From IMG/VR virus record IMGVR_UViG_3300034994_000033, positions 1-53,374 of that record: a stretch of 53,374 nucleotides of DNA, one strand, 5' to 3'. The notes under the pieces were generated by a model, which made no database searches, was not told the DNA's origin, and was given only the letters and a program-made list of their open reading frames with translations. Every line of letters starts with the position of its first letter. Positions within the stretch are counted from its first letter, which is position 1. The stretch is from a virus (lineage: Duplodnaviria; Caudoviricetes). This document shows, piece by piece, positions 1 through 53,374 of this stretch. Position numbers and translations under genes: made by a program.

Positions 1-103
1 GTATGAGGGGCATATTTTCCACGAGGAAATGATCAAGAAGGGGTTTCAAGAAACCGCCGTGGACACCTGCCTATTTCTGATAAATAAGCCCCTATGGGCA
101 TAA
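1..103 (+). CDS. 3' end of a second copy of the small NPPY methyltransferase cassette gene (partial, spans contig junction)
   Basis: 1-104 is identical to 3095-3198; TAA at 101-103. Confidence 0.9.
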   Translation, partial: YEGHIFHEEMIKKGFQETAVDTCLFLINKPLWA

Positions 104-148
104 CGGCCAAAGGGTAAGCGGTGCAACCGCTTCACCCGATGGTTAGAT
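98..148 (-). mobile_element. attC: attC site (51 bp)
   Basis: + strand GCATAAC-GGCCAAAG-GGTAAGCGG..CCGCTT(C)ACC-CGATG-GTTAGAT: two core sites around an imperfect hairpin with an extrahelical base in the right arm. Confidence 0.9.
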
Positions 149-166
149 TACGAAAGGAGCGACAGC

Positions 167-538
167 ATGACAGACGAGCAAACATATTTCCGAGCGTTGC
201 AGAAAATTCAGAACGGTTGCTACTGCTACACCCTTGCACAGATAAAGGCAATCGTTGATGACGCATTAAACCCTGTGCCGCAATATGAGGATGTAGAGGT
301 TGTCAGGTTTGAGTGCCTGACTTGTGGATTCATTGAGGTCGAAGACTGCACATCTCCAAACGAGTGTTGCCGGAATGATGCACGAATTACACTGAAAGGC
401 TCATATAGCGTGAGGAAAAAGCCCAAAGAGTTTCGCCGTGAAGAAATCGCATTTGATATGAATTTCATTGAGGCTCTTGTATGTGGCGGTAAACGTATCC
501 CGCTATCGGCTAAATATTACGCAGAGTGGGCAGAGTAA
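167..538 (+). CDS. Cassette gene, hypothetical Cys-rich (CxxC...CC) protein
   Basis: AAGGAG RBS; cassette ends GTTAGATTAC (142-151) and GTAATCTAAC (535-544) are perfect 10-bp complements. Confidence 0.8.
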   Translation: MTDEQTYFRALQKIQNGCYCYTLAQIKAIVDDALNPVPQYEDVEVVRFECLTCGFIEVEDCTSPNECCRNDARITLKGSYSVRKKPKEFRREEIAFDMNFIEALVCGGKRIPLSAKYYAEWAE

Positions 539-600
539 TCTAACGGGTCTGTGGCTGACCCGCCGGGGTTCATCGGGCGGTGTCCGGCCACTGGTTAGCG
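538..600 (-). mobile_element. attC: attC site (63 bp)
   Basis: ATCTAAC...GGCTGACCCGCC..GGCGG(T)GTC(C)GGCC..GTTAGCG; two unpaired bases in the right arm. Confidence 0.9.
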
Positions 601-628
601 ATATTTCAGCAAAATCAAGGAGATAATC

Positions 629-898
629 ATGCAACCTCGTAGACTGTACTGGACAAGCATTGCCACTTTTGACGAGAAAAACGAGCCGGGACACACTGAT
701 TACGTTCGCCGCGAAGTGCGCTCACGGCTGAAAGATTTGATTGCCGACGAATCAATCAAGATTGCCACTCGTGATCGGGATCATGACGGATGCAGAGAGT
801 TTACGGCTTCGCTGTATGTTCTGACTGATACCGAGATGAAAGAGTTTGTTGATTACATAAACCGTCAAGCGTGTAAGGGATTGCCGGTCATTTTGTAG
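629..898 (+). CDS. Cassette gene, hypothetical protein
   Basis: AAGGAG RBS; cassette ends GTTAGCGATA (594-603) and TATCGCTAAC (899-908) are perfect complements. Confidence 0.8.
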   Translation: MQPRRLYWTSIATFDEKNEPGHTDYVRREVRSRLKDLIADESIKIATRDRDHDGCREFTASLYVLTDTEMKEFVDYINRQACKGLPVIL

Positions 899-901
899 TA
901 T

Positions 902-959
902 CGCTAACGGGTAGCCGATGACCGGACGGCTTTTGTTCCGGTCGATGGGCGGGTTATGC
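902..959 (-). mobile_element. attC: attC site (58 bp)
   Basis: CGCTAAC...ATGACCGGA..TCCGGTC(G)AT..GTTATGC; extrahelical G in the right arm. Confidence 0.9.
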
Positions 960-987
960 CCGTCAATTATTCATCATGGAGGAAGTT

Positions 988-1209
988 ATGTCAAAATCAA
1001 AAGCTCCCGCAATACACGTCGGAAATATTATCAACGCGGCAACTCGTAACGAACTCACGGAATATGTGAAAGACATATTTACTGCTGGCAGAGAGACTGA
1101 CCAATCTGGCGCAACAATACGCCACGCGCTCTCAATGTTTTCTGAATGCCAAGAAGTAAAAAATCTCTCAATTTCAAATTGCAACTTCACGAACGGGGTT
1201 AAGGCATGA
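988..1209 (+). CDS. Cassette gene, hypothetical protein (first of two in this cassette)
   Basis: GGAGG RBS before ATG 988 (ORF track starts at 976); ATGA overlap with the next ORF. Confidence 0.7.
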   Translation: MSKSKAPAIHVGNIINAATRNELTEYVKDIFTAGRETDQSGATIRHALSMFSECQEVKNLSISNCNFTNGVKA

Positions 1210-1400
1210 ATACCAATTCAAAAACAACATATATCCTGCTAGATCGGGGGACAGAGGATAAGGAGTTGTTGGGAGACATCAACCGGATATTTTCAGACCT
1301 TGGCGAACCATCCATTAAAAATATTGCAGTACGGTACCCAAAGCTATTGGAGTTCAAGCAATATTTACAAGATGAAGTGGAAATGGAAGCATCCGCATAA
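1206..1400 (+). CDS. Cassette gene, hypothetical protein
   Basis: Translationally coupled to the previous ORF; stop TAA lies in core site GCATAAC. Confidence 0.7.
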   Translation: MNTNSKTTYILLDRGTEDKELLGDINRIFSDLGEPSIKNIAVRYPKLLEFKQYLQDEVEMEASA

Positions 1401-1452
1401 CGGCTTGAGCTGACCAGACGGCTTTTCGGTCTGGTCGAGCGTTTGGTTATAA
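1395..1452 (-). mobile_element. attC: attC site (58 bp)
   Basis: GCATAAC-GGCTTGA-GCTGACCAGAC..GTCTGGTC(G)AGC-GTTTG-GTTATAA; textbook attC bottom-strand layout on the + strand. Confidence 0.95.
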
Positions 1453-1487
1453 TGCGTCTGGCTGGATAGCGAAAAGGAGGGTTAACC

Positions 1488-1673
1488 GTGGAATGCCCTA
1501 ATTGTTTCCCTGATACCACCAATGTTGGATGCCCTCTCTGTCGGGGAAATTACTTCTTTGATTCCTGTTGTGACGAAATACAAGATGACGATGACGGTTA
1601 CGAAGATGACGATGACGGTTACGACCTGAACGATTACGAAGAAGATTGCAGGGTCAACAGGGGGCAAGGATGA
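1488..1673 (+). CDS. Cassette gene, small Cys-rich protein with acidic Asp/Tyr repeat tail
   Basis: AAGGAGG RBS, GTG start; CPNC/CPLC motifs; 21-bp tandem repeat at 1582-1624 encodes DDDDGY twice. Confidence 0.7.
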   Translation: MECPNCFPDTTNVGCPLCRGNYFFDSCCDEIQDDDDGYEDDDDGYDLNDYEEDCRVNRGQG

Positions 1674-1951
1674 ACTTAAAGGAACAGGCGGAGCAATTTG
1701 CAGGGTCTTACACCCACCGACCAGCTGAAGCTTGTGTTCTGGTAAGGGAACTTCTGAATGAGATATTAAATCTTGAAACGGACTTGGCAAGCAAGAAAGC
1801 CGTTATCGCTGAACAGGCGGGCGTCCGCAAAAAGACCGCGATTGAGGCAATCGGTATTGTTCAAGAGTGGCGCAACAGCAACAAGCTGATTGACAAGCTG
1901 GTGCATACATTCGGTGTTTACGATGACATTTACGGCAAGAAGGAAGCATAA
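1670..1951 (+). CDS. Cassette gene, hypothetical helical protein
   Basis: ATGA overlap with the previous ORF; in frame with track ORF 1646..1951. Confidence 0.7.
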   Translation: MNLKEQAEQFAGSYTHRPAEACVLVRELLNEILNLETDLASKKAVIAEQAGVRKKTAIEAIGIVQEWRNSNKLIDKLVHTFGVYDDIYGKKEA

Positions 1952-1952
1952 A

Positions 1953-2615
1953 GTGGAAAAAGTTATTATCGGAAATGCAACTCTGTTCAAGGGAAACTGC
2001 ATGGCTGGACTGATTGACGCGGCTGATGGACAATTCAGCCTTGCAATAGTTGACCCGCCGTATGGTTTGGGAAAAAAGATCACGGCAGGCGGCACATGGA
2101 GCGCAAAACATGCCAAGGCAAACCCTCAAGGCTTTGAATGGGATGTTGCACCGACTTTCGAGTATTTCCACCGGCTAAAAAGAGTGACTACAAATCAAAT
2201 AATTTGGGGCGCAAATTACTTCGCGATGCCGCCGTGTAGAGGCTTCATCGTCTGGGACAAGGGAGTTTTATTCGGATCAGGGCAAACGTTCGCAGAGGGT
2301 GAATACGCTTGGACGAGTTTTGACCGTAATGCCAAAATCACAAGGGTTATGCCGCTTATGGGTTTTCTTTGCAGAGGCGTGGAAGAACGCATACACCCGA
2401 CACAAAAGCCGGTTTCACTGTATCGGTGGTTGTTGGCAAACTATGCAATAGCAGGAGATACGATACTTGACACGCACATGGGCAGCGGAAGCAGCGTGAT
2501 TGCCTGTCTTGACGCTGGGCTGGCCATCACCGCCTACGAAGCGAATCAAGAATATTTCGATTTGGCTTGTGAAAGAATAGAGAGATCACAGCAACAAATG
2601 AAATTAGCATTATAA
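1953..2615 (+). CDS. Cassette gene, N6-adenine/N4-cytosine DNA methyltransferase (beta class)
   Basis: DPPY catalytic motif, HPTQKP, LDTHMGSGS SAM motif; GTG start just after the previous stop. Cassette ends GTTATAATGC (1446-1455) and GCATTATAAC (2607-2616) are complementary. Confidence 0.9.
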   Translation: MEKVIIGNATLFKGNCMAGLIDAADGQFSLAIVDPPYGLGKKITAGGTWSAKHAKANPQGFEWDVAPTFEYFHRLKRVTTNQIIWGANYFAMPPCRGFIVWDKGVLFGSGQTFAEGEYAWTSFDRNAKITRVMPLMGFLCRGVEERIHPTQKPVSLYRWLLANYAIAGDTILDTHMGSGSSVIACLDAGLAITAYEANQEYFDLACERIERSQQQMKLAL

Positions 2616-2667
2616 CGGAGGAGATAAGCAGTGAGCGAAGCGAATCTGATTGATCGTATTGTTATGC
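2610..2667 (-). mobile_element. attC: attC site (58 bp), identical from TAAC onward to the site at 53245-53302
   Basis: TTATAAC-GGAGGA-GATAAGCAG..GCGAAGC..CTGATT(G)ATC-GTATT-GTTATGC. Confidence 0.9.
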
Positions 2668-3197
2668 CGGTTGTCGATCTGAATATGCTCCGGGCATACA
2701 AGAAAAAATTCAACTTCTTCGAGACCCCGGAAGTGTTAGCCGACCAAATGGCTGGCTTTTTGGATGGACTGGGCCGCAATGCCCGAATATTGGAGCCATC
2801 CGCTGGAATGGGGGCACTGATACGGGCAATTGAAAGGGCGATGCTGTTTCTGCCGCAGATTGATTACTGCGAGATACAAGAAGAATTTGCAGCCATTCTT
2901 TCCACGTATAACCGCGTCGGTTCTGATTTTATGCAATACAAGCCGGGGCCGGTATATGACGCCGTGATTATAAATCCGCCGTACAAAAACAAGCTGGCCG
3001 AACTGCACGTAGACCATGCCTGGAATTGCATAAAGCCGGGCGGCTGGATCGTGGCACTTGTAGGAAAAACGGCGGGAAGCTACATAGGCTCAGAGTATGA
3101 GGGGCATATTTTCCACGAGGAAATGATCAAGAAGGGGTTTCAAGAAACCGCCGTGGACACCTGCCTATTTCTGATAAATAAGCCCCTATGGGCATAA
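2631..3197 (+). CDS. Cassette gene, small SAM-dependent amino-methyltransferase (gamma-type order), probably acting on DNA
   Basis: FFETP, ILEPSAGMGAL (motif I), INPPY (motif IV); stop TAA in core site GCATAAC. Confidence 0.85.
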   Translation: MSEANLIDRIVMPVVDLNMLRAYKKKFNFFETPEVLADQMAGFLDGLGRNARILEPSAGMGALIRAIERAMLFLPQIDYCEIQEEFAAILSTYNRVGSDFMQYKPGPVYDAVIINPPYKNKLAELHVDHAWNCIKPGGWIVALVGKTAGSYIGSEYEGHIFHEEMIKKGFQETAVDTCLFLINKPLWA

Positions 3198-3229
3198 CTT
3201 CTGATTATGCAGCCTTCTGGCGGGATAAC
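3192..3229 (-). mobile_element. attI: attI-like primary recombination site
   Basis: Minus strand GCATAAT-CAGAA-GTTATGC (L box, 5-bp spacer, GTTRRRY-type R box); extra GTTATCC direct repeat at 3223-3229; sits between the array and the intI start and has no attC stem. Confidence 0.8.
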
Positions 3230-3256
3230 GGGAAAAACTTTTGAAAGGAGAAAACC

Positions 3257-4420
3257 ATGCAACCTACTAAAATCAGAACACAATACACCTTTGCTCAACG
3301 TGATAATGAAATCCTGAAAAGCCCCCGTGTTGCTGGCTGGCTCTCTGATCTCCAAAAAGAATTTGCCGTCCACCACACCGACCCAAAAACCCAGAAATCC
3401 TACCGCCGAGTGATCATCCGCTTTATCCTCTGGAAAATCAAAGGCCAGTGCATGGATGATTTTGATACCGCCATGCGTAATTATCTGACCATGCGGGCGG
3501 ATAAAGATCAAATTGCCGCCAGTACCCAGAATGTTGATTTCAACGCCCTGCTGTTTTTCTGCCGGCACGTCCTGAAAAAAGAGCTCGGTAAGATCGATGC
3601 CGCCCGGGCCAAGCGGTCACAACACCTCTACGTGATCCTGTCGCGGGAAGAAGTCCGATCGATCATCGCGGCATCCACCGACGTCTACAAACTCATCAAC
3701 TCCCTGATGTACGGCTGCGGCCTCCGGGTAGAAGTCGATTGCCTGGAAATCAGGGTGAAAGATGTTGATCTTGCCCGTGGCAAGCTGGATATCCGTGATA
3801 GTAAGCACGGCAGCGCCCGTGAATTGGATATTCCTCTGGCGTGTGTCGATTTCCTTCGACTCCAGATAGAAGCCTGCAAGCGCGTTCATGATGCCGATCT
3901 GGCCGCCGGCTTCGGCGAGGTGGATCTGCCTGGTGCTTATGGCCGAAAAAATCCCGGCGCCTCCAAGGATTTTGGCTGGCAATATCTGTTTTTTGCTCAG
4001 TCGAGATGGGTCAACAAGGACGGCAGACAAGGCCGGCCACATATCCACGTTTCAGCGGTTCAGGACGCGTTCAAGATGGTCCGTAAATCACTCAGTATCT
4101 ACAAACCAGCCACTCCACACTGTATGCGTCATTCTTATGCAACACACATGTTGGAGGATGGTGTGGATATTCGTAAACTACAAAAGTTACTTGGTCACCG
4201 GAAAGTCGAGACAACGGAAGTCTACACACAGTTTACTCAGGGTGCGGGCATCCGCAGCCCGCTGGACCGTATTCTTGGTATTGCAGGAGATCTGTTACCG
4301 GTAAACGTTGGCGCGGATGTTCGGCGGTGGCTCGTGTCTTTTGCCTCAAAACTAAACATCACACAAGAAGAAGCCGCCGCACAGGTTCTGTCAATGGCTG
4401 CTCATGGGGGCATCCTGTGA
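3257..4420 (+). CDS. intI: Integron integrase (IntI family tyrosine recombinase) with C-terminal extension
   Basis: AASTQNVDFNALLFF, RAKRSQHLYVILSREEV, MYGCGLR, IntI-specific insertion DLAAGFGEVDLPGAYGRKNPGASKDFGWQYLF, HCMRHSYATH, LLGH..TTEVY, GIRSPLD. Catalytic R-K-H-R-H-Y residues appear intact. Confidence 0.95.
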   Translation: MQPTKIRTQYTFAQRDNEILKSPRVAGWLSDLQKEFAVHHTDPKTQKSYRRVIIRFILWKIKGQCMDDFDTAMRNYLTMRADKDQIAASTQNVDFNALLFFCRHVLKKELGKIDAARAKRSQHLYVILSREEVRSIIAASTDVYKLINSLMYGCGLRVEVDCLEIRVKDVDLARGKLDIRDSKHGSARELDIPLACVDFLRLQIEACKRVHDADLAAGFGEVDLPGAYGRKNPGASKDFGWQYLFFAQSRWVNKDGRQGRPHIHVSAVQDAFKMVRKSLSIYKPATPHCMRHSYATHMLEDGVDIRKLQKLLGHRKVETTEVYTQFTQGAGIRSPLDRILGIAGDLLPVNVGADVRRWLVSFASKLNITQEEAAAQVLSMAAHGGIL

Positions 4421-4689
4421 ATCAAGACCACCTTTATCAATTTCCCGCTACCCGTTTTGTCTCAAATTCTCTCTGGTGTCAATGGTGGCATTTATTATCT
4501 GAAGTTCTTGAAATCGGCTGGGAGTTGCTGGTCGGCAATCTGCAGCGGGCCGCAAATGAGTCGTGGGATGCCAGTCAGAGCAACGAAACGTTGCGGAGGA
4601 TCCTGTCCGGCCAGGGGGCGGATATTGAAATGGCACGGGAACAGGTTGTCAAGGGTTGTCAAGAGCGCGGGTATTATCAGGCGTTATAG
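4417..4689 (+). CDS. Small helical protein, possibly MazG-like NTP pyrophosphohydrolase
   Basis: GTGA overlap with the intI stop; SEVLE...NESWD acidic pattern and ERGYY C-terminus. Confidence 0.45.
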   Translation: MNQDHLYQFPATRFVSNSLWCQWWHLLSEVLEIGWELLVGNLQRAANESWDASQSNETLRRILSGQGADIEMAREQVVKGCQERGYYQAL

Positions 4690-4723
4690 GTTGTAGCATA
4701 CTCCACTGCCGAGGTTCTTTTTA

Positions 4724-5644
4724 ATGGAATGGTTTAGATGGTATGGCGGGACGTTCAATGATCCGAAATTGCAGTGGGTAGCCAGTAAGTCGTGCCAGAC
4801 GGTGGCGTCGGTTCTGGCGGTATGGGTGGCTGTCCTGGAGCGGGCCAACGGTAACGAGCTCCGAGGCTGCTGCGCCGGTCTTGATTTTGAGTCGTTGGAT
4901 ATTGCCCTCGGCCTGGAGGATGGTGCTACGTGCGATATTTATCAAACGATGACGCGCAAGGCGATGATTATCGAGGGTGATATGGTTGCCGCCTGGGACA
5001 AGCGCCAACCAAAACGGGAGGACGAAACAGCGGCGGAGCGAAAGAAAACGTATAGGGATAGAGTGAAGTTGGAGAATGAAAACGAGCAGTTACGTGCTCA
5101 ATTACTTTCGCTGCAGTCCCACAATGTCCCACAATGTCCCACAATGTCCCATGATGTCACAACAGAGGAGAGGAGAGTAGAAGAGAAGAGAGAAGAAGAA
5201 CCTTTAAAAACACAACAGCAACACGCGAGCGCGGTTGAACAATTGGCCGAGGCGGTTGAAGAGCACCAGCAGGATCTGCTGCGGCTGTTCCCTGAGATCG
5301 ATATTCCGGTGGCGCTGGCGAAGCTGTTGCATCATTTCAGAACCAGCGAACGGCTGATTGATCCGTGGATGATAGCGCTAAAATGGTTTCAGAGGGAGTT
5401 CAAAGCATCTGCTCCACAAGCTACGGCACGGGCCTCTCCGGCAGGGCAGAAAAGCAAAGGCGTTTTGAGGGAAGAAGCGGCTATTCAAGCGGCTCGGGAA
5501 ACAATGGAGCTACTGGAGGATATGCGGAATGGAACGAAACAAACAGGTACAGGTGTTGACGTTGTTGCTGGAAATGACAGTCGCTCTCGGGATAGAACCG
5601 CTTTCAGCCAAACGCCAAGCGCTGTATCTGAGGCATTTGGCTAA
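4724..5644 (+). CDS. Phage replication initiator (O-like replisome organiser)
   Basis: N-terminal WFRWY..NDPK, WDKRQ, RKKTYR helix; internal iteron-like repeats. Confidence 0.8.
   Translation: MEWFRWYGGTFNDPKLQWVASKSCQTVASVLAVWVAVLERANGNELRGCCAGLDFESLDIALGLEDGATCDIYQTMTRKAMIIEGDMVAAWDKRQPKREDETAAERKKTYRDRVKLENENEQLRAQLLSLQSHNVPQCPTMSHDVTTEERRVEEKREEEPLKTQQQHASAVEQLAEAVEEHQQDLLRLFPEIDIPVALAKLLHHFRTSERLIDPWMIALKWFQREFKASAPQATARASPAGQKSKGVLREEAAIQAARETMELLEDMRNGTKQTGTGVDVVAGNDSRSRDRTAFSQTPSAVSEAFG
5116..5200 (+). repeat. Putative replication origin: 10-bp iteron-like repeats followed by a purine tract
   Basis: GTCCCACAAT x3, then GTCCCATGAT and GTCACAAC, then an almost all-purine run, in the middle of the initiator gene as in lambdoid ori. 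Confidence 0.65.
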
Positions 5645-5951
5645 TTGGCCGGTCGAGGCTTTGCGTTGGGCGTGCGACCGGGCGGTACAGGAATGTCGTT
5701 ATCAGGTCATGCCGGTCCCTGGGGTGTTGATCGATTATGCCCGTGCAGCACCTCGCCGGCAGGTATGCGGTGATTTGAAGCGCACGGCATTGGATCATAC
5801 GACCAGCTACAACGAAAAGTTGGCAGAGGAATCGATAAACGCGGTTATGGCGTTGTTTACTGATGATTTTGACCGTAAGGGCATGCCGCCGGTTGTTAAA
5901 ACTCCGAGTGCGGCGGAGCAGCGAGTAGCGTTGATGGCAACTGGGTTTTAA
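5529..5951 (+). CDS. Replication accessory protein (helicase-loader position)
   Basis: GGAGG upstream; overlaps the initiator 3' end; assignment is mainly positional. Confidence 0.5.
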   Translation: MERNKQVQVLTLLLEMTVALGIEPLSAKRQALYLRHLANWPVEALRWACDRAVQECRYQVMPVPGVLIDYARAAPRRQVCGDLKRTALDHTTSYNEKLAEESINAVMALFTDDFDRKGMPPVVKTPSAAEQRVALMATGF

Positions 5952-5971
5952 TTTTATGCTGGAGGTGACGT

Positions 5972-6193
5972 GTGGGAGGTGTGACTGCAGGAGAACGGAC
6001 GGCCCTTTTGGTTGATGAGGTTCGGTGTTGTTTGTGGTGTGACGCTACTCTGGTACAGAAAGAAGGGGAGACAAAGGATAATTTCAAAAAGAGGAGGTAT
6101 TGCGATAAACGCCACAAGAGCTTGCACCAGGGGGAACTGAGAGGCCGGCAGAAGAGGCATGTGAACTGCTCATTGTCGTCAGCAAGCGTATAA
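5972..6193 (+). CDS. Small Zn-finger-like protein
   Basis: GGAGGTG RBS; CLWC...YCDKRH; last gene of the early operon. Confidence 0.6.
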   Translation: MGGVTAGERTALLVDEVRCCLWCDATLVQKEGETKDNFKKRRYCDKRHKSLHQGELRGRQKRHVNCSLSSASV

Positions 6194-6197
6194 ACCG

Positions 6198-6224
6198 AAA
6201 GGCCGGGGAAACCCGGTCTTTTTT
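6198..6224 (+). terminator. Rho-independent terminator ending the early operon
   Basis: GGCCGGG-GAAA-CCCGGTC followed by TTTTTT. Confidence 0.85.
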
Positions 6225-6263
6225 GTGTTCATTATCATAGTGAATTTTTTTGTTGCGTATTCG

Positions 6264-6289
6264 TTTATGTTGCGGTAGCCCTGAAATAT
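6264..6289 (+). promoter_or_regulatory. Late-promoter motif copy 1
   Basis: TTTATGTTGCGGTA, also at 24364 and 39455, each at a late module start. Confidence 0.65.
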
Positions 6290-6944
6290 GGGAACTGCTA
6301 ACTCGACAAATTTTGAACAAACTGCCGCTACCGGCCAGATGGTGCTTCATGATTTTGAGGCAATCATCGGTTATGAGGCGGCTGTTCTTAAAAAACCGCG
6401 CAATGAGATGTTCTGTGTGGCTTTTGTCGAGAATGGTGGCCATGCTGGAAAGGCATACCAGGCGGCAATTAATCCAAAAACTACTGATAGCAATGCCCGC
6501 AAACGCGCTCATGAACTGTTGAAAAACAAGGACATATCAGGACGTATCGCTGAATTGTCTGCTGTTATCCGCAATAGAACAATTAATGACCTGATAGACT
6601 TTCGTATCAAGGGCATGAAGTTTGATCCCGCCAATTATTACGACTCCAGTTCTGGTATCAGAAGGCAATTGCATATCAGCGACGTTAAGGATGGCCACCG
6701 AATTGGTATAGGTCTGGAGTCTCGCATCGTTGATGGCGGTGTTGTGTATGTACCGGTATTCCCCTCCCCTGAAAAATCTGCTGATGCACTGCAGAAGATG
6801 ATGGGACTCGATAAGTCGCTGGTGGAACTGGCTGGGAAGAACGGTGGGCCAATACAGACTGAAAGTGTGGTTGATGATATGGGCAGGCTGCAAAGTCTCA
6901 AGGAGAAAGCGCAGGCGTTAAAGAATGCCGGTATTATCTCCTGA
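6288..6944 (+). CDS. terS: Terminase small subunit
   Basis: AYQAA..ARKRAHELLKNKDI helix-turn-helix, ELAGKNGGPI motif; directly upstream of TerL. Confidence 0.85.
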   Translation: MGTANSTNFEQTAATGQMVLHDFEAIIGYEAAVLKKPRNEMFCVAFVENGGHAGKAYQAAINPKTTDSNARKRAHELLKNKDISGRIAELSAVIRNRTINDLIDFRIKGMKFDPANYYDSSSGIRRQLHISDVKDGHRIGIGLESRIVDGGVVYVPVFPSPEKSADALQKMMGLDKSLVELAGKNGGPIQTESVVDDMGRLQSLKEKAQALKNAGIIS

Positions 6945-8535
6945 ACATATTGCGGAACTTCAAGAAGCGTCGTTCTTTGAAATTGCGGATCTTTGGGCAG
7001 CTATCATCCACGAGCATGGTGATGCCGGTAAAGCCGAACTAGGTCAGGTAGATCGCTTCTATCTGCTGACTAATTTGTTGCACCGCCCTGATGCTTTTCA
7101 TCCTTGGCTGTATAAACGCTGCCGCGAGGTTGAAGCGGCCCCGGATGGTTTTCTGGATCTGTGGGCACGTGAACATTACAAGTCCACGATAATCACGTTT
7201 GCCGGAATTATTCAAGAGATCATCAAGGATAAGGAAATAACCGTCGGACTGTTGTCGCACTCAATGAAGCCGGCCAAGAAGTTCCTACAGATGATCAAGA
7301 CCGAGTTGGAAATCAACGAAGAACTTAAATCGTTGTACCCTGGCGTGTTTTGGCAGAATCCGGAACGCGATGCGCCTGCAGCTGGTAGACAGTGGAACTC
7401 TTTCAGGTTGGATGTGAACCGTGATAACAACCCGCGAGAGGGAACGTTGGAGTGTTCCGGGCTGGTCGATGGCCAGCCGACCGGTTCTCATTTTAGACTG
7501 CGAGTATATGACGATGTTGTTACTCGTGAAAGCGTTACCAGTTCGGAAATGATTGATAAGACCACAAGCGCCTGGGAGTTGTCTGATAACCTTGGCGCCC
7601 GGGGTGAGGATGGAAGGAGCAGAACTTGGCATATAGGCACTCGCTATCATTTTGCTGATACTTATCATCATATTCTGGAAAAGAAGTTGCTTAAGCCCCG
7701 TTTACATCCGGCTACTGATAATGGCCGGATAGATGGAAAGTCGGTTTTTCTGCCGCCGGAAGTGCTCAAAGACAAGATCATCCGGCAGGGTACGAACTTT
7801 CCGGCGCAGATGTTACAGAATCCGGCTGCCGGCAAGAATGCGACGTTTCAGAAGGATTGGCTCAAGTTTACCGATATCAGGCCCGGAACTATCAATGTGT
7901 ATATCATGGGAGATCCGGCCAGCAGCAAGAAGAAGGGGAGCGATAGTACTGCTATTCCGGTGATTGCAGTTGATGCTGCCCGTAACAAGTATTTGATTGA
8001 TGGCATGTGCCACAAGATGAATCTACGGGAACGGTGGTTGGCAATACGTGATTTGCGTCGCAAGTGGCGGAGTCAGCCGGGGGTGCAAACCGTCGAAGTT
8101 GGTTATGAGAAGTATGGTATGCAGTCGGATCTGGATTATTTTCAGGAGCAGATGGAGGCCGACCAGGATGTTTTTGATATCAAGGAACTGAACTGGACCC
8201 GCGACGGTACGACCAGTAAAGAGGATAGAGTGCAACGCCTGGTGCCGGACTTCCTGAAAGGGCAGTTTTATTTGACGGCGGTAACTCCCTCGGAAACATC
8301 GAATCAAAAGAGGGTGAGAGAAGATGGGCAGCCGTACCGTATTTTGCAGCCGGTTAAGCGCAAAGATCATGAGGGGAATTTGTATTCACTCAACAAGCAG
8401 TTTTTGGATGAATTTCTGTTTTTCCCGTTTGCTGTGCATGATGATTTGATAGATGGTTGTAGCAGGTTATACGACATGGACTATAAGCCGCCGATCATTT
8501 ATGACGAGCAGATGCTGGAACCGGAGGTGGAATGA
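6925..8535 (+). CDS. terL: Terminase large subunit
   Basis: REHYKST Walker A variant, VYDDVV Walker B, GTRY, GDPA..DS and HDDLID nuclease motifs. Confidence 0.92.
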   Translation: MPVLSPEHIAELQEASFFEIADLWAAIIHEHGDAGKAELGQVDRFYLLTNLLHRPDAFHPWLYKRCREVEAAPDGFLDLWAREHYKSTIITFAGIIQEIIKDKEITVGLLSHSMKPAKKFLQMIKTELEINEELKSLYPGVFWQNPERDAPAAGRQWNSFRLDVNRDNNPREGTLECSGLVDGQPTGSHFRLRVYDDVVTRESVTSSEMIDKTTSAWELSDNLGARGEDGRSRTWHIGTRYHFADTYHHILEKKLLKPRLHPATDNGRIDGKSVFLPPEVLKDKIIRQGTNFPAQMLQNPAAGKNATFQKDWLKFTDIRPGTINVYIMGDPASSKKKGSDSTAIPVIAVDAARNKYLIDGMCHKMNLRERWLAIRDLRRKWRSQPGVQTVEVGYEKYGMQSDLDYFQEQMEADQDVFDIKELNWTRDGTTSKEDRVQRLVPDFLKGQFYLTAVTPSETSNQKRVREDGQPYRILQPVKRKDHEGNLYSLNKQFLDEFLFFPFAVHDDLIDGCSRLYDMDYKPPIIYDEQMLEPEVE

Positions 8536-8672
8536 TGGCAAGCGAGGATAAGGTGAATTCAAGTTCTATCCTGTTTTCGCAGGTGGTGAAGGGGATGGAT
8601 ACCAGCGAAGAGGAAAAGCCGACTTACGAATTCAGTAATGGCCGTAAGTTTGTGGAGCCTAAACCGGTATGA
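8535..8672 (+). CDS. Small hypothetical protein (45 aa)
   Basis: TGATG overlap with the terL stop, GGAGGTG upstream; translated by hand as MASEDKVNSS...EPKPV. Confidence 0.55.
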   Translation: MASEDKVNSSSILFSQVVKGMDTSEEEKPTYEFSNGRKFVEPKPV

Positions 8673-8806
8673 CGGATAGCGGCAATTACGAATATGACCG
8701 TCTACCTGAGTCGATCAAGGCTGTATATTCCCTGAAAGAATGGCTGTGGCTGTCTGCCAGGGAAAAACAAACGTTGGAGCAGCGCGAAACTGAACCGGAG
8801 TGTTGA
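8669..8806 (+). CDS. Small hypothetical protein (45 aa)
   Basis: ATGA overlap; MTDSGNYEYDRLPESIKAVYSLKEWLWL... Confidence 0.55.
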   Translation: MTDSGNYEYDRLPESIKAVYSLKEWLWLSAREKQTLEQRETEPEC

Positions 8807-8808
8807 CG

Positions 8809-9186
8809 ATGAATATTATTTGCAGAGACGATGCACCGACGTTTGACCGCGAGGTAGAGCCGCTTGTTATTGTTGATCCGCTGGATCAGGCGATATGCGA
8901 GCAAGTTGCCTGCACGCTGCTGCGGCATTACGGCGGCTATGACTGGCTGGTTGAGGCGGATTATCGCAAGGGTTTTATCGATATTCGCAACGTGTCGCTG
9001 GATGGCCAGATGGGGTGCAGGATTCCGATGAACGGCTATGCATCGTCCTCGGAGCTGGACAAGATTGCCATGCGTTATGGTGGCGAAATCCTGGAGCGGT
9101 TCGGTTTGGTACGCGGGGCAAAACGGGTGGACGATGTTGAGAATTTGACTCAAGACTTTGCCGGCAGGCTGGAGTACGACAAATGA
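8809..9186 (+). CDS. Hypothetical protein upstream of portal
   Basis: GGAG RBS; ATGA overlap with the portal gene. Confidence 0.7.
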   Translation: MNIICRDDAPTFDREVEPLVIVDPLDQAICEQVACTLLRHYGGYDWLVEADYRKGFIDIRNVSLDGQMGCRIPMNGYASSSELDKIAMRYGGEILERFGLVRGAKRVDDVENLTQDFAGRLEYDK

Positions 9187-11312
9187 GCGAAGAATCTACA
9201 AATGACGCCTTTTGGGTGGAACGTGCGCGTGATGCCGAGTCGTCCTCAAGTTCGTTCTTTGATACTAACGTCCGGAACAGGATCATTCAGGATGTGCGGC
9301 AATTTCAAAGCGAACATCCGGAAGGGTCAAAGTATTTTACTGATGCCTATCGGTTGAAGTCACGACTATTCCGGCCAAAGACGCGCACGGCGATCAGAAA
9401 AAACGAGGCGATTGGCGCGGCGGCCTATTTCTCCACAGAGGATGTGACCAGTGTCCGGGCGGTGGATGATAATGATCCGTTATCACAAGCCGGCGCGGCG
9501 TTCCATAAGTCGCTGCTGCAGTATCGCCTGACACGCCCCTACCCTCACGGTATGCCGTGGTTTTTGACGTGCATGGGCGCATATCAGGAGGCCCAGGCGG
9601 TTGGAGTTGTCGGCTCATATCAGTTTTGGAATATCAATGAGCTCAAGAAGCTGGACCGGCCTGATATTTTTCTGCTGCCGATTGAGAATTATCGTTTTGA
9701 CCCTGCGGCCGACTGGCGGGATGTGGTTAATTCCAGCCCGTATTTCATTATCAGGTGGCCGATGTATGTCAAGGATGTGCTGGCACGGATGAAGCCGGCG
9801 GCTGATGGCAAAGCCAAGTGGCGCTCATATTCCAAGGTTGAGGTGTTGGCCGGCGGAAAAAGCAATTACGACACGATCCGGCTGACGCGCGAGGGCAAGG
9901 GCACCGATTCCAAGGCCGCGAATACCGGTGATTCCGATTATACGATTGTCTGGGTGCATGAAAATTTTATCGAGGTCGAAGGCCACGACGTAACGTACTA
10001 CACGCTGGGAACCGAAAAACTGTTATCAGATCCGGTGCTGGTGGAAGAAAAACATCCGCAAGGGCGTCCGGTAGCGGTGGGCTTCACCATTCTGGAAGCT
10101 CACAAGGTGTATCCGTCAAGCGAACCATCATTGACCAGGGATATCCAGAGCGAAATAAATGAAGTAGCAAATATGCGGATCGACAATGTGAAGCACATGA
10201 TGAACAAGCGCTATTTTGTCAAGCGCGGCAAGAATGTTGATCTGCGGTCGCTGGTCCGCAACATTCAGAGCTCCGTAACGCTGATGGATGATCCTAACGC
10301 GGACGTGAGAGTTATTACCACCGATGATGCTACGTCATCATCGTATCAGGAGCAGGACCGGCTTAATCTGGATTTTGACGATATATCGGGTTCGTTCTCC
10401 GGATCGTCGGTGGCGTCAAACCGAAAGCTGAATGAAACCGTGGGAGGAATGAACCTGCTCTCCAATTCAGCCAACATGGTTTCCGAATATCAGCTGCGGA
10501 CATTCACGGAAAGCTGGGTGGAGAAGGTGTTGCGGCAGTTTATCGTACTGAACCAGTTTTACGAGACAAATGAACTGGTGTTGAAGATGGCGGGCCGGGA
10601 TGCCGCTATCAGTGATCACGGTTTTGAAGAGGTTACGGACGATATGATCATGCAGGATGTGATGCTGTCGGTTAATGTCGGCACCGGATCAACCAATCCG
10701 CAAACACAGGCCGACCGTTTTGGTTTTGCCATGGATATGGCTGCCAAGCTTGTAGGTCCGGAAAAGCTCAACCAGATGCTTAATCAGGATGAGGTTTTGA
10801 AAGAGGTCTTTGGCAAGTGCGGTTATAAGGATGGTTCCCGCTTCTTCAAGAAGGATGACGGCCAGGAGCAGGAAGATCCACGTATCGCTCAATTGTCGCA
10901 GGCTGTTCTGGAGCTGCAGGCCGCGCTGAAAGCCAAGAATCCTCCGGAGGTTGTTGCGGCTCAGGTAGCCAAACTGAATTCGGAGAAGGATCTGAACGAA
11001 GTACGGTCTATGGTGCAAAGGGTTGAGGCGCTTTTTGCCGCCATGAATACGGCGCAAACAGCAGTGCAGGTGCCGGGTATTACTCCGGTGGCCGATGCCA
11101 TCGCCAAGAGTGCAGGTTTTGTGGATATGGATGCCGCGCCAATTTATCCCCAAAATATTCAGCAGCAGGAGATCCCGGAAGGTGCGCATATCCCGCAGAA
11201 TACTTCACCCATGTTTCCGGCTAAAGCGGCTACGGGGATGATGTCAGGGGTTGAAAGCGGAGTAGGTCCTGCCAATGCTGTTCAGTATGATAATGAACAA
11301 GGTGAAATTTAA
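9183..11312 (+). CDS. Portal protein
   Basis: 709 aa after TerL; YRFDPAA, DIQSEINEVANMRIDN, ETVGGMNLL motifs of podoviral portals. Confidence 0.9.
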   Translation: MSEESTNDAFWVERARDAESSSSSFFDTNVRNRIIQDVRQFQSEHPEGSKYFTDAYRLKSRLFRPKTRTAIRKNEAIGAAAYFSTEDVTSVRAVDDNDPLSQAGAAFHKSLLQYRLTRPYPHGMPWFLTCMGAYQEAQAVGVVGSYQFWNINELKKLDRPDIFLLPIENYRFDPAADWRDVVNSSPYFIIRWPMYVKDVLARMKPAADGKAKWRSYSKVEVLAGGKSNYDTIRLTREGKGTDSKAANTGDSDYTIVWVHENFIEVEGHDVTYYTLGTEKLLSDPVLVEEKHPQGRPVAVGFTILEAHKVYPSSEPSLTRDIQSEINEVANMRIDNVKHMMNKRYFVKRGKNVDLRSLVRNIQSSVTLMDDPNADVRVITTDDATSSSYQEQDRLNLDFDDISGSFSGSSVASNRKLNETVGGMNLLSNSANMVSEYQLRTFTESWVEKVLRQFIVLNQFYETNELVLKMAGRDAAISDHGFEEVTDDMIMQDVMLSVNVGTGSTNPQTQADRFGFAMDMAAKLVGPEKLNQMLNQDEVLKEVFGKCGYKDGSRFFKKDDGQEQEDPRIAQLSQAVLELQAALKAKNPPEVVAAQVAKLNSEKDLNEVRSMVQRVEALFAAMNTAQTAVQVPGITPVADAIAKSAGFVDMDAAPIYPQNIQQQEIPEGAHIPQNTSPMFPAKAATGMMSGVESGVGPANAVQYDNEQGEI

Positions 11313-11596
11313 TGAATAGTGATGATACCACTCGCGAGTATATGGAGCAGGTCAAGTTCGGTATTGAGGTCGAATCGTTTTTATCCGGGAAGGTCGGTTC
11401 TTATTTGATCGACCGTGCGCACAGGGAAATTGATGAGGCTGTTGAAGAGTTGAAGAGAGTTGATGCGACCGATGCGTCACTTGTTCAGCATATCCAAAAC
11501 AGAATATGGCGTGCTGAAAGTATTGATAAATGGTTAGCGGAGAAGGTCCAAGAAGGCTGGAACGCAGAAGAACATCTTAGAAGCCAGGAGGTTTAG
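11312..11596 (+). CDS. Small helical head-module protein
   Basis: Between portal and scaffold; TAATG overlap. Confidence 0.7.
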   Translation: MNSDDTTREYMEQVKFGIEVESFLSGKVGSYLIDRAHREIDEAVEELKRVDATDASLVQHIQNRIWRAESIDKWLAEKVQEGWNAEEHLRSQEV

Positions 11597-11599
11597 CGA

Positions 11600-12523
11600 A
11601 TGGAGAATGAAACAGGCACCATCCAGCAGGACGTGTCAAGTGACGGCAGTACACAGGATCAGCAGCGCCCATTGACAGCTCGGGAACTTATGTTTGAGCA
11701 GATCGGCAACAAGATCGATGAGGAGCGGCAGGGGCAAGAGGTGGAAGGGGGCACCATCGAGACTACGGACCAAGCCGGAAAGCAGGTTGTTGATGATCTG
11801 CAAATGCTGGTCCGCGTCAAGATAAATGGCAAAGAGGAGGAAAGGCCGCTTGCCGAGGTGTTGACCGGTTACCAGAAGAATGAAGCAGCTTCAGAACGGC
11901 TGCGGTTGGCGGCAGCGAAGGAAAAAGACCTGGCCGGCAGGGAAAAGGCGTTGAATGACCAGATTCAGCTACAGGGCCAGTTATCCACTGAAGCGGACAC
12001 TGGCGATGATGACGATCTGGACCAGGCGCTTAATGCCATTGTCGAAGGCAATACGGATGCAGCCAAACAGGCGCTACGGAATGCAATCAATAAGGGGCGT
12101 GCACCTGTTACTACCCCCCAAGCGATTGACGAGGACGCGCTGGCGCAACGTATAGAGCAGAAGCAGGAGGTTAAAAAAGACTGGGATACTTTCCTGAAGG
12201 CTAACCCGGAGTTTGCTGATGACAAATCCAAGGAACGGCAATACGGAGATTATCTCTTCAATACAAAGTATGCCCCGCTTATTGAAGCCGGAGAGATCAG
12301 CTACCACCAGGCGCTGCTTGATACCGCCAATGAAGTGAAAAGTACTTTGACCCAACCTGCGGCAACAAAGACTCCACGCGAGATCAAGCTGGAGCGAAAG
12401 CAATCGATAGATAGCCTGCCGATTGCAGCCGGAGCACGGCAAACCGGAGCGGCTGCCGAACAGGAAGAGACGCACGGCGACATAATCACTCAAATGCGTA
12501 AAGGACGTAATTTACCAGTCTAA
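11600..12523 (+). CDS. Capsid scaffolding protein
   Basis: Acidic coiled-coil, VKINGKEEE..L.EV..GYQK motif, directly before MCP. Confidence 0.8.
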   Translation: MENETGTIQQDVSSDGSTQDQQRPLTARELMFEQIGNKIDEERQGQEVEGGTIETTDQAGKQVVDDLQMLVRVKINGKEEERPLAEVLTGYQKNEAASERLRLAAAKEKDLAGREKALNDQIQLQGQLSTEADTGDDDDLDQALNAIVEGNTDAAKQALRNAINKGRAPVTTPQAIDEDALAQRIEQKQEVKKDWDTFLKANPEFADDKSKERQYGDYLFNTKYAPLIEAGEISYHQALLDTANEVKSTLTQPAATKTPREIKLERKQSIDSLPIAAGARQTGAAAEQEETHGDIITQMRKGRNLPV

Positions 12524-12566
12524 TACGCACAACCATTGCGGGATAACAACCCGCCGGAGGTGCATC

Positions 12567-13508
12567 ATGGCAGGACAGGTTTGGGTAACTAACACGGTTG
12601 GCGGCTATTTATCAGCCAAGAACCTCTCCAAGGAACTGCGCAACGTGGTTCAGCCAATGGTTAAGTTCCGCCAGTTCGCTGATATCAAGGACGCAGTTGG
12701 CAAAAACAAGGGGCAGTTGTTCACCTGGGACGTTTTCTCTGATGTTGCTACTCAGGGTACGACACTGGTTGAAACCAACACCATGCCTGAAACAAACTTC
12801 GTCATCACTCAGGGTACGATGACGATTCAGGAATACGGCAACTCTGTGCCTTATTCCGGCGTTCTTGATGATCTTTCCGAGATCCCGGTAAAAGAGATCG
12901 TCAACAAGGCGATGAAGAATGATGCCAAGAAGGCGTTCGACTTCGGTGCCCATGCTGCATTCAATGCGACGCTGTTGAGGGTGGCCCCTACCGGCGGTAC
13001 CGATACCGCTTCAATCGTGTTGACCACCAACGGCACGGCGACGGCGACCAATAACGTGGCATTCAACAAAAACCACGCCAAGGCGCTGGTAGATGTCATG
13101 AAAGAGCGCAATATCAACCCCTATGTCGGGGATGATTACATGGCGCTGGCCTGGCCGACTACCCTGCGGACCCTCAAGAACGATCTGGAGGCCGTCCATC
13201 AGTATACCGACGCCGGTTTCCAGATGATCATGAATGGCGAGATTGGCCGCTACGAGAACACCCGTTATGTCGAGCAGACCAACGTGGTCAAGGACACCAA
13301 CTGGGGTCAGGCTAAGTCCGGGTGGATTTATTTCTTTGGTGAAGATGCCGTTTCCGAAGGTGTGGCGAATCCTGAAGAGGTTCGCGGCAAGATCCCTGGG
13401 GATTACGGTCGCAGTAAAGGTGTTGCCTGGTACTACCTGGGCGGTTTCGCCAAGAACCGTTTGACTGCGGTTGATGAGCGAATCGTCAAGTGGGATTCGG
13501 CGGCATAG
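12567..13508 (+). CDS. Major capsid protein
   Basis: GGAGG RBS; EYGNSV, NGEIGRYENTRYVE, GVAWYYLGG motifs; followed by a terminator. Confidence 0.9.
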   Translation: MAGQVWVTNTVGGYLSAKNLSKELRNVVQPMVKFRQFADIKDAVGKNKGQLFTWDVFSDVATQGTTLVETNTMPETNFVITQGTMTIQEYGNSVPYSGVLDDLSEIPVKEIVNKAMKNDAKKAFDFGAHAAFNATLLRVAPTGGTDTASIVLTTNGTATATNNVAFNKNHAKALVDVMKERNINPYVGDDYMALAWPTTLRTLKNDLEAVHQYTDAGFQMIMNGEIGRYENTRYVEQTNVVKDTNWGQAKSGWIYFFGEDAVSEGVANPEEVRGKIPGDYGRSKGVAWYYLGGFAKNRLTAVDERIVKWDSAA

Positions 13509-13513
13509 TCCGA

Positions 13514-13543
13514 TGGGGAGGGTTTGCGCCCTCCCCAATTTTT
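13514..13543 (+). terminator. Rho-independent terminator after MCP
   Basis: TGGGGAGGG-TTTGCG-CCCTCCCCA followed by ATTTTT. Confidence 0.85.
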
Positions 13544-13561
13544 CTAAACAAGGGGATGATC

Positions 13562-13741
13562 ATGGATAAAAAAATGTGTGACCATAAGATGGATATGCCT
13601 AACGGCGAAGTAAGTGGCAAGGATCTGCCGGACAAAGGATTTAAGACTGGCGTTACCGATACATATGGTGTTGGCGGGGATGATTTGAACCGTGGCTATA
13701 CAGGCGGCGATAAGATTGTCAAGGACACCAAAAGCAACTGA
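13562..13741 (+). CDS. Small hypothetical protein
   Basis: AGGGG RBS; 3' part of track ORF 13490..13741. Confidence 0.55.
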   Translation: MDKKMCDHKMDMPNGEVSGKDLPDKGFKTGVTDTYGVGGDDLNRGYTGGDKIVKDTKSN

Positions 13742-13772
13742 AATAACAACCATTTTAACATGAGGTAATAAC

Positions 13773-14213
13773 ATGACACAGAAACTGAGAAAGCTGGATA
13801 AAAAAAGACCTTTTGCGGAAATCTACGGCTCACATGCTGCCCGCTATGAGCAGTTTGGTATTCAATTCGATGCCGAGGGCGTTGAGCTGGAAGGTTTTCA
13901 GGATGTTGTTGTTCCGGCTGAAATCCCGGTAATTACCGCGGAAACAAGCGAACCGGCGTTGCGGGACGAAATTGCCCGTCTGGCTGATGAGTTGAGCAGG
14001 GTTTCCGCTGAACTGGAAGAGAAGGATGCCGAGATTGAGGAAATCCAGGGCAAGCTTGATACCGCTCAGGTTGAAATCACGCGGCTTACGGCGGCTTTGC
14101 CTGATGCTGCCCCTGTGAAAACCGGGAAAAATGCAAAAGGGAATACAGCTACCACAGATTCACAGCTTGACTCACTACTTGATGCGCAGTTGACAGCACA
14201 AGGTGCGCTCTGA
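13773..14213 (+). CDS. Hypothetical coiled-coil protein
   Basis: GAGGT RBS; acidic heptad region. Confidence 0.7.
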   Translation: MTQKLRKLDKKRPFAEIYGSHAARYEQFGIQFDAEGVELEGFQDVVVPAEIPVITAETSEPALRDEIARLADELSRVSAELEEKDAEIEEIQGKLDTAQVEITRLTAALPDAAPVKTGKNAKGNTATTDSQLDSLLDAQLTAQGAL

Positions 14214-14749
14214 TGGCAGAAGAGCAGGAATGCATAAACAGCCTGATAAGCATGGACAATATTAAGGTGATGTTGAACGTGGCCAGTGTTACTCCTCCGG
14301 GCAAGTTCGTTGAAATCGGCGTGTATCAGGGTGGTTCGGCGTATGTCCTGGATTATCTGGCTAAGGTTGACAGCCGTGAACTTCATCTGTTCGACACCTT
14401 TTGCGGTATGCCGGTGAAGAGCGACGTTGACCGGCACGAGATTGGCGATTTTGCCGATACGAATGCAGAGCGGGTCAAGCAGATAATTCCGGATGCATTT
14501 TTTCATATTGGCATGTTCCCTGACACGCTGCCGCACGATCTTAGGGGCATCGCTTTTGCGCATGTTGACTGTGATCAATACGAGAGCGTCAAGGCGGCAT
14601 GTATGCATTTACCGAGGCGTATGGTGCGTGGCGGCATTATTTATTTCGATGATTATGGTTGCCTGGCTGGAGCTACTCAGGCGGTGGACGAGGTATTACC
14701 AAAACGAATTGTACTCCAGAACGGAAAGGCGATGTATGTGGTCCATTAA
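14213..14749 (+). CDS. TylF/MycF-family sugar O-methyltransferase
   Basis: VEIGVYQGGSA, LFDTFCGMP, AHVDCDQYES, IYFDDYG motifs. Confidence 0.85.
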   Translation: MAEEQECINSLISMDNIKVMLNVASVTPPGKFVEIGVYQGGSAYVLDYLAKVDSRELHLFDTFCGMPVKSDVDRHEIGDFADTNAERVKQIIPDAFFHIGMFPDTLPHDLRGIAFAHVDCDQYESVKAACMHLPRRMVRGGIIYFDDYGCLAGATQAVDEVLPKRIVLQNGKAMYVVH

Positions 14750-16280
14750 CGGCCCCCAAGGCTTTGAAAGTAGAAAAATAAAACATCTATTGCCTAAGTA
14801 CACCCGTGGCCGGGTGCTGGAAATCGGTTGTGGCATGGAGAAGGCGTTCCCGCACTTCATTGGCTATGATTCGGGCCATCACTTTGGCCAGGGGGCAGCG
14901 GATGTTGTGGGATCGGCTGACAAGTTGACTCTGTTTGCTGATGAATCCTTTGATGCCGTCTTTTCGTCTCATGTTCTGGAACACATGGAGGATATGCAGG
15001 CGGCTCTGGATGAGTGGGCCCGGGTGATCAAGCCGGGTGGCTATCTCTGTCTGTATGTGCCGTCGGCGAATCTATATCCGAAGTGCGGTGAGGAAGGGGC
15101 AAACCCGGATCATAAACACGATATCTATCCTTACGATATCCCCAAAATGCTCAATAACATGGATTGTAATTGGCTGATGGTTGAGCAGGATGAGCGCGGC
15201 TACGGAAACGAATACAGCCTGTTTGAGATTTATCAAAAAAATGCAGGGCCAACGGGGCTGCTGGCAACAAGCGTAAAAAACACTTTTGATAAACCTATAA
15301 AAACAGCTTGTTGCGTAAGGTACGGCGGATTTGGCGACATGATACAGACAGCGCTGCTGTTCCCGCGGCTAAAAGAACTGGGCTACCACGTCACAGTAAT
15401 GACGACTCCAAAAGGGCAGGACGTTCTGCGACACGATCCGAACATTGATGACTGGTACATTCAAGATAACGATCAGGTGCCTAATCATGAACTGCATGAA
15501 TTCTGGCGCGTGCAGGCCACCCGCTTCGACAAGTTCGTCAATCTCTCGGAGTCGATAGAGGGGCATCTGCTGGCGCTGCCTGGCCGGCCTAATCATTCAT
15601 GGCCGCTGGAAGTACGCAAGAAGCGGATGAATACTAATTATCATGAGTGGACGGCGGAGCTTGCCGGAGTACCGTTCAAGCCATGTAAGCTGTTTTATGC
15701 GACCGATGATGAGCGGATTGCGGCCTTGACCAGGCTTGTCCAGTTCGAGGAGAAAACCTTCAACATCGTCTGGGCTCTGTCCGGCTCTTCGGCGCACAAG
15801 TTCACCCCGCATCAGGACGCCGTGATTGCCCGTATATTACTCGATATGCCGGAAGCACGGATATTCATGGTGGGTGATTTCGCCTGTAAGATCCTTGAGC
15901 AAGGGTGGGAGGATGAAGAGCGGGTTATCTGTCTATCGGATCAGCTGACGATACGCGAAACGCTGGCTCTGGCAGAGAGGTCCAATCTGGTTATCGGCCC
16001 GGAAACCGGCGTGCTTAACGCGGTTGGTTTCAGCGAGACACCGCACAAGGTGTTGCTGTTATCGCATTCATCGGCCAACAACCTCTCGAAGTATTGGCAG
16101 AATGTTCAGGCGCTTATTCCGGTGGATTGCGATTGTCACCCATGCCACCGTCTCCACTACGGTACGGAGTACTGCACTATCGTCGAAGAGACAGGCGCTG
16201 CACTCTGCGCTCAGAACATCTCTCCAGCCGTAATCTACGCCGCCGTGGAGAAGGTGTATAAAAACTGGAGGAAAAGATGA
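14736..16280 (+). CDS. Class I SAM methyltransferase fused to a GT9 (heptosyltransferase-like) glycosyltransferase
   Basis: VLEIGCG..FDAVFSSHVLEH..IKPGGYL, then RYGGFGDMI, DPNID, LVIGPETGVLNAVG, CHPCH..C. Start reassigned to ATG 14736. Confidence 0.85.
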   Translation: MWSINGPQGFESRKIKHLLPKYTRGRVLEIGCGMEKAFPHFIGYDSGHHFGQGAADVVGSADKLTLFADESFDAVFSSHVLEHMEDMQAALDEWARVIKPGGYLCLYVPSANLYPKCGEEGANPDHKHDIYPYDIPKMLNNMDCNWLMVEQDERGYGNEYSLFEIYQKNAGPTGLLATSVKNTFDKPIKTACCVRYGGFGDMIQTALLFPRLKELGYHVTVMTTPKGQDVLRHDPNIDDWYIQDNDQVPNHELHEFWRVQATRFDKFVNLSESIEGHLLALPGRPNHSWPLEVRKKRMNTNYHEWTAELAGVPFKPCKLFYATDDERIAALTRLVQFEEKTFNIVWALSGSSAHKFTPHQDAVIARILLDMPEARIFMVGDFACKILEQGWEDEERVICLSDQLTIRETLALAERSNLVIGPETGVLNAVGFSETPHKVLLLSHSSANNLSKYWQNVQALIPVDCDCHPCHRLHYGTEYCTIVEETGAALCAQNISPAVIYAAVEKVYKNWRKR

Positions 16281-16876
16281 CCGTGATCGAGTTGATGGGG
16301 ATTGTTCTGCCGCGAGTAACCGGTACACCGACATGCACCCTGTTCGAAGCCCTGCGGGAGTTGCTGGCGATTATCAGCAATCGCCTGTTGCTGGCACGGT
16401 CGGATCTGCTGCGGGAGGAGCTTTCGGTTAATTTTTCATCGACAAGAGCCAACGTTACCCTGTATCCGGAGTTTCAGTCGATGTCGGAGCGACCGTACGT
16501 AGTCGGCAAACGGCCGCTCAATCCGCTGGGTCGCATGGACAAGTCCAGCCTGCAGACTCCCGGCGAGCCGAAGTATTACGATATGGTCGGTAAAACCTTA
16601 TGGTTGTACCCGCCGCCGGATGCGAATGTAACGGTGAAGATCCCGGCCTTCGTCCGCCCGGTTACTCTGACTGAAATGGACGAAGATCTGCCGTTCTTCG
16701 GGGATCTTGATACGGTGTTTGTCGAGGGGTGTGTCGGTCTGCTGTCGTTAGGACTGGGTGCGGTTGCCGATCCGAACTTTATCGGGCTGTTGCAAAACAA
16801 GATCGACCAGCTGCTGGCGGCAAGGAATATAGCCGATGAGCAGACTCAGGCCGATGCAATCAACTACGGGGAGTAG
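16277..16876 (+). CDS. Head-tail adaptor-like protein
   Basis: GEPKYY...LWLYPPPD motif; position. Confidence 0.7.
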   Translation: MTVIELMGIVLPRVTGTPTCTLFEALRELLAIISNRLLLARSDLLREELSVNFSSTRANVTLYPEFQSMSERPYVVGKRPLNPLGRMDKSSLQTPGEPKYYDMVGKTLWLYPPPDANVTVKIPAFVRPVTLTEMDEDLPFFGDLDTVFVEGCVGLLSLGLGAVADPNFIGLLQNKIDQLLAARNIADEQTQADAINYGE

Positions 16877-16881
16877 CAATC

Positions 16882-17547
16882 ATGGCAACGCTGGCGTCGG
16901 AAGTTATCAATAAAGCCCGCATCGATCTTGTGGATGTGATAGTCACCCCGGCCACAGATGGCGTGCGCTGGCTGAATGCCGATATGCTCGGCTATCTGAA
17001 CGAGGCTCAGGTGATGGTGGTACTGCTCAAACCTGCCGCTTCGATCGTCACTGCCGATGTCGCCCTGGTAGCGGGATACCGGCAGGCGCTGCCGTCCGGC
17101 GGCTTGTCGGCGGTGCGCTTTGGCGGTAATGTGCCTGGCGGTACGGTGCCGGCAAAGAGTACTCCGGAGGTGATGGACGGCATAATGCCGGGTTGGCGGG
17201 GATATGCCGCCGCCGCAAAAGTTTCTTACGTGCTCTATTCCGCCGCCGAACCTAAAATTTTCATGACCTACCCTCCCCAGCCGGCTTCAACAGCGCAGAA
17301 GCTGGAAGTAGTGTATGTTGCCCTGCCCGCGACCATAAGCGCAATCAGCAGCGCCATCACCCTGGCCGACGAGTACGTCCCGGCGCTGATCGACTATCTG
17401 CTGTACCGCGCCTTCGCCAAGGACAGCGAAATTCCTGATTCCCTGGCCAGATCACAGGCGGCGCTGGGGGGGTTTGCGGCAAAGATTGGCGTTCCGGCGG
17501 CTCAGGTGGCAAAGAGAAGATCAGAAGCTCCGGCGGCACCACAATGA
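16882..17547 (+). CDS. Head-tail adaptor-like protein (second)
   Basis: RWLNADMLGYLNEAQ, YPP, ALIDYLLYRAFAKDSE motifs. Confidence 0.75.
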   Translation: MATLASEVINKARIDLVDVIVTPATDGVRWLNADMLGYLNEAQVMVVLLKPAASIVTADVALVAGYRQALPSGGLSAVRFGGNVPGGTVPAKSTPEVMDGIMPGWRGYAAAAKVSYVLYSAAEPKIFMTYPPQPASTAQKLEVVYVALPATISAISSAITLADEYVPALIDYLLYRAFAKDSEIPDSLARSQAALGGFAAKIGVPAAQVAKRRSEAPAAPQ

Positions 17548-19139
17548 TAATACGCCTGAATCAGTTCAGCGGCCTCGCCCCCCGGATCGCGCCGGTAAAC
17601 CTGCCGCAACCAGCCGCGCAGGTGGCGGCCAACTGTCTGCTCGGTTCGGGCTCGCTGCGGCCTTTGGTCAGTGAGGGGGCCGTTACGGTAACCGATTCGC
17701 TGGTGTCGGGGACAAAACAATCAATCTTCAGATATACCGGTGACCGGTGGCTGGCCTGGATCACCGACGTCAATGTCTGCCGCAGCGCCGTGGCGCTGGA
17801 CGCCTTCGACCGGCTCTATTGGACCGGGGATGGCGTGCCGAAGATGGGGGACAATACCAGGATACTCAGCGGGACGTCGAAACCTGGCGGATCATGGGAC
17901 TTAGGTATACCCAAGCCTGCCGCGGCGCCGACGCTATCCAGGAGCGGCACGGCTGGGCCTCCGGTGGATGATGTGACCTATGCCTGCGTCTACACCTATG
18001 TATCGTCATTCGGCGAAGAGGGGCCACCTTCCGAGCCGTCGGCGCTGCTGGCAATAACGCCGGGTAATACCCTGACCGTGGCGAGCATGAGTGTCGCGCC
18101 CGGCGGTAGCCACACTATCGTCAGTAAGAATATCTATCTGGCAAATACCGGTTCCAGCGCGTCCGAGTATCAATATTATGGTTCCGTAGCAGTGGCGACG
18201 ACTTCAAATGCCGCCGTGCCGGTATTAACTGCCCTGGGTGAAGTGCTTCCCTCTAAAACCTGGGTCGCGCCGAATGCAGCGATGATTGATCTAATATCTC
18301 ACCCCGGCGGGTTCATGGTCGGGCATTACAAAAATGTTCTCTGCCCTTCTGAGCCGTATCTTCCCCATGCTTACCCTCCGGAATACCAAATTACCGTTGA
18401 TGCTGAAATCGTAGCTAAGGGAGCCTACGGCAACAGTATCCTGGTCACGACCAAGGGCATGCCTTATGTGGTCACCGGGGCAATTCCTGGGCAGTTGAGC
18501 GTGGAGAAGTTGGAGAAGGGTGAGGCGTGTCTGTTGAAACGCGGCTTTGTCGACATGGGTTATGCCTGCATGTATCCCGGTCCCTCCGGGTTGTGGCTGG
18601 TGGGGACCGGTGCGGTTGAACTGGCGACGGCAAGCCTGATGACCAAAAAGGAGTGGAAGCCGTATTCAGACGCGCTGGTCTTTGCGGTGCAGTATGAATC
18701 GCTCTATATCGGCTTCATGACGTCAGGCGGGTTTATCTTCGATACGGCTACCGGCGACTTTTCAACGCACGATATTACCGCCACGGCCGGCTGGTACGAG
18801 CGGGAGACCGGCAGGCTGTACCTGGTTGTCGCCGGGGTGATTGTCGAATGGGCGGCCGGATCCGGAGCTCACAGCCTGGTATGGAAGTCGAAGAAGTTTC
18901 AGGTGCCCTCCCCTATCAATTTCGGCGCCGCACAGGTGTTTGCCGCCGGTCCGGTCACCGTGAAGGTCTACGCCGATGGAGTGTTAAAGCATACCCAGGC
19001 ACAAGGTTCAACGAGCTCAACCCCTTTCCGGCTCCCATCCGGTTTCAGAGCCACCAACTGGGAAGTCCAGATCGAGGGACCGGTTGAAGTCACATCGTTG
19101 TTGATCGCATCAACCATCTCAGAATTAGCGCAGGTATAA
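17544..19139 (+). CDS. Tail nozzle/stabilisation protein
   Basis: FSGLAPR start, YTYVSSFGEEGPPSEPS, SEPYLPHAYP, WKSKKF, FRLPSG motifs. Confidence 0.8.
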   Translation: MIIRLNQFSGLAPRIAPVNLPQPAAQVAANCLLGSGSLRPLVSEGAVTVTDSLVSGTKQSIFRYTGDRWLAWITDVNVCRSAVALDAFDRLYWTGDGVPKMGDNTRILSGTSKPGGSWDLGIPKPAAAPTLSRSGTAGPPVDDVTYACVYTYVSSFGEEGPPSEPSALLAITPGNTLTVASMSVAPGGSHTIVSKNIYLANTGSSASEYQYYGSVAVATTSNAAVPVLTALGEVLPSKTWVAPNAAMIDLISHPGGFMVGHYKNVLCPSEPYLPHAYPPEYQITVDAEIVAKGAYGNSILVTTKGMPYVVTGAIPGQLSVEKLEKGEACLLKRGFVDMGYACMYPGPSGLWLVGTGAVELATASLMTKKEWKPYSDALVFAVQYESLYIGFMTSGGFIFDTATGDFSTHDITATAGWYERETGRLYLVVAGVIVEWAAGSGAHSLVWKSKKFQVPSPINFGAAQVFAAGPVTVKVYADGVLKHTQAQGSTSSTPFRLPSGFRATNWEVQIEGPVEVTSLLIASTISELAQV

Positions 19140-19149
19140 GGAGAGAGTC

Positions 19150-22100
19150 ATGTCGGTATCACCAAGCGCAACAGTAAAGATACTCACCAATGTTGGCGAT
19201 CCGCTCATGTCGTCTGACGGGACTCCCCTTGCCGGAGCCACGTTGACATTTCAGTTGGTTGATTTTCAGCGCAAAAAAGTGGTCTCGGTTTTTGATGTGG
19301 TTAGCGGGGAGTTGGTGTCTTCACTGCCGATAACGGCAATCACCAATGCGGCCGGAGAGATCAAAAACGCCGCAGGCACCGCTGACATTGCCTTGTGGCC
19401 CAACAGCCGGGGGGATGTTCCCACCTGTTACAAAGTAACTTGCAGCGACCCCGCTATCCAAAAAATATACATCATCGTTGATGAAGCTGTCGATACCACA
19501 TTGTTATCTGCAAAGCTGGCCTACGAAATCGGAGAAGGCGCAATCAGTCTGCCGGATATGCCTACCTCCCCGTTGCTTGACATCGCAATAGCCGCAACGG
19601 CAGGGGACAGGGTGCAGACCGGACTTGATCGGGTGCAAACCGCCCTCGACAGAGTAGCGACCGGTCAGGACAAAACCGCAACTGCGGCAGATCGGGTGCA
19701 AACCGCCCTCGACAGAGTAGCGACCGGTCAGGACAAAACCGCAACTGCGGCAGATCGGGTGCAAACCGCCCTCGACAGAACAAGCACCACCGAATCAGCT
19801 TCAGCTTCCGCTGCCAGTGCCGCCCTGGTGCAGCCACAACTCACAGCCTTTGGTGACAGGGTTGACGCTGTTGAAGTCGGGCAATCTGCTGCTGTCATCG
19901 GCTATGCTACGCAAGCTGCACTGTATGCCGACCTTGTCCCTGATGATAAATCGGTTGCCTATGTCACCAACGACGCAACCTCCGCCAACAACGGCACTTA
20001 TCGCAAAAGCGGTGCTACCGGCATTGGCGCTTGGGTACAAAGCAGCTTCGACCGGGTAGCGCTTGTAGAAGGCCGTGCCGCCACCCTTGAAAGCGGTGTT
20101 TCAGCCTTGGCGACGATAGGTCAGGACGTTTCAATCACCGTTAACATGACCGCCAAAACCATCACCGGCGGCGGGGGTCCCGTTTTTTACAAGGGAGGCT
20201 ACACGGTCATCCCATTGGCACAAAATGTCGCCTTCGCCTATACAAATCCCCCGGGATATGCAATGTTTTTGTACGCCGACAAAATCACCGGCGTGCTGGG
20301 TATAGCCGCTGATGCCGCACGTCCCCCAGTCGGTTCGGTCTTACTGGGTTTTATTTACGCGCAAAAAATCTACGCAAACGACCCTACCGGACAGATAAGG
20401 GTCATCCCCACCAGCTACGGAGTTGTAGGCGGTTTTGGTGAGCGGTGGGGCACCTATACCGGCAACATTGGCGGCCTCACTATCAATCAGCAGTCCAAGA
20501 CGATCACCACCGATTCCACGGGCGGAGCGCTGGTGCACAAGGGCGGGCTGGTAACCATCCCAGGCGGCCAGAACGTGTCCTACATTTTTGCCACCTCTAC
20601 CAATACGGGGTATTTGTTCGCTCACCCGGTCACCGGGGATCTTAATATGACCGACCTGGGGGCGCTGCCGCCGGTCGGGTTCCCGGTTATTGGCATGGTC
20701 AAAGGAGAACAGTTCTACTCCATTTCCCCTAGCCGTTTTATTAAATATATCAACGCAGGTGGGACGCTCCTGAGAGTGGACGGCCTGTCCCAGTGGCGGG
20801 ATCTGTTTGGCATGGTTGGGTCTGACGTGGATCTAACAATAAATCTGGCGGCAAAGACCGTCACGACATCTGCCGGTGGGGGGTTAATCCTCTCACAGGA
20901 AGGGTATGTTTCGCTGGCCGGTTCGCAGAACGTCAGTTTCACCCATACCAGCGCCAACTATCTGCTTTACGTTTACGCCGACAAAACTACTGGCATACTG
21001 GCCGCAATTCAGGCACCGGGTACTCCGCCGGTAAACTCGGTTTTGATTGCCATGAGCTACAGTCAAAAATTATATGCCAATGACCCTTACGGTAAAATAA
21101 CACTGCGTAACGCAGCCGGGGTTGCCCTCCCGTTTGGTCCCCCTGATGCACTTGGCATCATCAGCAAGGACGTTGGCGTCACGATCAATCTGGCGACAAA
21201 ACTGGTTACCACGGTCAGTACCACTAATGCGGCAGTATTCTTTAAAGACGGCTACGTCTATGTCCCCTCCGCACAGAGTGTAAGTTTTGCACAGACGTTG
21301 CCTACATATCTGCTCTATGTGTATATCGACAAAACCACGGGTGTTGTCGCCGCCGTCCAGTTGACCCCAACGTTCCCAGCCAACTCGGTATGTATCGCCA
21401 TTATTTACGGGCAGCAAATCTACGCCAATGATCCATATAAAAGAATATCTCTGTATGACGGTAGCGGGGACCTAGTTACATCGTTGGCGGGAGGACTGGC
21501 CCCCTTCAACGAATTAGCACACCGGCTGATCCTGCCTGATGCCATTTATTTTCTCCCCAACACGCCACTGGCGCTATTCAAGGCGCCTTGCTTCTCAGCC
21601 TATCAGTTCAGTCTGATGAGTCAGTTACGGCTCTGGTTGGACACCAAAGGATCAACAATTTCATCCCGCTTCCAATCGGTTGATGAAGTGTTACGACTCG
21701 ACCCCGCACAACTCGGCAGTACTTTCGAACTCGGGTTCAGACACGAATCCCAGCCGGACGTGCGCTACATCAAGCCGATTGTGAAGAATGTATCTGCCGA
21801 GGGGGCGCTGACTGGCCGAAACCTCAAGATGCTGGTGATTGGTGACTCGCTAACCGAAGGTCTGATGGCGGATGCCATCCAGGCCAATCTAAACGTCCAG
21901 GGCGCTACAGTGACTCCAGTAGGAACATATTTTGCTGCATCAACAAACTACCTACGGGGGGAAGGTCGTGGATTTTGGAACTACCGTTCTTTTATCGGCA
22001 AAGACAATTATAGTACCGGGATCGGAGCCCACACCCGCAGCAGCGGTGGTAAAACCGATACCACTAAATTCGAAAATCCGTTCCTCAAGCTGGCTGACGC

Positions 22101-22704
22101 AACAGATAAGTCCGAACGCCCCGACTGGTGCTTCCGGTTTACCGGGGTAGATCGCGAACTGTCATACACAGCAGATACAGATAAGACCGGGAATTTTTAC
22201 ATCTTTGATTTTGCCTGGTACCTGGCGCAGCATAGCGTTGACACGCCGGAATTCATCACTATCGCGCTGTCAACCAACGATATCAACCTAGATACGGGCG
22301 TCTACTCTAAAGCGGAGCGGCTCCAATACATGCGCCTCGGTCTGGAGATCATGGTTAAACAGATCAAAACAGCTTTACCTAACGTTGTCATCGGGGTCAT
22401 CCCCGCTCCAGCCTGGTCGAGTACAACAACCGGTGACCCGCGCTGGCAAGACGAAACGGCGGCGTGGATTGAAAACTGCATGTCTGATGTTCGCGCCCTG
22501 GCGGTGACCTATACCAAGCTCTATGTAGTACCGGTATGGCCTTTCATGTCCGAGGATTTCGCCTATCCGTATGTCACCGAGACCGACCTGTCGGCGGTCA
22601 ATAAAACCCAGAAAAAAACGATCGCCGATTGGGTGCATTTCGACGCGGCCGGGCGGGCGCAATATGCGGAGATAGTTGGAGCGTGGGTGGCTAACGTGGT
22701 GTAA
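19150..22704 (+). CDS. Tail fibre/spike with four internal beta-rich repeats and a C-terminal SGNH esterase domain
   Basis: Coiled-coil repeats; four ~115-aa repeats; VIGDSLT, ALSTND and DWVH SGNH blocks. Confidence 0.85.
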   Translation: MSVSPSATVKILTNVGDPLMSSDGTPLAGATLTFQLVDFQRKKVVSVFDVVSGELVSSLPITAITNAAGEIKNAAGTADIALWPNSRGDVPTCYKVTCSDPAIQKIYIIVDEAVDTTLLSAKLAYEIGEGAISLPDMPTSPLLDIAIAATAGDRVQTGLDRVQTALDRVATGQDKTATAADRVQTALDRVATGQDKTATAADRVQTALDRTSTTESASASAASAALVQPQLTAFGDRVDAVEVGQSAAVIGYATQAALYADLVPDDKSVAYVTNDATSANNGTYRKSGATGIGAWVQSSFDRVALVEGRAATLESGVSALATIGQDVSITVNMTAKTITGGGGPVFYKGGYTVIPLAQNVAFAYTNPPGYAMFLYADKITGVLGIAADAARPPVGSVLLGFIYAQKIYANDPTGQIRVIPTSYGVVGGFGERWGTYTGNIGGLTINQQSKTITTDSTGGALVHKGGLVTIPGGQNVSYIFATSTNTGYLFAHPVTGDLNMTDLGALPPVGFPVIGMVKGEQFYSISPSRFIKYINAGGTLLRVDGLSQWRDLFGMVGSDVDLTINLAAKTVTTSAGGGLILSQEGYVSLAGSQNVSFTHTSANYLLYVYADKTTGILAAIQAPGTPPVNSVLIAMSYSQKLYANDPYGKITLRNAAGVALPFGPPDALGIISKDVGVTINLATKLVTTVSTTNAAVFFKDGYVYVPSAQSVSFAQTLPTYLLYVYIDKTTGVVAAVQLTPTFPANSVCIAIIYGQQIYANDPYKRISLYDGSGDLVTSLAGGLAPFNELAHRLILPDAIYFLPNTPLALFKAPCFSAYQFSLMSQLRLWLDTKGSTISSRFQSVDEVLRLDPAQLGSTFELGFRHESQPDVRYIKPIVKNVSAEGALTGRNLKMLVIGDSLTEGLMADAIQANLNVQGATVTPVGTYFAASTNYLRGEGRGFWNYRSFIGKDNYSTGIGAHTRSSGGKTDTTKFENPFLKLADATDKSERPDWCFRFTGVDRELSYTADTDKTGNFYIFDFAWYLAQHSVDTPEFITIALSTNDINLDTGVYSKAERLQYMRLGLEIMVKQIKTALPNVVIGVIPAPAWSSTTTGDPRWQDETAAWIENCMSDVRALAVTYTKLYVVPVWPFMSEDFAYPYVTETDLSAVNKTQKKTIADWVHFDAAGRAQYAEIVGAWVANVV
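19627..19779 (+). repeat. 63-bp perfect tandem repeat (2.4 copies) in the tail fibre stalk
   Basis: Units start at 19627, 19690 and 19753; encodes DRVQTALDRVATGQDKTATAA. Confidence 0.95.
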
Positions 22705-22753
22705 ATGATGCCAGTCTTGATCAATATCATGCGCTTCTCTCTGTGAGGATATA

Positions 22754-23995
22754 ATGCCAATCCAACTACCAAACATCCCAGCGCTGTCATCAAAAGTCGA
22801 TAGCGAAGTCAGACGCGCTTTCGACTCTCTCAAGGGGTGGATCAACAAGATTGGCGCCGATGGCGGCATGGTCACTACGGGCTCACTGCCTGTTGACCTG
22901 GCAACCCTTCCCGGCACCTCACCCCTGTTTGACGGCACGATCCCGCCGCAGATACAAAATCTTGTTGCCACCGGTGCTTTCCGCATGATCATGCTGGCGT
23001 GGGATGATCCACGCTACACAAATCTCTCCTATGTCGAAGTCTGGCGGCACACCGCCAACGACCTCGGCGCTGCCCAAATGGTCGGAACGGCCATCTCCGC
23101 CATGTATGCCGATGTTCCGCCCAATGCCTCGCTGTCAGTCACCTATTACTATTGGGGAAGAATCGTCAGCAGTGCGGGGGTCAAAGGGCCGTTCAATGCC
23201 ACGTCCGGCACATCCGGCGCTACCGCCAACGATCCAGCGTACATGATCGACCTGTTGTCAAAGTCCCTTGATACCGTGACCCCGACGATCAATGCGATCG
23301 ATCTGGTTTTTGCCGTCGAACGCTTTGCTCTGAGGATGGCCGGCTCCGACCCTGCAGATCCGGGCGAATACCCGTTTATTGTCGCAGAGATTCCGGGTGC
23401 GTCGGGGACTTACGGCGTGTTTATGGATACGGCGTTTATCAAGGCGGCCACGATAACCAATGCCATGATTTACAGCCTGGCTACCGATAAGCTCGTCGCG
23501 GGCACGGCACTGATAGGTTCCGCGCTGATTGCAGACGCAGCGATCACCACGGCAAAAATAGGTGATGCCCAGATTACCACCGCCAAATTGGGTACGGTTT
23601 CCATCGGTACGGCGCAGATAGCTGATGCCGCGATTACCACTGCCAAGATCGGTGACGCCCAGGTCAACACGTTGAAGATCGGGACCAACGCGGTTACCGT
23701 GCCGCTACACGTCGAGACGGTTGCATTCAACACGCCGGTCACTTCACCGAGCTTCACATTCTCTACAACAGAAACTCTGCCATCAGTCGTTATGTTGACT
23801 GTGACGTGTTGGGATACATACGCGGCCACTGCATCGGTATTGCTGGATGATGTCAGCATCTACAGCTGGATTGCGGAAGTGGGAGCAGTCACCATGCAGT
23901 TAAAACTGGATATCGGTCCGGGGTCCCACACGATAACAGCACAAGGCACGGGGTACACCCTGGTATCCGTAACGCTATTGGGGTGCAAGCGATGA
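22754..23995 (+). CDS. Second tail fibre/host-specificity protein
   Basis: FN3-like LAWD..YVEVWR..YYYWGR domain; [15 protein letters not shown] repeats. Confidence 0.8.
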
Positions 23996-24351
23996 GAAAC
24001 TATGTGACATACGATATAAACACCGGATTGATCACGGGTGCCGGATACGGGCAAGATCCAATTGAAAGCGCAACCGGTATTCTAGTTACCGATGATTTTA
24101 TAAAAGGTCTGCATACTCATATTGTTGACGGGGTATTGGTGGCAAACGTCGCAATCCAGACAGAGCGCAAGAGGATTGAAGTTAGATATCAACGCAACCT
24201 CTTGCTGGCGGCCTGCGATTGGACGCAGGCCGTAGACACTGTTTTGACCGAATCGAAAAAAGCAGAGTGGGCAGCATACCGGCAAGCCCTCCGCGATTTT
24301 CCGGAGACCTGCAATCCGTCGGATCCCGTCTGGCCGGTGCCGCCGAATTAG
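23992..24351 (+). CDS. Tail fibre assembly chaperone
   Basis: [13 protein letters not shown]...[12 protein letters not shown]...WPVPP. Confidence 0.85.
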
Positions 24352-24363
24352 ATTGAATATTCA

Positions 24364-24394
24364 TTTATGTTGCGGTATGCGTTCAATATCATAG
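24364..24394 (+). promoter_or_regulatory. Late-promoter motif copy 2
   Basis: TTTATGTTGCGGTATGCGTTCAATATCATAG before the ejection module. Confidence 0.65.
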
Positions 24395-24415
24395 TGGACA
24401 GGTGGATACACCGCA

Positions 24416-24823
24416 ATGAGCGACAGCGTCAGAAAACTATATCTTGAAATAACAGAGTTCCTGTCCACGTCCGGAGGCTCGTATACGTCAATCGATACAA
24501 GCACCTACCGGGATATCATCGATGCCATATTGGACGAACGTTACCGGGTTGTTAGAGATGATTCAGGCCGCATTACCAGTGTCACTACCTGGTGGATGAT
24601 ACATGAAACAGATATAGAGCTGGTTAAAAACGGCGGCCGGCCGAAGGATCTGTCTTCCGGCGCCGTCGTGTACATATCGGATCATGCCGGCTGCGGGGGA
24701 TATCCGGGATTGATCCGCTTTATCCGGTCAAATATCTGCAAAAGGGGAGCCTGCTGGCACCATAGATATAAACACCCGGCATTATTCAGGTACTATCCGC
24801 AGAAAAGAGGTGCACATGCGTAG
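24416..24823 (+). CDS. GNAT-fold acyltransferase-like protein resembling HlyC/TAAT
   Basis: By-eye alignment of DAILDERYRVVRDD..TTWWMI..DLSSGAVVYISDHAGCGG..LIRFIR with the recalled HlyC core. Confidence 0.5.
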   Translation: MSDSVRKLYLEITEFLSTSGGSYTSIDTSTYRDIIDAILDERYRVVRDDSGRITSVTTWWMIHETDIELVKNGGRPKDLSSGAVVYISDHAGCGGYPGLIRFIRSNICKRGACWHHRYKHPALFRYYPQKRGAHA

Positions 24824-25409
24824 CGTATTTAGAGCCTGGCAGACCATGGATAGAATCGCTGGTCGGAGTAAATGTTTTAAGGGCGGGCCAAACCCGGACG
24901 ATTTCAATAAACCGACTATAGTCGAGGCGGCACAGACCCAGATAGCGGTGCGCAATTATAACGAGTATCTGAAGGATAAGCCGGTCATCGCCGCCTATCT
25001 GGACGATATCAGTCGCGATCCTGCGGAGACGGCGGCGGTAATCCAGGGGCAGGCGGGGGCAGATCTGGCGCAGAAGAGCGCCTTTGTGCCCGACAATCCG
25101 AACGCCGGCATGTCTCCGGATGGCCTGGTCAAGTCAGCGACGCTGCGCTCGAAGGTAATGAGCGAATTGGGCCAGGATGCGGTGGCGCAGCAGGCGGCGG
25201 CCAAGAAGGGCTATGTCGAAAACGCCATGGGCTTGCAGACCAGCGTCAACACGGCGCAGCAGGGCATGGCCCGTGATGCGGTGGAGCGCAATATTACCGA
25301 CGCACAGGCGGGCTACCAGGCCAATGCGTCTACCATGGGGGCGGTTGCTTCACTGGCCGGTGCCGGCGCAGGCATGGCGTATACCAACGCGGTAGCTAAA
25401 AAGAAATAG
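24810..25409 (+). CDS. Internal virion/ejection protein
   Basis: CFKGG near the N-terminus, Ala/Gln-rich helices, Gly-zipper C-terminus; exact start uncertain. Confidence 0.7.
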   Translation: MHMRSVFRAWQTMDRIAGRSKCFKGGPNPDDFNKPTIVEAAQTQIAVRNYNEYLKDKPVIAAYLDDISRDPAETAAVIQGQAGADLAQKSAFVPDNPNAGMSPDGLVKSATLRSKVMSELGQDAVAQQAAAKKGYVENAMGLQTSVNTAQQGMARDAVERNITDAQAGYQANASTMGAVASLAGAGAGMAYTNAVAKKK

Positions 25410-25415
25410 AGGTGT

Positions 25416-25937
25416 GTGATGGCAGAGCAACCGGCCGGATATGTTAATCGTAATTCCCTTTATCAGCAGTCGCCCGGGTCCGTAGCTAATGCGGCGCAGG
25501 ACGTAGCTAATGCGTCGCCCGGAGGAGTGCCGGGGCAATTAAGCGAAGTGGGCGCATGGCTCGACCCCCGCGGTACGATGGCAAACGTTCTCCTCGGGAT
25601 GTCGGATGACTTCTTTGCCACCGCCGTACCGGTCAAGAACGATCTGCTGGCAATGACCACCTATAACGGCAACAAAGGCGTTGTTGATGACTTGAAGTCT
25701 CAGGGGATGGCGGCGGCGAACCAGTCGTTTGACAATATCCAGGGGCAGGCGGGCCGCAACACGGCGCGCTATGGCATGCAGCTGACCGCGGAACAAGCCG
25801 GGGCACAGCAGAGCGCCCTGACGAGCGGCCGGGCGCTGGCCGGGGTTGATGCTGCCAACCGAGCGACAATGTTCCAGAACGATCTGAACAAACAACTGGT
25901 GTCCGGTATGGGCAGTCCTGCCGGGATCACGAAATAA
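25416..25937 (+). CDS. Internal virion/ejection protein
   Basis: Ala/Gln/Gly-rich, RNTARYGM motif; position. Confidence 0.7.
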   Translation: MMAEQPAGYVNRNSLYQQSPGSVANAAQDVANASPGGVPGQLSEVGAWLDPRGTMANVLLGMSDDFFATAVPVKNDLLAMTTYNGNKGVVDDLKSQGMAAANQSFDNIQGQAGRNTARYGMQLTAEQAGAQQSALTSGRALAGVDAANRATMFQNDLNKQLVSGMGSPAGITK

Positions 25938-25940
25938 TGC

Positions 25941-26000
25941 TGGATTTTGGATTTTAAATTTTGAATTTAATTCAACATCAAACATTCAGAATTTACAATT
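25941..26000. repeat. AT-rich heptamer repeat forming an imperfect palindrome
   Basis: GGATTTT GGATTTT AAATTTT GAATTTA followed by ATTCAAC ATCAAAC ATTCAGA ATTTACA. Confidence 0.6.
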
Positions 26001-26018
26001 GTCTCCAGGGGGTGTGTC

Positions 26019-26483
26019 ATGGCTAGTTTGATGGGGATGAATCGCTATTTTGCCGATGAAGGTTTAAAGGGGCTGGGTAGTGCCGCCGCTCTGCAGACGA
26101 CTCGTGAAAATACCAAAACGCAATTGGAAGCGGCGCATGACGCCACGGTTAAAGGCACAACGGCAAGCATGGCCGGGAGTGGTGCGATGCTGGGGTATGC
26201 GGCCGCGCCGACGGTGGCCGGGATGATGGCGCCGGCGGCAACAGGTGCGGCAGGCGCGGGTGCAGGAGCAGGTGCAGGAGCAGGTGCAGGAGCAGGGGCT
26301 GCTGCTGGAGCTGGGGCAAGTGCGGGTGCGGGCGCTGCTGCTGGTGCGGCCGGTGCTGGTGCAGGGGCAGGCGCCGGGGCAACAGCAGGCGCGGAGGCTG
26401 GATCGATGGCTGGTCCGGTCGGGGCTGTTGCCGGGCTCGCTATCGGTGCGCTGGCTGGTTGGCTGTTTTCCGAATTCGGTTAA
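26019..26483 (+). CDS. Gly/Ala-repeat membrane-inserting ejection protein
   Basis: Long (GA)n tract between two hydrophobic glycine-zipper segments. Confidence 0.7.
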   Translation: MASLMGMNRYFADEGLKGLGSAAALQTTRENTKTQLEAAHDATVKGTTASMAGSGAMLGYAAAPTVAGMMAPAATGAAGAGAGAGAGAGAGAGAAAGAGASAGAGAAAGAAGAGAGAGAGATAGAEAGSMAGPVGAVAGLAIGALAGWLFSEFG

Positions 26484-26492
26484 AGGGGTGAT

Positions 26493-28187
26493 GTGATGGG
26501 AATGTTTCCGGTACAGAATTATGGCCGTGATTTCAATGAGTCCTTTGTCGGTATGGGTAATTTCGTTACCGGCCAGAAGAAAGCCGATTCGGATCTTGAT
26601 CAACGCGGGATTGAAAACAGCCGCGCCGACAGGACCGTTGCCGCGCAGGAGGCGTCGTCCAAAGCATCGGTCGAACACAGCACCGCCCAGACGGCGAAAA
26701 TCAAACGCGAAGAGGATGACGCCGGGCTGCTGCATGAAGCGGTACCGGTTTACGGCAAGGTTGCCAACGATGAACCACTGAATGACGATGACGTGAAGGT
26801 CTTGGGCAGGATGCGGGTTAAGCTGCCCTACCTGACCAATAACATCGATGACAACAGGGCGTTGCAGGAAGCTCATTCGATCCTGATTGATGCCAACGAG
26901 AAGGCCAAGGCACTGCCGCCGAGTGATAAGCCGTTCAAGTTCGAGCGCGGTGATTCGCCGGAACTGGACAAAGTCCTGGATGCCTGGAACATGGTTGTCT
27001 CCCCCGCGCGGCATAAGACCCACGTTGACACTTCCGGGGCGGTGACCGGGACACCGGGGGCAGAGTATAGCACCGACCAGATCCAGGCCGGCGCCGGTAT
27101 TTCTACCGAAGGGGGCGCGAAGACGGCGGCATATTTCTCGATCGTCGATGCCAACGGCGCTCCTATCTACCAGACCGACGCCCAGGGAAACCAAGTGATG
27201 AGGGTTGTTAACGGTAAGGCGGAGCCGCAGCGCAAGCTGGTAGCGGCCAGTGTCGGCCAGACTAATGACCCCAACGCCCCCGTTGATTTTGTGCCTGCGG
27301 ATGCGTTGATTATGAAATCGAAACTGGCCCTGGAGCAGCTGCAGGCGGAAAACAAGCTGCCGCCGGAGCTGCGGACAAAGCTGAAAAAAGAGATCGAAAC
27401 CAACATGTACGGTTTGATGCCGAATGGCGTCGAGAAGCTGCTGGCTTCACAGGTGAAGGATAATACACCTATTGCCTTGGCGGATGGCGGCATGCTGGTT
27501 GATCGCACCTCCGGCAAGGTTATCGCCGAGAACGCGAAGGCACCCGGCAAGGGCGAGCACCTGAAGACCGAAGAAGGGGTCAAGGGCCGTCCCGGCTGGG
27601 TACAGGATGTTTATACCGATGCGGGCGGGAAAGAGCTCCGTCGCGGTGAGCCCCGCCTTCAATTTAATCCCCGGCCGGACAATTCAGGCAAAAGCAACAA
27701 AGAGCTGGAACGGGAGTCGCGGGCGGATATCGACAAGTCTGCGGCAGAACTAGCAAAGCGGCGAGTGCTGGTAAACAAGAACTCCGCTGCCGCTAATGCC
27801 TCCGGCGACCCTGACGCGATCAGAGAGGCGACAAGAGACGCAGATGCGTACAATGCCGAGTCTGCGTCGCTAACAGAGAAGTTTGAGGCACACAAGCGGG
27901 AGTTTGGCAGAAGCTATACCCCTACGGCGGTAAAGCCTCCGGCCAGAAGAGGCGGCGGCATGGCTCCGGTTCCTGCCCAGGCGGCCACACCACAAAAAAC
28001 CGCCCCGCCGAGCAACAAGGCTACAAGCGCCGGCAAGAGTAAACAACAAAGTGAACAACTTACATCTGCCCAGCCTATAAAATCCATGCCCGGCAAACAC
28101 CTTCTTACGCTTTCAAACGGTAAGAGGTATATCGGTTCCAAAGGCCCCAAAGGGTGGCAATTAGAATCTGAAGCAACTATTCAATAA
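26493..28187 (+). CDS. Ejection (DNA transfer) protein
   Basis: 564 aa directly upstream of the giant gene; LADGGMLVDRTSGKVIAEN motif. Confidence 0.7.
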   Translation: MMGMFPVQNYGRDFNESFVGMGNFVTGQKKADSDLDQRGIENSRADRTVAAQEASSKASVEHSTAQTAKIKREEDDAGLLHEAVPVYGKVANDEPLNDDDVKVLGRMRVKLPYLTNNIDDNRALQEAHSILIDANEKAKALPPSDKPFKFERGDSPELDKVLDAWNMVVSPARHKTHVDTSGAVTGTPGAEYSTDQIQAGAGISTEGGAKTAAYFSIVDANGAPIYQTDAQGNQVMRVVNGKAEPQRKLVAASVGQTNDPNAPVDFVPADALIMKSKLALEQLQAENKLPPELRTKLKKEIETNMYGLMPNGVEKLLASQVKDNTPIALADGGMLVDRTSGKVIAENAKAPGKGEHLKTEEGVKGRPGWVQDVYTDAGGKELRRGEPRLQFNPRPDNSGKSNKELERESRADIDKSAAELAKRRVLVNKNSAAANASGDPDAIREATRDADAYNAESASLTEKFEAHKREFGRSYTPTAVKPPARRGGGMAPVPAQAATPQKTAPPSNKATSAGKSKQQSEQLTSAQPIKSMPGKHLLTLSNGKRYIGSKGPKGWQLESEATIQ

Positions 28188-28205
28188 TTGTCAAAGGGGA
28201 GTCTC

Positions 28206-31200
28206 GTGGCTGACTCGATAGTTTTATCAAAAGATGATGTCGGTGAAGATATTCTACAACCCAAATCTATCGTGTTGTCCATGGATGATGTCGGTACGGA
28301 TGTATTGCCTAAAGTGCGGAACCCCCGGGTTTTATCTAGTTCCGATCTTGGTCGAAACATTTTAGAACCAGAGCCAGTAGACTCTTCCAAAATAAAAATG
28401 TTCACCAATGACCGGGCCCGCACCGGCGGTATGCAGTCGGTCCTTGGTATTGCTTCGCAGTCGGACCGGAATGCGCGCGCTTTGGCCGATGATGTTTCCA
28501 ATGCCGTTGCCACTGCTCCGGCAACGGTTGTCTCTGGGGCCGTCCGGGGCGCCGGATCTTTGCAGGTGGCCGTGGCGCAGGCAAAAGCTCCGGGCTTTCT
28601 GCCGGGCATGGGGTACGTGGATAACTCCGGCAAGACCATTCCCGTTGATGATGGCGGCGATATATTCACCCCCCCGGATCGTTCTTACTATACAAAGCGC
28701 TATACCGGCATGGAGCGCAGCGGCTTTGACAAGATGGATCAGGCTGATGTCGTAATGGCGCAGATCAAGCAGGATGCGCCTGTTAGCAGCCCGATCGTGG
28801 ATAAATACCTGCGAGAAGGATTCAGTCAGGCTGGTAACATGCTCCCTACCCTGCCGCTTGCAGCCATCCCGGTTATCGGGCCTGAACTGTCCGTGCAGAT
28901 GATGGCCCGCGGCGCCGGTGCCGATGCGATCAAGAAAGGCCGTGAGATCGGTCTGACTGATGACGAGATAGATGATTACGTCAGCAAACAAGTCGGGCCG
29001 GAATATGTCGGTGAGAGGCTGTCAATAGGCCCGATGCTGGCAATGCTGAACAACAAGGTCCCTTTCTTTAAAGCACTCGGGACACACCAACTGGCGGAAA
29101 TCAGCAGCGAGATTGGGACGTCTCATTTTCAGCTTGCCGCTGATAAGGCGTATGAAAAGCCCGGCCTGTCCAGGGAAGAACGCAACCGTATTTATGATTC
29201 ATGGATAAACATGGACGCGCAGCGCAATGACCCCAAGGCAATGACGGAATGGGCCAACAACATGAAGGATACCGCTATCACCACGCTCGGCATGACACAC
29301 GTCATGGGCGCGGCCGGTGGAGCGCACCGTGTGGCGACAACAATTAGCGCTCCTGCTGAAACAGATGCAATAACCCGCGGAATGGATTTCACCGGCGCCG
29401 ATGAAGCGGCCCTTATTCGCTCAATGCCGCCCGAAAGAGCTGCGGCGTATCTGAAAAAGAAACAGCAAGCCGCCTCGGCACAAATACACGGTAACGAACC
29501 CCTCTCCTCCCCCCCCCCTGCAACTTCATACCAGAACGAAGGGTATGACGATATCGAAGATATGCCGGCGCCGAAGGGCCCATTGGAAAATGCGGCAAGC
29601 CAGGCGGTTACAACAACAGGACCGGATACGGCACCTGATAACATACCCCCGTTTACTCCTCCCGAAACTCCTGTCACCACAGAGTCCGTGCCGCCTATCG
29701 ATGTTTCGGGCGGTACGGCTCCCCCGTCTGCCGTCAGGGAAATAACCGATGCGGACCAGACCGATTTTGAGAATGCGGTGTTGTGGGAAATCAAGCTGCG
29801 CGAAAGCGGCCGATCGGCTGTACCGGATATTGAGGGCGAATCGGCAAGAGACCACGCCTGGCGTTTATTGGAAACGTATCGCAAGGCTATTACGCCGCTG
29901 GTCGCCGGGGATACGTCGGGCGCGGTGGAAGAAACACAGCACCCGGCCCCGGCGGCGCTGGCGGCCGGAGATACCAATGGCTTTTTGACTTCGCTCGGTT
30001 ATCCGAAAATCAGGAACGCCGACCACTTCGAAACGGGAGGGATCGGGGCAATAAAGAATAATGAATACGAATCGCCGCCAATGCCGGGCGACGTCGCTGA
30101 ATCGTTGATGGGTCAAGCCACTGCTGCCGGGCTTTCCGCAACGGCTGCACCGTACATGATGACTCGCAAAAAGCTGGACGGTTCTTTTGAAACCATCCCG
30201 GCGGGGTCCGGGCGGGTAACAGTAAAGATTTCACAGGCGCAGGAGAAACCCGATGGCGCTACAGATACAGTGCCCGCATTGCCAGGGGCGTCCGAAGTGG
30301 AACGGCCGGGAGTGGGAGTGCCCGAAGTGCAAGGCAAGGATACCGGATCAGAAAATAATTTACCTCAACCCGGAGGAATGAATAATGATCTGTCCAGCGT
30401 GCGGCAAGAAACAGGCGTCCCGCAAGAAGTGCCACCAGTGCGGGTCAGGGAAAATGCATCGATTGATGAAGCTGCGCATGCTGCCGCGACATCTCCACGG
30501 AATGACGTTCCGGAGCCGACGACCGCCCAGATCGAGGCCGGCAATTATAAAAAGGGACATGTCAACATCCATGGTCTTGATATCTCCATAGAGAACCCCG
30601 CCGGGTCATTGCGCAAGGGTGCCGATGAGAACGGCAAGTCCTGGCAGACCGAGATGGCGCACCATTACGGCTATATCAAGGGGACGATCGGCAAGGACAA
30701 GGATCATATCGACGTATTTGTCGGGCCGGATCAACAGAGCGGCAAGATATTCGTGGTTGACCAGATCGACCCGAAAACCGGCGAACTGGACGAGCACAAG
30801 GTGATGATGGGTTTTGGTTCTCTTCCGGCGGCCCGGGCCGGATATCTGGCAAATTATGATAAGACCGGCGCGCAGAGAATCGGCGCTATCACGGAAAGTT
30901 CCGTCGATGATTTCAAGCAGTGGCTTAAAGAGGGCGACACCAGGAAAGCCTTTGCCCCGCAAGTTACCAAGGTTACCACGGTAACCTCCGGGATTTCCAC
31001 CTCAGTCCGTCGTCAACTCGATACCTCAAAAGACAGCCTCCAGCTGGCCGTCGCCAAACTGGGGGGGATCAATCGTGCCGAGCTCGATCAGCAGACCGGT
31101 ACCGGCAAGGACCTGGCGCATACCCTGAACAGCATGGCCTCGAAAGAGGGGGGAACATTCCTGCATACCATCAAGAGTACCGGTCTGCCGCTGGACACGA

Positions 31201-34200
31201 TGCGCGAGGCGCTGGTGGAGAACGGCTATCTCAAGCCGGCCGACGATATCAACACCCTGCTGGACAAGCTGGACGGCGCTTCCCGCGGCGAGGTGCATCG
31301 CTCCACGCATGCGGCCGATACCGGGGATGCGGCGTACAGCGAGGCGGAAACGCGCTATGCCGAGATGATCGGCGCGATGACCAACGAAGAGTATGAGGAA
31401 TATTCCCGCAACCAGTGGCTCGATGAACAGGCGGAAGAGCTGGCCGCCGCCGCTGATATCATCGACGAATATCTGTCCGGATTTGACGAAGAGAAGATGA
31501 CCGCTGCCGACTGGCAGGAGGTTGAAAACGATCTTAAGGAGGCGCTGGATGCCGAAATCAGCAGCGGAAACATTGAAGAGAATAAAGAACCGGGCCAAGA
31601 AGATGCCGCCGGAGAAGCGCAAGGCGTTCATGTCGGCGGTGAAGGTGATACTGCGGACAAAAGTCAGGCAGGTACAGGAAAAAATGTAGAGCAGCAGAAC
31701 AAACTTTTCGCCACTCCCTCGACTTTCGGCACCAAGCCACAACCCAAGACCACAAACCGCGACGTTTCTACGTCCGGCTTATTGGATGGTTTCACCAAGG
31801 ATGATTCGGTGCAGCCGGGTCTGCCGGGCGGCACAACCGAAACAAAATCATTAACCGATAAGGTTAACGAAACCGAAAGCGCCCAGACGGATAATAGCGG
31901 GCCGGCGACCTCTTCAGAAAAAACAAAACTGGAAGATTTCGGCGAGAAGATCGGCGGGGCCCGTAAGGATTACGCGGCCAAGCTGGATCATGCCAAAACA
32001 CTTGATATTGCCACAGAGCCGTTTGCAAAGACGTGGCCGGAACCCGACTATCTCAAGATGCTGGCAGACGGTTTCGATGAGCAACATGTTTCTCTGGTTC
32101 GCGCCCTACGCGATGAAATCCCCGACAAGCCCCGCAAGTCATGGAAACTGCAACCATGGGTCAAGTTGGTTGAATCCCTGCGGGATCATGCTGAGTTAGC
32201 ATTGCAGGGCAAAAGTCCTGTTTTGTACAAGGTATTGAAAGAGACCGAATTCGTTAATTCCTCCGCACAAGATATCGCCGGCCGTGCCGAACTTTACCAC
32301 GCGGTAGGTCACGATGTTTCCCTGCGGGGCGTTACCCTCAAAAAGAACTTTTGGAATCTGTACCACGGCGAGAAGGATGTTACCAAGTGGCAGGTTGAAG
32401 GTAAACAGAAAGCAACCGCCTTCGGTAATATGCCGCGCGAATTGGGGATAGGTAACACCAAGGCCGAAGCGATAGATGACTTTAAATCAAAGATTTCTAC
32501 GCTGGCTCCGGGAGAAAAGGGTAAGAAAACAACCGAATTCATCATTTATCAGTACCGGGCAAAAGATAAACCCGGCCATTACATCGGCAAGAAGATCGGC
32601 CAGGATTATCTCGACCTGCAGAAGTTCGATGATGCCAAAGCTGCCCGGGAGTATCTGAACAGCCATCGGACAGAACTTGAAGCACAGCTTGCAAGTATGA
32701 AGAATGTTCCTAATGAACGCCGGGACGTCAATAACCCCCGTTCTGGTGAAGACTACCGAGGCGGCAAAGATGTGACGCCGGAGATGTTCACCAACTCCTT
32801 TGGGTTCAGAGGGGTCGAGTTCGGCAATTATGTAGAAGGTTCAAAGCGGCAGAACGATTTGAACAACGCCTTCGATGCCTTGAATGACCTGGCCGGCTTG
32901 CTGAATATACCGACTCAGGCTATATCCCTAAATGGTGAACTCGGGCTGGCATTCGGTGCAAGGGGCCATGGCGGCAAACACGCCGCTGCTGCGCACTATG
33001 AATCTGACAAAATCGTCATCAATCTGACCAAGAACCAGGGCGCCGGATCTTTGGCGCATGAATGGTTTCATGCGTTCGATAGTTATCTTTCCCGCACGCG
33101 CGGCTATAAAGGCGACTTCATTACCGACAAGACCGTCAAGTATGGTCCGGCGGATGGAACCCGGCAGGAGTTGATAGACGCTTTTATTGATCTCAGAAAA
33201 AACTTGAACGCCACCAACATGAAAACCCGTTCGCGGGAACTGGATAAAACCCGCAACAAGGATTACTGGTCAACCGGGATCGAGATGCATGCCCGGGCGT
33301 TTGAAAACTATGTAATCGACAAGCTGACCGACAGCAATACCAGCAATGATTATCTGGCCAACATCAACAGCGTATCCGAGTATGCCGATGCCATGCTTCA
33401 CGGTTTTATGACCGGCAAGACGGTTAACGATCTGTACCCGTACCTGCTGGATTCCGAGAAGGCGGCGGTCGTCAATTCTTTCGATAAACTGTTTGCAACG
33501 CTACAGACCAAACAGACCGACAAGGGCGTTGCCCTCTACTCCAACCCGCTGTTCGATCCCGCCCTGGTTGTATCCTCCCTCTCCGGGCTTGCCAAGAATC
33601 TGAAAGAGGATATTCCGAAGTTGGTCAAGTTGGGACAAGTCGTTATCCGTGAAGGCGCCGGGAAATATCAGCAGTTCCTGGCCGGGATGAAGCAATATCT
33701 CGGCGACAAATGGGACACATTCAAATTGCAGATGCTGAAGATTTATCACCAGGCGAAAGCGGCATACGCCAAGAGCTCCAACCCGCTGTTCGATCCCGCC
33801 CTGGTTGTATCCTCCCTCTCCGGGCTTGCCAAGAATCTGAAAGAGGATATTCCGAAATTGGTCAAGTTGGGACAAGTCGTTATCCGTGAAGGCGCCGGGA
33901 AATATCAGCAGTTCCTGGCCGGGATGAAGCAATATCTCGGCGACAAATGGGATGCCTTTAAATTGCAGATGTTGAAGGTTTATCACCAGGCGAAAGCGGC
34001 ATACGCCAAGAGCAGCACCGCCGAGAAAGAGGCGAACTTTGCCCTTGCACAGCCTGATAATAATGATATAGTTACAGAGAAAGGAGCCGCCCATGAATCA
34101 GACTCAGGAGAGTTCTATGTCCCCCGCCGAATATCAGAAACACGTGACGGAAATCGGGCGGAAAGAAATCGCGCTGATGCCGAAGCTGTTGCCAGGGCAG

Positions 34201-37200
34201 TTCAAGGCACAGTGCGAACGACTGAAGGCGCAGAATATCCCGAACCGGGATTAAACGAACTCAAAGGCGCCCAGAAGAAATTCTATGCGCGCCTCAAAGC
34301 TCTCGAAGAAACCGCCCTGTTGCAGCACATGCAGGAAACCGGGGAATTCCCCAGCGCCGGCTTTGTCGCCGCATGGAAACGTGAAGGTGAACAGGCCGGG
34401 ACAGAACACAAAGTAGCCGTTGCCCCGGATGGCCGCACGGTTCGCAAGTTCGGCGATGCCGCCGTCAACCACACCTGGACCGATTACCTCCAGCGTATCG
34501 CCCTCCATAACTCTTTATTCCCTCTCACTGAATATGAATACAAAGGCTTGTCCACGATAGCCGGCCACCTCCATGCCGTGGTCGATCAGGTGGCCATCGC
34601 CGGAGAAAACATCGTTCAGGCCAAGCAAGCCGATATCGATGCGGCCATGAAGGAACTCGGCTTTGAGCCGTTTATCCGCAGCCAGTATGCCGGCAAACCA
34701 ACCGAAGTATCCCCGATGGCCCGCCTGTGGGTACGCCGCTCCGACAATAAAGCCGTATGGGATATCCGCCCTGCCAATGTCCTGCAGAACTCCGATACCA
34801 AAACCCTCTATTTCATCGACCCGGTTGTCGAGCAGTTGCCGGACGGTTACGACATCGGCAAGCTGACGCCATTGGAGATCGGTGAAGACGGCGCGGTTGT
34901 CGGCTCCCGGTTTCAGTTCATCGATGGTGAAGTGGTGCCACGGGATGATGCTCAGTTCAAGTTGACCGGCTCCCCTGCGGTCTCCGGCGTCAAGGCCGTC
35001 GAGGCGCAAGCATGGGTCTCAACCCTCCCGATCGCCAAGCGGGTAAACGTCGTGCAATCGATCGACGACCTCCCCGCCGCAGCCCGTTCCGAAATCACCA
35101 AGGCCCAGGTCAACCCCGCCCGCGTGCAGGCCATGGAGCTGCAGGGCACCATTCACGTCATCGCCGATAACGTCCCGGATCTGCGCCGGGTCAAGGCGTT
35201 GGTCATCGGTCACGAGCTGGCCCACGCCGGGCAGACGGACAAGGTTGTCGATATCGCGGTGGACTGGTTCACCCGCAACAAGGATACCAAAACAGAGCAG
35301 GCGCTGGCAGCGCAGGCGATCCTGGAGAAAGTCGCGGCCGGGTACGGTTACAACCTGGATAATGTAAAGCAGTTCCGGCGTGCGGTACAGGAAGCGACGG
35401 CGGCGCTGGCCGAACAGGTGGCGGACGGCACGCTGAAGCCAATCGGGCTGATGCATCGGTTGATGCTGTACCTCAAGCACTGGCTGCGCCAGAACGGCCT
35501 TATTTCGCATGTCTCGGACAGCGAGCTGTATCAAGCCGTGGCCGAGATGCTGCGGATTGGGGAAAAGCGGTTGTCGGTGGGTAAGGGTGGTGATGAGGCG
35601 CAGTTTGCTGCTGCATGGCACGGCGGGCCGCATGACTTCAGCACGTTCGACTCTTCAAAAATAGGCACCGGTGAGGGTAACCAGGCTTATGGTTATGGGT
35701 TGTATTTTGCCGGCAACAAAGAAGTGGCGGAATTTTATAAAGATATGTTGTCGAAGAACCAGCGGGCATTTGATCCTGAATTGGTTGATGCAAAAGCAGG
35801 ACTTCGTGATGCCCTGGCGGAAGTCGACAACCTCGGATTTGATACTTTCGGTGAAGTGCTAAAGACACTCCGGCAGTACCCTCAAAACTGGTTTGATATG
35901 TATGAAGTAACGCCGGAAGAGGCGGCGACTATCAGCAAGTTTCTGGCGGCCTACGAGAAGCGAATAAAAGAAACGCAAGGCAAACTTTACCAGGTTGAAC
36001 TCGCCCCTTCCGAGGATGAATACCTATTGTGGGACAAGCCGCTATCGGAGCAGAGCGAAACGGTGAAAACTGCTCTGGCGGAGTATGGCGATTATCCCGG
36101 AACGCTGACAGGGAAACAGATATATAAGCAAGAAACTGGCGGGAACGCTGGTAATTCCAACTCTCCAATAGTTTCACAAGAACTCCACTCCCTCGGCATC
36201 CGTGGCATCAAATACCTAGACGGCACCAGCCGCGGCAAGGGCGAAGGCAATTATAACTACGTCATCTTTAATTCCGCAGACGTGGAGATCAAGGCCAAGT
36301 TCGCGCTGTCTGACGAGATAAAGTCCAACATCGAACGTGTCTCTGAATCAACCTTGCTGGGTAATCTGAAAGGCATCGTTGAACCCGGCACACTTGCCCG
36401 CTTCGCAAAAAATATCCCGGATGCTGAAGATGTAAAAGATACTCTCGCCAGCATTCTGGCAAACGATACTCTCTCTGGCTTCGCTCAGGATCATTTACAA
36501 ACGCCGCTAATGGTTACCGAGCAGCACCCTGATTTCCTGCCGGTGTATGAAACCGCCAAAGAGCGCGATGAAAACAAGATGAATTACGTTGTCAGGATGC
36601 TGGGCGGGCTTTTCGATAAAGAAGGGAAACCAGCACTATGGGATAAAGTCAAGGACACACTTTTTAACTGGGATACCGGCAAAGAGACCGCGTACGGGCA
36701 GCTGTTGCGCGAAACCAAGCTGACCAGCGAAGAGCGGCGCATGTACGATGAATTGGTGTTTGAAGCCGATATAATGGGGGCCGAATACAGTTCATTGGAA
36801 TATGCGAACCGGAATCCCCGCATAAAGAAAATGGACGTTACGCCTCGGGTTTTTGATTTCTATCAGAAATCCATGGCGCTCCAGGAGTCCGCCCGCAAGG
36901 TGCATATTGCCATAATAATCGAGCTTATGCACAAGGCCGGCGCTTCGCTGGAAAAAATAGCGGCTACTCTGGCCCGTAACCATGCCGAAACCGAAGATGT
37001 TTCGGAAGAAAGTCTCAAAAACGAACTTATGGAACTGATGGCGGAGATGGAGAAGGAAGGCAAGTCAATCGATACCATTGCCCGCCACGTCGCCGATTAT
37101 CGCGGCATGGTGTTAAAGCGCAAGGGGCGCGTGCATCGGAACCACGGCGAAGGGAACCGTACTGTAGATGTCTTTCACCACATTACCTCGCTTGATTTTG

Positions 37201-39440
37201 ACGCTGATACCGTAAGCAAGGAAACGGATGAATCCCGCAAGGCGCGGCAGAATAATCCGGGCGGAGAAAAGCAGACGGTGCGGGCCGATCGGGTGCGGCT
37301 ACCGGGATGGAACTTCCCCGGTAACGATGTCGTGAGGGAAATCAAGAAGATCGTAGATGAGTTGGAAGGGAGTTTCAAGCAGACTGACGACGGCGCGCTG
37401 ATCATGTTGTTTTCGAAGGGCGCCGGGGCAAAGGCGCTGCAACAGTTCAAGGATATCCGGTTGCTTGATGAGTCAGGCGCGGCGCTTCATAAAAACCTGG
37501 TCTACCGCCGTTTTGTAGCATCGAAAGGTACGGCGAGAAAACAGCTTCGCAATGTAAAGAAAGACCTGGCCGGCGCCATGCCGGTTCATTACAGGGATGG
37601 CCAGAAATATTCTGCATCTATCGGCTTCAAAGAGCAGGTAAGTGAAGATATGTACCGGGACGCAATCGGTGAAATGGCGACCGAACAGATTTTGAATGCC
37701 TCTATCAACAAAGCGTTGGCACATGGCGAGATTGGCAAAGACGAAGCCAAGGCAATGAAAGAAGCCTTTATACAGGACATTGCCGAATCCTTTATGGCCC
37801 GTGGAGCGGGATCATACCAAATCCGGCGATTGAATCGTCTGATCGAAGGTTATGACCGGACCGGTGCTTTGGGCAAGTTTGAGAGCTACGTACAAGGCGT
37901 CAGCGGGATGCTGTCAAAAGCGCAGTATTCCTTCGACCAGCATGAAAATCTGAAGCACGTCACGCCGGAAATGAAGGATTATGCCTATACCTATATCAAG
38001 GATACTCTCCGCAACATGGGGACCGGTGACCAATGGTCAGGCAATGCCCGGGCGATTGCGTCGATCTGGTATCTCGGCTACAACTTTTCCTGGATGCTGG
38101 TCAATTCGACTCAGCCTTATGTGCTGGGGCAGTCGGAGTTGTCGCGGGAGACCACAAGTCCGGTTATCAAGATTGCCAAGGCGGAGAAAGATATTCTGAC
38201 CGGTAATCTATCCGCCGAAGAGAAGTCGCTGTTTGATGAAATGTCGGTCCGCAGTTCGGATCACGATTCGGTCATGAACGAAATGGCCGGTGCCGGAGAT
38301 GGCGGCGATGGTAAGTGGTCTAGGCGCTTGGGCAAGGCCGTCCAGACATCGATGGCCGTTGGCCAGAAAATAGAGGTCTTAAACCGGCACACCATGATTC
38401 TTGCTGCCTATCGGGTGTTCAAGGGCGAGAAAGGCCAGGCGCAGGCTGAGGCGCTGAAAAATGCCCTGCGCGTCAACAGCATGGTCAATATCGACATGGG
38501 GCGCCACAATCTGCCGAAGTTTGCGCGGACCGCCTTGGGGAGAACCCTCTACACGTTGGCTTCGTATATCCAACATATGCTTAATCTTCTCTACCAAAGA
38601 AGCACCAGCGGCAACCGTGCCGATCAGAAAGCGGTACTGCGGCTGTTGTTCGCGATGTTCCTGCTGGGGGGCCTGCCTGCCGGGGCGCCGGGCAGTGATG
38701 AGCTGGACAAGCTGATTCTGAAGTTTTTTGGCTATTCGCCTAAACTGGCACTGAAAGCTTGGACGCGCAAACAGGCGGAAAATTATGATTCAGCCGGTGA
38801 GATGGTAGATGCCTTTCTCTGGCATGGCATGCCTGGTGCGGGTAAGCCGTTAGGTATCGGGGTGTCACTGACCGGGGCCACCCAGTTACGCGTCCCGATT
38901 ATTTCCAGCGTCATTGCCGGTGACGATATGACTAAGGCGGTGGGAGGCCCGATTGGCGGCTTGGTGTCTAAAGCCTGGATGGCCGGCAAGGCGGCCCAGC
39001 GTAACGATTATTGGCGGATGACCGAATATCTGATGCCGACTGCAATAGCCAATCCTCTGAGTGCGGTCAGGCAGGCGACCGATGGGGTCAAGACCGCCTC
39101 CGGCAAGCGGGTTGAATACAAGGGCAAGCAGTTGAAGATGGAACCACATGAAGCGGCGATAAGAGCCTTTGGCCTGCAGCCGGTCCGAACCGCCGATATC
39201 TCCGAGACGCGTGGTTTCGAAAAGGGCACCCAGGCCGAATGGAATGACCGCCGCAAGGATGCGCTGGACAACTACCGGATGAGCCGGCAGCTCAAGTATA
39301 TCCAGGAATTCAACAAGGGTCTGCGCGGCAGTCAGGCGCAGGGACTGGTATCGCCGATTACTCCGGAGTCGCTGGCGAACGTCTGGGGTAAAACCAACCA
39401 GAAGAAAAACAGATGGGAACGCGAGCACGGGGTTGATTAA
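28206..39440 (+). CDS. Giant polyvalent internal virion protein (~3,745 aa)
   Basis: PPase-like domain (GNYKKGH..HYGYIKGT..DHIDVF..DEHKV, ~30530-30930); LPD5-like EDFGEKIGGARKD; LPD1-like AFGARG..LAHEWFH; kinase-like GTEHKV..DIRPANV..FIDP (~34270-34830); HELAH zincin (35211); ART-like WHGGP..GEGNQAYGYGLYF (~35610-36300); helical C-terminus. Likely GTG start at 28206. Confidence 0.88.
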   Translation: MADSIVLSKDDVGEDILQPKSIVLSMDDVGTDVLPKVRNPRVLSSSDLGRNILEPEPVDSSKIKMFTNDRARTGGMQSVLGIASQSDRNARALADDVSNAVATAPATVVSGAVRGAGSLQVAVAQAKAPGFLPGMGYVDNSGKTIPVDDGGDIFTPPDRSYYTKRYTGMERSGFDKMDQADVVMAQIKQDAPVSSPIVDKYLREGFSQAGNMLPTLPLAAIPVIGPELSVQMMARGAGADAIKKGREIGLTDDEIDDYVSKQVGPEYVGERLSIGPMLAMLNNKVPFFKALGTHQLAEISSEIGTSHFQLAADKAYEKPGLSREERNRIYDSWINMDAQRNDPKAMTEWANNMKDTAITTLGMTHVMGAAGGAHRVATTISAPAETDAITRGMDFTGADEAALIRSMPPERAAAYLKKKQQAASAQIHGNEPLSSPPPATSYQNEGYDDIEDMPAPKGPLENAASQAVTTTGPDTAPDNIPPFTPPETPVTTESVPPIDVSGGTAPPSAVREITDADQTDFENAVLWEIKLRESGRSAVPDIEGESARDHAWRLLETYRKAITPLVAGDTSGAVEETQHPAPAALAAGDTNGFLTSLGYPKIRNADHFETGGIGAIKNNEYESPPMPGDVAESLMGQATAAGLSATAAPYMMTRKKLDGSFETIPAGSGRVTVKISQAQEKPDGATDTVPALPGASEVERPGVGVPEVQGKDTGSENNLPQPGGMNNDLSSVRQETGVPQEVPPVRVRENASIDEAAHAAATSPRNDVPEPTTAQIEAGNYKKGHVNIHGLDISIENPAGSLRKGADENGKSWQTEMAHHYGYIKGTIGKDKDHIDVFVGPDQQSGKIFVVDQIDPKTGELDEHKVMMGFGSLPAARAGYLANYDKTGAQRIGAITESSVDDFKQWLKEGDTRKAFAPQVTKVTTVTSGISTSVRRQLDTSKDSLQLAVAKLGGINRAELDQQTGTGKDLAHTLNSMASKEGGTFLHTIKSTGLPLDTMREALVENGYLKPADDINTLLDKLDGASRGEVHRSTHAADTGDAAYSEAETRYAEMIGAMTNEEYEEYSRNQWLDEQAEELAAAADIIDEYLSGFDEEKMTAADWQEVENDLKEALDAEISSGNIEENKEPGQEDAAGEAQGVHVGGEGDTADKSQAGTGKNVEQQNKLFATPSTFGTKPQPKTTNRDVSTSGLLDGFTKDDSVQPGLPGGTTETKSLTDKVNETESAQTDNSGPATSSEKTKLEDFGEKIGGARKDYAAKLDHAKTLDIATEPFAKTWPEPDYLKMLADGFDEQHVSLVRALRDEIPDKPRKSWKLQPWVKLVESLRDHAELALQGKSPVLYKVLKETEFVNSSAQDIAGRAELYHAVGHDVSLRGVTLKKNFWNLYHGEKDVTKWQVEGKQKATAFGNMPRELGIGNTKAEAIDDFKSKISTLAPGEKGKKTTEFIIYQYRAKDKPGHYIGKKIGQDYLDLQKFDDAKAAREYLNSHRTELEAQLASMKNVPNERRDVNNPRSGEDYRGGKDVTPEMFTNSFGFRGVEFGNYVEGSKRQNDLNNAFDALNDLAGLLNIPTQAISLNGELGLAFGARGHGGKHAAAAHYESDKIVINLTKNQGAGSLAHEWFHAFDSYLSRTRGYKGDFITDKTVKYGPADGTRQELIDAFIDLRKNLNATNMKTRSRELDKTRNKDYWSTGIEMHARAFENYVIDKLTDSNTSNDYLANINSVSEYADAMLHGFMTGKTVNDLYPYLLDSEKAAVVNSFDKLFATLQTKQTDKGVALYSNPLFDPALVVSSLSGLAKNLKEDIPKLVKLGQVVIREGAGKYQQFLAGMKQYLGDKWDTFKLQMLKIYHQAKAAYAKSSNPLFDPALVVSSLSGLAKNLKEDIPKLVKLGQVVIREGAGKYQQFLAGMKQYLGDKWDAFKLQMLKVYHQAKAAYAKSSTAEKEANFALAQPDNNDIVTEKGAAHESDSGEFYVPRRISETRDGNRAERNRADAEAVARAVQGTVRTTEGAEYPEPGLNELKGAQKKFYARLKALEETALLQHMQETGEFPSAGFVAAWKREGEQAGTEHKVAVAPDGRTVRKFGDAAVNHTWTDYLQRIALHNSLFPLTEYEYKGLSTIAGHLHAVVDQVAIAGENIVQAKQADIDAAMKELGFEPFIRSQYAGKPTEVSPMARLWVRRSDNKAVWDIRPANVLQNSDTKTLYFIDPVVEQLPDGYDIGKLTPLEIGEDGAVVGSRFQFIDGEVVPRDDAQFKLTGSPAVSGVKAVEAQAWVSTLPIAKRVNVVQSIDDLPAAARSEITKAQVNPARVQAMELQGTIHVIADNVPDLRRVKALVIGHELAHAGQTDKVVDIAVDWFTRNKDTKTEQALAAQAILEKVAAGYGYNLDNVKQFRRAVQEATAALAEQVADGTLKPIGLMHRLMLYLKHWLRQNGLISHVSDSELYQAVAEMLRIGEKRLSVGKGGDEAQFAAAWHGGPHDFSTFDSSKIGTGEGNQAYGYGLYFAGNKEVAEFYKDMLSKNQRAFDPELVDAKAGLRDALAEVDNLGFDTFGEVLKTLRQYPQNWFDMYEVTPEEAATISKFLAAYEKRIKETQGKLYQVELAPSEDEYLLWDKPLSEQSETVKTALAEYGDYPGTLTGKQIYKQETGGNAGNSNSPIVSQELHSLGIRGIKYLDGTSRGKGEGNYNYVIFNSADVEIKAKFALSDEIKSNIERVSESTLLGNLKGIVEPGTLARFAKNIPDAEDVKDTLASILANDTLSGFAQDHLQTPLMVTEQHPDFLPVYETAKERDENKMNYVVRMLGGLFDKEGKPALWDKVKDTLFNWDTGKETAYGQLLRETKLTSEERRMYDELVFEADIMGAEYSSLEYANRNPRIKKMDVTPRVFDFYQKSMALQESARKVHIAIIIELMHKAGASLEKIAATLARNHAETEDVSEESLKNELMELMAEMEKEGKSIDTIARHVADYRGMVLKRKGRVHRNHGEGNRTVDVFHHITSLDFDADTVSKETDESRKARQNNPGGEKQTVRADRVRLPGWNFPGNDVVREIKKIVDELEGSFKQTDDGALIMLFSKGAGAKALQQFKDIRLLDESGAALHKNLVYRRFVASKGTARKQLRNVKKDLAGAMPVHYRDGQKYSASIGFKEQVSEDMYRDAIGEMATEQILNASINKALAHGEIGKDEAKAMKEAFIQDIAESFMARGAGSYQIRRLNRLIEGYDRTGALGKFESYVQGVSGMLSKAQYSFDQHENLKHVTPEMKDYAYTYIKDTLRNMGTGDQWSGNARAIASIWYLGYNFSWMLVNSTQPYVLGQSELSRETTSPVIKIAKAEKDILTGNLSAEEKSLFDEMSVRSSDHDSVMNEMAGAGDGGDGKWSRRLGKAVQTSMAVGQKIEVLNRHTMILAAYRVFKGEKGQAQAEALKNALRVNSMVNIDMGRHNLPKFARTALGRTLYTLASYIQHMLNLLYQRSTSGNRADQKAVLRLLFAMFLLGGLPAGAPGSDELDKLILKFFGYSPKLALKAWTRKQAENYDSAGEMVDAFLWHGMPGAGKPLGIGVSLTGATQLRVPIISSVIAGDDMTKAVGGPIGGLVSKAWMAGKAAQRNDYWRMTEYLMPTAIANPLSAVRQATDGVKTASGKRVEYKGKQLKMEPHEAAIRAFGLQPVRTADISETRGFEKGTQAEWNDRRKDALDNYRMSRQLKYIQEFNKGLRGSQAQGLVSPITPESLANVWGKTNQKKNRWEREHGVD
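30253..30381 (+). CDS. Overprinted (+1 frame) 42-aa zinc-ribbon microprotein
   Basis: AGGAG RBS 7 nt upstream; MALQIQCPHCQGRPKWNGREWECPKCKARIPDQKIIYLNPEE. Confidence 0.6.
   Translation: MALQIQCPHCQGRPKWNGREWECPKCKARIPDQKIIYLNPEE
30385..30591 (+). CDS. Overprinted (+1 frame) 68-aa zinc-ribbon microprotein
   Basis: GGAGG RBS; MICPACGKKQASRKKCHQCGSGK... Confidence 0.55.
   Translation: MICPACGKKQASRKKCHQCGSGKMHRLMKLRMLPRHLHGMTFRSRRPPRSRPAIIKRDMSTSMVLISP
31549..31689 (+). CDS. Overprinted (+1 frame) 46-aa basic helical microprotein
   Basis: TAAGGAGG RBS; MPKSAAETLKRIKNRAKKMPPEKRKAFMSAVKVILRTKVRQVQEKM. Confidence 0.5.
   Translation: MPKSAAETLKRIKNRAKKMPPEKRKAFMSAVKVILRTKVRQVQEKM
33539..34012 (+). 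repeat. 237-bp (79-aa) near-perfect tandem duplication inside the giant gene
   Basis: Units 33539-33775 and 33776-34012; only a handful of substitutions. Confidence 0.95.
34045..34072 (+). promoter_or_regulatory. Putative internal sigma70 promoter inside the giant gene
   Basis: TTGCAC-16 nt-TATAGT with TGn extended -10, just upstream of AAGGAG and ATG 34093. Confidence 0.55.
34093..34254 (+). CDS. Overprinted (+1 frame) 53-aa protein just before the kinase-like domain
   Basis: Own promoter-like element and AAGGAG RBS; MNQTQESSMSPAEYQKHVTEIGRKEIALMPKLL... Confidence 0.55.
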   Translation: MNQTQESSMSPAEYQKHVTEIGRKEIALMPKLLPGQFKAQCERLKAQNIPNRD

Positions 39441-39454
39441 CGCTTGAATTATTA

Positions 39455-39485
39455 TTTATGTTGCGGTAGCTGTTCAATATCATAA
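39455..39485 (+). promoter_or_regulatory. Late-promoter motif copy 3
   Basis: TTTATGTTGCGGTAGCTGTTCAATATCATAA before the lysis module. Confidence 0.65.
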
Positions 39486-39527
39486 TGAATACATAAAACT
39501 AAATAATCAACCCCTGGGGGAGCTGCG

Positions 39528-39998
39528 ATGCCGGAAGTGGAGGAAATCAGGAAAGAGGTTTTTAAGCTCTGTAATGCGCTGGCCGGGATAACGCCGCTTG
39601 TCACGGAAGTGCATGGTCAAATGCCGAGAATTGCCGAGGCGCTGGAAACACTGGCCATGATTACCGCCAAGCTGGAGAATAATACAGAGGACCATAAACG
39701 GATCCACTATCGAATCACAGAGATAGGAACCACGGTCAAGACGTTGTCTGACAGCTACGACGCATGGAAGGAATGTCACCTCGTCTGTATGACTACCAAG
39801 CAGGTTGAACGACGGGTAGAAAGATTATCGTGGTGGACGAGGGCTAAAACAAAAGCCGGCGACAAGGTGGTTGAAATCGTGACCCTGGCGATAGTTTCCT
39901 TTGTCGGCTGGATGGTGATATCACACCTGAAGGAATACCCTAAAACAGCGCCGTATTTGAACCGCCCCGCCGTAGAACAAAAAGGGAGTAAAGGGTAA
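39528..39998 (+). CDS. Coiled-coil protein with C-terminal TM helix (lysis module)
   Basis: GGGGAG RBS; IVTLAIVSFVGWMVI. Confidence 0.7.
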   Translation: MPEVEEIRKEVFKLCNALAGITPLVTEVHGQMPRIAEALETLAMITAKLENNTEDHKRIHYRITEIGTTVKTLSDSYDAWKECHLVCMTTKQVERRVERLSWWTRAKTKAGDKVVEIVTLAIVSFVGWMVISHLKEYPKTAPYLNRPAVEQKGSKG

Positions 39999-40450
39999 TG
40001 TTCGGAGAATATAAACTGATAGCCTTTATTGTGGCAGGGGTATTACTGCTTGGCAGCGGCGTGACCGCCGTATTGTCATATAACCATTACATCAAGGTGT
40101 CCGCCCGGCAGGAAGAACAGATCAAGGGGCAGCAGCAACAGATCGAGAACCGTGACCAGGTGATAAACGATCAGATACAGAGACAGTCGGAACTAAAGCG
40201 GTATCAACGAAACGCCGAACAACGCAGTGTCGCGTCTGAAAACCGGGTGAAGCAAATACTGTCGATGAGGAGTATCCGTGATGAAAAAGGCAACATTGCC
40301 CCTGATGATCCTGTTTTGGGTGCTCTTAACGGCATGTACCCCGGCCAAACTGCTGAAAGTCCAGCCGGCCATACCCCCGGAGCCGCAGTGCCGCAAAAAA
40401 CTGTTGCTCCCGGTCCGGTGGCAAGCGGGAAAGATGTATTGCCTGAGTAA
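39998..40450 (+). CDS. Inner-membrane spanin (Rz-like)
   Basis: N-terminal TM helix plus coiled-coil; overlapped by a lipoprotein gene. Confidence 0.75.
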   Translation: MFGEYKLIAFIVAGVLLLGSGVTAVLSYNHYIKVSARQEEQIKGQQQQIENRDQVINDQIQRQSELKRYQRNAEQRSVASENRVKQILSMRSIRDEKGNIAPDDPVLGALNGMYPGQTAESPAGHTPGAAVPQKTVAPGPVASGKDVLPE

Positions 40451-40580
40451 TGATCAGGCCGCAACAAATATGCTGGCAAACTACGAAACCGCCCGGGCCT
40501 GCTTTTCTGACTACAGCGCCTGGGCCAGGGAGGTAACACGTGGCGTTCAAGGACGATCAAGTGAAAATGTGGCTCAGTGA
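40278..40580 (+). CDS. Outer-membrane spanin lipoprotein (Rz1-like)
   Basis: GAGGAG RBS; signal peptide with LLTAC lipobox; Pro-rich; overlaps Rz in another frame. Confidence 0.75.
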   Translation: MMKKATLPLMILFWVLLTACTPAKLLKVQPAIPPEPQCRKKLLLPVRWQAGKMYCLSNDQAATNMLANYETARACFSDYSAWAREVTRGVQGRSSENVAQ

Positions 40581-40881
40581 CATAAAAAGGTACATCGTGC
40601 CGCTCCTGTTCCTGTTGTTTCCGGTGGCGCTCTCCGGAGGCGATTGGGCGCAGATAAGAGTGCTGCTGATATTCCTCTCTGTCCTGGCCGGCGCGTCCTG
40701 GTTCTTTTTTCTGATGCTGTCTGAGAAGGCCGGGAAGGGGCTGTTGCCGGATTTTTCACTGAAACCGCTGCTGGAGAGTGCCGTGGAAAATCCGATAGGT
40801 GCCGCGCTGGTAGTCGTCGGTTTCTTCGCCATGTTCTGCACCTTCCTGCTGGTGGTGGCGTTCCTGGTGGCACCCCGTTGA
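40540..40881 (+). CDS. Putative holin (3 TM)
   Basis: GGAGG RBS; three hydrophobic helices; directly before the endolysin. Confidence 0.7.
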   Translation: MAFKDDQVKMWLSDIKRYIVPLLFLLFPVALSGGDWAQIRVLLIFLSVLAGASWFFFLMLSEKAGKGLLPDFSLKPLLESAVENPIGAALVVVGFFAMFCTFLLVVAFLVAPR

Positions 40882-41537
40882 AAGTGATTATCGCGGTCAT
40901 ACTGCTTGTCGGGAGTGTCTGCGAGTCGGTCTATGCCGCGTCTAACCTTGATCGCGCCAAGCCATACCTGATCATAATGTCGGACGTGATCCGGACCTAC
41001 TGGCCGGCTGCGCCCGGCAAACCGATCATGGCAGGAAAGATAGAGCAGGAATCGGCCTGGAAAAACAAGGCCACTCTCAAGACCTCCCGCGAACTCGGCC
41101 GGGGCTTGGGACAGATGACAATTGCTTACCGTACCGATGGTTCCGAACGCTTTAATATCTATCGCGATGCCGTCAAAATGAAGGCTTTGAAAAACTGGGA
41201 CTGGCAGGCGGATCCCTACAACGTCCGTTATCAGCTGACGTTCTCGGTTTTGACAGACCGCTCTAACTTCGGCACGGTGCGGCCATACGCCGTCAACGAC
41301 TATCAGGCGTGGAAGATGGCTCTGGTCTGCTATAACGCAGGGCAGGGACGCTGGTTGTCCCGACGCCACAACGCTAAAGCGAGAGATCGCCCTGCCGACA
41401 GATGGGACGGGGGGCTCGATATGACCTATTCAAGCGGTGAGGCGAAGCTGCTTTATGGCCGGCCGCTTTACGAGGCGGTGAACGAATATCCCACAGTGAT
41501 ATTCAGCAGGGCGCAGAAGTACAAAGAAATGTTGTAG
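40878..41537 (+). CDS. Endolysin, SLT-type lytic transglycosylase with N-terminal signal sequence
   Basis: IEQESAW, GRGLGQ, ALVCYNAGQG motifs. Confidence 0.88.
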   Translation: MKVIIAVILLVGSVCESVYAASNLDRAKPYLIIMSDVIRTYWPAAPGKPIMAGKIEQESAWKNKATLKTSRELGRGLGQMTIAYRTDGSERFNIYRDAVKMKALKNWDWQADPYNVRYQLTFSVLTDRSNFGTVRPYAVNDYQAWKMALVCYNAGQGRWLSRRHNAKARDRPADRWDGGLDMTYSSGEAKLLYGRPLYEAVNEYPTVIFSRAQKYKEML

Positions 41538-41801
41538 ATGGAAAAGGAATACATCGAAATCCTCAGGCCGTGCTTGCATTTCCAGGGGATACAGATAAAG
41601 AGCCCGGAAGCCTTCAGAACTTTTGCAGCTGCGGTTGATGTGATCGAGGGCACGGCCGGAATACATTCATGCAGGATCAGCATGGAAGAAATATTCGTCT
41701 GCCCCGATATTGTTTTTGGTGAGATAGAGAGCCCAACGCCAATGGAAAAACTCTTGATAGAGTTGATTGAATCAATGGCCTGCAAGGGCCGGGATCTGTA
41801 A
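41538..41801 (+). CDS. Hypothetical protein
   Basis: Abuts the endolysin stop. Confidence 0.6.
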   Translation: MEKEYIEILRPCLHFQGIQIKSPEAFRTFAAAVDVIEGTAGIHSCRISMEEIFVCPDIVFGEIESPTPMEKLLIELIESMACKGRDL

Positions 41802-41802
41802 C

Positions 41803-42078
41803 ATGGGAAAGCTTCTTTGCCTTCCAACTTCTACTGAGCGTGGGCCTCACTTTTCAGGAGAGGCCCATTGTCTCCACTGTAAGCACGAATGGATTGCCGT
41901 CGCCCCTGTTGGGACGATAGAACTTGAGTGCCCGGAATGCAAAACCATGAAAGGGCTCTTGCGCTACGGCTGCGAACCTGAAACCGCCTGGGTCTGTGGC
42001 TGTGGTTGCCATCTGTTTATGATCTCTCCACAAGGCACGATCTGCTGGAAGTGTGGTGAGTATCAGGTGGGTTTTTAA
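41803..42078 (+). CDS. Cys-rich double zinc-ribbon protein
   Basis: CLHC, CPEC, CGCGC, CWKC. Confidence 0.7.
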   Translation: MGKLLCLPTSTERGPHFSGEAHCLHCKHEWIAVAPVGTIELECPECKTMKGLLRYGCEPETAWVCGCGCHLFMISPQGTICWKCGEYQVGF

Positions 42079-42123
42079 ATAGTCAGCGCAGGTTCTGGAA
42101 TTGTCTGGAATTTAGGTAAAACA

Positions 42124-42153
42124 AAAGGGCTTGCGGAAACCCGCAAACCCTTT
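42124..42153. terminator. Probable bidirectional terminator beside attP
   Basis: AAAAGGGCTTGCGG-AAAC-CCGCAAACCCTTT. Confidence 0.7.
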
Positions 42154-42158
42154 ATTTA

Positions 42159-42203
42159 TGGTCGGTGCGACAAGATTTGAACTTGCAACCACTAAACCCC
42201 CAG
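42159..42203 (-). other. attP: attP core: 3' half of tRNA-Pro(GGG)
   Basis: Minus strand CTGGGGG-TTTAG-TGGTT-GCAAG-TTCAAAT-CTTGT-CGCACCG-ACCA; no 5' half; adjacent to the integrase 3' end. Confidence 0.88.
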
Positions 42204-42232
42204 GCAAAGAGCGCACCTTGTAAACACGCTGT

Positions 42233-43385
42233 TCATGTGGTTTTATCCTCTTTTTTTATTCCGGAAATTGCAGAGGCAATTTTTACCGCTTCACTTTGTA
42301 AATATTCCGCCATCAACTTTGTGTAGTCTTGAGTTGTTCTGATATCTTCGTGACCGGCCAGTTCACGGACAGCCGCTACCGGTACTCCGGATATGATAGC
42401 GCTGGTGACAAAGCTGTGCCGCATCAGATGGTTGTATACTCGCTTGTCAATCCCAGCCGCTATCGCTGCTGATTTTAAACTCTTCTTGATATTGGTGTAC
42501 GGTCGTTTGGTTTTCGGGTTTACAAACAGGTAGTCACCAGGTTTTTTTCCTTCAATTGTTTCTGCCAGGATCCGGCGTAGGTCATCGGTTACTATTGGTA
42601 CGACTCTTGTTTTATCTCCCTTGCCTGTTATGATAAGCGCGTTGTTGTCAATATCGATATTTTGTTTGCGTAATGTCAGAGCCTCGGTTTTACGCAGTCC
42701 GTTTTGCACCATCAACATTGTTAGTGTCCGCTGAAATCCTTCCTTCTGGTTCTCTATTAACCTGGGTATTTCTCCCAGCGACAAAACCACTTTGGCTTTT
42801 GCTTTCTGCTGGCTTTTTGGAAAGCCCTTGGGGAAGTCCCCTACCGTGTATTTTTCTTCATCCTTGCACCAGCGCAGGAACGTTCTGAAATAGTTCAGTT
42901 CAATCTGGATGGTGCGCTTACAAATGGTTCTCGTTTCTACCAGACAACGAGCGGCATATTCTTCATCGGTTTCGGCGTTCTTGTCGTTTGCCCTATCCTT
43001 CCGGTGCTGCCGTTTTTTGGGGATGATCTTTGTTGCCAGACGCGCGGCTTTATATGGTTCGTAGTCGCTGTTGCAGGTATACGATGTATTTATTACCCAG
43101 ATAAGGAATGAGTTTTTTGAAGGCCAACATACACAGATCGTGTGTTTTGGGGTACATGGTGGCATGCCAGGTGAAGAATTGTTTCAGGAGGTCAATCACC
43201 TTAAGCCGGCCATTGTTTTCAGGGGCAATCCCCCGAAGCTCCCGCTCGTGTGCAAGGGCTCGGGCCTCGGTGCCCTGGAAAGGGATGTATTCCGTTGGTA
43301 AGTAGTTCTTGGAGCCTTTGCGGCCGTGGCTGATGATGATGTACCACCAGCCGTGGCCGCGTGTCGGGTGGGGTTTAATTGACAC
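42233..43385 (-). pseudogene. int: Phage tyrosine integrase split by a frameshift near 43065-43075
   Basis: N-terminal ORF 43050..43385 and catalytic ORF 42233..43165 (GLRKTE, GKGDKTR, HLMRHSF, AGHEDIRTTQDY) overlap in different frames. Confidence 0.8.
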
Positions 43386-43680
43386 CTTGCAGGTCCTTAA
43401 GGAGTTTCTGCTTTTTTGCTTTCGGCAGTTTTCTGACTGCGGCTACCAGTCGGGCGGTCAGATCGTCGTCATCAGAGAACATGCTGGATACAGATTCGTG
43501 AAAGTAATCGGCTATCTTTTGAATATTGTCTACCCTGGGGAGAACGTCCAGGGCAACGTAGTTGTGCAGGCTTGGCACCGGCAGGTTGAGTGTTCGGGCC
43601 AGTTCGCGCAGCTGCATTGGTTTTGTTTTTTCGTCTGGGGGTTCCAGTTTTTCAAGGAGCAGGCGCTTGTAACGGAGCAT
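43375..43680 (-). CDS. XRE-family HTH regulator
   Basis: LRELARTLNLPVPSLHNY..PRVDNIQKIADYF. Confidence 0.85.
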   Translation of the reverse strand: MLRYKRLLLEKLEPPDEKTKPMQLRELARTLNLPVPSLHNYVALDVLPRVDNIQKIADYFHESVSSMFSDDDDLTARLVAAVRKLPKAKKQKLLKDLQGVN

Positions 43681-44093
43681 TATGGTTTCACCTTTTGTAG
43701 TTGTTCAAGCTGCTCAAGGGTCATGTACCAGAGTTTGACGTTGCGTTTTTTGGCGGTACGGCGGATGCGCTTGTAGTAGCGCCAGTCTTTTTCTGTTTCG
43801 ATGATGAGGACCATTGCCGGGTCGGAGCCGGTGATCCGAGCGTAATGGATTGATTGCCCGAGCGCTTCCATTGCTTTCGGGGCGAAGTCGAATTCAATGG
43901 CGTAGTTTTCGGTAAGGCAGTCTACGCGGCTGCCGTCGTGCAAGGTTACTTCGGTGCGGCCTTTGGTGCACCAGGCGTCACGGTACTCGGCTTCTTTGTG
44001 GAGGCGGCCGGCGTGGGCGGTGGTGGTGGTGAAGAGAAAAACTGCTAATACAATTTCAATGAAGAATAATCTCTTGGTTTTGAAGTGTCTGAT
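43680..44093 (-). CDS. Secreted protein with PD-(D/E)xK-like pattern; start codon appears to be ATC (or a lost ATG)
   Basis: RVDCL..AIEFDF..EALGQSIHY; the frame extends upstream to a signal peptide (RHFKTKRLFFIEIVLAVFLFTTTTAHA) with AAGGAGG 6 nt before ATC. Confidence 0.6.
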   Translation of the reverse strand: MRHFKTKRLFFIEIVLAVFLFTTTTAHAGRLHKEAEYRDAWCTKGRTEVTLHDGSRVDCLTENYAIEFDFAPKAMEALGQSIHYARITGSDPAMVLIIETEKDWRYYKRIRRTAKKRNVKLWYMTLEQLEQLQKVKP

Positions 44094-44623
44094 ATCGGGC
44101 CTCCTTCCTTTGGTGGCCCTTTTGGGGCTGGCATGTCAGAGATATCGTCATACGAATCAATGTCGAAGAATTCTTCTAACATCATCAATGTATGGATTGA
44201 AAACTCCTCAATAAAAGCTGAAATTTCTGTTTTTTCAAGGGGATCAAGTTTGTTCCCGGTATAGTTGTTGAGCATTGTGGTCAGAACATAATATTTTTCC
44301 GTATAGGGGGTGTAGGCACCTAATCGGTCTTTTATCTTCCTCTCTTTATTAAAAGATAAAAAACTTCTATCTTTCTCGGCACAGTAATTAAATGCAAATC
44401 GGAGTAATTCAGAAATATTTTCTGTTACTATTTCTGGGCGCATAATAATTTCACTAAATCTATTTGAGCGGTGCATGTGGCTGATATAGCATTGAGAAGA
44501 AATAAAAAAAGAAAATACTGAAATATCAAAGGCATATTTATTGCTGATTTTTGGGTGGTTAAGTAAATCGGCTTCAAGTTTCATTGCAACAGCAATCAAT
44601 AATTCAATCGTTTTTTGTTTCAT
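44045..44623 (-). CDS. AT-rich immunity-region protein of unknown function
   Basis: GGAGG RBS before ATG 44623; low GC; same strand as the repressor; C-terminal YDDISDMPAPKGP. Confidence 0.75.
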   Translation of the reverse strand: MKQKTIELLIAVAMKLEADLLNHPKISNKYAFDISVFSFFISSQCYISHMHRSNRFSEIIMRPEIVTENISELLRFAFNYCAEKDRSFLSFNKERKIKDRLGAYTPYTEKYYVLTTMLNNYTGNKLDPLEKTEISAFIEEFSIHTLMMLEEFFDIDSYDDISDMPAPKGPPKEGGPISDTSKPRDYSSLKLY

Positions 44624-44654
44624 TTTACCACCCTCCATCCTAGTCGCTTCATTT

Positions 44655-45059
44655 CTATGCTGATTTCTTCTCTTGGAAGCTTAATACCTTCCCTTCGCTT
44701 GAATCTAATGAGGACGGAGATTCTTTACTAAATCCTTGCGCCACAAGTAGCAGCGTATTTCGTTGCTCGTCATCAATTGAACCCCACAGCTTTACAATTT
44801 GTGTCAAACGATCATCTAACTGTTTCGGCTGGTAGCATTCCTCTGATTCCGCGACCCCTACCCCGTTTAAAAACCATTCAAATGTTTTCCCGGTCTCCTG
44901 CACCAGTTGGTCAATATACTGGTATGGGACTGAGTTTCTTGTTTTCCACATGGATATTGTTGAAGCGGCAACCCCTCCCAAGTGTTCACCAAGATCCTTA
45001 TCGCCTGATGCGGCGACAGCCCCCCTCATTCTCAAAACTATTTCACTAACATTGCGCAT
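44655..45059 (-). CDS. cI: CI-like repressor (HTH, no peptidase domain)
   Basis: DKDLGEHLGGVAASTISMWKTRNSVP..FEWFLNG; divergent from the early operon. Confidence 0.85.
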   Translation of the reverse strand: MRNVSEIVLRMRGAVAASGDKDLGEHLGGVAASTISMWKTRNSVPYQYIDQLVQETGKTFEWFLNGVGVAESEECYQPKQLDDRLTQIVKLWGSIDDEQRNTLLLVAQGFSKESPSSLDSSEGKVLSFQEKKSA

Positions 45060-45135
45060 TTTGTGAATTGAACCGCCTAAAATCCAAATTTATGTGAAAT
45101 TATTTGTTGACACTTCAGATTTTGTGAATTATAAA
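45059..45135 (+). promoter_or_regulatory. Early rightward promoter with operator-like repeats
   Basis: TTGACA (45107-45112), 17 nt, TATAAA (45130-45135); TTTTGTGAATT at 45059 and 45120, TTTATGTGAAATT at 45089. Confidence 0.8.
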
Positions 45136-45167
45136 TAAGTACAGGTTAGACAAAAAGGAGAAACCAA

Positions 45168-45272
45168 ATGTTACTCAACTTCAGGATCAAGGCAACCAAC
45201 TTGTTTTTCGCATTCGCGGCGACAGAATTTTGGAGAGGCAGCAAATGTTTGGTAAGTAATCCCATAAATTAG
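45168..45272 (+). CDS. Possible 34-aa first early/leader peptide
   Basis: AAGGAG RBS directly after the promoter. Confidence 0.4.
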   Translation: MLLNFRIKATNLFFAFAATEFWRGSKCLVSNPIN

Positions 45273-45335
45273 ACCCCTTGGCCTTAACCGGCTATTTAGT
45301 ACAGCACAAAATACAACAGTTTCGAGGGCAAGGCA

Positions 45336-45554
45336 ATGAAAGAAAGCAAACCAAAATTGACAAGACGCCCAGGGGCAGGCCGGCCCCCCACTCCGGAAGC
45401 CGAACAGTGCAAGCGGGGCAAGATTACCGTGTATATCGCCCCTGAACGTATTCCTCAGATGAAACGGCTGGCAAAAGCAAAGGGCTTGCCAGTATCCGGT
45501 TTTTTGCGGACGCTGGCTTATACCGGCATGGATGAACTGGATAGGGTTGCCTAG
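45336..45554 (+). CDS. Ribbon-helix-helix DNA-binding protein (Cro position)
   Basis: GAGRPP, then KITVYI..MKRLAKAKGLPVSGFLRTL. Confidence 0.75.
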   Translation: MKESKPKLTRRPGAGRPPTPEAEQCKRGKITVYIAPERIPQMKRLAKAKGLPVSGFLRTLAYTGMDELDRVA

Positions 45555-45635
45555 CTGTTCATCTTGTTGAACACCTTGCCAGCTTTTTTATTATTCGCAA
45601 AATGCTGAAAACTACCAGTGCAGGAGGAATCAACC

Positions 45636-46070
45636 ATGGAACCGTATCAAGAGCGTGTTGTGGCGGAACGGGACGAGTTGAGTGAAAAACGGTGCAATCT
45701 GATTTCTTTTATTGAAACACCCGCTTTTGACAGCCTGAATGGTGCCGAAAAAGACAGACTTAGGAAACAGGCGACCATTATGACGGATTATTTTGTTGTT
45801 TTGGGTGAACGTATTGACGCTTTCGGCGAGCCAGAGCCGCGCGGCATTACAAGTGGCTTAAGTGCCGTTGATTACATGCTCAAGATAAACAGGGATTGTC
45901 TGAAGCGCCTCCTGTTGCCGTTGCGGGAGCGCCTGGATATCTTCGCCGATACCTGTCTCCACGAAGAACGTAAAGATGCAAGAGGTTTAGCTGATGATCT
46001 TACAAACGTGATTGCGCACCTGCAGTCGATGGTTGACGAAATCACAGCGGAACAGGAGGAAACGCCATGA
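45636..46070 (+). CDS. Conserved phage protein (crAss001_48-like N-terminal domain)
   Basis: YQERVVAERDEL..RKQATIMTDYFVVLGERI; AGGAGG RBS. Confidence 0.7.
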   Translation: MEPYQERVVAERDELSEKRCNLISFIETPAFDSLNGAEKDRLRKQATIMTDYFVVLGERIDAFGEPEPRGITSGLSAVDYMLKINRDCLKRLLLPLRERLDIFADTCLHEERKDARGLADDLTNVIAHLQSMVDEITAEQEETP

Positions 46071-46333
46071 ACACCTCACTACAGCAGTCAATTGCATCTG
46101 CCAATCGCAAAGCTAGTGTTGGCCGGCAGAAGGTTTTTGCCAAGAAGTCGTACATCAAGACGACCGAACTGCAGCTGATTGATTTGTTGCGGGAGCGGGT
46201 GCAGGACGCACTGGACTGTTTCTATCGGGGCGCTGGCGATATGAGCCAGGCGATGAAGGCGCTGCGGGAATGTGATGCACTGGTGGGAAAGCGGGTTGCT
46301 GATATCACCAGGACGGGGGTGAGCCGTGGCTGA
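46067..46333 (+). CDS. Hypothetical protein
   Basis: AGGAGG RBS, ATGA overlap. Confidence 0.7.
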   Translation: MNTSLQQSIASANRKASVGRQKVFAKKSYIKTTELQLIDLLRERVQDALDCFYRGAGDMSQAMKALRECDALVGKRVADITRTGVSRG

Positions 46334-46685
46334 TTCTGTCGCCATTGCTTCCATCGTGACGATGACCGAGGCGCTGGATCTCTGCCGCAAAGGGTCAGGG
46401 ATACCTGCCAAGGTGATGGCAGGCCGGCTGGGTATTGGATATGACGCTTTTGTGCGCATGTTTAATGCTGACGACCCGCGCCACTTTCCACCCGATTTGA
46501 TTCCCGCCTTGATGCGGGAGTGCAAGAGCCGGTTGCCGCTGGAGTGGTTGGCCCTGCAGGTGGACATGGTTGTCCACGATAAAGAGATAATTGTGATTCT
46601 GGATGCTATCCGGACGGCGTTGGCGGATCCAGGCAAAGAAGTACGGTTCTGTTTTAAGAGCGGCGGCGGGGTTGAACTGTTATGA
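46326..46685 (+). CDS. CII-like regulatory protein
   Basis: KVMAGRLGIGYDAFVRMFNADD..IPALMREC..PLEWLA. Confidence 0.65.
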   Translation: MADSVAIASIVTMTEALDLCRKGSGIPAKVMAGRLGIGYDAFVRMFNADDPRHFPPDLIPALMRECKSRLPLEWLALQVDMVVHDKEIIVILDAIRTALADPGKEVRFCFKSGGGVELL

Positions 46686-46939
46686 GCCCGCAGGTGGCGG
46701 TAGATTTCGGGGTGTATCCGGTGACGGGAGAACCGGGACGCTACCACGTCAAGTCAAGCGGGCGGAGCGGTCTGTTGTACCTGGTCGATCTGGATGAACT
46801 GACGAGCGGTTGGTGCGGCTGCCCTCACTTTGAATACAAAATCGCGGCGTCACTGTCCCCGGTTGCCGAGTGCAAGCACATCCGTTCTGCCAAGGTGTAC
46901 CGGAAATTACAGCATTGTTTCGGAGGGGCAAGGCCATGA
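46682..46939 (+). CDS. SWIM zinc-finger protein
   Basis: YLVDL..CGCPHF...CKHI. Confidence 0.8.
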   Translation: MSPQVAVDFGVYPVTGEPGRYHVKSSGRSGLLYLVDLDELTSGWCGCPHFEYKIAASLSPVAECKHIRSAKVYRKLQHCFGGARP

Positions 46940-47127
46940 CCAACGAACAGATGATTTTAAGCCGCCTGGATTCAATCGAAAGGTTATTGCGCAAGCTGCT
47001 TGTCCCATCGACGCTGTTATCGCCCGCTGATAATGATTTTCTTCGGGCCGAGCAGGCGGCGCTGGCGGCGCGGGACAAAAGCCGGGCCAAGAAGGCGTTG
47101 AAGGGGTGGGACTATAGCAAGGTGTGA
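46936..47127 (+). CDS. Hypothetical protein
   Basis: ATGA overlap; 3' part of track ORF 46870..47127. Confidence 0.55.
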   Translation: MTNEQMILSRLDSIERLLRKLLVPSTLLSPADNDFLRAEQAALAARDKSRAKKALKGWDYSKV

Positions 47128-47330
47128 CGGAATCTTTATCGACGGGAGGGGAGCTCCATGACGGACTACAAAAACCAATGCAACTGGCGGAGGAACAAGA
47201 TGCTCTGGAAACAAAAGAAAGCAGCTCAGGCAATCATGCTCACGGTTATAGCGGTACTGGTGTACGGGTTTGTTGGTTATCTGGAACAGGAGCCGGTTGT
47301 GGTTGAAGCGCATTTGCTGGAGGCGCGGTA

Positions 47331-47534
47331 ATGAGTCCGGTATGGATTGCGTTCTGGGTCGGCATGGTTGCCGGAACTCTTGCGGGTGTTTTTGTCATTT
47401 CGCTCTGTCTGGCAGCCAAAAGGGGTGATGCTTTGCCGGTGCAATGCCCCTGCGATAATGCAGAGCAAGGACGGGCCTGCAGGGAGTGTGAAGATTTACA
47501 ATTTAAAACGGGACCGCCGAGGTTGCCGCGATGA
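47331..47534 (+). CDS. Small membrane protein with Cys-rich tail
   Basis: GGAGG RBS; single TM helix. Confidence 0.65.
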   Translation: MSPVWIAFWVGMVAGTLAGVFVISLCLAAKRGDALPVQCPCDNAEQGRACRECEDLQFKTGPPRLPR

Positions 47535-47935
47535 GTTGCCCCAAGTGTTGCACCCGCCTTCGCGAAGAACACACTTTTTCCGGGCCATCGGGGTTATTGC
47601 GGCAGAACGGCGATTCTGCAACGAATATGGTTTCAGGGTTCACTTGCTGGAAGTGTGGCTACTGGCGGGATGCCGATGTTGTCCCGGTAGTGTGCGGCGT
47701 GCCACCGAAGGCTGGTGAGCCCGTGCGGGAATACGACCCCGTCCAAAAGACGGCTACCTATCATATCGTGGTGAAGTTTTTCGACAGTATCACGGCTCAG
47801 AGGAAAGACGGTGTTTCCTGGCATGTCGTGGCGAAGTTGCTTACTCAAGCGGGGCATCGCTGTCAGGAAAAGACGTTGCAGAAGCATTTTTTATTAGAGC
47901 AGGGCAAGCGGTGTGGTGATGAAAAAGCGACGTAA
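47531..47935 (+). CDS. Zinc-ribbon plus HTH-like protein
   Basis: CPKC, CWKC, GVSWHVVAKLL. Confidence 0.65.
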   Translation: MSCPKCCTRLREEHTFSGPSGLLRQNGDSATNMVSGFTCWKCGYWRDADVVPVVCGVPPKAGEPVREYDPVQKTATYHIVVKFFDSITAQRKDGVSWHVVAKLLTQAGHRCQEKTLQKHFLLEQGKRCGDEKAT

Positions 47936-48113
47936 GAACAGATTCAAGCAAGTTGCACAGCCTGTTGGGCAGTGCAAGGACTGTACGGTGAAGTATTGCC
48001 CGGAGTCCAGACAGGAGGGATGCGCGAAGTCGGTCTTTATGGCGATAGCCGCCGGGACTTCTTATGACTGCCCTGATCGGGTAGCCCCATATTGGGAAAC
48101 AATGTGCGCGTGA
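47913..48113 (+). CDS. Small Cys-rich protein
   Basis: CKDC..C..C..C. Confidence 0.5.
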   Translation: MVMKKRRKNRFKQVAQPVGQCKDCTVKYCPESRQEGCAKSVFMAIAAGTSYDCPDRVAPYWETMCA

Positions 48114-48142
48114 GCGGCACAACAACGAAAAGGAGGTAGTAA

Positions 48143-48526
48143 ATGGAACCACAGAATCCGGTTGTAAGTTTGGACACGCTGATGGGCGGGGAGATTATTG
48201 ACAGGTTCAAGTATGAGTTTAATCGGGTAGTGGAAAACATCGCTGATCCGAATACAACTCTGTCAAAGCGGAGCATCACTATCAAGATGGACGTGAAGCC
48301 GAACAAGTCACGGACTCAGAGTGATGTGCTCGTGGGCTTTACGGTCAAGCTGGCACCGACTGAGGCAATGGACACAACAGTGTTCATCAGTATGACCAAG
48401 AAGGGTCTGGTTGTGTCCGAATATAATCCGAAACAGCCAAGCCTGCCAGAGTTTGAAGTTGGCAACGCCCCGCCGATGGCTTTATCGACTGTTACACAGC
48501 TTCGTTCCGCAGGGGGTGTATCTTGA
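48143..48526 (+). CDS. Conserved phage early protein
   Basis: AAGGAGGT RBS; VVENIADPNT..KRSITI motif. Confidence 0.75.
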   Translation: MEPQNPVVSLDTLMGGEIIDRFKYEFNRVVENIADPNTTLSKRSITIKMDVKPNKSRTQSDVLVGFTVKLAPTEAMDTTVFISMTKKGLVVSEYNPKQPSLPEFEVGNAPPMALSTVTQLRSAGGVS

Positions 48527-49245
48527 TCGCAACCGCATTGAAGTATCTTATTTCCATTGCCACGCCGCAACCGCTGGAGCTTGAGCAGCGGCCCTACACT
48601 ACTGCACAGGTATTCCCGGTAAAGACTCCCCTCCCCGGCACGCTGGAGATAAATACTCTGGCCGGCATCAAAGATTATCTGAAAGAGAATATTGACGGCT
48701 TGGAACTGGATCATCTGATGGTGCATGTGCTTGGGCCAAAGACCGTTCTTATCAAATCCCGCCTGCTTGGCCCGTTTGAGGATCGCGCCGGTTACGTGAC
48801 GGCGCTACATAAGCAGCCTGAGTTTGCGTTTGGCAAGTATCTGGATATCGAGTCGTTTATCATCGAATTGCAGTCAAAGTTTGTCCAGGACGAAACGACC
48901 GGCAGGATTCTACAGCTTGTGGGCACTATTACTGACGACCAGATCCAGGTGTATGCCGATGATGGCGTGACTCAGGCGGTTACGGCGAAGAACAGTATCG
49001 GCATGATGTCACAGCAGAAAGTACCTAATCCGGTCATTCTCTTTCCACGGCGTTCTTTCAACGAGATCGATCAGGTCATGGGACGGTTTGTGTTGCGCAT
49101 GAAGTCCGGTACGACAACAGCAAACGCTAGACCCGCCGTTGCCCTCTTTGAATCTGATGGCGGCATGTGGGAGCTGGAGGCTATCGCGGCAATTTGTGCC
49201 TGGCTGCGGGTGAATATCCCTGATGAAGTAGCAATTATTGCGTAA
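48523..49245 (+). CDS. Conserved phage early protein (partner of the previous gene)
   Basis: DDGVTQAV, VPNPVIL, ALFESDGGMW. Confidence 0.75.
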   Translation: MIATALKYLISIATPQPLELEQRPYTTAQVFPVKTPLPGTLEINTLAGIKDYLKENIDGLELDHLMVHVLGPKTVLIKSRLLGPFEDRAGYVTALHKQPEFAFGKYLDIESFIIELQSKFVQDETTGRILQLVGTITDDQIQVYADDGVTQAVTAKNSIGMMSQQKVPNPVILFPRRSFNEIDQVMGRFVLRMKSGTTTANARPAVALFESDGGMWELEAIAAICAWLRVNIPDEVAIIA

Positions 49246-49616
49246 AGACTTCGCTTTGCGGCGTGGACAGTGACACGCGGCTTTTAGTAGGGGAATGAGG
49301 TAACGGCCATGACCAAGAGGGTTAATCAAGGACGGCGGGAACGAGAGGCTGGAAAACGCCATAGGCGTGGGCAGGTGTGGAGTTCGCACATGCCAGCGGG
49401 TCAATCTCCGTTGAAGCTCGGTAATAAAAAGACAGGCATTTTCTTAAGCAAGTCTTTTGCTGCCCTTGATCGTACCTCGAAGCATCAGCCTGTGTCCGAC
49501 TCCGAAAGCAACGCCTAAATGGTACGGCGGAGAGATTGGCATAGTACGAGCGGGGTGTAATTCCCCGCCAAAGCGAAACTTAATTATCAAAATCCTGAAA
49601 TTTTAGAGGTTATTAA

Positions 49617-50219
49617 ATGAAATGTTTTTACCACAGCGCCGATCAAGACGGACGTTGTTCCGGCGTTGTTGGCAAAGCTGCTTGTGAACTGGTGTGGGAA
49701 TGTCTGATTGGTTCCGATATGCCGCGTGCGGTGTTTCTGTTGGGCCGTTATGACGTGTGGGACTGGATGAATCACCCTGGCGCCATGGAGTTTCAGAAAG
49801 GCGTCTGGCAGTTCGACACTGACCCGAACAATAGCGAGTTCTGGCACCGTCTGTTCATTGATGATGCACAGGTGGCGGAAATTACTCGTGACGGAGCCCT
49901 GCTGCTGGCGGCACAGAAGAAAGATAACGAAAGCTATCTGCGGACGTGCGGCTTTGAAACGGAACTGGATGGATTGCGAGTATTGGCCGTCAACAAGGGG
50001 CTTACCAACTCGACGGTATTCGATTCGGGTTATGATCCCGAGAAGCACGACGCTATGCTTTCGTTCTGCTGGTACCGGGATAAATGGAAGGTGTCGCTGT
50101 ACGCCGAAAAGCCGGATGTTGATGTGTCGGTTATTTGCAAGGCTCGTGGCGGAGGGGGGCATAAGGGAGCTAGCGGCTTTCAGTGTGATGTGCTGCCGTT
50201 TAGTCTGGTGGGAGCATGA
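49617..50219 (+). CDS. DHH/DHHA1 phosphoesterase homologue lacking the central DHH motif
   Basis: YHSADQDG motif 1 runs directly into GKAACELVW; C-terminal GGGGHKGASGF present. Confidence 0.7.
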   Translation: MKCFYHSADQDGRCSGVVGKAACELVWECLIGSDMPRAVFLLGRYDVWDWMNHPGAMEFQKGVWQFDTDPNNSEFWHRLFIDDAQVAEITRDGALLLAAQKKDNESYLRTCGFETELDGLRVLAVNKGLTNSTVFDSGYDPEKHDAMLSFCWYRDKWKVSLYAEKPDVDVSVICKARGGGGHKGASGFQCDVLPFSLVGA

Positions 50220-50358
50220 AAGCACGTTGCCTGTGCGGCTGTAGTTTCTATGCTGAATTCACGCAATGTCTTTGCCCGAAGTGTAAGCGCCCTATTTTAT
50301 TGATAAGTAAGGAAGGTTTTCCCATGACTGTTGTCAATAACAACCGGGAGATTAAGCC

Positions 50359-50610
50359 GTGACGTGGCTCTTGACGGCGCTTAGCATTGTAGGCGTGATT
50401 CTAAATACCAGACAGGACCGTCGCTGTTTCTATATCTGGATCGTGACAAACAGCTGCTGGGCCGTGCTGGATTTTGCCAAAGGTTTGCCGGCACAAGGCA
50501 CCATGTTCCTGCTGTACCTGGGGTTGTCAGGCTGGGGTTTGTACCAGTGGCGGCATAAAGCCAGCTCTTCGCGTCAAGCTGTGTGTCAACAGTGTGGTGA
50601 AGTAGTCTGA
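50359..50610 (+). CDS. Small PnuC-like 3-TM membrane protein
   Basis: CFYIWIVTN..AQGTMFLLY..WGLYQW. Confidence 0.65.
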   Translation: MTWLLTALSIVGVILNTRQDRRCFYIWIVTNSCWAVLDFAKGLPAQGTMFLLYLGLSGWGLYQWRHKASSSRQAVCQQCGEVV

Positions 50611-50726
50611 TTGGATCAATATTGTGTCGTGACCATCAAGCCTGCGGAACGCCACCGTGGAAGGAAGCGTAAACCGAGGACGACACTTTTTAATTGAGGC
50701 CGCATAAACAAACGGAGGCGACGATA

Positions 50727-51494
50727 ATGGCAAAAACAGCAGTTGAGGCACCACGTACCAATGCCTGGCTTTTTGACCCAGAGCATCTAAGGCTTGTAAT
50801 GGATGAAAAACATCCTCTCTACGATCCGCGTGTCCACCTCCCGACAGATGAAGCCATGATTAGAAACATCATGGTCAACGGTGTGATTGAGCCCGTAATA
50901 ATTGCCAAGGAGGGCCAGGACGTTGTGGTTGTCGATGGTAGACAGCGTACCAAGAACGCTATTGAGGCTAACAAGCGCCTGACAGCTGAAGGTAAGGAGC
51001 CGGTAAAAGTTACTTGCATTATCCGGCGGGGCGATGACGCAAGCCTGTTCGGGGTACTAATATCTGCCAACGAGAACAGACAAGATGATACGCCTCTCGG
51101 TAAAGCCGACAAGTTGTCCCGGTACTTGGCAATGGGCCGGACTGAGGAACAGGCCGCGATAGCCTTTGGTGTTTCCACCGTCACTATCAAGACCTGGCTT
51201 GTAATGCTCACTCTTTCTGACAAGGTAAAGCAGGCGGTTGATGGCGGTGTCATATCTGCCACAGCCGCCGTGAAACTTGCCGATCTACCAAGGCCAGAAC
51301 AGGAAACCGCTTTGAATTCTCTTATTGAGTCAGGGGGCAGAACCTCTGGACGCAATGTCGAGAAGGTCAAAAACGGTAATCGACCTTCGCTTGCAAAAAT
51401 GAAGTCCAGGAAGGCCGTTGAACTGAAGTTGGCTGAAGAAGGGCTCCATACAGAGTTTATTGCGGCATTGAAGTGGGTACTGGGCTTGCGATAA
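50727..51494 (+). CDS. ParB/Srx N-terminal domain protein with HTH
   Basis: NGVIEPV, VVVDGRQR, ANENRQDD, EEQAAIAFGVS; stop TAA lies in the distal attC core. Confidence 0.85.
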   Translation: MAKTAVEAPRTNAWLFDPEHLRLVMDEKHPLYDPRVHLPTDEAMIRNIMVNGVIEPVIIAKEGQDVVVVDGRQRTKNAIEANKRLTAEGKEPVKVTCIIRRGDDASLFGVLISANENRQDDTPLGKADKLSRYLAMGRTEEQAAIAFGVSTVTIKTWLVMLTLSDKVKQAVDGGVISATAAVKLADLPRPEQETALNSLIESGGRTSGRNVEKVKNGNRPSLAKMKSRKAVELKLAEEGLHTEFIAALKWVLGLR

Positions 51495-51539
51495 CGGCTA
51501 GAGGATGACGGGCTTGCCCCGTCCAGCCGATTGTTATCC
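51489..51539 (-). mobile_element. attC: attC site (51 bp), distal end of the array
   Basis: CGATAAC-GGCTAGAG-GATGACGGG..CCCGTC(C)AGC-CGATT-GTTATCC. Confidence 0.85.
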
Positions 51540-51573
51540 TTCGGGGTGGCAATCGAGACAAAGGAGCGGCAAA

Positions 51574-51939
51574 ATGTTAAACGTGAATGATTCCAGTATG
51601 GCGGCAAATGCAATCTGTCACGCTGCCGAAATGACCCGCGAAACGATCAGAATGGCAGTCTACGAGTACGAACGTCCGTCAACGGTACACAAACCCCGTC
51701 TTTTCATTGATGGCGATCATTGGTGTGCTCTCTTCGGTGAGAATTTACAGGACGGTGTTGCAGGATTCGGGGTGTCTCCTTCGGCGGCAATGAACGATTT
51801 TGACAACAACTGGTGTAGGCCGCTACCGCCCAAAATGAGCGGTATTCCCGGCATGACTCAAAAGGATTTCGAAACCGTCGTGGCAGAAGAACAACGGATA
51901 ATTGACCGGGAAAATTTGGAGAAGCTGAAAGAAGGATAA
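51574..51939 (+). CDS. Cassette gene, hypothetical protein with HicB-like segment
   Basis: AAGGAG RBS; DGDHWCALFG..GVAGFGVSPSAAM; cassette ends GTTATCCTTC and GAAGGATAAC are perfect 10-bp complements. Confidence 0.75.
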   Translation: MLNVNDSSMAANAICHAAEMTRETIRMAVYEYERPSTVHKPRLFIDGDHWCALFGENLQDGVAGFGVSPSAAMNDFDNNWCRPLPPKMSGIPGMTQKDFETVVAEEQRIIDRENLEKLKEG

Positions 51940-51986
51940 CGGCCTTGGCAATCAGCGGGTTCACCGCTGGATTGACTTGGTTAAAC
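51934..51986 (-). mobile_element. attC: attC site (53 bp)
   Basis: GGATAAC..CAATCAGCGG..CCGCTG(G)ATTG..GTTAAAC. Confidence 0.9.
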
Positions 51987-52005
51987 CAGCGAAAGGAGAA
52001 AAATT

Positions 52006-52257
52006 ATGTCACACGGATGCTCAAGCCGATCAATAACCAGTATGGAACAGTTTGGACAGTTGAGCGGCGAACCCCAAACCAGCTCCGAGCGTATGCACAG
52101 GGCTGAGGCATTAGCAAACCATTATCGCAATGCACTGAAATTAATTGCAGATTCTGATATTACTCCAGAGATTGCAAAACAGATTTCCGATGGGGTCTCC
52201 GTAGACCGAATTTATGAAAATATCGCATACGAGGCGCTGCAACTAGAGTCGGTTTAA
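52006..52257 (+). CDS. Cassette gene, hypothetical protein
   Basis: AAGGAG RBS; ends GTTAAACC and GGTTTAAC are complementary; stop in the core site. Confidence 0.75.
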   Translation: MSHGCSSRSITSMEQFGQLSGEPQTSSERMHRAEALANHYRNALKLIADSDITPEIAKQISDGVSVDRIYENIAYEALQLESV

Positions 52258-52320
52258 CGGGGCGGCGGATGAGCAGCTGTCCCGCGAAGCGGGGTGACTG
52301 TCTCTATCCGTTGGTTCGAC
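52252..52320 (-). mobile_element. attC: attC site (69 bp)
   Basis: GTTTAAC..CGGATGAGCAG..GCGAAGC..CTGTCTC(T)ATCCG-TTG-GTTCGAC. Confidence 0.85.
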
Positions 52321-52435
52321 GCCCCGGAGGGGCGCTCGCAACCAATGTAAGCAAGTGGGGGTGGGGTCGATTCGGAACCTCGCCGCTTTTGACTCAAAAC
52401 AGTTTGTTGGCCGGAACGGCCATAAGGGGGTTGGT

Positions 52436-52684
52436 GTGAAACCTAGATTGAAATGTGATAATTGCGATTGGACTCAACAGACTGAATCATGCAAAGAAGC
52501 GGCAACTTGGCTGAATAAGCAGTGCCCTGCTTGTGGCAAGTGTGAAATTGTATCTATGGCGGATTTAATGGTACTGGCACAAATCCAGGGGTTAGAAGAT
52601 TTTGGCCTTGCTGGAGAGTCTGACTCTGTTTTGGATGGAGAATCGGTACGGTATGAAATTGATACTGCCGTGCTCCGTGGTTGA
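52436..52684 (+). CDS. Cassette gene, zinc-ribbon protein
   Basis: AAGGGGG RBS, GTG start; CDNC, CPAC. Confidence 0.7.
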   Translation: MKPRLKCDNCDWTQQTESCKEAATWLNKQCPACGKCEIVSMADLMVLAQIQGLEDFGLAGESDSVLDGESVRYEIDTAVLRG

Positions 52685-52730
52685 TTTTGTCGGGCAACGC
52701 CCGTGGCGAGGTTTTGAATCGGCCTTAAAT

Positions 52731-52754
52731 CAGCTGCTCATCCGCCGCCCCGTT
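52731..52754 (+). repeat. Inverted 24-bp copy of one arm of attC 52252-52320
   Basis: CAGCTGCTCATCCGCCGCCCCGTT is the exact reverse complement of 52256-52279. Confidence 0.95.
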
Positions 52755-52771
52755 CGTTGCCCCGCAGGGGC

Positions 52772-52834
52772 GACGAACGCTGTAGCGTGACCAGCGGCGG
52801 GTTTTAGCCGACTGGTCCACAGCGTTGGTTAGGG
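52772..52834 (-). mobile_element. attC: attC site (63 bp)
   Basis: GACGAAC..GTGACCAGCGGC..GCCG(A)CTGGTC(C)AC..GTTAGGG. Confidence 0.85.
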
Positions 52835-52844
52835 CGGGTTTTCG

Positions 52845-53213
52845 ATGCCATTTATGACAAAAGAACAAATCAATTGGGCGTGTGACACCATCGGGGATCT
52901 TCTCCGGGAATGGAAGCGCCTGCATGTTGAAAACGAATCCCTGAAAAGGGAAATACAGCAGTTGAGGAGCAAAACAATGATGCGAGCAAAAATGAAAGTG
53001 GCAAGAGTCGAAAACAAAGGGGCACACGAGAAACTTGATTTTTCGGCTGTCTGCAAAAACGATGGATATCCGGCAGACGGTAGCGACGAAAACAACACAT
53101 TTGCAATGTGGACACCTTCCGCCGAACTTTCCATGACCATCAACAATCCGGCACTGATCGGCAAGTTCTCCGTTGGTCAAGAGTTCTATCTTGATTTCAC
53201 TCTGGCAGAGTAG
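52845..53213 (+). CDS. Cassette gene, hypothetical phage protein (possible internal start at 52977)
   Basis: Cassette ends GTTAGGGCG and CGCCCTAAC are complementary; GAGGAG RBS before MMRAKMKV. Confidence 0.7.
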   Translation: MPFMTKEQINWACDTIGDLLREWKRLHVENESLKREIQQLRSKTMMRAKMKVARVENKGAHEKLDFSAVCKNDGYPADGSDENNTFAMWTPSAELSMTINNPALIGKFSVGQEFYLDFTLAE

Positions 53214-53244
53214 CAATCGGGGCGGCAGGGCTTCGGTCTTGTCG

Positions 53245-53302
53245 CCCTAACGGAGGAGATAAGCAGTGAGCGAAGCGAATCTGATTGATCGTATTGTTAT
53301 GC
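53245..53302 (-). mobile_element. attC: attC site (58 bp), duplicate of 2610-2667
   Basis: CCCTAAC, then identical to 2617-2667. Confidence 0.9.
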
Positions 53303-53374
53303 CGGTTGTCGATCTGAATATGCTCCGGGCATACAAGAAAAAATTCAACTTCTTCGAGACCCCGGAAGTGTTAG
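53266..53374 (+). CDS. 5' end of the second copy of the NPPY methyltransferase (partial)
   Basis: 53248-53374 is identical to 2613-2739. Confidence 0.9.
   Translation, partial: MSEANLIDRIVMPVVDLNMLRAYKKKFNFFETPEVL

What the first reader, a model, noticed from the sequence alone, without database searches (positions are those of the whole stretch)
98..4420. A complete phage-native integron (intI + attI + 10 attC) embedded in the early operon
Seen: an IntI with the integron-specific insertion and intact catalytic motifs, an attI-like site right before it, and ten attC hairpins (51489, 51934, 52252, 52772, 53245, 98, 538, 902, 1395, 2610) forming one array across the contig junction. For almost every cassette the two ends are exact 7-10 bp complements (e.g. 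GTTAGATTAC/GTAATCTAAC, GTTATCCTTC/GAAGGATAAC), as expected for units that once circularised. Known: integrons are bacterial chromosomal or transposon-borne platforms; in phages I know them mainly as class 1 resistance integrons carried as cargo. Here no transposon or resistance gene is present, the cargo looks phage-like, and intI is translationally coupled to the next gene and co-oriented with the replication genes. Inference: the phage has domesticated an integron to shuffle and acquire its early accessory genes.
Basis: partly seen in the sequence, partly recalled or inferred. Interest (0 to 1): 0.97.

Follow-up and report, generated by a model that had tools for sequence, protein, structure and literature searches.

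The report
Working integron inside a temperate phage
This near-complete temperate phage genome carries its own integron, a gene-capture device so far known mainly from bacteria, loaded with small phage genes including DNA methyltransferases, and near-identical relatives differ by whole cassettes cut exactly at the expected recombination points.

Summary
The core observation holds. ORF 3257-4420 is an integron-type integrase: NCBIfam TIGR02249 scores 266.6 bits against a cut-off of 265, and it aligns end to end with VchIntIA, including the IntI-specific insertion. Eight of the ten listed sites are attC-like hairpins. A covariance model trained only on relatives' sites finds them, all on the + strand (E 5e-10 to 0.33). 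The other two (53245, 2610) are one and the same weak site, belonging to a 582-bp methyltransferase cassette ("R") that is present twice.

The contig ends do not simply abut. Both lie inside R. R is bounded exactly at TAA|C on both sides. One copy sits next to a conserved attI-like junction just upstream of intI.

The + strand is the attC bottom strand, so the intI/attI/attC geometry is canonical. The cassette genes, however, lie on the bottom strand and are transcribed towards attI and intI.

The integrase belongs to a distinct clade of about 387 aa. In ten further distinct loci it sits in phage-like contexts, with variable cassettes. Two relatives that are 100% identical in their flanks differ by two attI-proximal cassettes and by a tandem cassette copy, with all junctions at AA|C.

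Verdict: a genuine integron resident in a phage lineage and probably recently active. It is a new variant of a known kind. No recombination experiment exists.

The parts
50694..51494 (+). ParB-like backbone gene. Its TAA stop (51492-51494) lies inside the AAC box of the outermost attC, so it marks the far end of the array.
   Evidence: Pfam HTH_ParB; phrog_1033 ParB-like, E 8e-40; sequence
51489..51539 (+). attC S1. The bottom strand is the + strand.
   Evidence: fold; model R2 36.6 bits, E 3.7e-7
51574..51939 (+). Cassette 1 ORF (cassette 51495-51939, 445 bp). No family found.
   Evidence: ORF and RBS; no Pfam hit for 51505-51939
51934..51986 (+). attC S2
   Evidence: R2 E 4.9e-4
52006..52257 (+). 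Cassette 2 ORF (cassette 318 bp), 83 aa. No family found.
52252..52320 (+). attC S3, with two bulged T on the 3' arm
   Evidence: R2 only 14.2 bits, E 0.33
52436..52684 (+). Cassette 3 ORF (cassette 520 bp). The cassette also holds a 24-nt perfect inverted repeat, 52256-52279 with 52731-52754.
52772..52834 (+). attC S4
   Evidence: R2 35.8 bits, E 5.9e-7 at 52776-52830
52845..53213 (+). Cassette 4 ORF, 122 aa (cassette 473 bp). A 48%-identical homologue lies inside a cassette of relative L011.
53248..53374 (+). 5' part of the inner copy of cassette R, identical to 2613-2739. Listed site 53245 belongs here.
   Evidence: the unitig joining the cassette-4 end to the R start in the source sample
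1..104 (+). 3' part of the inner copy of cassette R, identical to 3095-3198
   Evidence: unitig 75-2642
98..148 (+). attC S6
   Evidence: R2 45.9 bits, E 1.2e-9
167..538 (+). Cassette 6 ORF, 123 aa (cassette 440 bp). No family found.
538..600 (+). attC S7
   Evidence: R2 E 2.4e-3
629..898 (+). Cassette 7 ORF, 89 aa (cassette 364 bp)
902..959 (+). attC S8
   Evidence: R2 42.6 bits, E 9.3e-9
988..1400 (+). Cassette 8 (493 bp) with two overlapping small ORFs, 988-1209 and 1206-1400
1395..1452 (+). attC S9
   Evidence: R2 47.2 bits, E 5.3e-10
1488..2615 (+). Cassette 9 (1215 bp) with three ORFs: 1488-1673, 1670-1951, and 1953-2615, an N6/N4 DNA methyltransferase
   Evidence: Pfam N6_N4_Mtase; phrog_67, E 7.5e-35
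2610..2668 (+). Weak attC of cassette R. It overlaps the RBS and the first codons of its ORF. Stem of 8 pairs with one mismatch and a bulged G on the 3' arm.
   Evidence: fold -2.7 kcal/mol; R2 10.3 bits, E 3.5, at 2610-2667; pairing read by eye
2616..3197 (+). attI-proximal copy of cassette R (582 bp). ORF 2631-3197 is a DNA-methyltransferase-like protein.
   Evidence: PHROG methyltransferase families; exact repeat bounded at TAAC; single 586-nt unitig at depth 31.7
3198..3256 (+). attI-like region. The junction AA|C is followed by a motif conserved in relatives, and a second ..ATAAC box lies about 30 nt further on.
   Evidence: alignment by eye of the window, L001-L005, L009 and L011; same geometry as the attI1 junction on the intI1-sense strand of a class 1 integron
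3257..4420 (+). intI, an integron-type tyrosine recombinase with a clade-specific C-terminal extension of about 48 aa
4417..4689 (+). Conserved 90-aa gene whose start overlaps the intI stop. Possibly MazG-like (weak evidence).
   Evidence: present after intI in 10 of 11 distinct close-clade loci; no Pfam or PHROG hit; AF2 pLDDT 67.9, and the Foldseek top hits are MazG at E>1

Best explanation
A genuine integron is a resident module of this temperate phage lineage. It consists of the IntI recombinase, an attI site immediately upstream of intI, and ten attC-bounded cassettes, one of them present twice.

The + strand carries the attC bottom strands. The geometry of intI, attI and attC is therefore the canonical one. 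IntI would cut folded bottom-strand hairpins between the second A and the C of the 5' AAC box, and would insert excised circles at attI. Unlike the class 1 paradigm, every cassette gene lies on the bottom strand. Each has its own ribosome-binding site after the hairpin, and its TAA stop lies inside the AAC box. The array is thus read in the same direction as intI and the flanking phage genes, presumably by read-through from an upstream phage promoter, and new cassettes land at the promoter-distal end, just before intI.

The cargo includes DNA methyltransferases and, in relatives, a NADAR protein. It is most likely counter-defence and other accessory genes.

Shown here: IntI family membership, the structure, strand and clustering of the attC sites, the conserved attI junction, variable cassettes in relatives, and cassette gains, losses and duplications with junctions exactly at AA|C.

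Inferred: that this IntI catalyses those events, how the array is transcribed, and what the cargo does.
For: 1. IntI. TIGR02249 scores above its cut-off. The protein aligns full length with VchIntIA, including the insertion. The residues I read as the RKHRHY set (motif recalled) are R157, K183, R291, H314 and Y323, invariant across 36 clade members, and H288, nearly invariant.

2. attC sites. There are eight hairpins of 51-69 nt with AAC/GTT boxes. Model R2, trained on 6 sites from relatives only, recovers them on the + strand only. In 12 related loci all 33 hits at E<=1 lie on the intI strand.

3. Strand, from three lines.
(a) Of 20 sites, 16 have more unpaired stem bases on the 3' arm, 3 on the 5' arm, and 1 has equal numbers. 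In a real class 1 integron oriented with intI1 on +, the dfr attC likewise has its extra bases on the 3' arm. Nivina 2016 places the extrahelical bases near L'' and the AAC in R' of the bottom strand (passages).
(b) The duplicated cassette R is bounded at TAAC on both sides.
(c) attI and intI lie on the side expected for that polarity, and the junction AA|C plus a conserved motif recurs in 7 relatives.

4. Recent cassette movement.
- R sits both at attI and inside the array, with identical sequence: one 586-nt unitig in the source sample.
- In an independent sediment sample, a 300-nt unitig joins the R end directly to the R start.
- L086 and L089 are 100% identical over 6105 + 1338 nt. L086 has two extra cassettes (1202 nt) exactly between an AAC box and the attI junction, and L089 has a tandem copy of a 275-nt cassette.

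5. Phage residence. The window is a virus record, 99% complete, with phage structural genes. The roughly 387-aa IntI clade is monophyletic (SH-aLRT 99, quick tree). It is followed by the same 90-aa gene in 10 of 11 distinct loci.

6. Cargo. Methyltransferases occur in window cassettes 9 and R and in L005 and L086 cassettes. A NADAR domain occurs in the attI-proximal cassette of L004.
Against: - No recombination assay exists, and no reads were seen, only Logan contigs.
- The TIGR02249 score is only 1.6 bits above its cut-off.
- IntegronFinder's general attC model and its intI_Cterm profile were not available. My model is clade-specific: it finds none of the true class 1 attC sites in L085. It therefore shows a coherent site family, not membership of the curated attC model.
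- Site 52252 scores only E 0.33, and R's own site is at noise level, although R is the cassette that appears to have moved.
- No sigma-70-like promoter stood out near attI or upstream. Counts were at or below those of the shuffles.
- The R-end to R-start joint rests on one unitig with only 23+7 letters on its short side.
- The depth figures (11.5, 31.7, 18.9) are per-contig k-mer means, which the tool warns are not copy numbers.
- Closure of the genome across R is inferred.
- L004 gave no model hit at E<=1.
Confidence: 0.8

Rival explanations
1. Relic array. The cassettes were assembled by integron activity in the past, or by a host integrase. The phage's own IntI is now inactive or does another job, such as dimer resolution. 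Present-day differences arise by homologous recombination or by replication slippage at the short shared TAACGG boxes.
For: No activity data exist. R's own site folds weakly. Two direct 586-bp R copies would allow RecA-type loss of the block between them, which could explain the lower depth of 75-2642 in the source sample.
Against: Homologous exchange between R copies cannot produce an R-end to R-start joint, nor the tandem 275-nt cassette in L089. The two extra cassettes of L086 end exactly at the attI junction, where there is no long homology. The residues I read as catalytic (R157, K183, R291, H314, Y323) are invariant across 36 clade members, and H288 is nearly invariant.
Confidence: 0.1
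2. Passenger or artefact. The integron belongs to the bacterial host and was picked up at a prophage boundary, as in the Vibrio anguillarum phages of Qi et al. 2023. Alternatively, the contig is a chimeric assembly.
For: Published 'complete integrons' in phage records are of this kind (PMC9892861, section 3 part 1). The contig is broken inside a repeat. Relative L004 is a provirus cut from a 201-kb contig.
Against: Phage genes flank the module on both sides in a record that is 99% complete. A single 16.5-kb unitig runs from R through intI into the phage genes. The same intI, partner gene and neighbours occur in several diverged phage-like contigs, at 50-68% IntI identity. The phage has its own separate integrase far from the array.
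Confidence: 0.04
3. Not an integron. The hairpins are intergenic terminators, RNA-processing sites or REP-like repeats of an early operon, and the recombinase is a Xer-like enzyme with an unrelated role.
For: The hairpins sit between co-directional genes and would also fold in the mRNA. Rfam finds nothing. The family score is close to its cut-off.
Against: The hairpins lack T-runs: the terminator scan does not pick them out, apart from one partial overlap at 944-964. Each unit has 7-10 nt complementary ends. The sites are strand-asymmetric, with 3'-arm bulges. Unit-level insertions and deletions end at AA|C. The recombinase carries the IntI insertion, and Xer proteins of 14 control genomes stay below the cut-off.
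Confidence: 0.03

Closest known systems
Canonical bacterial integrons (class 1; Vibrio chromosomal integron with VchIntIA, PDB 2A3V)
   Same: An IntI with the family-specific insertion. attI at the 5' side of intI. attC hairpins with AAC/GTT boxes, an unpaired spacer and extra bases on the 3' arm of the bottom strand. Crossover at AA|C. Cassette ends complementary to each other. The same intI/attI/attC polarity as the class 1 integron examined in L085.
   Different: The platform sits in a phage genome. All cassette genes are on the attC bottom strand and are co-directional with intI; in L085 the dfr gene is on the opposite strand. No Pc-type promoter was detected. IntI has a C-terminal extension of about 48 aa and a conserved 90-aa downstream partner. 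Relative L086 has a second array downstream of intI.
'Reverse' or inverted-integrase integrons of Treponema
   Same: intI and the cassette genes are transcribed in the same direction (passages of PMC3607928 and PMC4909258; bioRxiv 030866).
   Different: [quoted passage not shown] Here intI is transcribed away from attI, lies behind the cassettes, and is opposite to the attC top strands. It is the cassette genes that are flipped, not the integrase.
Integrons and attC clusters reported in phage genomes (Qi et al. 2023, PMC9892861)
   Same: Integron parts in phage records. DNA methyltransferase genes among the cassette cargo of phage attC clusters (section 3 part 1).
   Different: That screen of 10,705 genomes reports 3 complete integrons and one In0. 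They are a fragment of the host Vibrio chromosomal integron, a class 1 mosaic in P1, and one in an inactive Shewanella prophage. The lytic-phage cases lack intI. The IntIs of those records are only 33-35% identical to this one. Here a distinct IntI clade is syntenic across several phages. I read only part 1 of 3 of the results, and no supplements.
Sedentary chromosomal integrons as banks of anti-phage defence cassettes (bioRxiv 10.1101/2024.07.02.601686)
   Same: The idea of an integron as a store of conflict genes.
   Different: Those are on the bacterial side and hold defence systems. Here the platform is on the phage side and the cargo looks like counter-defence (methyltransferases, NADAR). 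I saw only the search listing and the start of the abstract.

Membership tests
Integron | Integron integrase: a tyrosine recombinase with the IntI-specific additional domain | tested here: met
   TIGR02249 at 266.6 / 267.1 bits against a cut-off of 265. Unbroken alignment through the insertion with VchIntIA 2A3V. IntegronFinder's own intI_Cterm profile was not available.
Integron | Catalytic RKHRHY residues of tyrosine recombinases (motif recalled) | tested here: met
   R157, K183, R291, H314 and Y323 are invariant, and H288 nearly invariant, in 36 clade members. The assignment to the motif is my reading.
Integron | Clustered attC sites: imperfect hairpins with AAC/GTT boxes, an unpaired spacer and extrahelical bases on one arm | tested here: met
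   Eight sites. Relatives-only model R2 gives E 5e-10 to 0.33, + strand only. The 3'-arm excess holds in 16 of 20 sites.
Integron | Match to the curated general attC covariance model (IntegronFinder) | not testable with these tools
   The model is not in Rfam (0 Rfam hits). My clade-specific model misses the true class 1 attC sites in L085.
Integron | attI site adjacent to the 5' end of intI, where cassettes are inserted | tested here: met
   A conserved junction AA|C plus motif lies 58 nt before the intI start in the window, and at the same place in 7 relatives. The L086/L089 difference lies exactly there. Binding and recombination were not tested.
Integron | Cassettes as discrete mobile units with complementary ends and crossover in the conserved triplet | tested here: met
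   Complementary runs of 5-10 nt. R is duplicated with TAAC bounds. There is an R-R joint, and a cassette insertion/deletion and a tandem copy at AA|C.
Integron | Pc promoter in intI/attI driving cassette genes away from intI | tested here: not met
   No sigma-70-like site near attI. The cassette genes point toward intI. The scan covers only one promoter type, and the host is unknown.
Inverted-integrase ('reverse') integrons | [quoted passage not shown] | tested here: not met
   The attC top strands are on the - strand and intI is on the + strand. attI lies upstream of intI.
MazG-like NTP pyrophosphohydrolase (for the 90-aa partner gene) | All-alpha fold with EXXE...EXXD metal-binding motifs (recalled) | tested here: inconclusive
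   E-V-x-E and E-T-W-D are conserved. There is no Pfam hit. The model has pLDDT 67.9. The Foldseek top hits are MazG (1vmg, 2yxh) but at E 3.2.

The most novel reading that the evidence does not exclude
A whole lineage of temperate phages maintains its own, currently active integron as an exchange platform for counter-defence genes (DNA methyltransferases, NADAR and many unknowns). The lineage comprises eleven distinct loci here, and 78 close IntI relatives in public protein data.

The system has been rebuilt for phage life. The cassette genes are flipped onto the recombinogenic bottom strand, so the array is expressed by read-through of a phage operon into intI, and the folding strand is the non-template strand. 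IntI has gained a C-terminal domain and a fixed small partner protein. Arrays can seed at several places in one genome. This would be the viral mirror image of bacterial integrons as defence banks.
Probability: 0.4. Interest if true: 0.9.

Novelty: new variant of a known kind. Interest (0 to 1): 0.8.

Why it matters
Integrons are textbook bacterial gene-capture devices. In the one dedicated survey I could read (PMC9892861), the complete integrons in phage records were host fragments or class 1 passengers. My phrase searches found no description of an integron lineage that belongs to phages.

Here the integrase clade, its partner gene, the attI junction and the site family travel together through diverged phage genomes. 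Near-identical genomes differ by whole cassettes at the attI end. That pattern would make phages users of integron-style gene sampling, not merely carriers.

It offers a concrete mechanism for the fast turnover of small early or accessory genes. It provides a ready list of candidate anti-defence genes, since each is delimited by attC sites. It also gives a natural test of how attC strand choice relates to transcription, because here the coding polarity is inverted relative to the paradigm.

Tried and rejected
- Rfam at gathering thresholds gave 0 hits in the window. attC is not an Rfam family, so this says nothing.
- A MAFFT alignment of 10 relatives' sites misaligned the stems and was not used for a model. 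I instead seeded a model with three equal-length sites and rebuilt it from relatives only.
- My first chain-walking script took wrong left ends for R in the window and for L002. Those chains were then read by eye.
- Summed unpaired bases per arm (53 against 65) are dominated by three large internal loops, so I report per-site counts instead.
- The sigma-70 promoter and terminator scans gave counts at or below those of the shuffles, so no promoter is claimed.
- Pfam and PHROGs gave nothing for cassette ORFs 1, 2, 3, 6, 7, 8a, 8b and 9b. ORFs 4 and 9a gave only weak sub-threshold hits.
- Virus Rctr41k is the best GenBank phage hit to IntI, at 35.7%. It gave no hit to the clade-specific site model, which is not informative about whether it has attC sites.
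- Sample X3 holds 100%-identical pieces of several cassettes and of rep, but nothing on intI, at depth 2-3.7. That cover is too low for any conclusion.
- In X1 the short unitig joining the cassette-4 end to R has depth 12.3 against 18.9 for the backbone.
- The careful tree search did not finish in 300 s. The quick tree is reported, and two rows with stops (L088, L023) were dropped from it.
- Complex prediction was not used, and I make no binding claim for IntI and the 90-aa protein.
- Supplements of PMC9892861 (tables of phage attC clusters) were not seen and may list further phages.

Full report
WHAT THE WINDOW IS. The window is a whole IMG/VR virus record of 53,374 bases, classed linear, with a CheckV completeness of 99%. 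PHROGs name terminase small and large subunits, portal, major head protein, an internal virion protein and a tail fibre. A ParB-like gene lies at 50694-51494, and a conventional tyrosine integrase on the - strand at 42233-43165. This is therefore a temperate tailed phage, and the recombinase under study is an extra one.

THE INTEGRASE. ORF 3257-4420 (387 aa) matches Pfam Phage_integrase and the SAM-like N-terminal domain. It matches NCBIfam TIGR02249 'integron integrase' over model positions 2-315 of 315, at 266.6 bits against a curated cut-off of 265. A six-frame search gives 267.1 bits. In 14 control genomes the same model 'rings' but never passes the cut-off. Against solved structures the best hit is the Vibrio integron integrase 2A3V (E 3e-44). 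The alignment runs from query 39 to 339 without a break through the stretch that is specific to integron integrases. Residues 340-387 have no counterpart in 2A3V. They are conserved in the close relatives.

THE SITES.
- Eight of them (51489, 51934, 52252, 52772, 98, 538, 902, 1395) are followed by a hairpin and a GTT box, for a total of 51-69 nt.
- A crude scan for TAAC-hairpin-GTT found 9 places on the + strand of the whole window, 7 in the array and 2 elsewhere. On the - strand it found only the array sites again.
- For a formal test I seeded a covariance model with three equal-length sites. I used it to collect six sites from relatives only, rebuilt the model from those six, and searched both strands of the window with filters off.
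- Seven sites scored E 5e-10 to 2e-3 and the eighth (52252) E 0.33. The next hits were at E 2.7-7.8. No - strand hit appeared at E<=10.
- The remaining two listed sites, 53245 and 2610, are one and the same sequence. It folds weakly and scores 10.3 bits, E 3.5, at 2610-2667.

THE CONTIG ENDS AND CASSETTE R. Window 1-104 is identical to 3095-3198, and 53248-53374 is identical to 2613-2739. Both ends thus lie inside a second copy of the unit 2613-3198, which contains the methyltransferase-like ORF 2631-3197. The shared stretch begins at a TAAC and ends at a TAAC.
- In the probable source sample the Logan unitigs show the same graph. One is a 586-nt unitig, 2613-3198, at depth 31.7.
- A second unitig, 75-2642, has depth 11.5.
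- A third, 16.5 kb long and starting at 3169, has depth 18.9.
- A short unitig joins the end of cassette 4 to the start of R.
- I infer a closed genome of about 53.7 kb in the order cassettes 1-4, R, cassettes 6-9, R, attI, intI.
- The depths would fit a mixture in which roughly six genomes in ten carry the block 105-2612 plus the second R. The tool warns that such depths are not copy numbers, so this stays a suggestion.

POLARITY. Three lines agree that the + strand is the attC bottom strand.
- First, the bulges. Of 20 sites (8 from the window, 12 from relatives), 16 have more unpaired stem bases on the 3' arm, 3 on the 5' arm, and 1 has equal numbers. Nivina et al. 2016 state that on the bottom strand the AAC lies in R' and that the extrahelical bases lie near L'' (passages). 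I checked this on a real class 1 integron in phage P1 record MH445380, oriented with intI1 on +. The dfr attC there reads AAC...GTT with three extra bases on the 3' arm, and the aadA attC, read on its coding strand, has its extra bases on the 5' arm.
- Second, R is bounded at AA|C on both sides. That is where a bottom-strand crossover falls.
- Third, intI and a conserved junction (AA|C followed by a short motif containing TGA-T/A-T) lie on the side expected for that polarity. The junction recurs in L001-L005, L009, L011 and L086. It resembles the attI1 junction read on the intI1-sense strand.
- The platform geometry is therefore canonical, and it is not the Treponema 'reverse' type, in which intI points toward attI.
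- What is unusual is the coding polarity. Every cassette ORF is on the bottom strand, with a ribosome-binding site after the hairpin and a TAA stop inside the AAC box. The genes thus run toward attI and intI.
- No sigma-70-like promoter was detected near attI.

RELATIVES.
- A search of 5.8 billion proteins listed 78 relatives at 48-89% identity (P0002-P0079). Of these, 77 are 385-389 aa long, and some lie on contigs of 40-60 kb.
- In a quick tree this clade (35 rows) has SH-aLRT 99, and IntI1 lies in the other half of the tree.
- Ten further distinct loci were fetched: L001, L002, L003, L004, L005, L009, L011, L012, L020 and L086/L089.
- A conserved 88-90-aa gene follows intI in 10 of 11 distinct loci, counting the window. 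Replication, terS or portal homologues lie nearby in L001 and L002.
- The relatives-only model gave 33 hits at E<=1 in 12 loci, all on the intI strand. L086 has 8 sites upstream of intI. It has 5 more downstream, after a helicase gene whose stop also lies in an AAC box.
- A sister clade with IntI of about 345 aa (L013-L015) shows the same layout.
- Cassette content is not conserved. Of 12 window cassette ORFs, only the N6/N4 methyltransferase and ORF 52845-53213 have homologues in any of 96 loci, and those homologues sit in cassettes at other positions.
- Cargo in relatives includes further DNA methyltransferases, a NADAR-domain protein next to attI in L004, and a DnaB N-terminal domain protein.

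EVIDENCE OF RECENT CASSETTE MOVEMENT.
- The attI-proximal R and the inner R are identical. This is the pattern expected when a cassette is excised after replication and re-inserted at attI.
- In an independent sediment sample from another study, a 300-nt unitig joins the R end directly to the R start. That means a tandem copy or a circle. The short side is only 23 letters plus 7 shared ones, so this is a single weak observation.
- L086 and L089 are 100% identical over 6105 and 1338 nt. L086 has two extra cassettes (1202 nt, 8705-9906) lying exactly between the AAC box of the preceding cassette and the attI junction, whereas L089 joins those two points directly. L089 also carries a tandem copy of a 275-nt cassette.
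- All these junctions fall at AA|C. Homologous recombination between repeats could delete the block between the two R copies. It could not make end-to-start joints, or insertions at attI.

WHAT REMAINS OPEN.
- No experiment shows that this IntI is active.
- The general attC model and the intI_Cterm profile of IntegronFinder could not be run. My site model is clade-specific and misses the class 1 sites.
- The family score is barely above its cut-off.
- The transcription pattern is inferred.
- The 90-aa partner is only weakly MazG-like: it has conserved acidic motifs, pLDDT 67.9, and Foldseek top hits to MazG at E>1. I make no claim that it binds IntI.

LITERATURE. The one dedicated study I found (Qi et al. 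2023, PMC9892861; abstract, outline and part 1 of 3 of the results read) screened 10,705 phage genomes. It reports 3 complete integrons and one In0 element, all traceable to host or class 1 integrons, plus 17 attC clusters without an integrase. The IntIs of those records are 33-35% identical to this one. Searches for six phrases such as 'phage-encoded integron' gave one unrelated prophage paper. A search for papers that contain the title phrase of that study gave seven papers, none of which, by title and abstract start, describes a phage-resident integron lineage. I therefore rate this a new variant of a known kind, within the limits of those searches.

Noticed in passing
window 4417-4689; L001-L003, L005, L009, L011, L012, L020, L086 right after intI: A conserved gene of 88-90 aa starts at or within about 40 nt after the intI stop in 10 of 11 distinct close-clade loci. 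It has invariant E-V-x-E and E-x-x-D motifs. The fold model has three helices, and its nearest PDB folds are MazG pyrophosphohydrolases, but at E>1.
   Followed up: partly
window 4274-4417 (IntI residues 340-387): A C-terminal extension of about 48 aa is absent from VchIntIA and conserved across the 385-389-aa clade. It co-occurs with the 90-aa partner gene. Its function is unknown.
   Followed up: partly
window 52256-52279 and 52731-52754: A perfect 24-nt inverted repeat lies inside cassette 3. The 5' arm of attC S3 can pair with a distal stretch just upstream of the cassette's own AAC box. This alternative long hairpin would enclose that box. Further imperfect inverted repeats (52314-52333 with 52759-52778, and 52365-52384 with 52705-52724) are not in simple inverted order.
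   Followed up: no
L086 12828-15622 (and L089 4535-7329): A second array of at least five attC sites, with the same polarity, lies downstream of intI, the partner gene and a ResIII/Helicase_C gene. The helicase gene's stop lies in the first AAC box. One cassette there encodes a Dam-type methyltransferase.
   Followed up: partly
L004 8305-9171: The attI-proximal cassette of this provirus encodes a NADAR-domain protein (Pfam E 2.5e-27). From recalled knowledge, this family is linked to reversal of DNA ADP-ribosylation, so it is a plausible counter-defence gene.
   Followed up: no
window 42233-43165 (-): A separate conventional tyrosine integrase (phrog_1, PF00589) lies in a leftward module. The phage therefore has two tyrosine recombinases with presumably different jobs.
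   Followed up: no
window 28188-39440: A single ORF of 3750 aa lies on the + strand, after the structural genes. It was not examined.
   Followed up: no
runs X1 and X3 laid on window 1-7000: In X1 a 198-nt contig at depth 2.4 shares the S8-like site (906-943, 4 differences) but has different sequence before it. This suggests related attC sites in another element of the same sample. X3 holds 100%-identical pieces of cassettes 6-9, R and rep, but none of intI, at low depth.
   Followed up: no
L100 (KX853513, Virus Rctr41k) 4680-5678: A deposited phage genome annotates as 'xerD' a protein 35.7% identical to this IntI over 81% of its length. Two methyltransferase-like genes lie downstream. My clade-specific site model found nothing there, and it is not among the phages named in the part of Qi et al. 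that I read.
   Followed up: partly
Integron-type integrases are therefore common in contigs classed as viral. How many are truly phage-borne was not examined.
   Followed up: no

What the first reader, a model, noticed from the sequence alone, without database searches (positions are those of the whole stretch)
98..3210. All cassette genes are antisense to the canonical attC/attI polarity (an inside-out integron)
Seen: in all ten attC sites the + strand has the longer spacer on the left and the shorter spacer and extrahelical base(s) on the right arm (e.g. AAC-GGCTTGA-GCTGACC..GGTC(G)AGC-GTTTG-GTT), the layout of a canonical attC bottom strand. Independently, the repeated cassette carries its upstream attC and its identity stops exactly at the downstream AAC. 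attI reads L-5bp-GTT on the minus strand. Yet every cassette ORF is on the + strand. Known: canonical cassettes point away from intI and are driven by Pc. Inference: these cassettes are driven by the phage early promoter (45107-45135) reading toward intI. The newest cassette is then promoter-distal, and intI and the replication genes lie downstream of the array. Such cassettes would be silent in a host integron and host cassettes silent here, which could create a phage-private cassette pool.
Basis: partly seen in the sequence, partly recalled or inferred. Interest (0 to 1): 0.92.

Follow-up and report, generated by a model that had tools for sequence, protein, structure and literature searches.

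The report
Phage integron with backwards-facing gene cassettes
A temperate phage carries a complete integron whose recombination sites point the normal way relative to the integrase, but whose captured genes all lie on the opposite strand from every described integron, so they are read towards the integrase as part of the phage's early genes.

Summary
The window is a whole 53,374-bp viral record. It carries an integron integrase (3257-4420, +), an attI-like site (3196-3210) and ten attC sites. The array wraps round the record ends (51489-53302 and 98-2667).

A covariance model built only from canonical attC sites, in bottom-strand orientation, hit the intI-sense strand in 48 of 48 control matches. 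In the window all 11 of its matches were on the + strand; 9 of them are array sites. The bulged bases sit about 8 nt before the 3' GTT, as in class 1 attCs. Cassette gains, losses and duplications in the window, in a pair of 100%-identical relatives and in a second sample all break at the left-hand AAC. So the + strand is the recombinogenic bottom strand.

All 12 cassette ORFs are nevertheless on the + strand. Two are DNA methyltransferases, and 7 of 11 AAC boxes supply a + ORF's TAA stop. Chromosomal integrons of the likely host order (Geobacterales) have similar attCs but the usual opposite gene orientation. Related and distant viral integrase loci share the phage layout.

Expression from the early promoter and a phage-private cassette pool remain inferences. 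Six literature searches found no description of this layout.

The parts
51489..51539 (+). attC 1, the site furthest from attI. Its AAC box (CGATAAC) holds the TAA stop of the ParB-like gene.
   Evidence: Canonical-attC model R2, 19.0 bits, + strand; R-box partner test 4/4 with the next junction.
51574..51939 (+). Cassette ORF (121 aa, no family hit); its stop is the TAA of the next AAC box.
51934..51986 (+). attC 2
   Evidence: R2 17.2 bits, + strand; 3'-arm bulge; fold energy -10.0 on the + strand against -8.6 on the minus strand.
52006..52257 (+). Cassette ORF (83 aa); its stop is the TAA of GTTTAAC.
52252..52320 (+). attC 3, a longer site missed by the covariance model.
   Evidence: Fold -15.7 (+) against -12.7 (-), two bulges on the 3' arm; partner test 3/4. 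Not reported by R2.
52355..52684 (+). Cassette ORF (up to 109 aa, start uncertain).
52772..52834 (+). attC 4
   Evidence: R2 12.7 bits, E 1, + strand; partner test 4/4.
52845..53213 (+). Cassette ORF (122 aa, coiled-coil-like).
   Evidence: Codon log-ratio +25.3; only weak sub-threshold Pfam hits.
53245..53302 (+). attC 5, the attC of the second copy of the duplicated methyltransferase cassette. The record ends inside this copy at 53374.
   Evidence: R2 37.9 bits, + strand; repeat D2.
1..104 (+). 3' end of the second copy of the duplicated cassette (identical to 3095-3198), ending at AAC.
   Evidence: Repeat D4, 100% identity.
98..148 (+). attC 6
   Evidence: R2 19.9 bits, + strand; single bulged C 8 nt before the GTT.
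167..538 (+). Cassette ORF (123 aa) preceded by AAAGGAG.
538..600 (+). attC 7
   Evidence: R2 15.2 bits, + strand; 3'-arm surplus (2 against 4 unpaired).
629..898 (+). Cassette ORF (89 aa).
902..959 (+). attC 8
   Evidence: R2 17.7 bits, + strand; 3'-arm surplus (1 against 3 unpaired).
988..1400 (+). Two overlapping cassette ORFs (988-1209 and 1206-1400) in one cassette.
1395..1452 (+). attC 9, the best match to canonical attCs.
   Evidence: R2 44.6 bits, E 6e-9, + strand, with alignment shown; bulged G 8 nt before the GTT.
1488..2615 (+). Three-gene cassette: 1488-1673, 1670-1951, and the N6/N4 DNA methyltransferase 1953-2615.
   Evidence: Pfam N6_N4_Mtase E 3.8e-13; PHROG DNA methyltransferase E 7.5e-35.
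2610..2667 (+). attC 10, belonging to the attI-proximal copy of the duplicated cassette. It holds the GGAGGAG ribosome-binding motif and the GTG start of the ORF.
   Evidence: R1 33.2 bits and R2 36.7 bits, + strand; its GTTATGC pairs 4/4 with GCATAAC at 3192-3198.
2631..3197 (+). DNA methyltransferase ORF (188 aa) of the duplicated cassette 2616-3197.
   Evidence: PHROG DNA-methyltransferase families, best named hit E 6e-19; codon log-ratio +45.7.
3196..3256 (+). attI region: crossover AAC at 3196-3198, spacer TTCTG, L box ATTATGC at 3204-3210, then about 46 nt to the intI start.
   Evidence: Repeat identity ends at 3198. By my reading, about 12 of the 14 relatives' upstream regions printed carry TAAC plus TWCTGATTAT or a variant of it about 58 nt before the start codon. 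attI1 has the same layout.
3257..4420 (+). intI, the integron integrase (387 aa).
   Evidence: TIGR02249 266.6 bits, cut-off 265, full profile 2-315. The IntI-specific insertion and the columns aligned with the tyrosine-recombinase catalytic residues are conserved.
4724..5644 (+). Replication initiation protein downstream of intI.
   Evidence: PHROG 3729, E 6.8e-14.
50694..51494 (+). ParB-like gene immediately upstream of the array.
   Evidence: PHROG 1033, E 8e-40; Pfam HTH_ParB.
45107..45135 (+). Early-promoter-like motif TTGACA-17-TATAAA, with two copies of TTTTGTGAAT nearby. It faces away from the CI-like repressor gene 44655-45059 (-).
   Evidence: Sequence read; CI repressor Pfam hit. 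Not listed by the consensus scan, whose rule needs T at position 6 of the second hexamer.

Best explanation
This is a complete integron carried by a temperate phage whose host is probably in the Geobacterales.

The recombination machinery is conventional. IntI sits next to an attI site, and the attC hairpins present their recombinogenic bottom strand on the same strand as intI, with the crossover between A and C of the AAC at the 5' end of that strand. What is unconventional is the cargo. In every cassette the gene lies on the bottom strand, so a cassette is [attC - ribosome-binding site - ORF - TAA|C] rather than [ORF - attC].

A cassette inserted at attI therefore arrives with its 3' end against attI and points towards intI. 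The whole array is read as one stretch of the phage's rightward early operon: CI-controlled promoter, early genes, ParB-like gene, cassettes, intI, replication initiator. The newest cassette is the furthest from the promoter.

The cargo includes orphan DNA methyltransferases, so the array probably serves as an exchangeable store of phage accessory or counter-defence genes.

Shown here: the polarity of the sites, the crossover position, the coding strand, cassette-level variation between near-identical genomes, and the same layout in relatives. Inferred: transcription from the early promoter, activity of this IntI, cassette function, and isolation of the cassette pool from host integrons.
For: IntI. 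TIGR02249 scores 266.6 bits against a cut-off of 265 over the whole profile. The protein keeps the IntI-specific insertion and the aligned catalytic columns.

Strand polarity by covariance model. Model R1 (six class 1 attCs in bottom-strand orientation) scores its seeds at 84-86 bits on the bottom strand and 19-21 bits on the top strand. Model R2 (15 canonical attCs, none from the phage group) gave 48 of 48 matches on the intI-sense strand upstream of intI in control loci; 47 of these were not in its training set. In the window, with filters off, all 11 of its matches were on the + strand and 9 are array sites. In 78 further viral and metagenome loci, 76 of 76 matches were on the intI-sense strand.

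Bulge geometry. In canonical attCs fetched with intI on the + strand and annotated cassette genes on the minus strand, the first bulge lies about 8 nt before the 3' GTT of the + strand. The phage sites show the same on the strand that carries their ORFs.

Crossover position.
- The duplicated cassette 2613-3198 is bounded by AAC at both ends in two contexts.
- L017 and L105 are 100% identical over 6.1 kb and 1.3 kb. L017 has two extra [attC+ORF] units inserted between an ATAAC and attI. L105 has a tandem copy of a 275-bp AAC-to-AAC unit.
- A contig from a second sample joins the cassette's end to its start.

Cassette identity. 39 of 40 variable R-box positions pair with the next junction.

Coding strand.
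- 12 of 12 + cassette ORFs have a codon-usage log-ratio at or above 0, against 0 of 20 minus-strand ORFs of at least 45 aa.
- Two + ORFs are DNA methyltransferases.
- 7 of 11 AAC boxes supply the TAA stop of the upstream + ORF.

Contrast with the host order. 91 of 201 Geobacterales genomes encode an IntI above the cut-off. Their attCs resemble the phage's, but the longest ORF is on the minus strand in 11 of 11 cassettes. In the phage group the + ORF is longer in 18 of 22.

Distant viral arrays. 7 of 14 + ORFs tested have Pfam hits (methyltransferases, RNA ligase and others), against 0 of 6 minus-strand ORFs tested.

Phage context. A CI repressor and a second tyrosine integrase are present. A replication initiator and the terminase subunits lie downstream of intI.
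Against: - There is no RNA evidence, so the promoter assignment and read-through into intI are untested.
- No recombination assay exists. IntI clears its family cut-off by only 1.6 bits.
- Six of the nine array matches of R2 are individually weak (E 0.015 to 1), and one site was missed.
- The fold-based bulge test has exceptions. L017 7962-8012 has its bulges on the 5' arm, L017 8702-8751 has none, and one of seven Shewanella-phage control sites is reversed.
- The codon-usage classifier failed on chromosomal controls (7 minus, 11 plus, 10 undecided), so for the window it is supporting evidence only.
- In four of 22 phage-group cassettes the minus-strand ORF is longer.
- In the wider viral set, 27 of 59 intervals were undecided and 6 were called minus.
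- The second copy of the duplicated cassette is seen only as 127 + 104 nt at the record ends.
- The joint in the second sample rests on one low-depth contig with 23 nt on its shorter side, laid at 90% likeness.
Confidence: 0.8

Rival explanations
1. The array is an ordinary one read the ordinary way. The + strand is the attC top strand, each cassette is ORF followed by attC, crossovers occur at the right-hand G|TT, and the integrase merely lies at the far end of a cluster of attC sites.
For: By sequence alone the pattern looks canonical: ORF, stop codon in a TAAC box, hairpin, GTT box. The R-box partner test fits this model as well as the other.
Against: The canonical-attC model in bottom-strand orientation hits only the + strand, and it separates the strands by about 65 bits on known sites. 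The bulges are on the 3' arm. The attI-proximal cassette copy ends at AAC and lacks the hairpin that follows the other copy. In L105 the methyltransferase ORF abuts attI with no hairpin, while L017 has the hairpin plus two more units there. A conserved attI lies beside intI.
Confidence: 0.03
2. The real cassette genes are on the minus strand, as in a canonical layout, and the + strand ORFs are shadows.
For: Minus-strand ORFs of 75-122 aa exist in several cassettes. One promoter-like site reads on the minus strand at 994-966.
Against: 0 of 20 minus-strand ORFs have a positive codon log-ratio, against 12 of 12 + ORFs. Two + ORFs are methyltransferases with strong family hits. + ORFs have ribosome-binding motifs and use the TAA of the AAC box. 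No Pc-like site was found on the minus strand near intI, and promoter-like sites are not enriched (2 found, 6.1 expected). 0 of 6 minus-strand ORFs tested in relatives hit Pfam.
Confidence: 0.02
3. It is not an integron. The hairpins are terminators or intergenic palindromes between phage accessory genes, and the integrase is a Xer-like phage recombinase.
For: The family score is only just above the cut-off. Most cassette proteins have no known family. Hairpins between small phage genes are common.
Against: The protein matches the full IntI profile including the IntI-specific insertion. A separate tyrosine integrase and a CI repressor cover lysogeny. The hairpins match a model built from class 1 and chromosomal attCs. 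Insertions, deletions and duplications are unit-precise at AAC. The R boxes pair across units at 39 of 40 positions.
Confidence: 0.03
4. It is a real integron with this odd polarity but is now a frozen relic. The integrase no longer moves cassettes, and the variation seen arises from homologous recombination between repeats or from assembly of mixed populations.
For: Deletion between the two cassette copies, or tandem duplication, could arise by homologous recombination. Contig depths cannot give copy numbers. It is not known whether L017 and L105 come from independent samples.
Against: The two extra cassettes in L017 relative to L105 are flanked only by a 5-nt ATAAC, too short for homologous recombination. 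The aligned catalytic columns of IntI are intact. attI is conserved across relatives whose IntI is 48-68% identical, while the arrays share no cassette at the DNA level, which implies turnover.
Confidence: 0.12

Closest known systems
Canonical integrons: class 1 mobile integrons and sedentary chromosomal integrons, including those of Geobacterales
   Same: [quoted passage not shown] Crossover in the AAC of the bottom strand (rules taken from passages of Nivina et al. 2016, PMC5027507).
   Different: Cassette genes lie on the bottom strand instead of the top strand, so they point towards intI rather than away from it. No Pc-like promoter was found on the intI side. attC precedes each ORF instead of following it. 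The element is phage-borne and embedded in an early operon. [quoted passage not shown]
Reverse integrons, also called the inverted integron-integrase group (Treponema and others)
   Same: [quoted passage not shown]
   Different: In reverse integrons the intI gene is flipped. The cassettes lie downstream of intI and the attC sites have the same orientation as intI. Here the array lies upstream of intI, attC orientation relative to intI is the normal one, and it is the ORFs that are flipped.
Phage-associated integrons and attC clusters reported by Qi et al. 2023 (PMC9892861)
   Same: Integron parts in phage genomes. DNA methyltransferases among the cargo, and the suggestion that such cassettes help phages evade restriction (section 3.4 read in full).
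   Different: That survey of 10,705 phage genomes found three complete integrons, described as pieces of host integrons. The Shewanella phage M16-3 array fetched here has the canonical gene orientation. It does not describe a phage-specific IntI clade or reversed coding polarity. Its supplementary tables were not seen.
Reverse-oriented toxin-antitoxin cassettes in chromosomal integrons
   Same: [quoted passage not shown] A HicA/HicB-like pair was seen on the reversed strand in one Geobacterales array; the names come from reading the sequence, not from a search.
   Different: Those are scattered exceptions, thought to carry their own promoters. That point is my recollection of the Vibrio literature and comes from no passage read here. 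In this phage every cassette is reversed and none is canonical.

Membership tests
Integron (IntI + attI + attC cassettes) | Tyrosine recombinase of the IntI family carrying the IntI-specific additional domain | tested here: met
   TIGR02249 266.6 bits against cut-off 265, profile 2-315/315. The insertion aligns with that of IntI1.
Integron (IntI + attC cassettes) | attC sites: imperfect hairpins bounded by RYYYAAC and GTTRRRY, with extrahelical bases on one arm | tested here: met
   9 of 10 sites are matched by a model built from canonical attCs. 3'-arm bulges in 5 of 5 folded window sites and in the tenth site.
Integron (IntI + attI + attC cassettes) | attI next to intI, with the crossover at G|TT (AA|C on the bottom strand) | tested here: met
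   Repeat identity ends at AAC 3196-3198. Inverted L and R boxes with a 5-nt spacer. The motif is conserved in relatives. IntI binding itself was not tested.
Integron (IntI + attI + attC cassettes) | Cassettes are discrete mobile units whose two ends derive from one attC | tested here: met
   39 of 40 R-box positions pair across a unit. Unit-precise duplication and insertion or deletion.
Integron (IntI + attI + attC cassettes) | Pc promoter on the intI side reading into the array; cassette ORFs on the attC top strand | tested here: not met
   No promoter-like site on the minus strand at 3199-3600. All 12 cassette ORFs are on the bottom strand. This is the feature that differs.
Integron (IntI + attI + attC cassettes) | IntI-catalysed attI x attC and attC x attC recombination | not testable with these tools
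   Only comparative traces are available.
Reverse integron / inverted integron-integrase group | [quoted passage not shown] | tested here: not met
   Bottom-strand model hits lie on the intI strand, so the top strand is opposite intI as in normal integrons. The array is upstream of intI.
CALIN (cluster of attC sites lacking an integrase) | At least two attC sites with no integron integrase nearby | tested here: not met
   In the window, intI lies 59 nt from the last junction. The relative L017 has, in addition, a second integrase-distal array at 12828-16007.

The most novel reading that the evidence does not exclude
Inside-out integrons may be a widespread class specific to viruses, not a one-off.

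Across several unrelated IntI clades found on viral contigs, the recombinogenic bottom strand of attC is the coding strand. The arrays are stretches of phage early operons that end in intI. Their cargo (orphan methyltransferases, an RNA ligase, many unknown small proteins) would be a shuffling library of counter-defence genes, mirroring the defence-gene libraries proposed for bacterial chromosomal integrons.

Because ORF and attC are coupled the opposite way round, cassettes could pass mechanically between phage and host integrons but would be expressed only in their own kind. That gives two parallel cassette pools.

Placing the bottom strand on the non-template strand, and on the lagging-strand template if replication runs with transcription, would also favour hairpin folding and fast shuffling during infection.
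Probability: 0.4. Interest if true: 0.92.

Novelty: new variant of a known kind. Interest (0 to 1): 0.82.

Why it matters
Integron biology rests on one rule. The integrase recombines the bottom strand of attC, so promoterless cassettes always land facing away from intI and downstream of Pc. A natural family that keeps the recombination rule but reverses the coding strand bears on four points.

- Gene orientation is not dictated by the recombination chemistry. It is set by where transcription comes from.
- The layout bears on the open question of how cassettes are made. Inverting a canonical cassette cannot produce these units, because inversion flips ORF and attC together. They must have been assembled in this orientation.
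- It gives phages an exchangeable gene store of their own. Methyltransferases are the first recognisable cargo, and most of the other proteins are unknown.
- Surveys that compare only integrase and attC strands would classify this layout as a normal integron and could miss it.

The prediction is directly testable with existing strand-specific conjugation assays and with stranded RNA-seq of an induced lysogen.

Tried and rejected
MAFFT alignment of 19 phage attCs. RNAalifold found no consensus structure because the arms were out of register. I therefore built models from equal-length class 1 sites and enlarged them through model-guided alignment.

First hairpin scan. It was far too noisy and was replaced by stricter scans.

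Codon-usage classifier across loci. It separates the strands cleanly in the window but failed on chromosomal controls (7 minus, 11 plus, 10 undecided). It is not used for the wider claim.

Longest-ORF calls in the wider viral set. These left 27 of 59 intervals undecided.

Shared cassettes. DNA comparison of arrays between the window and relatives found none, so cassette boundaries could not be mapped that way. The L017/L105 pair and the window's own duplication served instead.

R-box partner test. It confirms cassettes but cannot tell the two polarities apart.

Expression. No RNA holder was listed among the three runs found, so nothing can be said about expression.

Contig depths in the probable source run. 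They were 11.5 for 75-2642, 31.7 for the cassette unitig 2613-3198, and 18.9 for 3169 onward. These would fit a mixed population, but the tool warns that such depths are neither copy numbers nor shares of cells.

A loose end in run X2 after position 1444 is unexplained.

The consensus promoter scan did not list the 45107-45135 motif, because its rule needs T at the last position of the second hexamer.

The careful tree search did not finish, so only the quick tree was used.

Literature., plus reading passages and one full section, found no description of an array whose cassettes are all antisense. Searches found no description of this phage IntI clade. The supplementary tables of Qi et al. 2023 and the supplementary figures of the IntegronFinder paper could bear on gene orientation in phage arrays and in the inverted group.

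Full report
WHAT THE WINDOW IS. The window is one complete IMG/VR virus record of 53,374 bp, with CheckV completeness 99. It is a temperate tailed phage. It encodes a CI-like repressor (44655-45059, minus strand) and a tyrosine integrase (42233-43165, minus strand). It also encodes small and large terminase subunits, a replication initiator and a ParB-like protein. Almost all long ORFs are on the + strand. The record's two ends lie inside a repeat: 2613-2739 equals 53248-53374, and 3095-3198 equals 1-104, both at 100% identity. The genome is therefore circular or circularly permuted, and the feature under study runs across the ends.

THE INTEGRON PARTS. ORF 3257-4420 (+) matches the NCBIfam integron-integrase model TIGR02249 over the whole profile, at 266.6 bits against a cut-off of 265. 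Aligned with IntI1, a Shewanella-phage IntI and a cyanobacterial IntI, it keeps the IntI-specific insertion. Columns R157, K183, H288, R291, H314 and Y323 are invariant. That these align with the catalytic residues of IntI1 is my recollection of that enzyme's numbering.

Ten hairpins of 43-69 nt, each bounded by AAC and GTT, separate small + strand ORFs. They lie at 51489-51539, 51934-51986, 52252-52320, 52772-52834, 53245-53302, 98-148, 538-600, 902-959, 1395-1452 and 2610-2667.

They behave as cassette junctions. The four variable bases of each GTT box pair with the AAC box of the next junction at 39 of 40 positions, but with the AAC box beside them at only 18 of 40. This is the classical sign that the two ends of a unit derive from one attC.

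Between the last AAC (3196-3198) and the intI start lies TTCTG-ATTATGC. On the minus strand this reads GCATAAT-CAGAA-GTTATGC, an inverted L/R pair with a 5-nt spacer. attI1 fetched in the same orientation has the same layout. By my reading, about 12 of the 14 relatives' upstream regions printed show TAAC followed by TWCTGATTAT, or a variant of it, about 58 nt before the start codon.

WHICH STRAND IS THE BOTTOM STRAND. The rule comes from passages of Nivina et al. 2016 (PMC5027507). The integrase cleaves the folded bottom strand in the 5'-AAC-3' of R', and the extrahelical bases lie near L''. Read 5' to 3', the bottom strand therefore starts with AAC and carries its bulges on the 3' arm.

(a) Fold geometry. 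I fetched class 1 and class 2 arrays from plasmids, the Shewanella phage M16-3 integron and a cyanobacterial plasmid integron, each turned so that intI is on the + strand. Their annotated cassette genes are then on the minus strand. In these controls the + strand shows its first bulge about 8 nt before the 3' GTT: aadA2, gcuF, aadB, aac(6')-Ib, dfrA14, dfrA1, blaIMP-10, and six of seven M16-3 sites. The window's + strand shows the same at 102-144, 906-955 and 1399-1448. Five of five clear window sites have a 3'-arm surplus. In the close relatives there are exceptions: L017 7962-8012 has its bulges on the 5' arm and L017 8702-8751 has none.

(b) Covariance models. Model R1 was built from six 60-nt class 1 attCs in bottom-strand orientation. 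It scores its seeds at 84-86 bits on that strand and 19-21 bits on the other. Model R2 was built from 15 canonical sites found by R1 in class 1 and Geobacterales chromosomal arrays, with none from the phage group. In control loci it gave 48 of 48 matches on the intI-sense strand, all upstream of intI; 47 of these were not in its training set. In the window, with filters off, it gave 11 matches at E up to 10, all on the + strand. Nine are array sites, scoring 44.6, 37.9 and 36.7 bits, then 19.9 down to 12.7 bits. The other two are weak (E 0.9 and 8.5). It reported nothing on the minus strand and missed 52252-52320. In L017 it gave 13 + strand matches and one minus-strand match at E 4.8.

(c) Crossover position. 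This line is independent of structure.
- The duplicated cassette is bounded by AAC at both ends. One copy is followed by the hairpin 98-148 and the other directly by attI. So the hairpin to the right of an ORF is not part of that ORF's cassette. The hairpin to its left is: 2610-2667 lies inside the repeat, and its GTTATGC pairs 4 of 4 with GCATAAC at 3192-3198.
- L017 (a 58-kb contig of a Geobacter MAG) and L105 (a metagenome contig) are 100% identical over 6,105 and 1,338 nt. L017 has 1,197 extra bases, two [hairpin+ORF] units, between the ATAAC that ends a methyltransferase gene and attI. L105 has that ATAAC fused directly to attI, and also a tandem copy of a 275-bp AAC-to-AAC unit.
- In a second sample, one low-depth contig joins the cassette's end to its start, which means a tandem copy or a circle. 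The shorter side is 23 nt, so this is weak evidence.

All of this places the crossover in the left-hand AAC of the + strand, beside the arm without bulges, exactly as in canonical attCs. The + strand is the bottom strand, and attC/attI polarity relative to intI is the normal one.

WHICH STRAND CODES. All 12 cassette ORFs are on the + strand. A codon-usage log-ratio trained on the phage's long genes is at or above 0 for 12 of 12 of them and negative for all 20 minus-strand ORFs of at least 45 aa in the array. With the array left out of training, 9 of 9 intervals are still called +. The same classifier failed on chromosomal controls (7 minus, 11 plus, 10 undecided), so I count it as supporting evidence only.

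Two + ORFs have family matches, and both are DNA methyltransferases. 1953-2615 hits Pfam N6_N4_Mtase at E 3.8e-13 and PHROG 67 at E 7.5e-35. 2631-3197 hits several PHROG DNA-methyltransferase families. The other ten have no family match. Ribosome-binding motifs precede most + ORFs. Seven of 11 AAC boxes provide the TAA stop of the + ORF to their left. In attC 2610-2667 the spacer GGAGGAG and the GTG start of the gene lie inside the site. No promoter-like site was found on the minus strand between attI and the first 350 nt of intI, and promoter-like sites are not enriched in 1-5000 (2 found, 6.1 expected).

COMPARISON WITH RELATIVES AND WITH THE HOST LINEAGE. IntI relatives at 48-68% identity occur on viral contigs and on the Geobacter MAG contig. 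They share an N-terminal extension and a roughly 50-aa C-terminal extension that other IntIs lack. Their arrays share no cassette with the window at the DNA level.

In the quick tree the window sits in a clade of 12 viral rows with 100% support. By upstream ORF coverage, 8 rows are plus, 3 mixed, 1 too short and none minus. Rows labelled minus cluster in chromosomal and plasmid clades: 8 changes against a shuffled mean of 16.5, matched in 0 of 500 shuffles. The labels are crude and the careful tree search did not finish.

In the order that contains the MAG (Geobacterales), 91 of 201 genomes encode an IntI above the cut-off. Twenty chromosomal loci were fetched. Their attCs resemble the phage's, for example GGCTTTA...GATT or GGGTCGG-GAGATCACC..., and lie on the intI-sense strand. 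But the longest ORF per cassette is on the minus strand in 11 of 11 cassettes. In the phage group the + ORF is longer in 18 of 22, and in class 1 and other controls the minus ORF is longer in 6 of 7.

In 78 further viral and metagenome loci, 76 of 76 R2 matches were on the intI-sense strand. Of 59 intervals beside them, 26 were called +, 6 minus and 27 undecided. Of 14 + ORFs tested, 7 hit Pfam: N6/N4 and C5 methyltransferases, a PAPS-reductase-like domain, an RNA ligase and a group II intron reverse transcriptase. None of 6 minus-strand ORFs did. So the layout is not confined to the window's clade, though the wider evidence is coarse.

HOW IT MOST LIKELY WORKS. Shown: recombination-site polarity, crossover point, coding strand and cassette-level variation.

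Inferred: a cassette circle pairs its folded + strand attC with attI, and insertion leaves [attC-ORF] with the ORF's 3' end against attI. Transcription enters from the left. The motif TTGACA-17-TATAAA at 45107-45135 faces away from the CI-like gene, with two TTTTGTGAAT repeats nearby. It is followed by about 6.4 kb of + strand early genes, then the ParB-like gene whose stop codon is the first AAC box, then the cassettes, intI and the replication initiator. In L017 the array starts directly after a cro-like gene and a promoter-like motif. Terminator-like sites in between are no more frequent than in shuffled sequence (14 found, 14.1 expected).

The newest cassette would thus be the furthest from the promoter, and intI would be read as the last gene of the array.

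Passages of Richard et al. 2024 (PMC13108822) state that bottom strands on the lagging-strand template fold and recombine more readily. If phage replication runs with transcription, this layout places them there. That is speculation.

Canonical cassettes inserted here would be antisense to the operon, and these cassettes would face Pc in a host integron. Hence the idea of separate cassette pools, which is logical but untested.

COMPARISON WITH WHAT IS KNOWN. It works like an integron and meets the family's recombination features. It fails one feature of the textbook definition, namely Pc-driven cassettes on the top strand. It is not a reverse integron. In those, intI is flipped, the cassettes lie downstream of it, and attC has the same orientation as intI (passages). 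Phage-borne integron parts and methyltransferase cargo have been reported (Qi et al. 2023; abstract, passages and section 3.4 read), but as captured host arrays or as integrase-less clusters. Six literature searches found no account of an array whose genes are all antisense to attC. [quoted passage not shown] I rate it a new variant of a known kind.

LIMITS. There is no expression or activity data. The family score is marginal. Several covariance-model matches are individually weak. One copy of the duplicated cassette is incomplete in the record. Population inferences rest on contigs, not reads. Supplementary files of the papers were not available.

Noticed in passing
window 1-104 and 53248-53374: The record begins and ends inside the duplicated 586-bp methyltransferase cassette. 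About 355 bp of the second copy (the equivalent of 2740-3094) is missing from the record, so the genome is probably circular or permuted and about 53.7 kb long.
   Followed up: partly
window 52729-52778: An inverted copy of the first ~25 nt of attC 3 (52256-52280) lies at the end of that cassette. It is followed by a near-perfect palindrome that runs from a GTT to the AAC of attC 4. It may be the remnant of an inverted site. Unexplained.
   Followed up: no
L017 12828-16007: The Geobacter-MAG relative has a second array of at least six attC sites on the + strand, downstream of intI and of a 484-aa ORF that I guess to be a helicase (not tested). Its R boxes chain from unit to unit, it carries + strand ORFs, and the contig ends at a further GCATAAC junction.
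   Followed up: partly
window 3257-4420 (residues 1-28 and about 338-387): The phage-clade IntIs share an N-terminal extension and a conserved C-terminal extension of about 50 aa (DVRRWL...GG.L) that is absent from IntI1, the Shewanella-phage IntI and the cyanobacterial IntI. Function unknown.
   Followed up: no
L220-L231 (chromosomal Geobacterales loci): A large group of chromosomal IntI genes in this order scores about 340-365 bits and lies in open frames of 450-540 aa. The sequence upstream of the match looks coding. This suggests an N-terminal extension of 130-200 aa.
   Followed up: no
L046 5297-6640: A group II intron reverse transcriptase/maturase lies on the + strand (the attC bottom strand) of a viral array, just after an attC match. 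This fits the reported habit of group IIC-attC introns of inserting into the bottom strand. Here the intron is therefore co-oriented with the cassette genes.
   Followed up: no
L222 and L233 (chromosomal loci of G089 and G117): Two of the 20 chromosomal integrase loci have mostly + strand ORFs upstream and one-directional genes downstream, like the phage layout. L233 has an attC (GGCTTGA...GTTTTG) close to the window's attC 9. They may be prophages of this type in sequenced genomes.
   Followed up: no
L218, oriented coordinates 6272-6855: A HicA/HicB-like gene pair lies on the reversed strand of an otherwise canonical chromosomal array. The names come from reading the translations, not from a search.
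   Followed up: no
window 6253-6296, 24353-24396, 39444-39487: A 44-nt motif (TTGAAT..TTTATGTTGCGGTA...) recurs three times in front of gene blocks. It may be a regulatory or late-promoter element.
   Followed up: no
window 33539-34012 and 19627-19815: There are two tandem copies of 237 nt inside the 3,750-aa ORF, and three copies of 63 nt inside the 1,184-aa ORF.
   Followed up: no
window about 1444 (run X2): One contig of the second sample follows attC 9 up to position 1444 and then continues with unrelated sequence, two bases before the GTT. It could be a variant, a chimera or another cassette. Unexplained.
   Followed up: no
L011 (Virus Rctr41k, KX853513) 1-5678: A published viral genome has an IntI-like gene (36% identity, annotated xerD) preceded by ten small same-strand ORFs. 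My fold scan found no attC sites there.
   Followed up: partly

Follow-up and report, generated by a model that had tools for sequence, protein, structure and literature searches.

A DNA methyltransferase cassette, termed R below, has probably been duplicated in cis by the integron integrase (IntI) of a temperate phage, and stands twice in an array of ten cassettes on a genome of ~53.7 kb that is probably circular or circularly permuted, of which the window (the whole stretch of 53,374 nucleotides that was analyzed) would be a linearized map. The likeliest route to the duplication, put forward tentatively, is excision of R alone followed by its reinsertion at attI.

The phage genome and its integron

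The record is a whole phage (99% complete according to CheckV) with backbone genes for terminase, portal and head, a CI-like repressor and a separate phage integrase; the host of the integron is a temperate phage from sediment. On the + strand, a ParB-like backbone gene (50694..51494; HTH_ParB, 7.2e-08) is followed by ten cassettes (51495-53374, then 1-3198), attI (3199-3256) and intI (3257-4420), a complete integron. The stop codon of the ParB-like gene lies inside the distal boundary box of the array, which has the same orientation as the phage genes.

IntI (387 amino acids) matches TIGR02249 with 266.6 bits against a cut-off of 265, over model positions 2-315 of 315, and aligns nearly gap-free to VchIntIA (2A3V, 3.1e-44) over residues 39-339, an alignment that covers the IntI-specific stretch ...LPxAxxRKxPxAxxxxxWQYLF... 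between the recombinase patches. By these matches, it is a full-length tyrosine recombinase of the integron integrase subfamily. In an alignment of 22 IntI sequences, the columns of R157, K183, H288, R291, H314 and Y323 are invariant, and these are probably the catalytic residues. The protein has a C-terminal extension of ~48 residues. The clade of 387-residue integrases to which it belongs was found on at least 18 IMG/VR viral contigs that have attI in common; one relative (P0002) is 89% identical, and the closest genome match is a contig of a Geobacter sp. MAG, with 66% identity.

In the attI site (3199..3256, + strand), a 4-nt spacer precedes an L box (GATTATGC), the mirror of the R box to which the cassette end contributes, and attI sites are described as two inverted boxes 4-5 bp apart (PMC12614218). 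Conservation among the relatives starts directly after AAC, 55-60 nt upstream of the intI start, exactly where the variable cassette ends stop, and the relatives with this common attI carry different cassette sets. The form AAC-NNN-TG-NN-T was found in 11 of 17 attI loci, with a diverged form in four and an unclear one in two.

Each cassette extends from one AA|C to the next, with attC at its 5' end and the gene or genes after it, and all features of the array are given on the + strand. The most distal cassette, c10, has its attC at 51489..51539 (MFE -10.3, z -2.45), the left box being the end of the ParB-like gene, and is followed by the attC sites of c9 (51934..51986; MFE -10.7, z -2.58), c8 (52252..52320; MFE -15.7, z -2.68) and c7 (52772..52834; MFE -18.7, z -4.72). 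On the other side of the contig ends are c5 (104-544), c4 (544-908), c3 (908-1401) and c2 (1401-2616), the last with three ORFs that include a PF01555 DNA methylase at 1890-2615; their attC sites are at 98..148 (MFE -12.1, z -2.77), 538..600 (MFE -14.2, z -2.09), 902..959 (MFE -11.7, z -1.55) and 1395..1452 (MFE -10.8, z -2.92). The attC of c3 is 95% identical over 61 nt to that of a related locus (L015:2276-2336). These eight canonical hairpins are more stable than shuffled sequences (z -1.55 to -4.72). Eight of nine cassettes end with a 7-nt stretch that is the exact reverse complement of the box located after the attC hairpin, upstream of the genes; in the ninth, at c8, 6/7 positions match. 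Imperfect hairpins, complementary R boxes (RYYYAAC / GTTRRRY) and bulges on one arm, the features of attC, are thus present throughout the array, except that the attC of R lacks a stable stem. A GC-rich hairpin at 53219..53247 (MFE -8.6, z -1.44), which ends c7, is no part of any attC.

Walking along an array by cognate boxes is reliable for exact matches only, and gave exact first steps in 12 of 13 testable loci. With one mismatch allowed, the walk skipped sites in a related locus (L008) and jumped over the weak attC of R, and it returned 17 'cassettes' leftwards from 53251: the first four are real, and the rest are phage backbone. A hairpin scan of the record found 19 clusters, seven in the array and 12 elsewhere; the latter look like chance or terminator hairpins. 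In MAFFT alignments of 12 and of seven attC sites the stems were out of register, and RNAalifold predicted 0 pairs.

Cassette polarity and gene orientation

The cognate-box test alone gives no polarity: crossover at G|TT predicts the same pairs. Four lines bear on the choice, namely the conservation of attI that begins after AAC, the bulges, the relative stability of the two strands, and the edges of the R repeat at AA|C. In 22 of 28 attC sites, the stem has its unpaired bases on the arm facing the AAC triplet, whereas four sites have them on the arm of the triplet itself and two have them equally on both; unpaired bases on the arm opposite AAC have been described for attC bottom strands (PMC5027507). 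The + strand is the more stable in 20 of 23 attC sites, by a mean of -1.16 kcal/mol, and has 24 G:T pairs vs 6 and a G skew of +0.14. In PMC5027507, the bottom strand has an advantage of 1.28 kcal/mol and 1.24 G:T pairs per site vs 0.39. The attC + strand has an A/T skew of -0.20, which runs counter to the purine enrichment that has been reported for bottom strands.

These signals place the cassette genes, as predicted from sequence, on the attC bottom strand, reading towards attI and intI in a mirror image of classical integrons. The longest ORF is on the intI strand, pointing towards attI, in 26 of 30 cassettes. Because the cassette genes face intI, a Pc promoter within intI or attI cannot express them, and the arrangement of a Pc reading into promoterless cassettes, judged by the orientation of the cassette ORFs, is absent here. 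Expression of the cassettes would have to come from phage promoters upstream.

The repeated cassette and the contig ends

The R cassette adjoins attI as copy A (2617..3198, 582 bp, + strand), and the repeat as seen is 2613-3198 (586 bp). The original prediction that the two ends of the contig repeat the two ends of this cassette is borne out by direct comparison: 53248-53374 is identical to 2613-2739 at 127 of 127 positions, and 1-104 is identical to 3095-3198 at 104 of 104. The edges TAAC on the left and AAC on the right were also confirmed. Beyond them the identity extends by 0 bases on either side, with GTCGCCC vs GCATTA upstream and GGCCAAAG vs TTCTGATT downstream, and the description of the downstream neighbors as attC and attI holds according to hairpin folding and to the conservation of attI among relatives. 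A BLAST search with 2613-3198 against the record returned exactly these three places, and the record has no other long dispersed repeats; its remaining repeats are a 44-nt motif and two tandem repeats, both within genes. Chance cannot account for exact matches of 127 and 104 nt.

The partial sequences at the contig ends are read as copy B of R (53248..53374 and 1..104, + strand), positioned between c7 and c5, sixth from attI and directly after the hairpin that ends c7. The assembler would have been unable to pass a second 586-bp repeat and would have cut the circle inside R. Such a cut would account for both contig ends lying inside a repeat that is also present whole within the contig, and for the 355 bp of 2740-3094, which, as had been noted, are not matched at the contig ends, where the contig stops short of them. 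The overlaps are 127 nt (3') and 104 nt (5'), and the shorter 5' overlap is a point against this reading.

The ORF of R (2631..3197, + strand) encodes a small TaqI-like N6-adenine DNA methyltransferase domain with an NPPY motif (best match to PHROG DNA methyltransferase families 1.3e-28; M.TaqI 4e-05), and has no match in Pfam or NCBIfam. Its start may be the ATG at 2664, the position of a Met at which many homologues in a 20-sequence alignment begin. The attC of R (2610..2667, + strand) has a left box at 2610-2616 and a right box, GTTATGC, at 2661-2667, which is the exact reverse complement of the last 7 nt of R (3192-3198; 7/7). The interior is poorly structured, with no real hairpin (MFE -2.0 kcal/mol, z +1.32): 189 and 178 of 200 shuffled sequences fold as well as this site or better (z +1.32 and +1.19). 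It is thus not evident that R could be excised efficiently by itself. R-like genes were found at 32 metagenome loci, and the three closest of these contigs (51-60% identity) lack flanking TAAC...GTTA boxes, so the R family is not generally cassette-borne. A pattern method found no relatives of the R protein in IMG/VR, and the last 28 nt of R were absent from the other viral and metagenome contigs scanned, a set from which the record itself was possibly left out. R was also compared with the polyvalent protein (3750 residues) that this phage encodes, and the two are unrelated.

Sequencing runs were examined as Logan contigs of k=31, each with one depth figure. Run X1 probably represents the sample from which the record was assembled, so that the junctions in X1 give the record no independent support; the assembler alone differs. 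In X1, the stretch between the two copies (105..2616; c5 to c2) is within one contig, 75-2642, that begins 30 nt inside the tail of R, continues from 105 onwards and enters R again at its other end with no other branch; R itself is a single contig of 586 bp, exactly 2613-3198, without a bubble, and the copies are therefore identical at k=31. With the junctions from c7 to R (record 3) and from R to attI (record 4), all four junctions were found.

This graph bears on a reading in which no molecule has two copies, and two strains with a single R at different places were merged by the assembler. The origin of the sequence in a metagenome, the ending of the record within a repeat, and the 3' overlap of 127 nt, which equals the largest k of a metaSPAdes recipe common at JGI, all suit this account, but it would need junctions of c7 to c5 or of c2 to attI. 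In the 75-2642 contig nothing but R precedes 105 or follows 2612, and in the contig that starts at 3169 nothing but R precedes attI; a contig builder could have pruned branches of low depth. An assembly artefact of this kind is the least credible of the readings considered here. The unbranched contig likewise argues against mixed cassette orders among single-copy genomes, one of the three origins that the original prediction had allowed. Of the three, duplication on one molecule is the best fit: the 2.5-kb stretch enters R at both ends without any other branch.

The third origin was an excised circle of several cassettes. In its present form, the genome would have a single R (c7-R-attI), and c5 to c2 with one R would be a separate circle of ~3.1 kb that the assembler threaded into the record. 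The k=31 graph and the depths are the same for such a circle, and the stretch touches only R on both sides. In X1, the depths are 11.5 for the stretch between the copies, 31.7 for R, 12.3 for a further contig and 18.9 for the first 16.5 kb after attI; that the depth of R is the sum of its two flanks (31.7 vs 11.5 + 18.9) is expected under every model and does not discriminate. The stretch is at 61% of the depth of the region after attI, with a similar ratio in a second sample (~2.4 vs ~4). That level is far above what would be expected of an excision by-product, no phage replication gene was found on the stretch, the original assembler joined it through R to attI, and CheckV rated the record that includes it 99% complete; thus, while the circle fits the graph and the depths, a separate circle is very unlikely. 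The lower depth of the stretch may mean that part of the population is without it, or that coverage is uneven.

The preferred reading is therefore duplication of R on one molecule: R is present in two copies that are alike, both with their edges at the crossover point, and one of them stands in first position. That the two share a molecule is deduced from the k=31 graph, in which no contig spans both, and is probable. We infer the enzyme responsible and the order of events as follows. R would have been excised from position 6 as a circle by recombination of the attC of c5 with the attC of R, replicative resolution would have left the original R in one daughter, and the circle would have been reinserted at attI by recombination of attI with the attC of R. 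Excision of cassettes from double-stranded DNA by a replicative pathway, which permits a retained copy, is described in PMC12614218. The same product could have been reached by the integrase if an R circle were inserted at the attC of c5, or if a five-cassette circle (R and c2-c5) entered at attI. By any of these routes the integrase would be active, as the original prediction had supposed.

Duplication on one molecule without the integrase acting on R could have come about if co-infecting variants whose arrays carry R at different places had undergone homologous recombination within c2-c5, or through some other duplication whose ends fell on TAAC by microhomology; these two possibilities are together improbable. 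Phage genomes recombine readily, the population seems heterogeneous (depths of 11.5 vs 18.9), the attC of R is poorly structured, and cassette duplicates were found in none of 19 related loci and so are not routine. Against this, both ends of the repeat are exactly at AA|C, one of them at attI, and variants with R elsewhere would themselves require moves by the integrase. A further obstacle comes from run X2, from another study and an unrelated sample, in which pieces without differing letters include one where the tail of R (77-99 plus 7 ambiguous letters) is joined to the head of R (2612-2888). This R-to-R junction at the same cut point is a tandem of R or an R circle. Identical pieces are also present in run X3, from a third study (share 0.17). 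Depth in X2 and X3 is 2-6 over 1-4500, and parts left uncovered in these runs are uninformative.

Relation to known integrons

The phage integron shares with classical integrons (mobile class 1 and the sedentary chromosomal integron of Vibrio cholerae) the IntI subfamily, an attI adjoining the 5' end of intI, AAC triplets as cassette boundaries, and attC hairpins that have bulges on one arm and complementary R boxes. It differs from them in having its platform within a phage genome, an IntI of 387 residues with the C-terminal extension, and array genes that are predicted to lie on the attC bottom strand, pointing towards attI and intI and out of reach of Pc. In classical integrons, cassettes are known to be reshuffled through replicative excision (PMC5027507, PMC12614218).

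Integrons are known chiefly as gene-capture devices of bacteria, and the reported phage cases are rare and mostly second-hand pieces of host arrays. Qi et al. (2023; PMC9892861) reported three complete integrons and one In0 element in 10,705 phage genomes. These were fragments of arrays from Vibrio hosts, class 1 integrons carried by a P1 phage, and a cryptic prophage of Shewanella with an IntI 95.3% identical to a host IntI. Five methylases were predicted among the cassette genes of that survey, two of them in a CALIN of Polaribacter phage P12002L; placement in phage genomes and DNA methyltransferase cassettes are thus common to those elements and this one. Unlike the cases described there, in a survey that may list more, the present integron has an IntI of a clade found on at least 18 viral contigs with a common attI, an array co-oriented with the phage genes, and direct evidence of rearrangement.

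The 'inverted integrase group' (Treponema, Geobacter and others) resembles the phage integron in that intI and the cassette genes point one way. In that group, intI itself is turned and the cassettes are downstream of it, whereas the phage cassettes are upstream of intI, the 5' end of which adjoins attI. Where PMC3575428 mentions the group, it gives the name only. Among the articles searched, none described this phage IntI clade or any array in which the genes face intI.

There is about an even chance that the wider picture holds in full, namely that a temperate-phage lineage owns a mirror-image integron, with its own IntI clade, a conserved attI and bottom-strand cassette genes read by phage transcription, as a swappable store of accessory genes that is being reshuffled in sediments now. 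The case for present-day reshuffling is that one sample probably has R in duplicate and that in another the tail of R is joined to its head, which are signs at the sequence level of recent cassette movement in the wild. The recurrence of DNA methylases in the array suggests protection from host restriction, and with the recombining strand as the non-template strand, cassette movement could be coupled to phage transcription or replication. If confirmed, an integron seemingly proper to a phage lineage, with cassettes oriented opposite to the rule for bacterial integrons, would give phages a site-specific means of acquiring, discarding, duplicating and rearranging small genes, anti-restriction methylases among them, and would offer a natural test case for the factors that govern which strand is chosen and how genes are expressed in integrons. 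In genome assembly, cassette duplication of this kind would account for breaks in such phage contigs at or near attI.

The repeated cassette and the contig ends

The virus record (complete in IMG/VR at 53,374 bases, class 'linear', 99% complete by CheckV) begins and ends inside copies of a 582-bp methylase cassette, R. Two exact identities had been noted from the sequence alone and both were reproduced: 53248-53374 is identical to 2613-2739 over 127 nt, and 1-104 is identical to 3095-3198 over 104 nt, in each case with zero bases of extension on the outer side. BLAST of 2613-3198 against its own record matched three places only, so both contig ends fall within sequence that is also present whole inside the contig; a repeat scan of the whole window found no other long dispersed repeat. 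A circular map carrying the 586-bp exact repeat twice would be impossible to close from short reads, and an assembler may have passed from cassettes c5 to c2 through R and attI (3199-3256) onward to c7, halting at re-entry into R. The 127-nt overlap at the 3' end is as long as the largest k-mer in a common metaSPAdes recipe, but so simple a picture does not account for the 104 nt at the 5' end. The true genome length would be 53,374 + 355 = 53,729 bp.

The region from a ParB-like gene (50694-51494) to the integron integrase gene intI contains eight hairpin sites, 51-69 nt long, with the form xxxTAAC-stem-loop-stem-GTTAxxx, all of which fold better than shuffled sequence (z -1.55 to -4.72). With a cassette defined as the stretch from one crossover point (AA/C) to the next on the + strand, there are ten: c10 to c7 (51495-53251), R, c5 to c2 (104-2616) and R again (2617-3198). 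In eight of nine cassettes the final 7 bases and the GTTAxxx box upstream of the same genes are exact reverse complements, and in the ninth they agree at 6 of 7 positions; the boxes of R comply (GTTATGC at 2661-2667 versus GCATAAC at 3192-3198). This cognate-box test shows that the units are cassettes and is uninformative on the position of crossover within attC. The attC of R has perfect boxes, but the 44 nt between them contain no stem (MFE -2.0 kcal/mol, z +1.3). In c8, about 23 nt from the left arm of the attC recur in inverted orientation near the 3' end of the cassette (52256-52280 versus 52731-52755).

The product of R has 188 residues, or 177 if the ATG inside the right box is the start codon, carries an NPPY motif, and matches phage DNA methyltransferase families and, weakly, M.TaqI; no Pfam or NCBIfam family was found for it, and a large protein collection contains 38 relatives of similar size. 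The ATG in the right box (GTT-ATG-C) is where many R homologues start, and longer homologues retain 'VM' at this position. A second methylase, of PF01555 type, is encoded in the adjacent cassette, c2; related arrays encode two such methylases in L011 and one each in L008 and L022.

Junctions in reads and possible routes to a duplication

The read evidence consists of k=31 contigs of public sequencing runs, with one depth figure per contig. In run X1, which is probably the source sample, one contig spans 75-2642 (depth 11.5), starting 30 nt inside the tail of R and ending 30 nt inside its head; another is exactly 2613-3198 (depth 31.7); a 55-nt contig crosses from c7, of which it holds the final 25 nt, into the head of R (depth 12.3); and a 16.5-kb contig runs from 30 nt inside the tail of R through attI and intI (depth 18.9). 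Therefore all four junctions are present in the reads, and R is without internal variant. The c5-c2 stretch is bordered on both sides by R and by nothing else, which argues against reading the mixed cassette orders of the original prediction as a plain mixture of genomes that each carry one R at a different position. Two options fit: either one molecule carries R-c5..c2-R, or the genome has a single R and is accompanied by a 3.1-kb circle that holds c5..c2 and another R. Comparison of the depth of R with its flanks had been proposed as a check on duplication, and R is indeed deeper (31.7 versus 11.5 and 18.9), but this figure is expected under both options and cannot separate them, because R is the sum of its flanks in either case. 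The depth of c5-c2 is 61% of that of the genome in X1 and about the same fraction in a second sample; a 3.1-kb circle kept at such a level in both is improbable. Uneven coverage could explain the shortfall, as could loss of c5-c2 and one R from some members of the population. In X2, a run from a different study in which the pieces found have no differing letters and depths of 2-6, one contig joins the tail of R straight to the head of R at the same cut point, an arrangement absent from the window; this junction is either a tandem R-R or an R circle. The X1 contig linking c7 to R begins exactly at 53223 (window region 53222-53253), a start point that implies a branch at that position; it could come equally from a variant base at 53222 or from a c7 end joined to a c7 start. 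The only cassette in the array beginning with CGC is c7.

The interpretation in the original prediction is supported, and it is probable, with a fair margin of doubt, that the integrase, which would then be active, made the duplication in cis. The most economical account is excision of R and reinsertion at attI: recombination by IntI between the attC sites of c5 and R would release R from position 6, replicative resolution (described in PMC12614218) would leave the original R in one daughter, and the R circle, whose boxes pair at 7/7 positions, would then insert at attI. This single-cassette route is put forward tentatively, at slightly less than an even chance. The same product arises if the R circle enters at the attC of c5 or if a five-cassette circle enters at attI. 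Variants could also yield it by homologous recombination, a route that requires the integrase to have made moves beforehand. Duplication of a cassette is itself a known kind of integron event; what we judge to differ is the setting, in which an integron of a phage lineage has cassettes in mirror image and shows signs that shuffling continues in nature.

Crossover strand and gene direction

Four lines of evidence place crossover at AA/C on the + strand and identify the + strand as the attC bottom strand. At the attI junctions of 17 related loci, variable cassette sequence ends and conserved sequence begins at AAC, 55-60 nt before the intI start codon, with the junction AAC-NNN-TG-NN-T in 11, a diverged form in four and no clear junction in two; the cassette end and conserved sequence together make an R box and an inverted L box separated by a 4-nt spacer, the attI layout described in PMC12614218. 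Unpaired stem bases lie opposite the AAC arm in 22 of 28 sites (same arm in 4, equal in 2), and PMC5027507 assigns unpaired bases on the arm opposite the AAC triplet to bottom strands. The + strand fold is the more stable in 20 of 23 sites, by a mean of 1.16 kcal/mol, and in these sites the + strand is G-rich and has more G:T pairs (24 versus 6), all values near those for bottom strands in PMC5027507; the A/T skew of the attC + strand is opposite to the bottom-strand pattern there. AA/C is also the point at which the R repeat begins and ends and at which R joins R in X2. With the + strand as attC bottom strand, the cassette genes are encoded by the bottom strand and face attI and intI, as they do by longest ORF in 26 of 30 cassettes of the window and its relatives. 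In classical integrons the promoter Pc, in intI or attI, reads outward into the cassettes, whereas this array is the mirror image; promoter-facing cassettes have never been observed in mobile or chromosomal integrons, according to PMC5027507.

The integrase clade and the phage

The product of intI (3257-4420) matches the full TIGR02249 model with 266.6 bits against a cut-off of 265 and aligns nearly gap-free to the solved Vibrio cholerae IntI (2A3V), including the integron-integrase-specific segment. In an alignment of 22 IntI sequences, the columns R157, K183, H288, R291, H314 and Y323, which we take to be the catalytic residues, are invariant, and a C-terminal extension of about 48 residues (340-387), absent from 2A3V, is conserved clade-wide. 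IntI and its nearest relatives form a clade: the first 79 relatives listed have at least 48% identity and 385-389 residues, except for one partial sequence of 319. Many are encoded on contigs of 17-59 kb. At least 18 IMG/VR contigs encode a relative, and the closest genome match is a 58-kb contig of a Geobacter sp. MAG (L008, 66% identity). The flanks compared share with the window mainly intI and the small gene directly after it (4424-4677, + strand; about 70% identity in L006 and L008), with methylases recurring among the cassettes; L005 additionally has matches to two other short segments of the phage. In 12 of 13 testable loci, the attI-adjacent cassette carries a hairpin and an exact cognate box. 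The window and L015, otherwise unrelated phage contigs, share one attC that is 95% identical over 61 nt (905-964 versus L015:2276-2336), with different flanking cassette genes. Three further attC-like sites on the same strand downstream of intI in L008 (10831-10879, 12997-13062 and 13563-13619), extending to the contig end, look like a second array. The contigs of L012 and L020 stop 55 nt and 101 nt before attI, and those of L024 and L027 begin within intI; the array is where assemblies of these phages tend to break.

Qi et al. 2023 (PMC9892861) reported integrons and attC clusters in phages, counting three complete integrons and one In0 element in 10,705 phage genomes; most came from host arrays, and methylases were among the cassette genes. 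In the literature searched, no description was found of a phage-linked IntI clade or of arrays with genes facing intI.

The record is that of a temperate tailed phage, encoding small terminase (6288-6944), large terminase, portal and major head protein. A second tyrosine integrase, of phage type (42233-43165, - strand), and a CI-like repressor (44655-45059, - strand) are also encoded, and therefore the lysogeny module is separate from the integron integrase. A polyvalent protein of 3750 residues (28188-39440, + strand) has InPase, LPD5, LPD1 and kinase domains and a weak ADP-ribosyltransferase match; its gene contains a 237-nt tandem repeat (33539-34012, two copies 97% identical). A 63-nt tandem repeat at 19627-19815, consisting of two exact copies and one 63% copy within an ORF of 1184 residues, is where the 16.5-kb contig of X1 terminates. 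A 44-nt motif that may be a promoter or regulator site occurs three times (6253-6296, 24353-24396 and 39444-39487; 68-100% identity), each copy preceding a gene block and one lying directly before small terminase.

Follow-up and report, generated by a model that had tools for sequence, protein, structure and literature searches.

The window analyzed here is a stretch of 53,374 bases that forms an IMG/VR virus record with a completeness estimate of 99%. On its plus strand it carries a giant open reading frame (ORF) from position 28,188 to position 39,440, which encodes 3750 amino acids (aa) when counted from the first TTG, a start that is provisional. Four Pfam domains score above cut-off in its product (InPase, LPD5, LPD1, and Kinase-PolyVal), and ART-PolyVal scores below cut-off. 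Genes for the terminase, portal, major head, internal virion, and tail fibre proteins lie upstream. Based on the ORF list and the Pfam matches, the giant gene, earlier labeled as coding for an ejection protein, encodes a phage polyvalent protein, both by its domain content and by its virion-gene context. The InPase domain (PF18823; E = 6e-54) occupies residues 780 to 914 of the main frame (30,525 to 30,929, plus strand) and is preceded by a stretch rich in Pro, Gly, Glu, and Val, which agrees with an earlier claim of a linker ahead of a PPase-like domain. When the first 650 aa of its product were used to search for related loci, no match was returned.

Two small reading frames within the linker

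Two small ORFs lie within this linker, on the same strand and in the +1 frame of the giant ORF. ORF1 (30,253 to 30,381) encodes 42 aa, begins MALQIQCPHC, and carries the motif CPHC-x12-CPKC; we refer to its product as ZnR1. ORF2 (30,385 to 30,591) encodes 68 aa, begins MICPACG, and carries CPAC-x9-CHQC. The start of ORF2 follows the stop of ORF1 after 3 nt. A Shine-Dalgarno (SD)–like AGGAG (30,241 to 30,245) is found 7 nt 5′ of the ATG of ORF1, and an SD sequence, GGAGG (30,372 to 30,376), is found 8 nt 5′ of the ATG of ORF2, where it is encoded by the final ORF1 codons; both are on the plus strand. The preliminary description of this locus had given these positions, the +1 frame, the paired CxxC motifs, and the 3-nt gap, all of which are borne out by translation, and the well-spaced SD sequence that it ascribed to each ORF is likewise present.

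ORF2 is composed of two unequal parts. Its conserved core, ZnR2, occupies 30,385 to 30,453 (plus strand, +1 frame) and reads M-x-CPxCGKKQxxRKKCHQCG plus ~3 residues. The remaining 45 aa (30,454 to 30,591, with the stop TAG at 30,589 to 30,591) form a nonconserved tail that overlaps the start of the conserved InPase module. The lengths of ORF2 over the six contigs that carry it are 68, 44, 28, 52, 26, and 23 aa. Only the core is conserved, and thus the long tail seen in the window lies outside the conserved unit. The earlier description of 30,385 to 30,591 thus needs one correction: conservation elsewhere is limited to the first ~23 residues, and each relative has a tail of another length and sequence. 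An ORF2 product of 23 to 28 aa is near the lower limit for a folded protein.

Both ORFs specify the same four-cysteine pattern, in which two CxxC knuckles are 9 to 12 residues apart, and the cysteines are invariant in all homologues. No Pfam model reaches its gathering cut-off with either peptide, the best being Zn_ribbon_TiaS (21.2 versus 27.3 bits). Searches run with the sequences other than L026 (a related contig described below) gave no NCBIfam model at cut-off (best MJ0042_CXXC, 20.8 versus 20.9) and no PHROG match at threshold (E of 0.01 or more). AlphaFold2 models ORF1 as a small, zinc ribbon–like beta unit with short strands (mean pLDDT of 84.5). In the predicted structure of ORF2, pLDDT is 74 to 81 over the first 20 residues and 53 to 58 in the tail. 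The top Foldseek matches of the ORF1 model are zinc ribbons, though with E values of 0.36 or more; its structural neighbors are the zinc ribbons of RNA polymerase I A12.2, TFS4, YfgJ, and PhnA. Going by these patterns and models, both products are expected to form a single zinc ribbon with four cysteines. The core ZnR2 is also strongly basic, with a KKQxxRKK loop, on the basis of which we tentatively suggest a small nucleic acid–binding or regulatory/anti-defense factor made together with the virion proteins, a guess drawn purely from composition and context.

Alternative-frame ORFs of 40 to 70 codons are common in this region, as would be expected if the pair were chance frame noise in a GC-moderate linker. 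However, the six frames of the 53-kb window contain only eight CxxC-x5-30-CxxC motifs, two of which are the adjoining ORF1 and ORF2, and the pair is conserved in other contigs with synonymous suppression and a low omega in the small frame (see below). We thus regard chance as extremely unlikely. Two further +1-frame ORFs (29,545 to 29,745 and 29,749 to 29,988) were dismissed as noise; they are Arg-rich and lack conservation in the related contig L006.

A scan for promoters and terminators across 29,600 to 30,800 detected one weak promoter-like site versus 0.5 expected. Without a clear internal promoter, the microgenes probably depend on the mRNA of the giant gene for their expression. The sole hint of expression is a 184-nt metatranscriptome contig that matches 30,181 to 30,364 exactly and may be DNA carry-over. 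Contigs of four runs that aligned to 29,500 to 31,500 at 80% likeness contain no variant letters in the covered parts. An 11-nt inverted repeat that brackets the two ORFs was set aside: each arm codes for PAGS in the main frame, and chance alone would give ~0.1 pairs of this kind.

Carriers and extent of the conserved block

We find ZnR2 in six contigs, namely the window and the related viral contigs L004, L005, L006, L026, and L176. In all six, the giant ORF is open and ZnR2 occupies its +1 frame. Three of these (L004, L005, and L006) were retrieved among viral contigs by a back-translation search with ORF2, L026 came from a survey of the best 80 of 451 InPase loci, and L176 came from a profile search of 21 long records among relatives found by their capsid protein (225 found, 80 kept). 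ORF1 is carried by three of the six: the window and L006 (42 aa in each) and L176 (43 aa, with a GTG start). The cassette is rare, being found at 2 of the best 80 InPase loci and in 1 of the 21 long relatives found by capsid protein. Its carriers are divergent phages, with TerL identities of 62 to 63% and major capsid protein identities of 67 to 84%. Their giant genes vary in domains, and GGDEF, RadC, and methyltransferase or methylase domains occur among the relatives; InPase is absent from the examined part of the L006 giant gene.

Every cysteine codon is kept, with four in each copy (36 of 36; ORF1, n = 3; ORF2, n = 6). Eight of the nine microgene copies start with ATG and one with GTG, and a GGAG-type SD site lies 4 to 9 nt 5′ of the start in all nine. 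The counterpart of the ORF1 SD site is AAGGGGA in L006 and GGGAGGGA in L176. Ahead of ORF2, GGAG(G) is found 4 to 9 nt before the start in six of six contigs, despite differing main-frame residues there. Loss of the cysteine codons or SD sites in homologues, which had been named as evidence that would count against hidden genes, is therefore seen in no copy.

The +1 frame is also closed shortly before each microgene: an in-frame stop lies 0 to 9 codons upstream of the start in eight of the nine copies and 25 codons upstream in the ninth. The peptides are thus not frameshift extensions from far upstream. Frameshift products are common in phage structural modules, and the gene in whose +1 frame the ORFs lie is itself translated, so that programmed frameshifting from the main frame might be thought to yield truncated isoforms of the giant protein that end in a zinc ribbon. 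Such an arrangement is highly improbable, since the upstream stops would confine any shift to a few nonconserved codons, every copy comes with a start and an SD site of its own, and no common slippery heptamer can be seen by eye in the aligned sequences.

The conserved block starts where the microgenes start. Homology with L006 spans 30,240 to 30,455 on the plus strand, from the SD/ATG of ORF1 to just past ZnR2. In ungapped comparison with this contig, identity is 0.27 to 0.37 upstream, 0.72 to 0.78 inside the block, and 0.25 to 0.45 downstream, and it is back to background within ~70 nt past ZnR2. Between contigs, ungapped identity rises from an upstream background of 0.16 to 0.37 to values of 0.63 to 0.78 from the microgene SD/ATG on. 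Because homology begins at the SD/ATG of the microgenes, the conserved unit is the cassette and not the linker. The flanks of the block differ from contig to contig. Furthermore, ZnR2 carriers do not form one clade in a tree of InPase domains (82 rows), where their distribution takes three changes, at least two of which are forced. Either repeated loss of the cassette or its movement by recombination would account for this scattered distribution and the differing flanks.

A tblastn search for stand-alone homologues, proposed in the preliminary description, found none among 50,697 GenBank phage records: ORF1 gave only matches with E of 1 or more, and ORF2 gave no match. A word-based protein search with ORF1 among proteins of similar length also gave no match. 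When the ORF1 profile was compared with 1.84 billion representatives, 12 matches had E ≤ 1e-3; all were multi-knuckle proteins, matched only at the level of the knuckles. These matches are confined to profile positions 1 to 35, and none extends to the conserved C-terminal IYLNPE. The ESM Atlas returned solely generic zinc-ribbon clusters of ~46 aa. Among viral contigs, a degenerate DNA pattern for ZnR2 recovered three known carriers and nothing further; its strict form recovered one known carrier and two chance matches in metagenomes and one chance match in genomes. A degenerate pattern for the C-terminal part of ORF1 recovered one known carrier and one chance match. Across these searches, no homologue turned up either as a free-standing gene or in frame.

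Selection on the two overlapping frames

The comparative sample is small, comprising ORF2 from six contigs and ORF1 from three, all of them metagenomic, with segments of 18 and 41 codons, respectively. The contigs are related by descent, and sequence pairs are therefore not independent. OLGenie-style counts in the small frame give an omega of 0.26 over the 3 ORF1 pairs and of 0.09 over the 10 pairs of ORF2 cores; over the same segments, omega in the main frame is 1.5 and 2.0, respectively. A one-sided Fisher test gives P < 0.05 in 12 of the 13 single pairs, the exception being L006 and L176 for the ORF2 core (P = 0.21). For ORF2, the NG86 method gives a dN of 0.06 to 0.12 and a dS of 0.8 to saturated in the ZnR frame, and a dN of 0.23 to 0.31 and a dS of 0.04 to 0.16 in the main frame. 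Frame-specific dN/dS had been put forward as a check on the microgenes, and it shows that purifying selection acts on the +1 frame but not on main-frame residues. Given the near-saturation of synonymous sites in the +1 frame, a recent transfer alone does not account for the block.

The same asymmetry is seen in the distribution of variable columns. In the five alignable ZnR2 cores, 6, 3, and 13 of 18 columns vary at codon positions 1, 2, and 3 (13/18 at ZnR position 3 versus 9/36 at positions 1 and 2; Fisher test, P = 0.0013). In the three ORF1 sequences, the corresponding counts are 13, 11, and 23 of 41 (23/41 versus 24/82; P = 0.006). Because position 3 of the ZnR frame is position 1 of the main frame, these changes are mostly replacements in the giant protein.

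Codon use in the main frame is correspondingly restricted. Where main-frame residues are identical, the same codon is used in 21 of 24 cases over ORF1 (window versus L006) and in 12/13, 12/14, and 12/13 cases over ORF2, compared with 0.42 to 0.48 in the rest of the gene. L004 and L005 are without ORF1, and their “ORF1” segment thus serves as an internal control for synonymous suppression; it has no same-codon excess (4/7 and 4/10, respectively). When every 21-codon window along the aligned giant genes is scanned, the top-ranking windows in each of the three pairs are those of the ZnR segments.

The main frame is nonetheless kept open. Synonymous resampling of the cassette peptides under phage codon usage leaves it open in a fraction of only 0.083 of trials for the window and 0.058 for L006; resampling of ZnR2 alone does so in ~40% of trials. 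The observed main frame is open across the microgenes in six of six contigs despite these low probabilities, which indicates that both frames are maintained. Over the cassette, the giant protein needs merely an open, sequence-free linker, and its residues there evolve freely.

These patterns bear on whether the block is conserved as a nucleic acid, either as a recombination linker between polyvalent modules or as an RNA structure, with the zinc-ribbon reading being incidental. Its placement where flanking modules differ between contigs, and the scatter of ZnR2 carriers over the InPase tree, are what such an element would predict. However, variation in the block recurs every three bases of the +1 frame and comprises swaps between TGT and TGC, AAA and AAG, CAC and CAT, and GGG and GGA, along with K/R replacements. 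The dS of this frame is 0.8 to saturated. Conservation at the sequence level would not leave the first two codon positions of a single frame spared, and starts, stops, and SD sites are all retained. Conservation as a nucleic acid is therefore very unlikely.

The small ORFs might instead be relics, that is, zinc ribbons once in frame or once free that are now unexpressed and read solely in the main frame. The rarity of the cassette, which is missing from most relatives, and the freely varying tail of ORF2 agree with this explanation. Yet relics would not be expected to remain under purifying selection across lineages in which +1-synonymous sites are near saturation, and some of the six lineages should have lost a cysteine codon, a start, or an SD site, whereas all have kept them. 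Moreover, the best 80 of the 451 InPase loci contain no frame-0 zinc-ribbon motif adjoining InPase. We consider relics very unlikely.

Conserved cysteines, starts, and SD sites (in six contigs for ORF2 and three for ORF1), combined with selection in the +1 frame, favor the “hidden genes” reading of the preliminary description over frame noise. From this pattern of conservation, it is highly probable that ORF1 and the opening ~23 codons of ORF2 represent real protein-coding overlapping microgenes.

Origin of the cassette and relation to known systems

We propose that a two-gene cassette is embedded in the +1 frame of the polyvalent-gene linker, and that ribosomes would start at internal SD and start sites on the mRNA of the giant gene. 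Translation of ORF2 is probably coupled to that of ORF1, given that the ORF1 stop and the ORF2 start are 0 to 3 nt apart. As to how this arrangement arose, it had been suggested that once-independent genes were absorbed by read-through. Three observations agree with this suggestion: the microgene starts mark the onset of homology, the main frame shows no constraint beyond staying open, and the flanks differ. The stand-alone copy that would complete it was not found in the searches above. A pre-existing small-gene cassette, read through by the giant ORF in another frame, is the likely origin, and de novo birth of the small ORFs inside the linker is less likely.

A broader reading, which we offer as a rather doubtful possibility, is that giant polyvalent genes swallow small genes. 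A mobile zinc-ribbon cassette could then move between differently built polyvalent genes as its own unit, with the giant ORF reading through it as a disposable linker, and the microproteins could act with or on the injected giant protein (e.g., as zinc-dependent partners, regulators, or anti-defense factors). If such swallowing of cassettes were general, the linkers of giant phage proteins would be a hiding place for unannotated microgenes. Gene callers never report out-of-frame nested ORFs, and such microproteins are thus invisible in phage annotation. The locus raises the questions of whether giant modular anti-defense proteins arise through fusions that span small genes or through cassettes inserting into linkers, and whether the disordered linkers of giant virion proteins hold additional coding layers. 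With it come two new families of putative zinc-ribbon microproteins associated with polyvalent proteins of phages.

Out-of-frame embedded genes are known from other phages, such as lambda Rz1, which lies inside Rz in the +1 frame, and phiX174 E, which lies inside D. The present locus has the features of this class, namely a nested ORF with its own start and SD site, purifying selection, and a host frame that is kept, with predicted products for both frames. As in Rz1/Rz and E/D, a small gene sits entirely within a larger one in another frame, has a start and a ribosome-binding site to itself, and both frames are maintained. Unlike those pairs, there are two tandem microgenes here, they would encode zinc ribbons and not lysis proteins, and they lie in the linker of an 11-kb polyvalent gene. 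Furthermore, it is the embedded frame that bears selection, whereas host-frame residues are unconstrained (omega of 1.5 to 2.0) beyond staying open. The comparative signal at this locus is unusually clean, and its polarity is the reverse of that in classic overprinting: constraint falls on the tiny embedded frame, and the 11-kb gene merely threads through it.

A possible second parallel comes from phage Mu, where the start of mom is overlapped by the gene for Com, a small zinc-finger protein that activates translation. In both cases, the gene of a small four-cysteine protein overlaps a gene with an anti-restriction function. The geometry of the overlap is different, however, and no match to Com was seen at the sequence level. 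The Com family is absent from the seven Pfam families listed for ORF2; for ORF1, the view covers 25 of 40 weak matches. The microproteins also resemble generic zinc ribbons (Pfam Zn_ribbon_TiaS, Zn_ribbon_3, and Zn_ribbon_8; NCBIfam MJ0042_CXXC and FmdB-type) in their paired CxxC motifs, small size, and predicted beta hairpin, but neither ORF1 nor ORF2 reaches a model cut-off.

The host gene itself agrees with the polyvalent proteins that Iyer et al. (2017, PMC5512222) described from phages and conjugative elements in its InPase, LPD5, LPD1, and Kinase-PolyVal domains and in its place in a virion module. The main text of that description does not contain the terms “overlapping,” “frameshift,” “zinc ribbon,” “ZnR,” or “Zn-ribbon,” and embedded genes form no part of it. 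Within the portions of the literature that our searches covered, we found no description of out-of-frame genes within polyvalent protein genes. Embedded overlapping genes of phages are an already known kind; what is new here is the tandem zinc-ribbon cassette, selection on the small frame, and the read-through of that cassette by a giant gene as a linker.

Sequence around the overprinted cassette

The cassette, comprising the two zinc-ribbon microgenes ORF1 and ORF2 in the +1 frame of the giant polyvalent-protein gene, is flanked on both sides by the arms of a perfect 11-nt inverted repeat (30197-30207 and 30595-30605). Each arm encodes 'PAGS' in the main frame, and the chance expectation for inverted-repeat pairs of this kind is roughly 0.1 per 900 nt. 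When main-frame synonymous conservation is measured against the cassette-carrying viral contig L006, the peak at 29664-29735 ranks third (same codon at 10 of 11 identical residues). The +1-frame ORFs at this peak are Arg-rich and are not conserved in L006.

Near-identical DNA to window positions 29500-31500 is carried by contigs from several sediment-metagenome runs belonging to different studies (word shares of 1.00, 0.64, and 0.29). Within the covered parts, no variant letters were seen.

Other repeats and paired-CxxC ORFs in the window

Two other small plus-strand ORFs encode CxxC..CxxC proteins, at 41767-42078 (103 aa) and 52355-52684 (109 aa). Both are ordinary-looking, and neither is evidently similar to ORF1 or to ORF2.

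Further along the giant gene, two tandem copies of a 237-nt unit (33539-34013; 97% alike) encode two near-identical blocks of ~79 aa each; the unit was either duplicated recently or doubled by an artefact of assembly. The 1184-aa ORF 19150-22704, for which PHROG comparison returned no match, contains 2.4 perfect tandem copies of a 63-nt unit (19627-19779).

Giant genes of the cassette carriers

Domain content varies among the cassette-carrying giant genes of L006 (4023-12113), L004 (4407-12209), L005 (4692-12209), and L176 (3-3077), across which GGDEF, RadC-like JAB, C-5 DNA methylase, Methyltransf_23, LPD1, and Kinase-PolyVal domains are found. InPase, the main-frame domain that in the window lies just downstream of ZnR2 (the conserved core of ORF2), is absent from the covered part of L006; in L176, about 130 additional residues separate ZnR2 from InPase.
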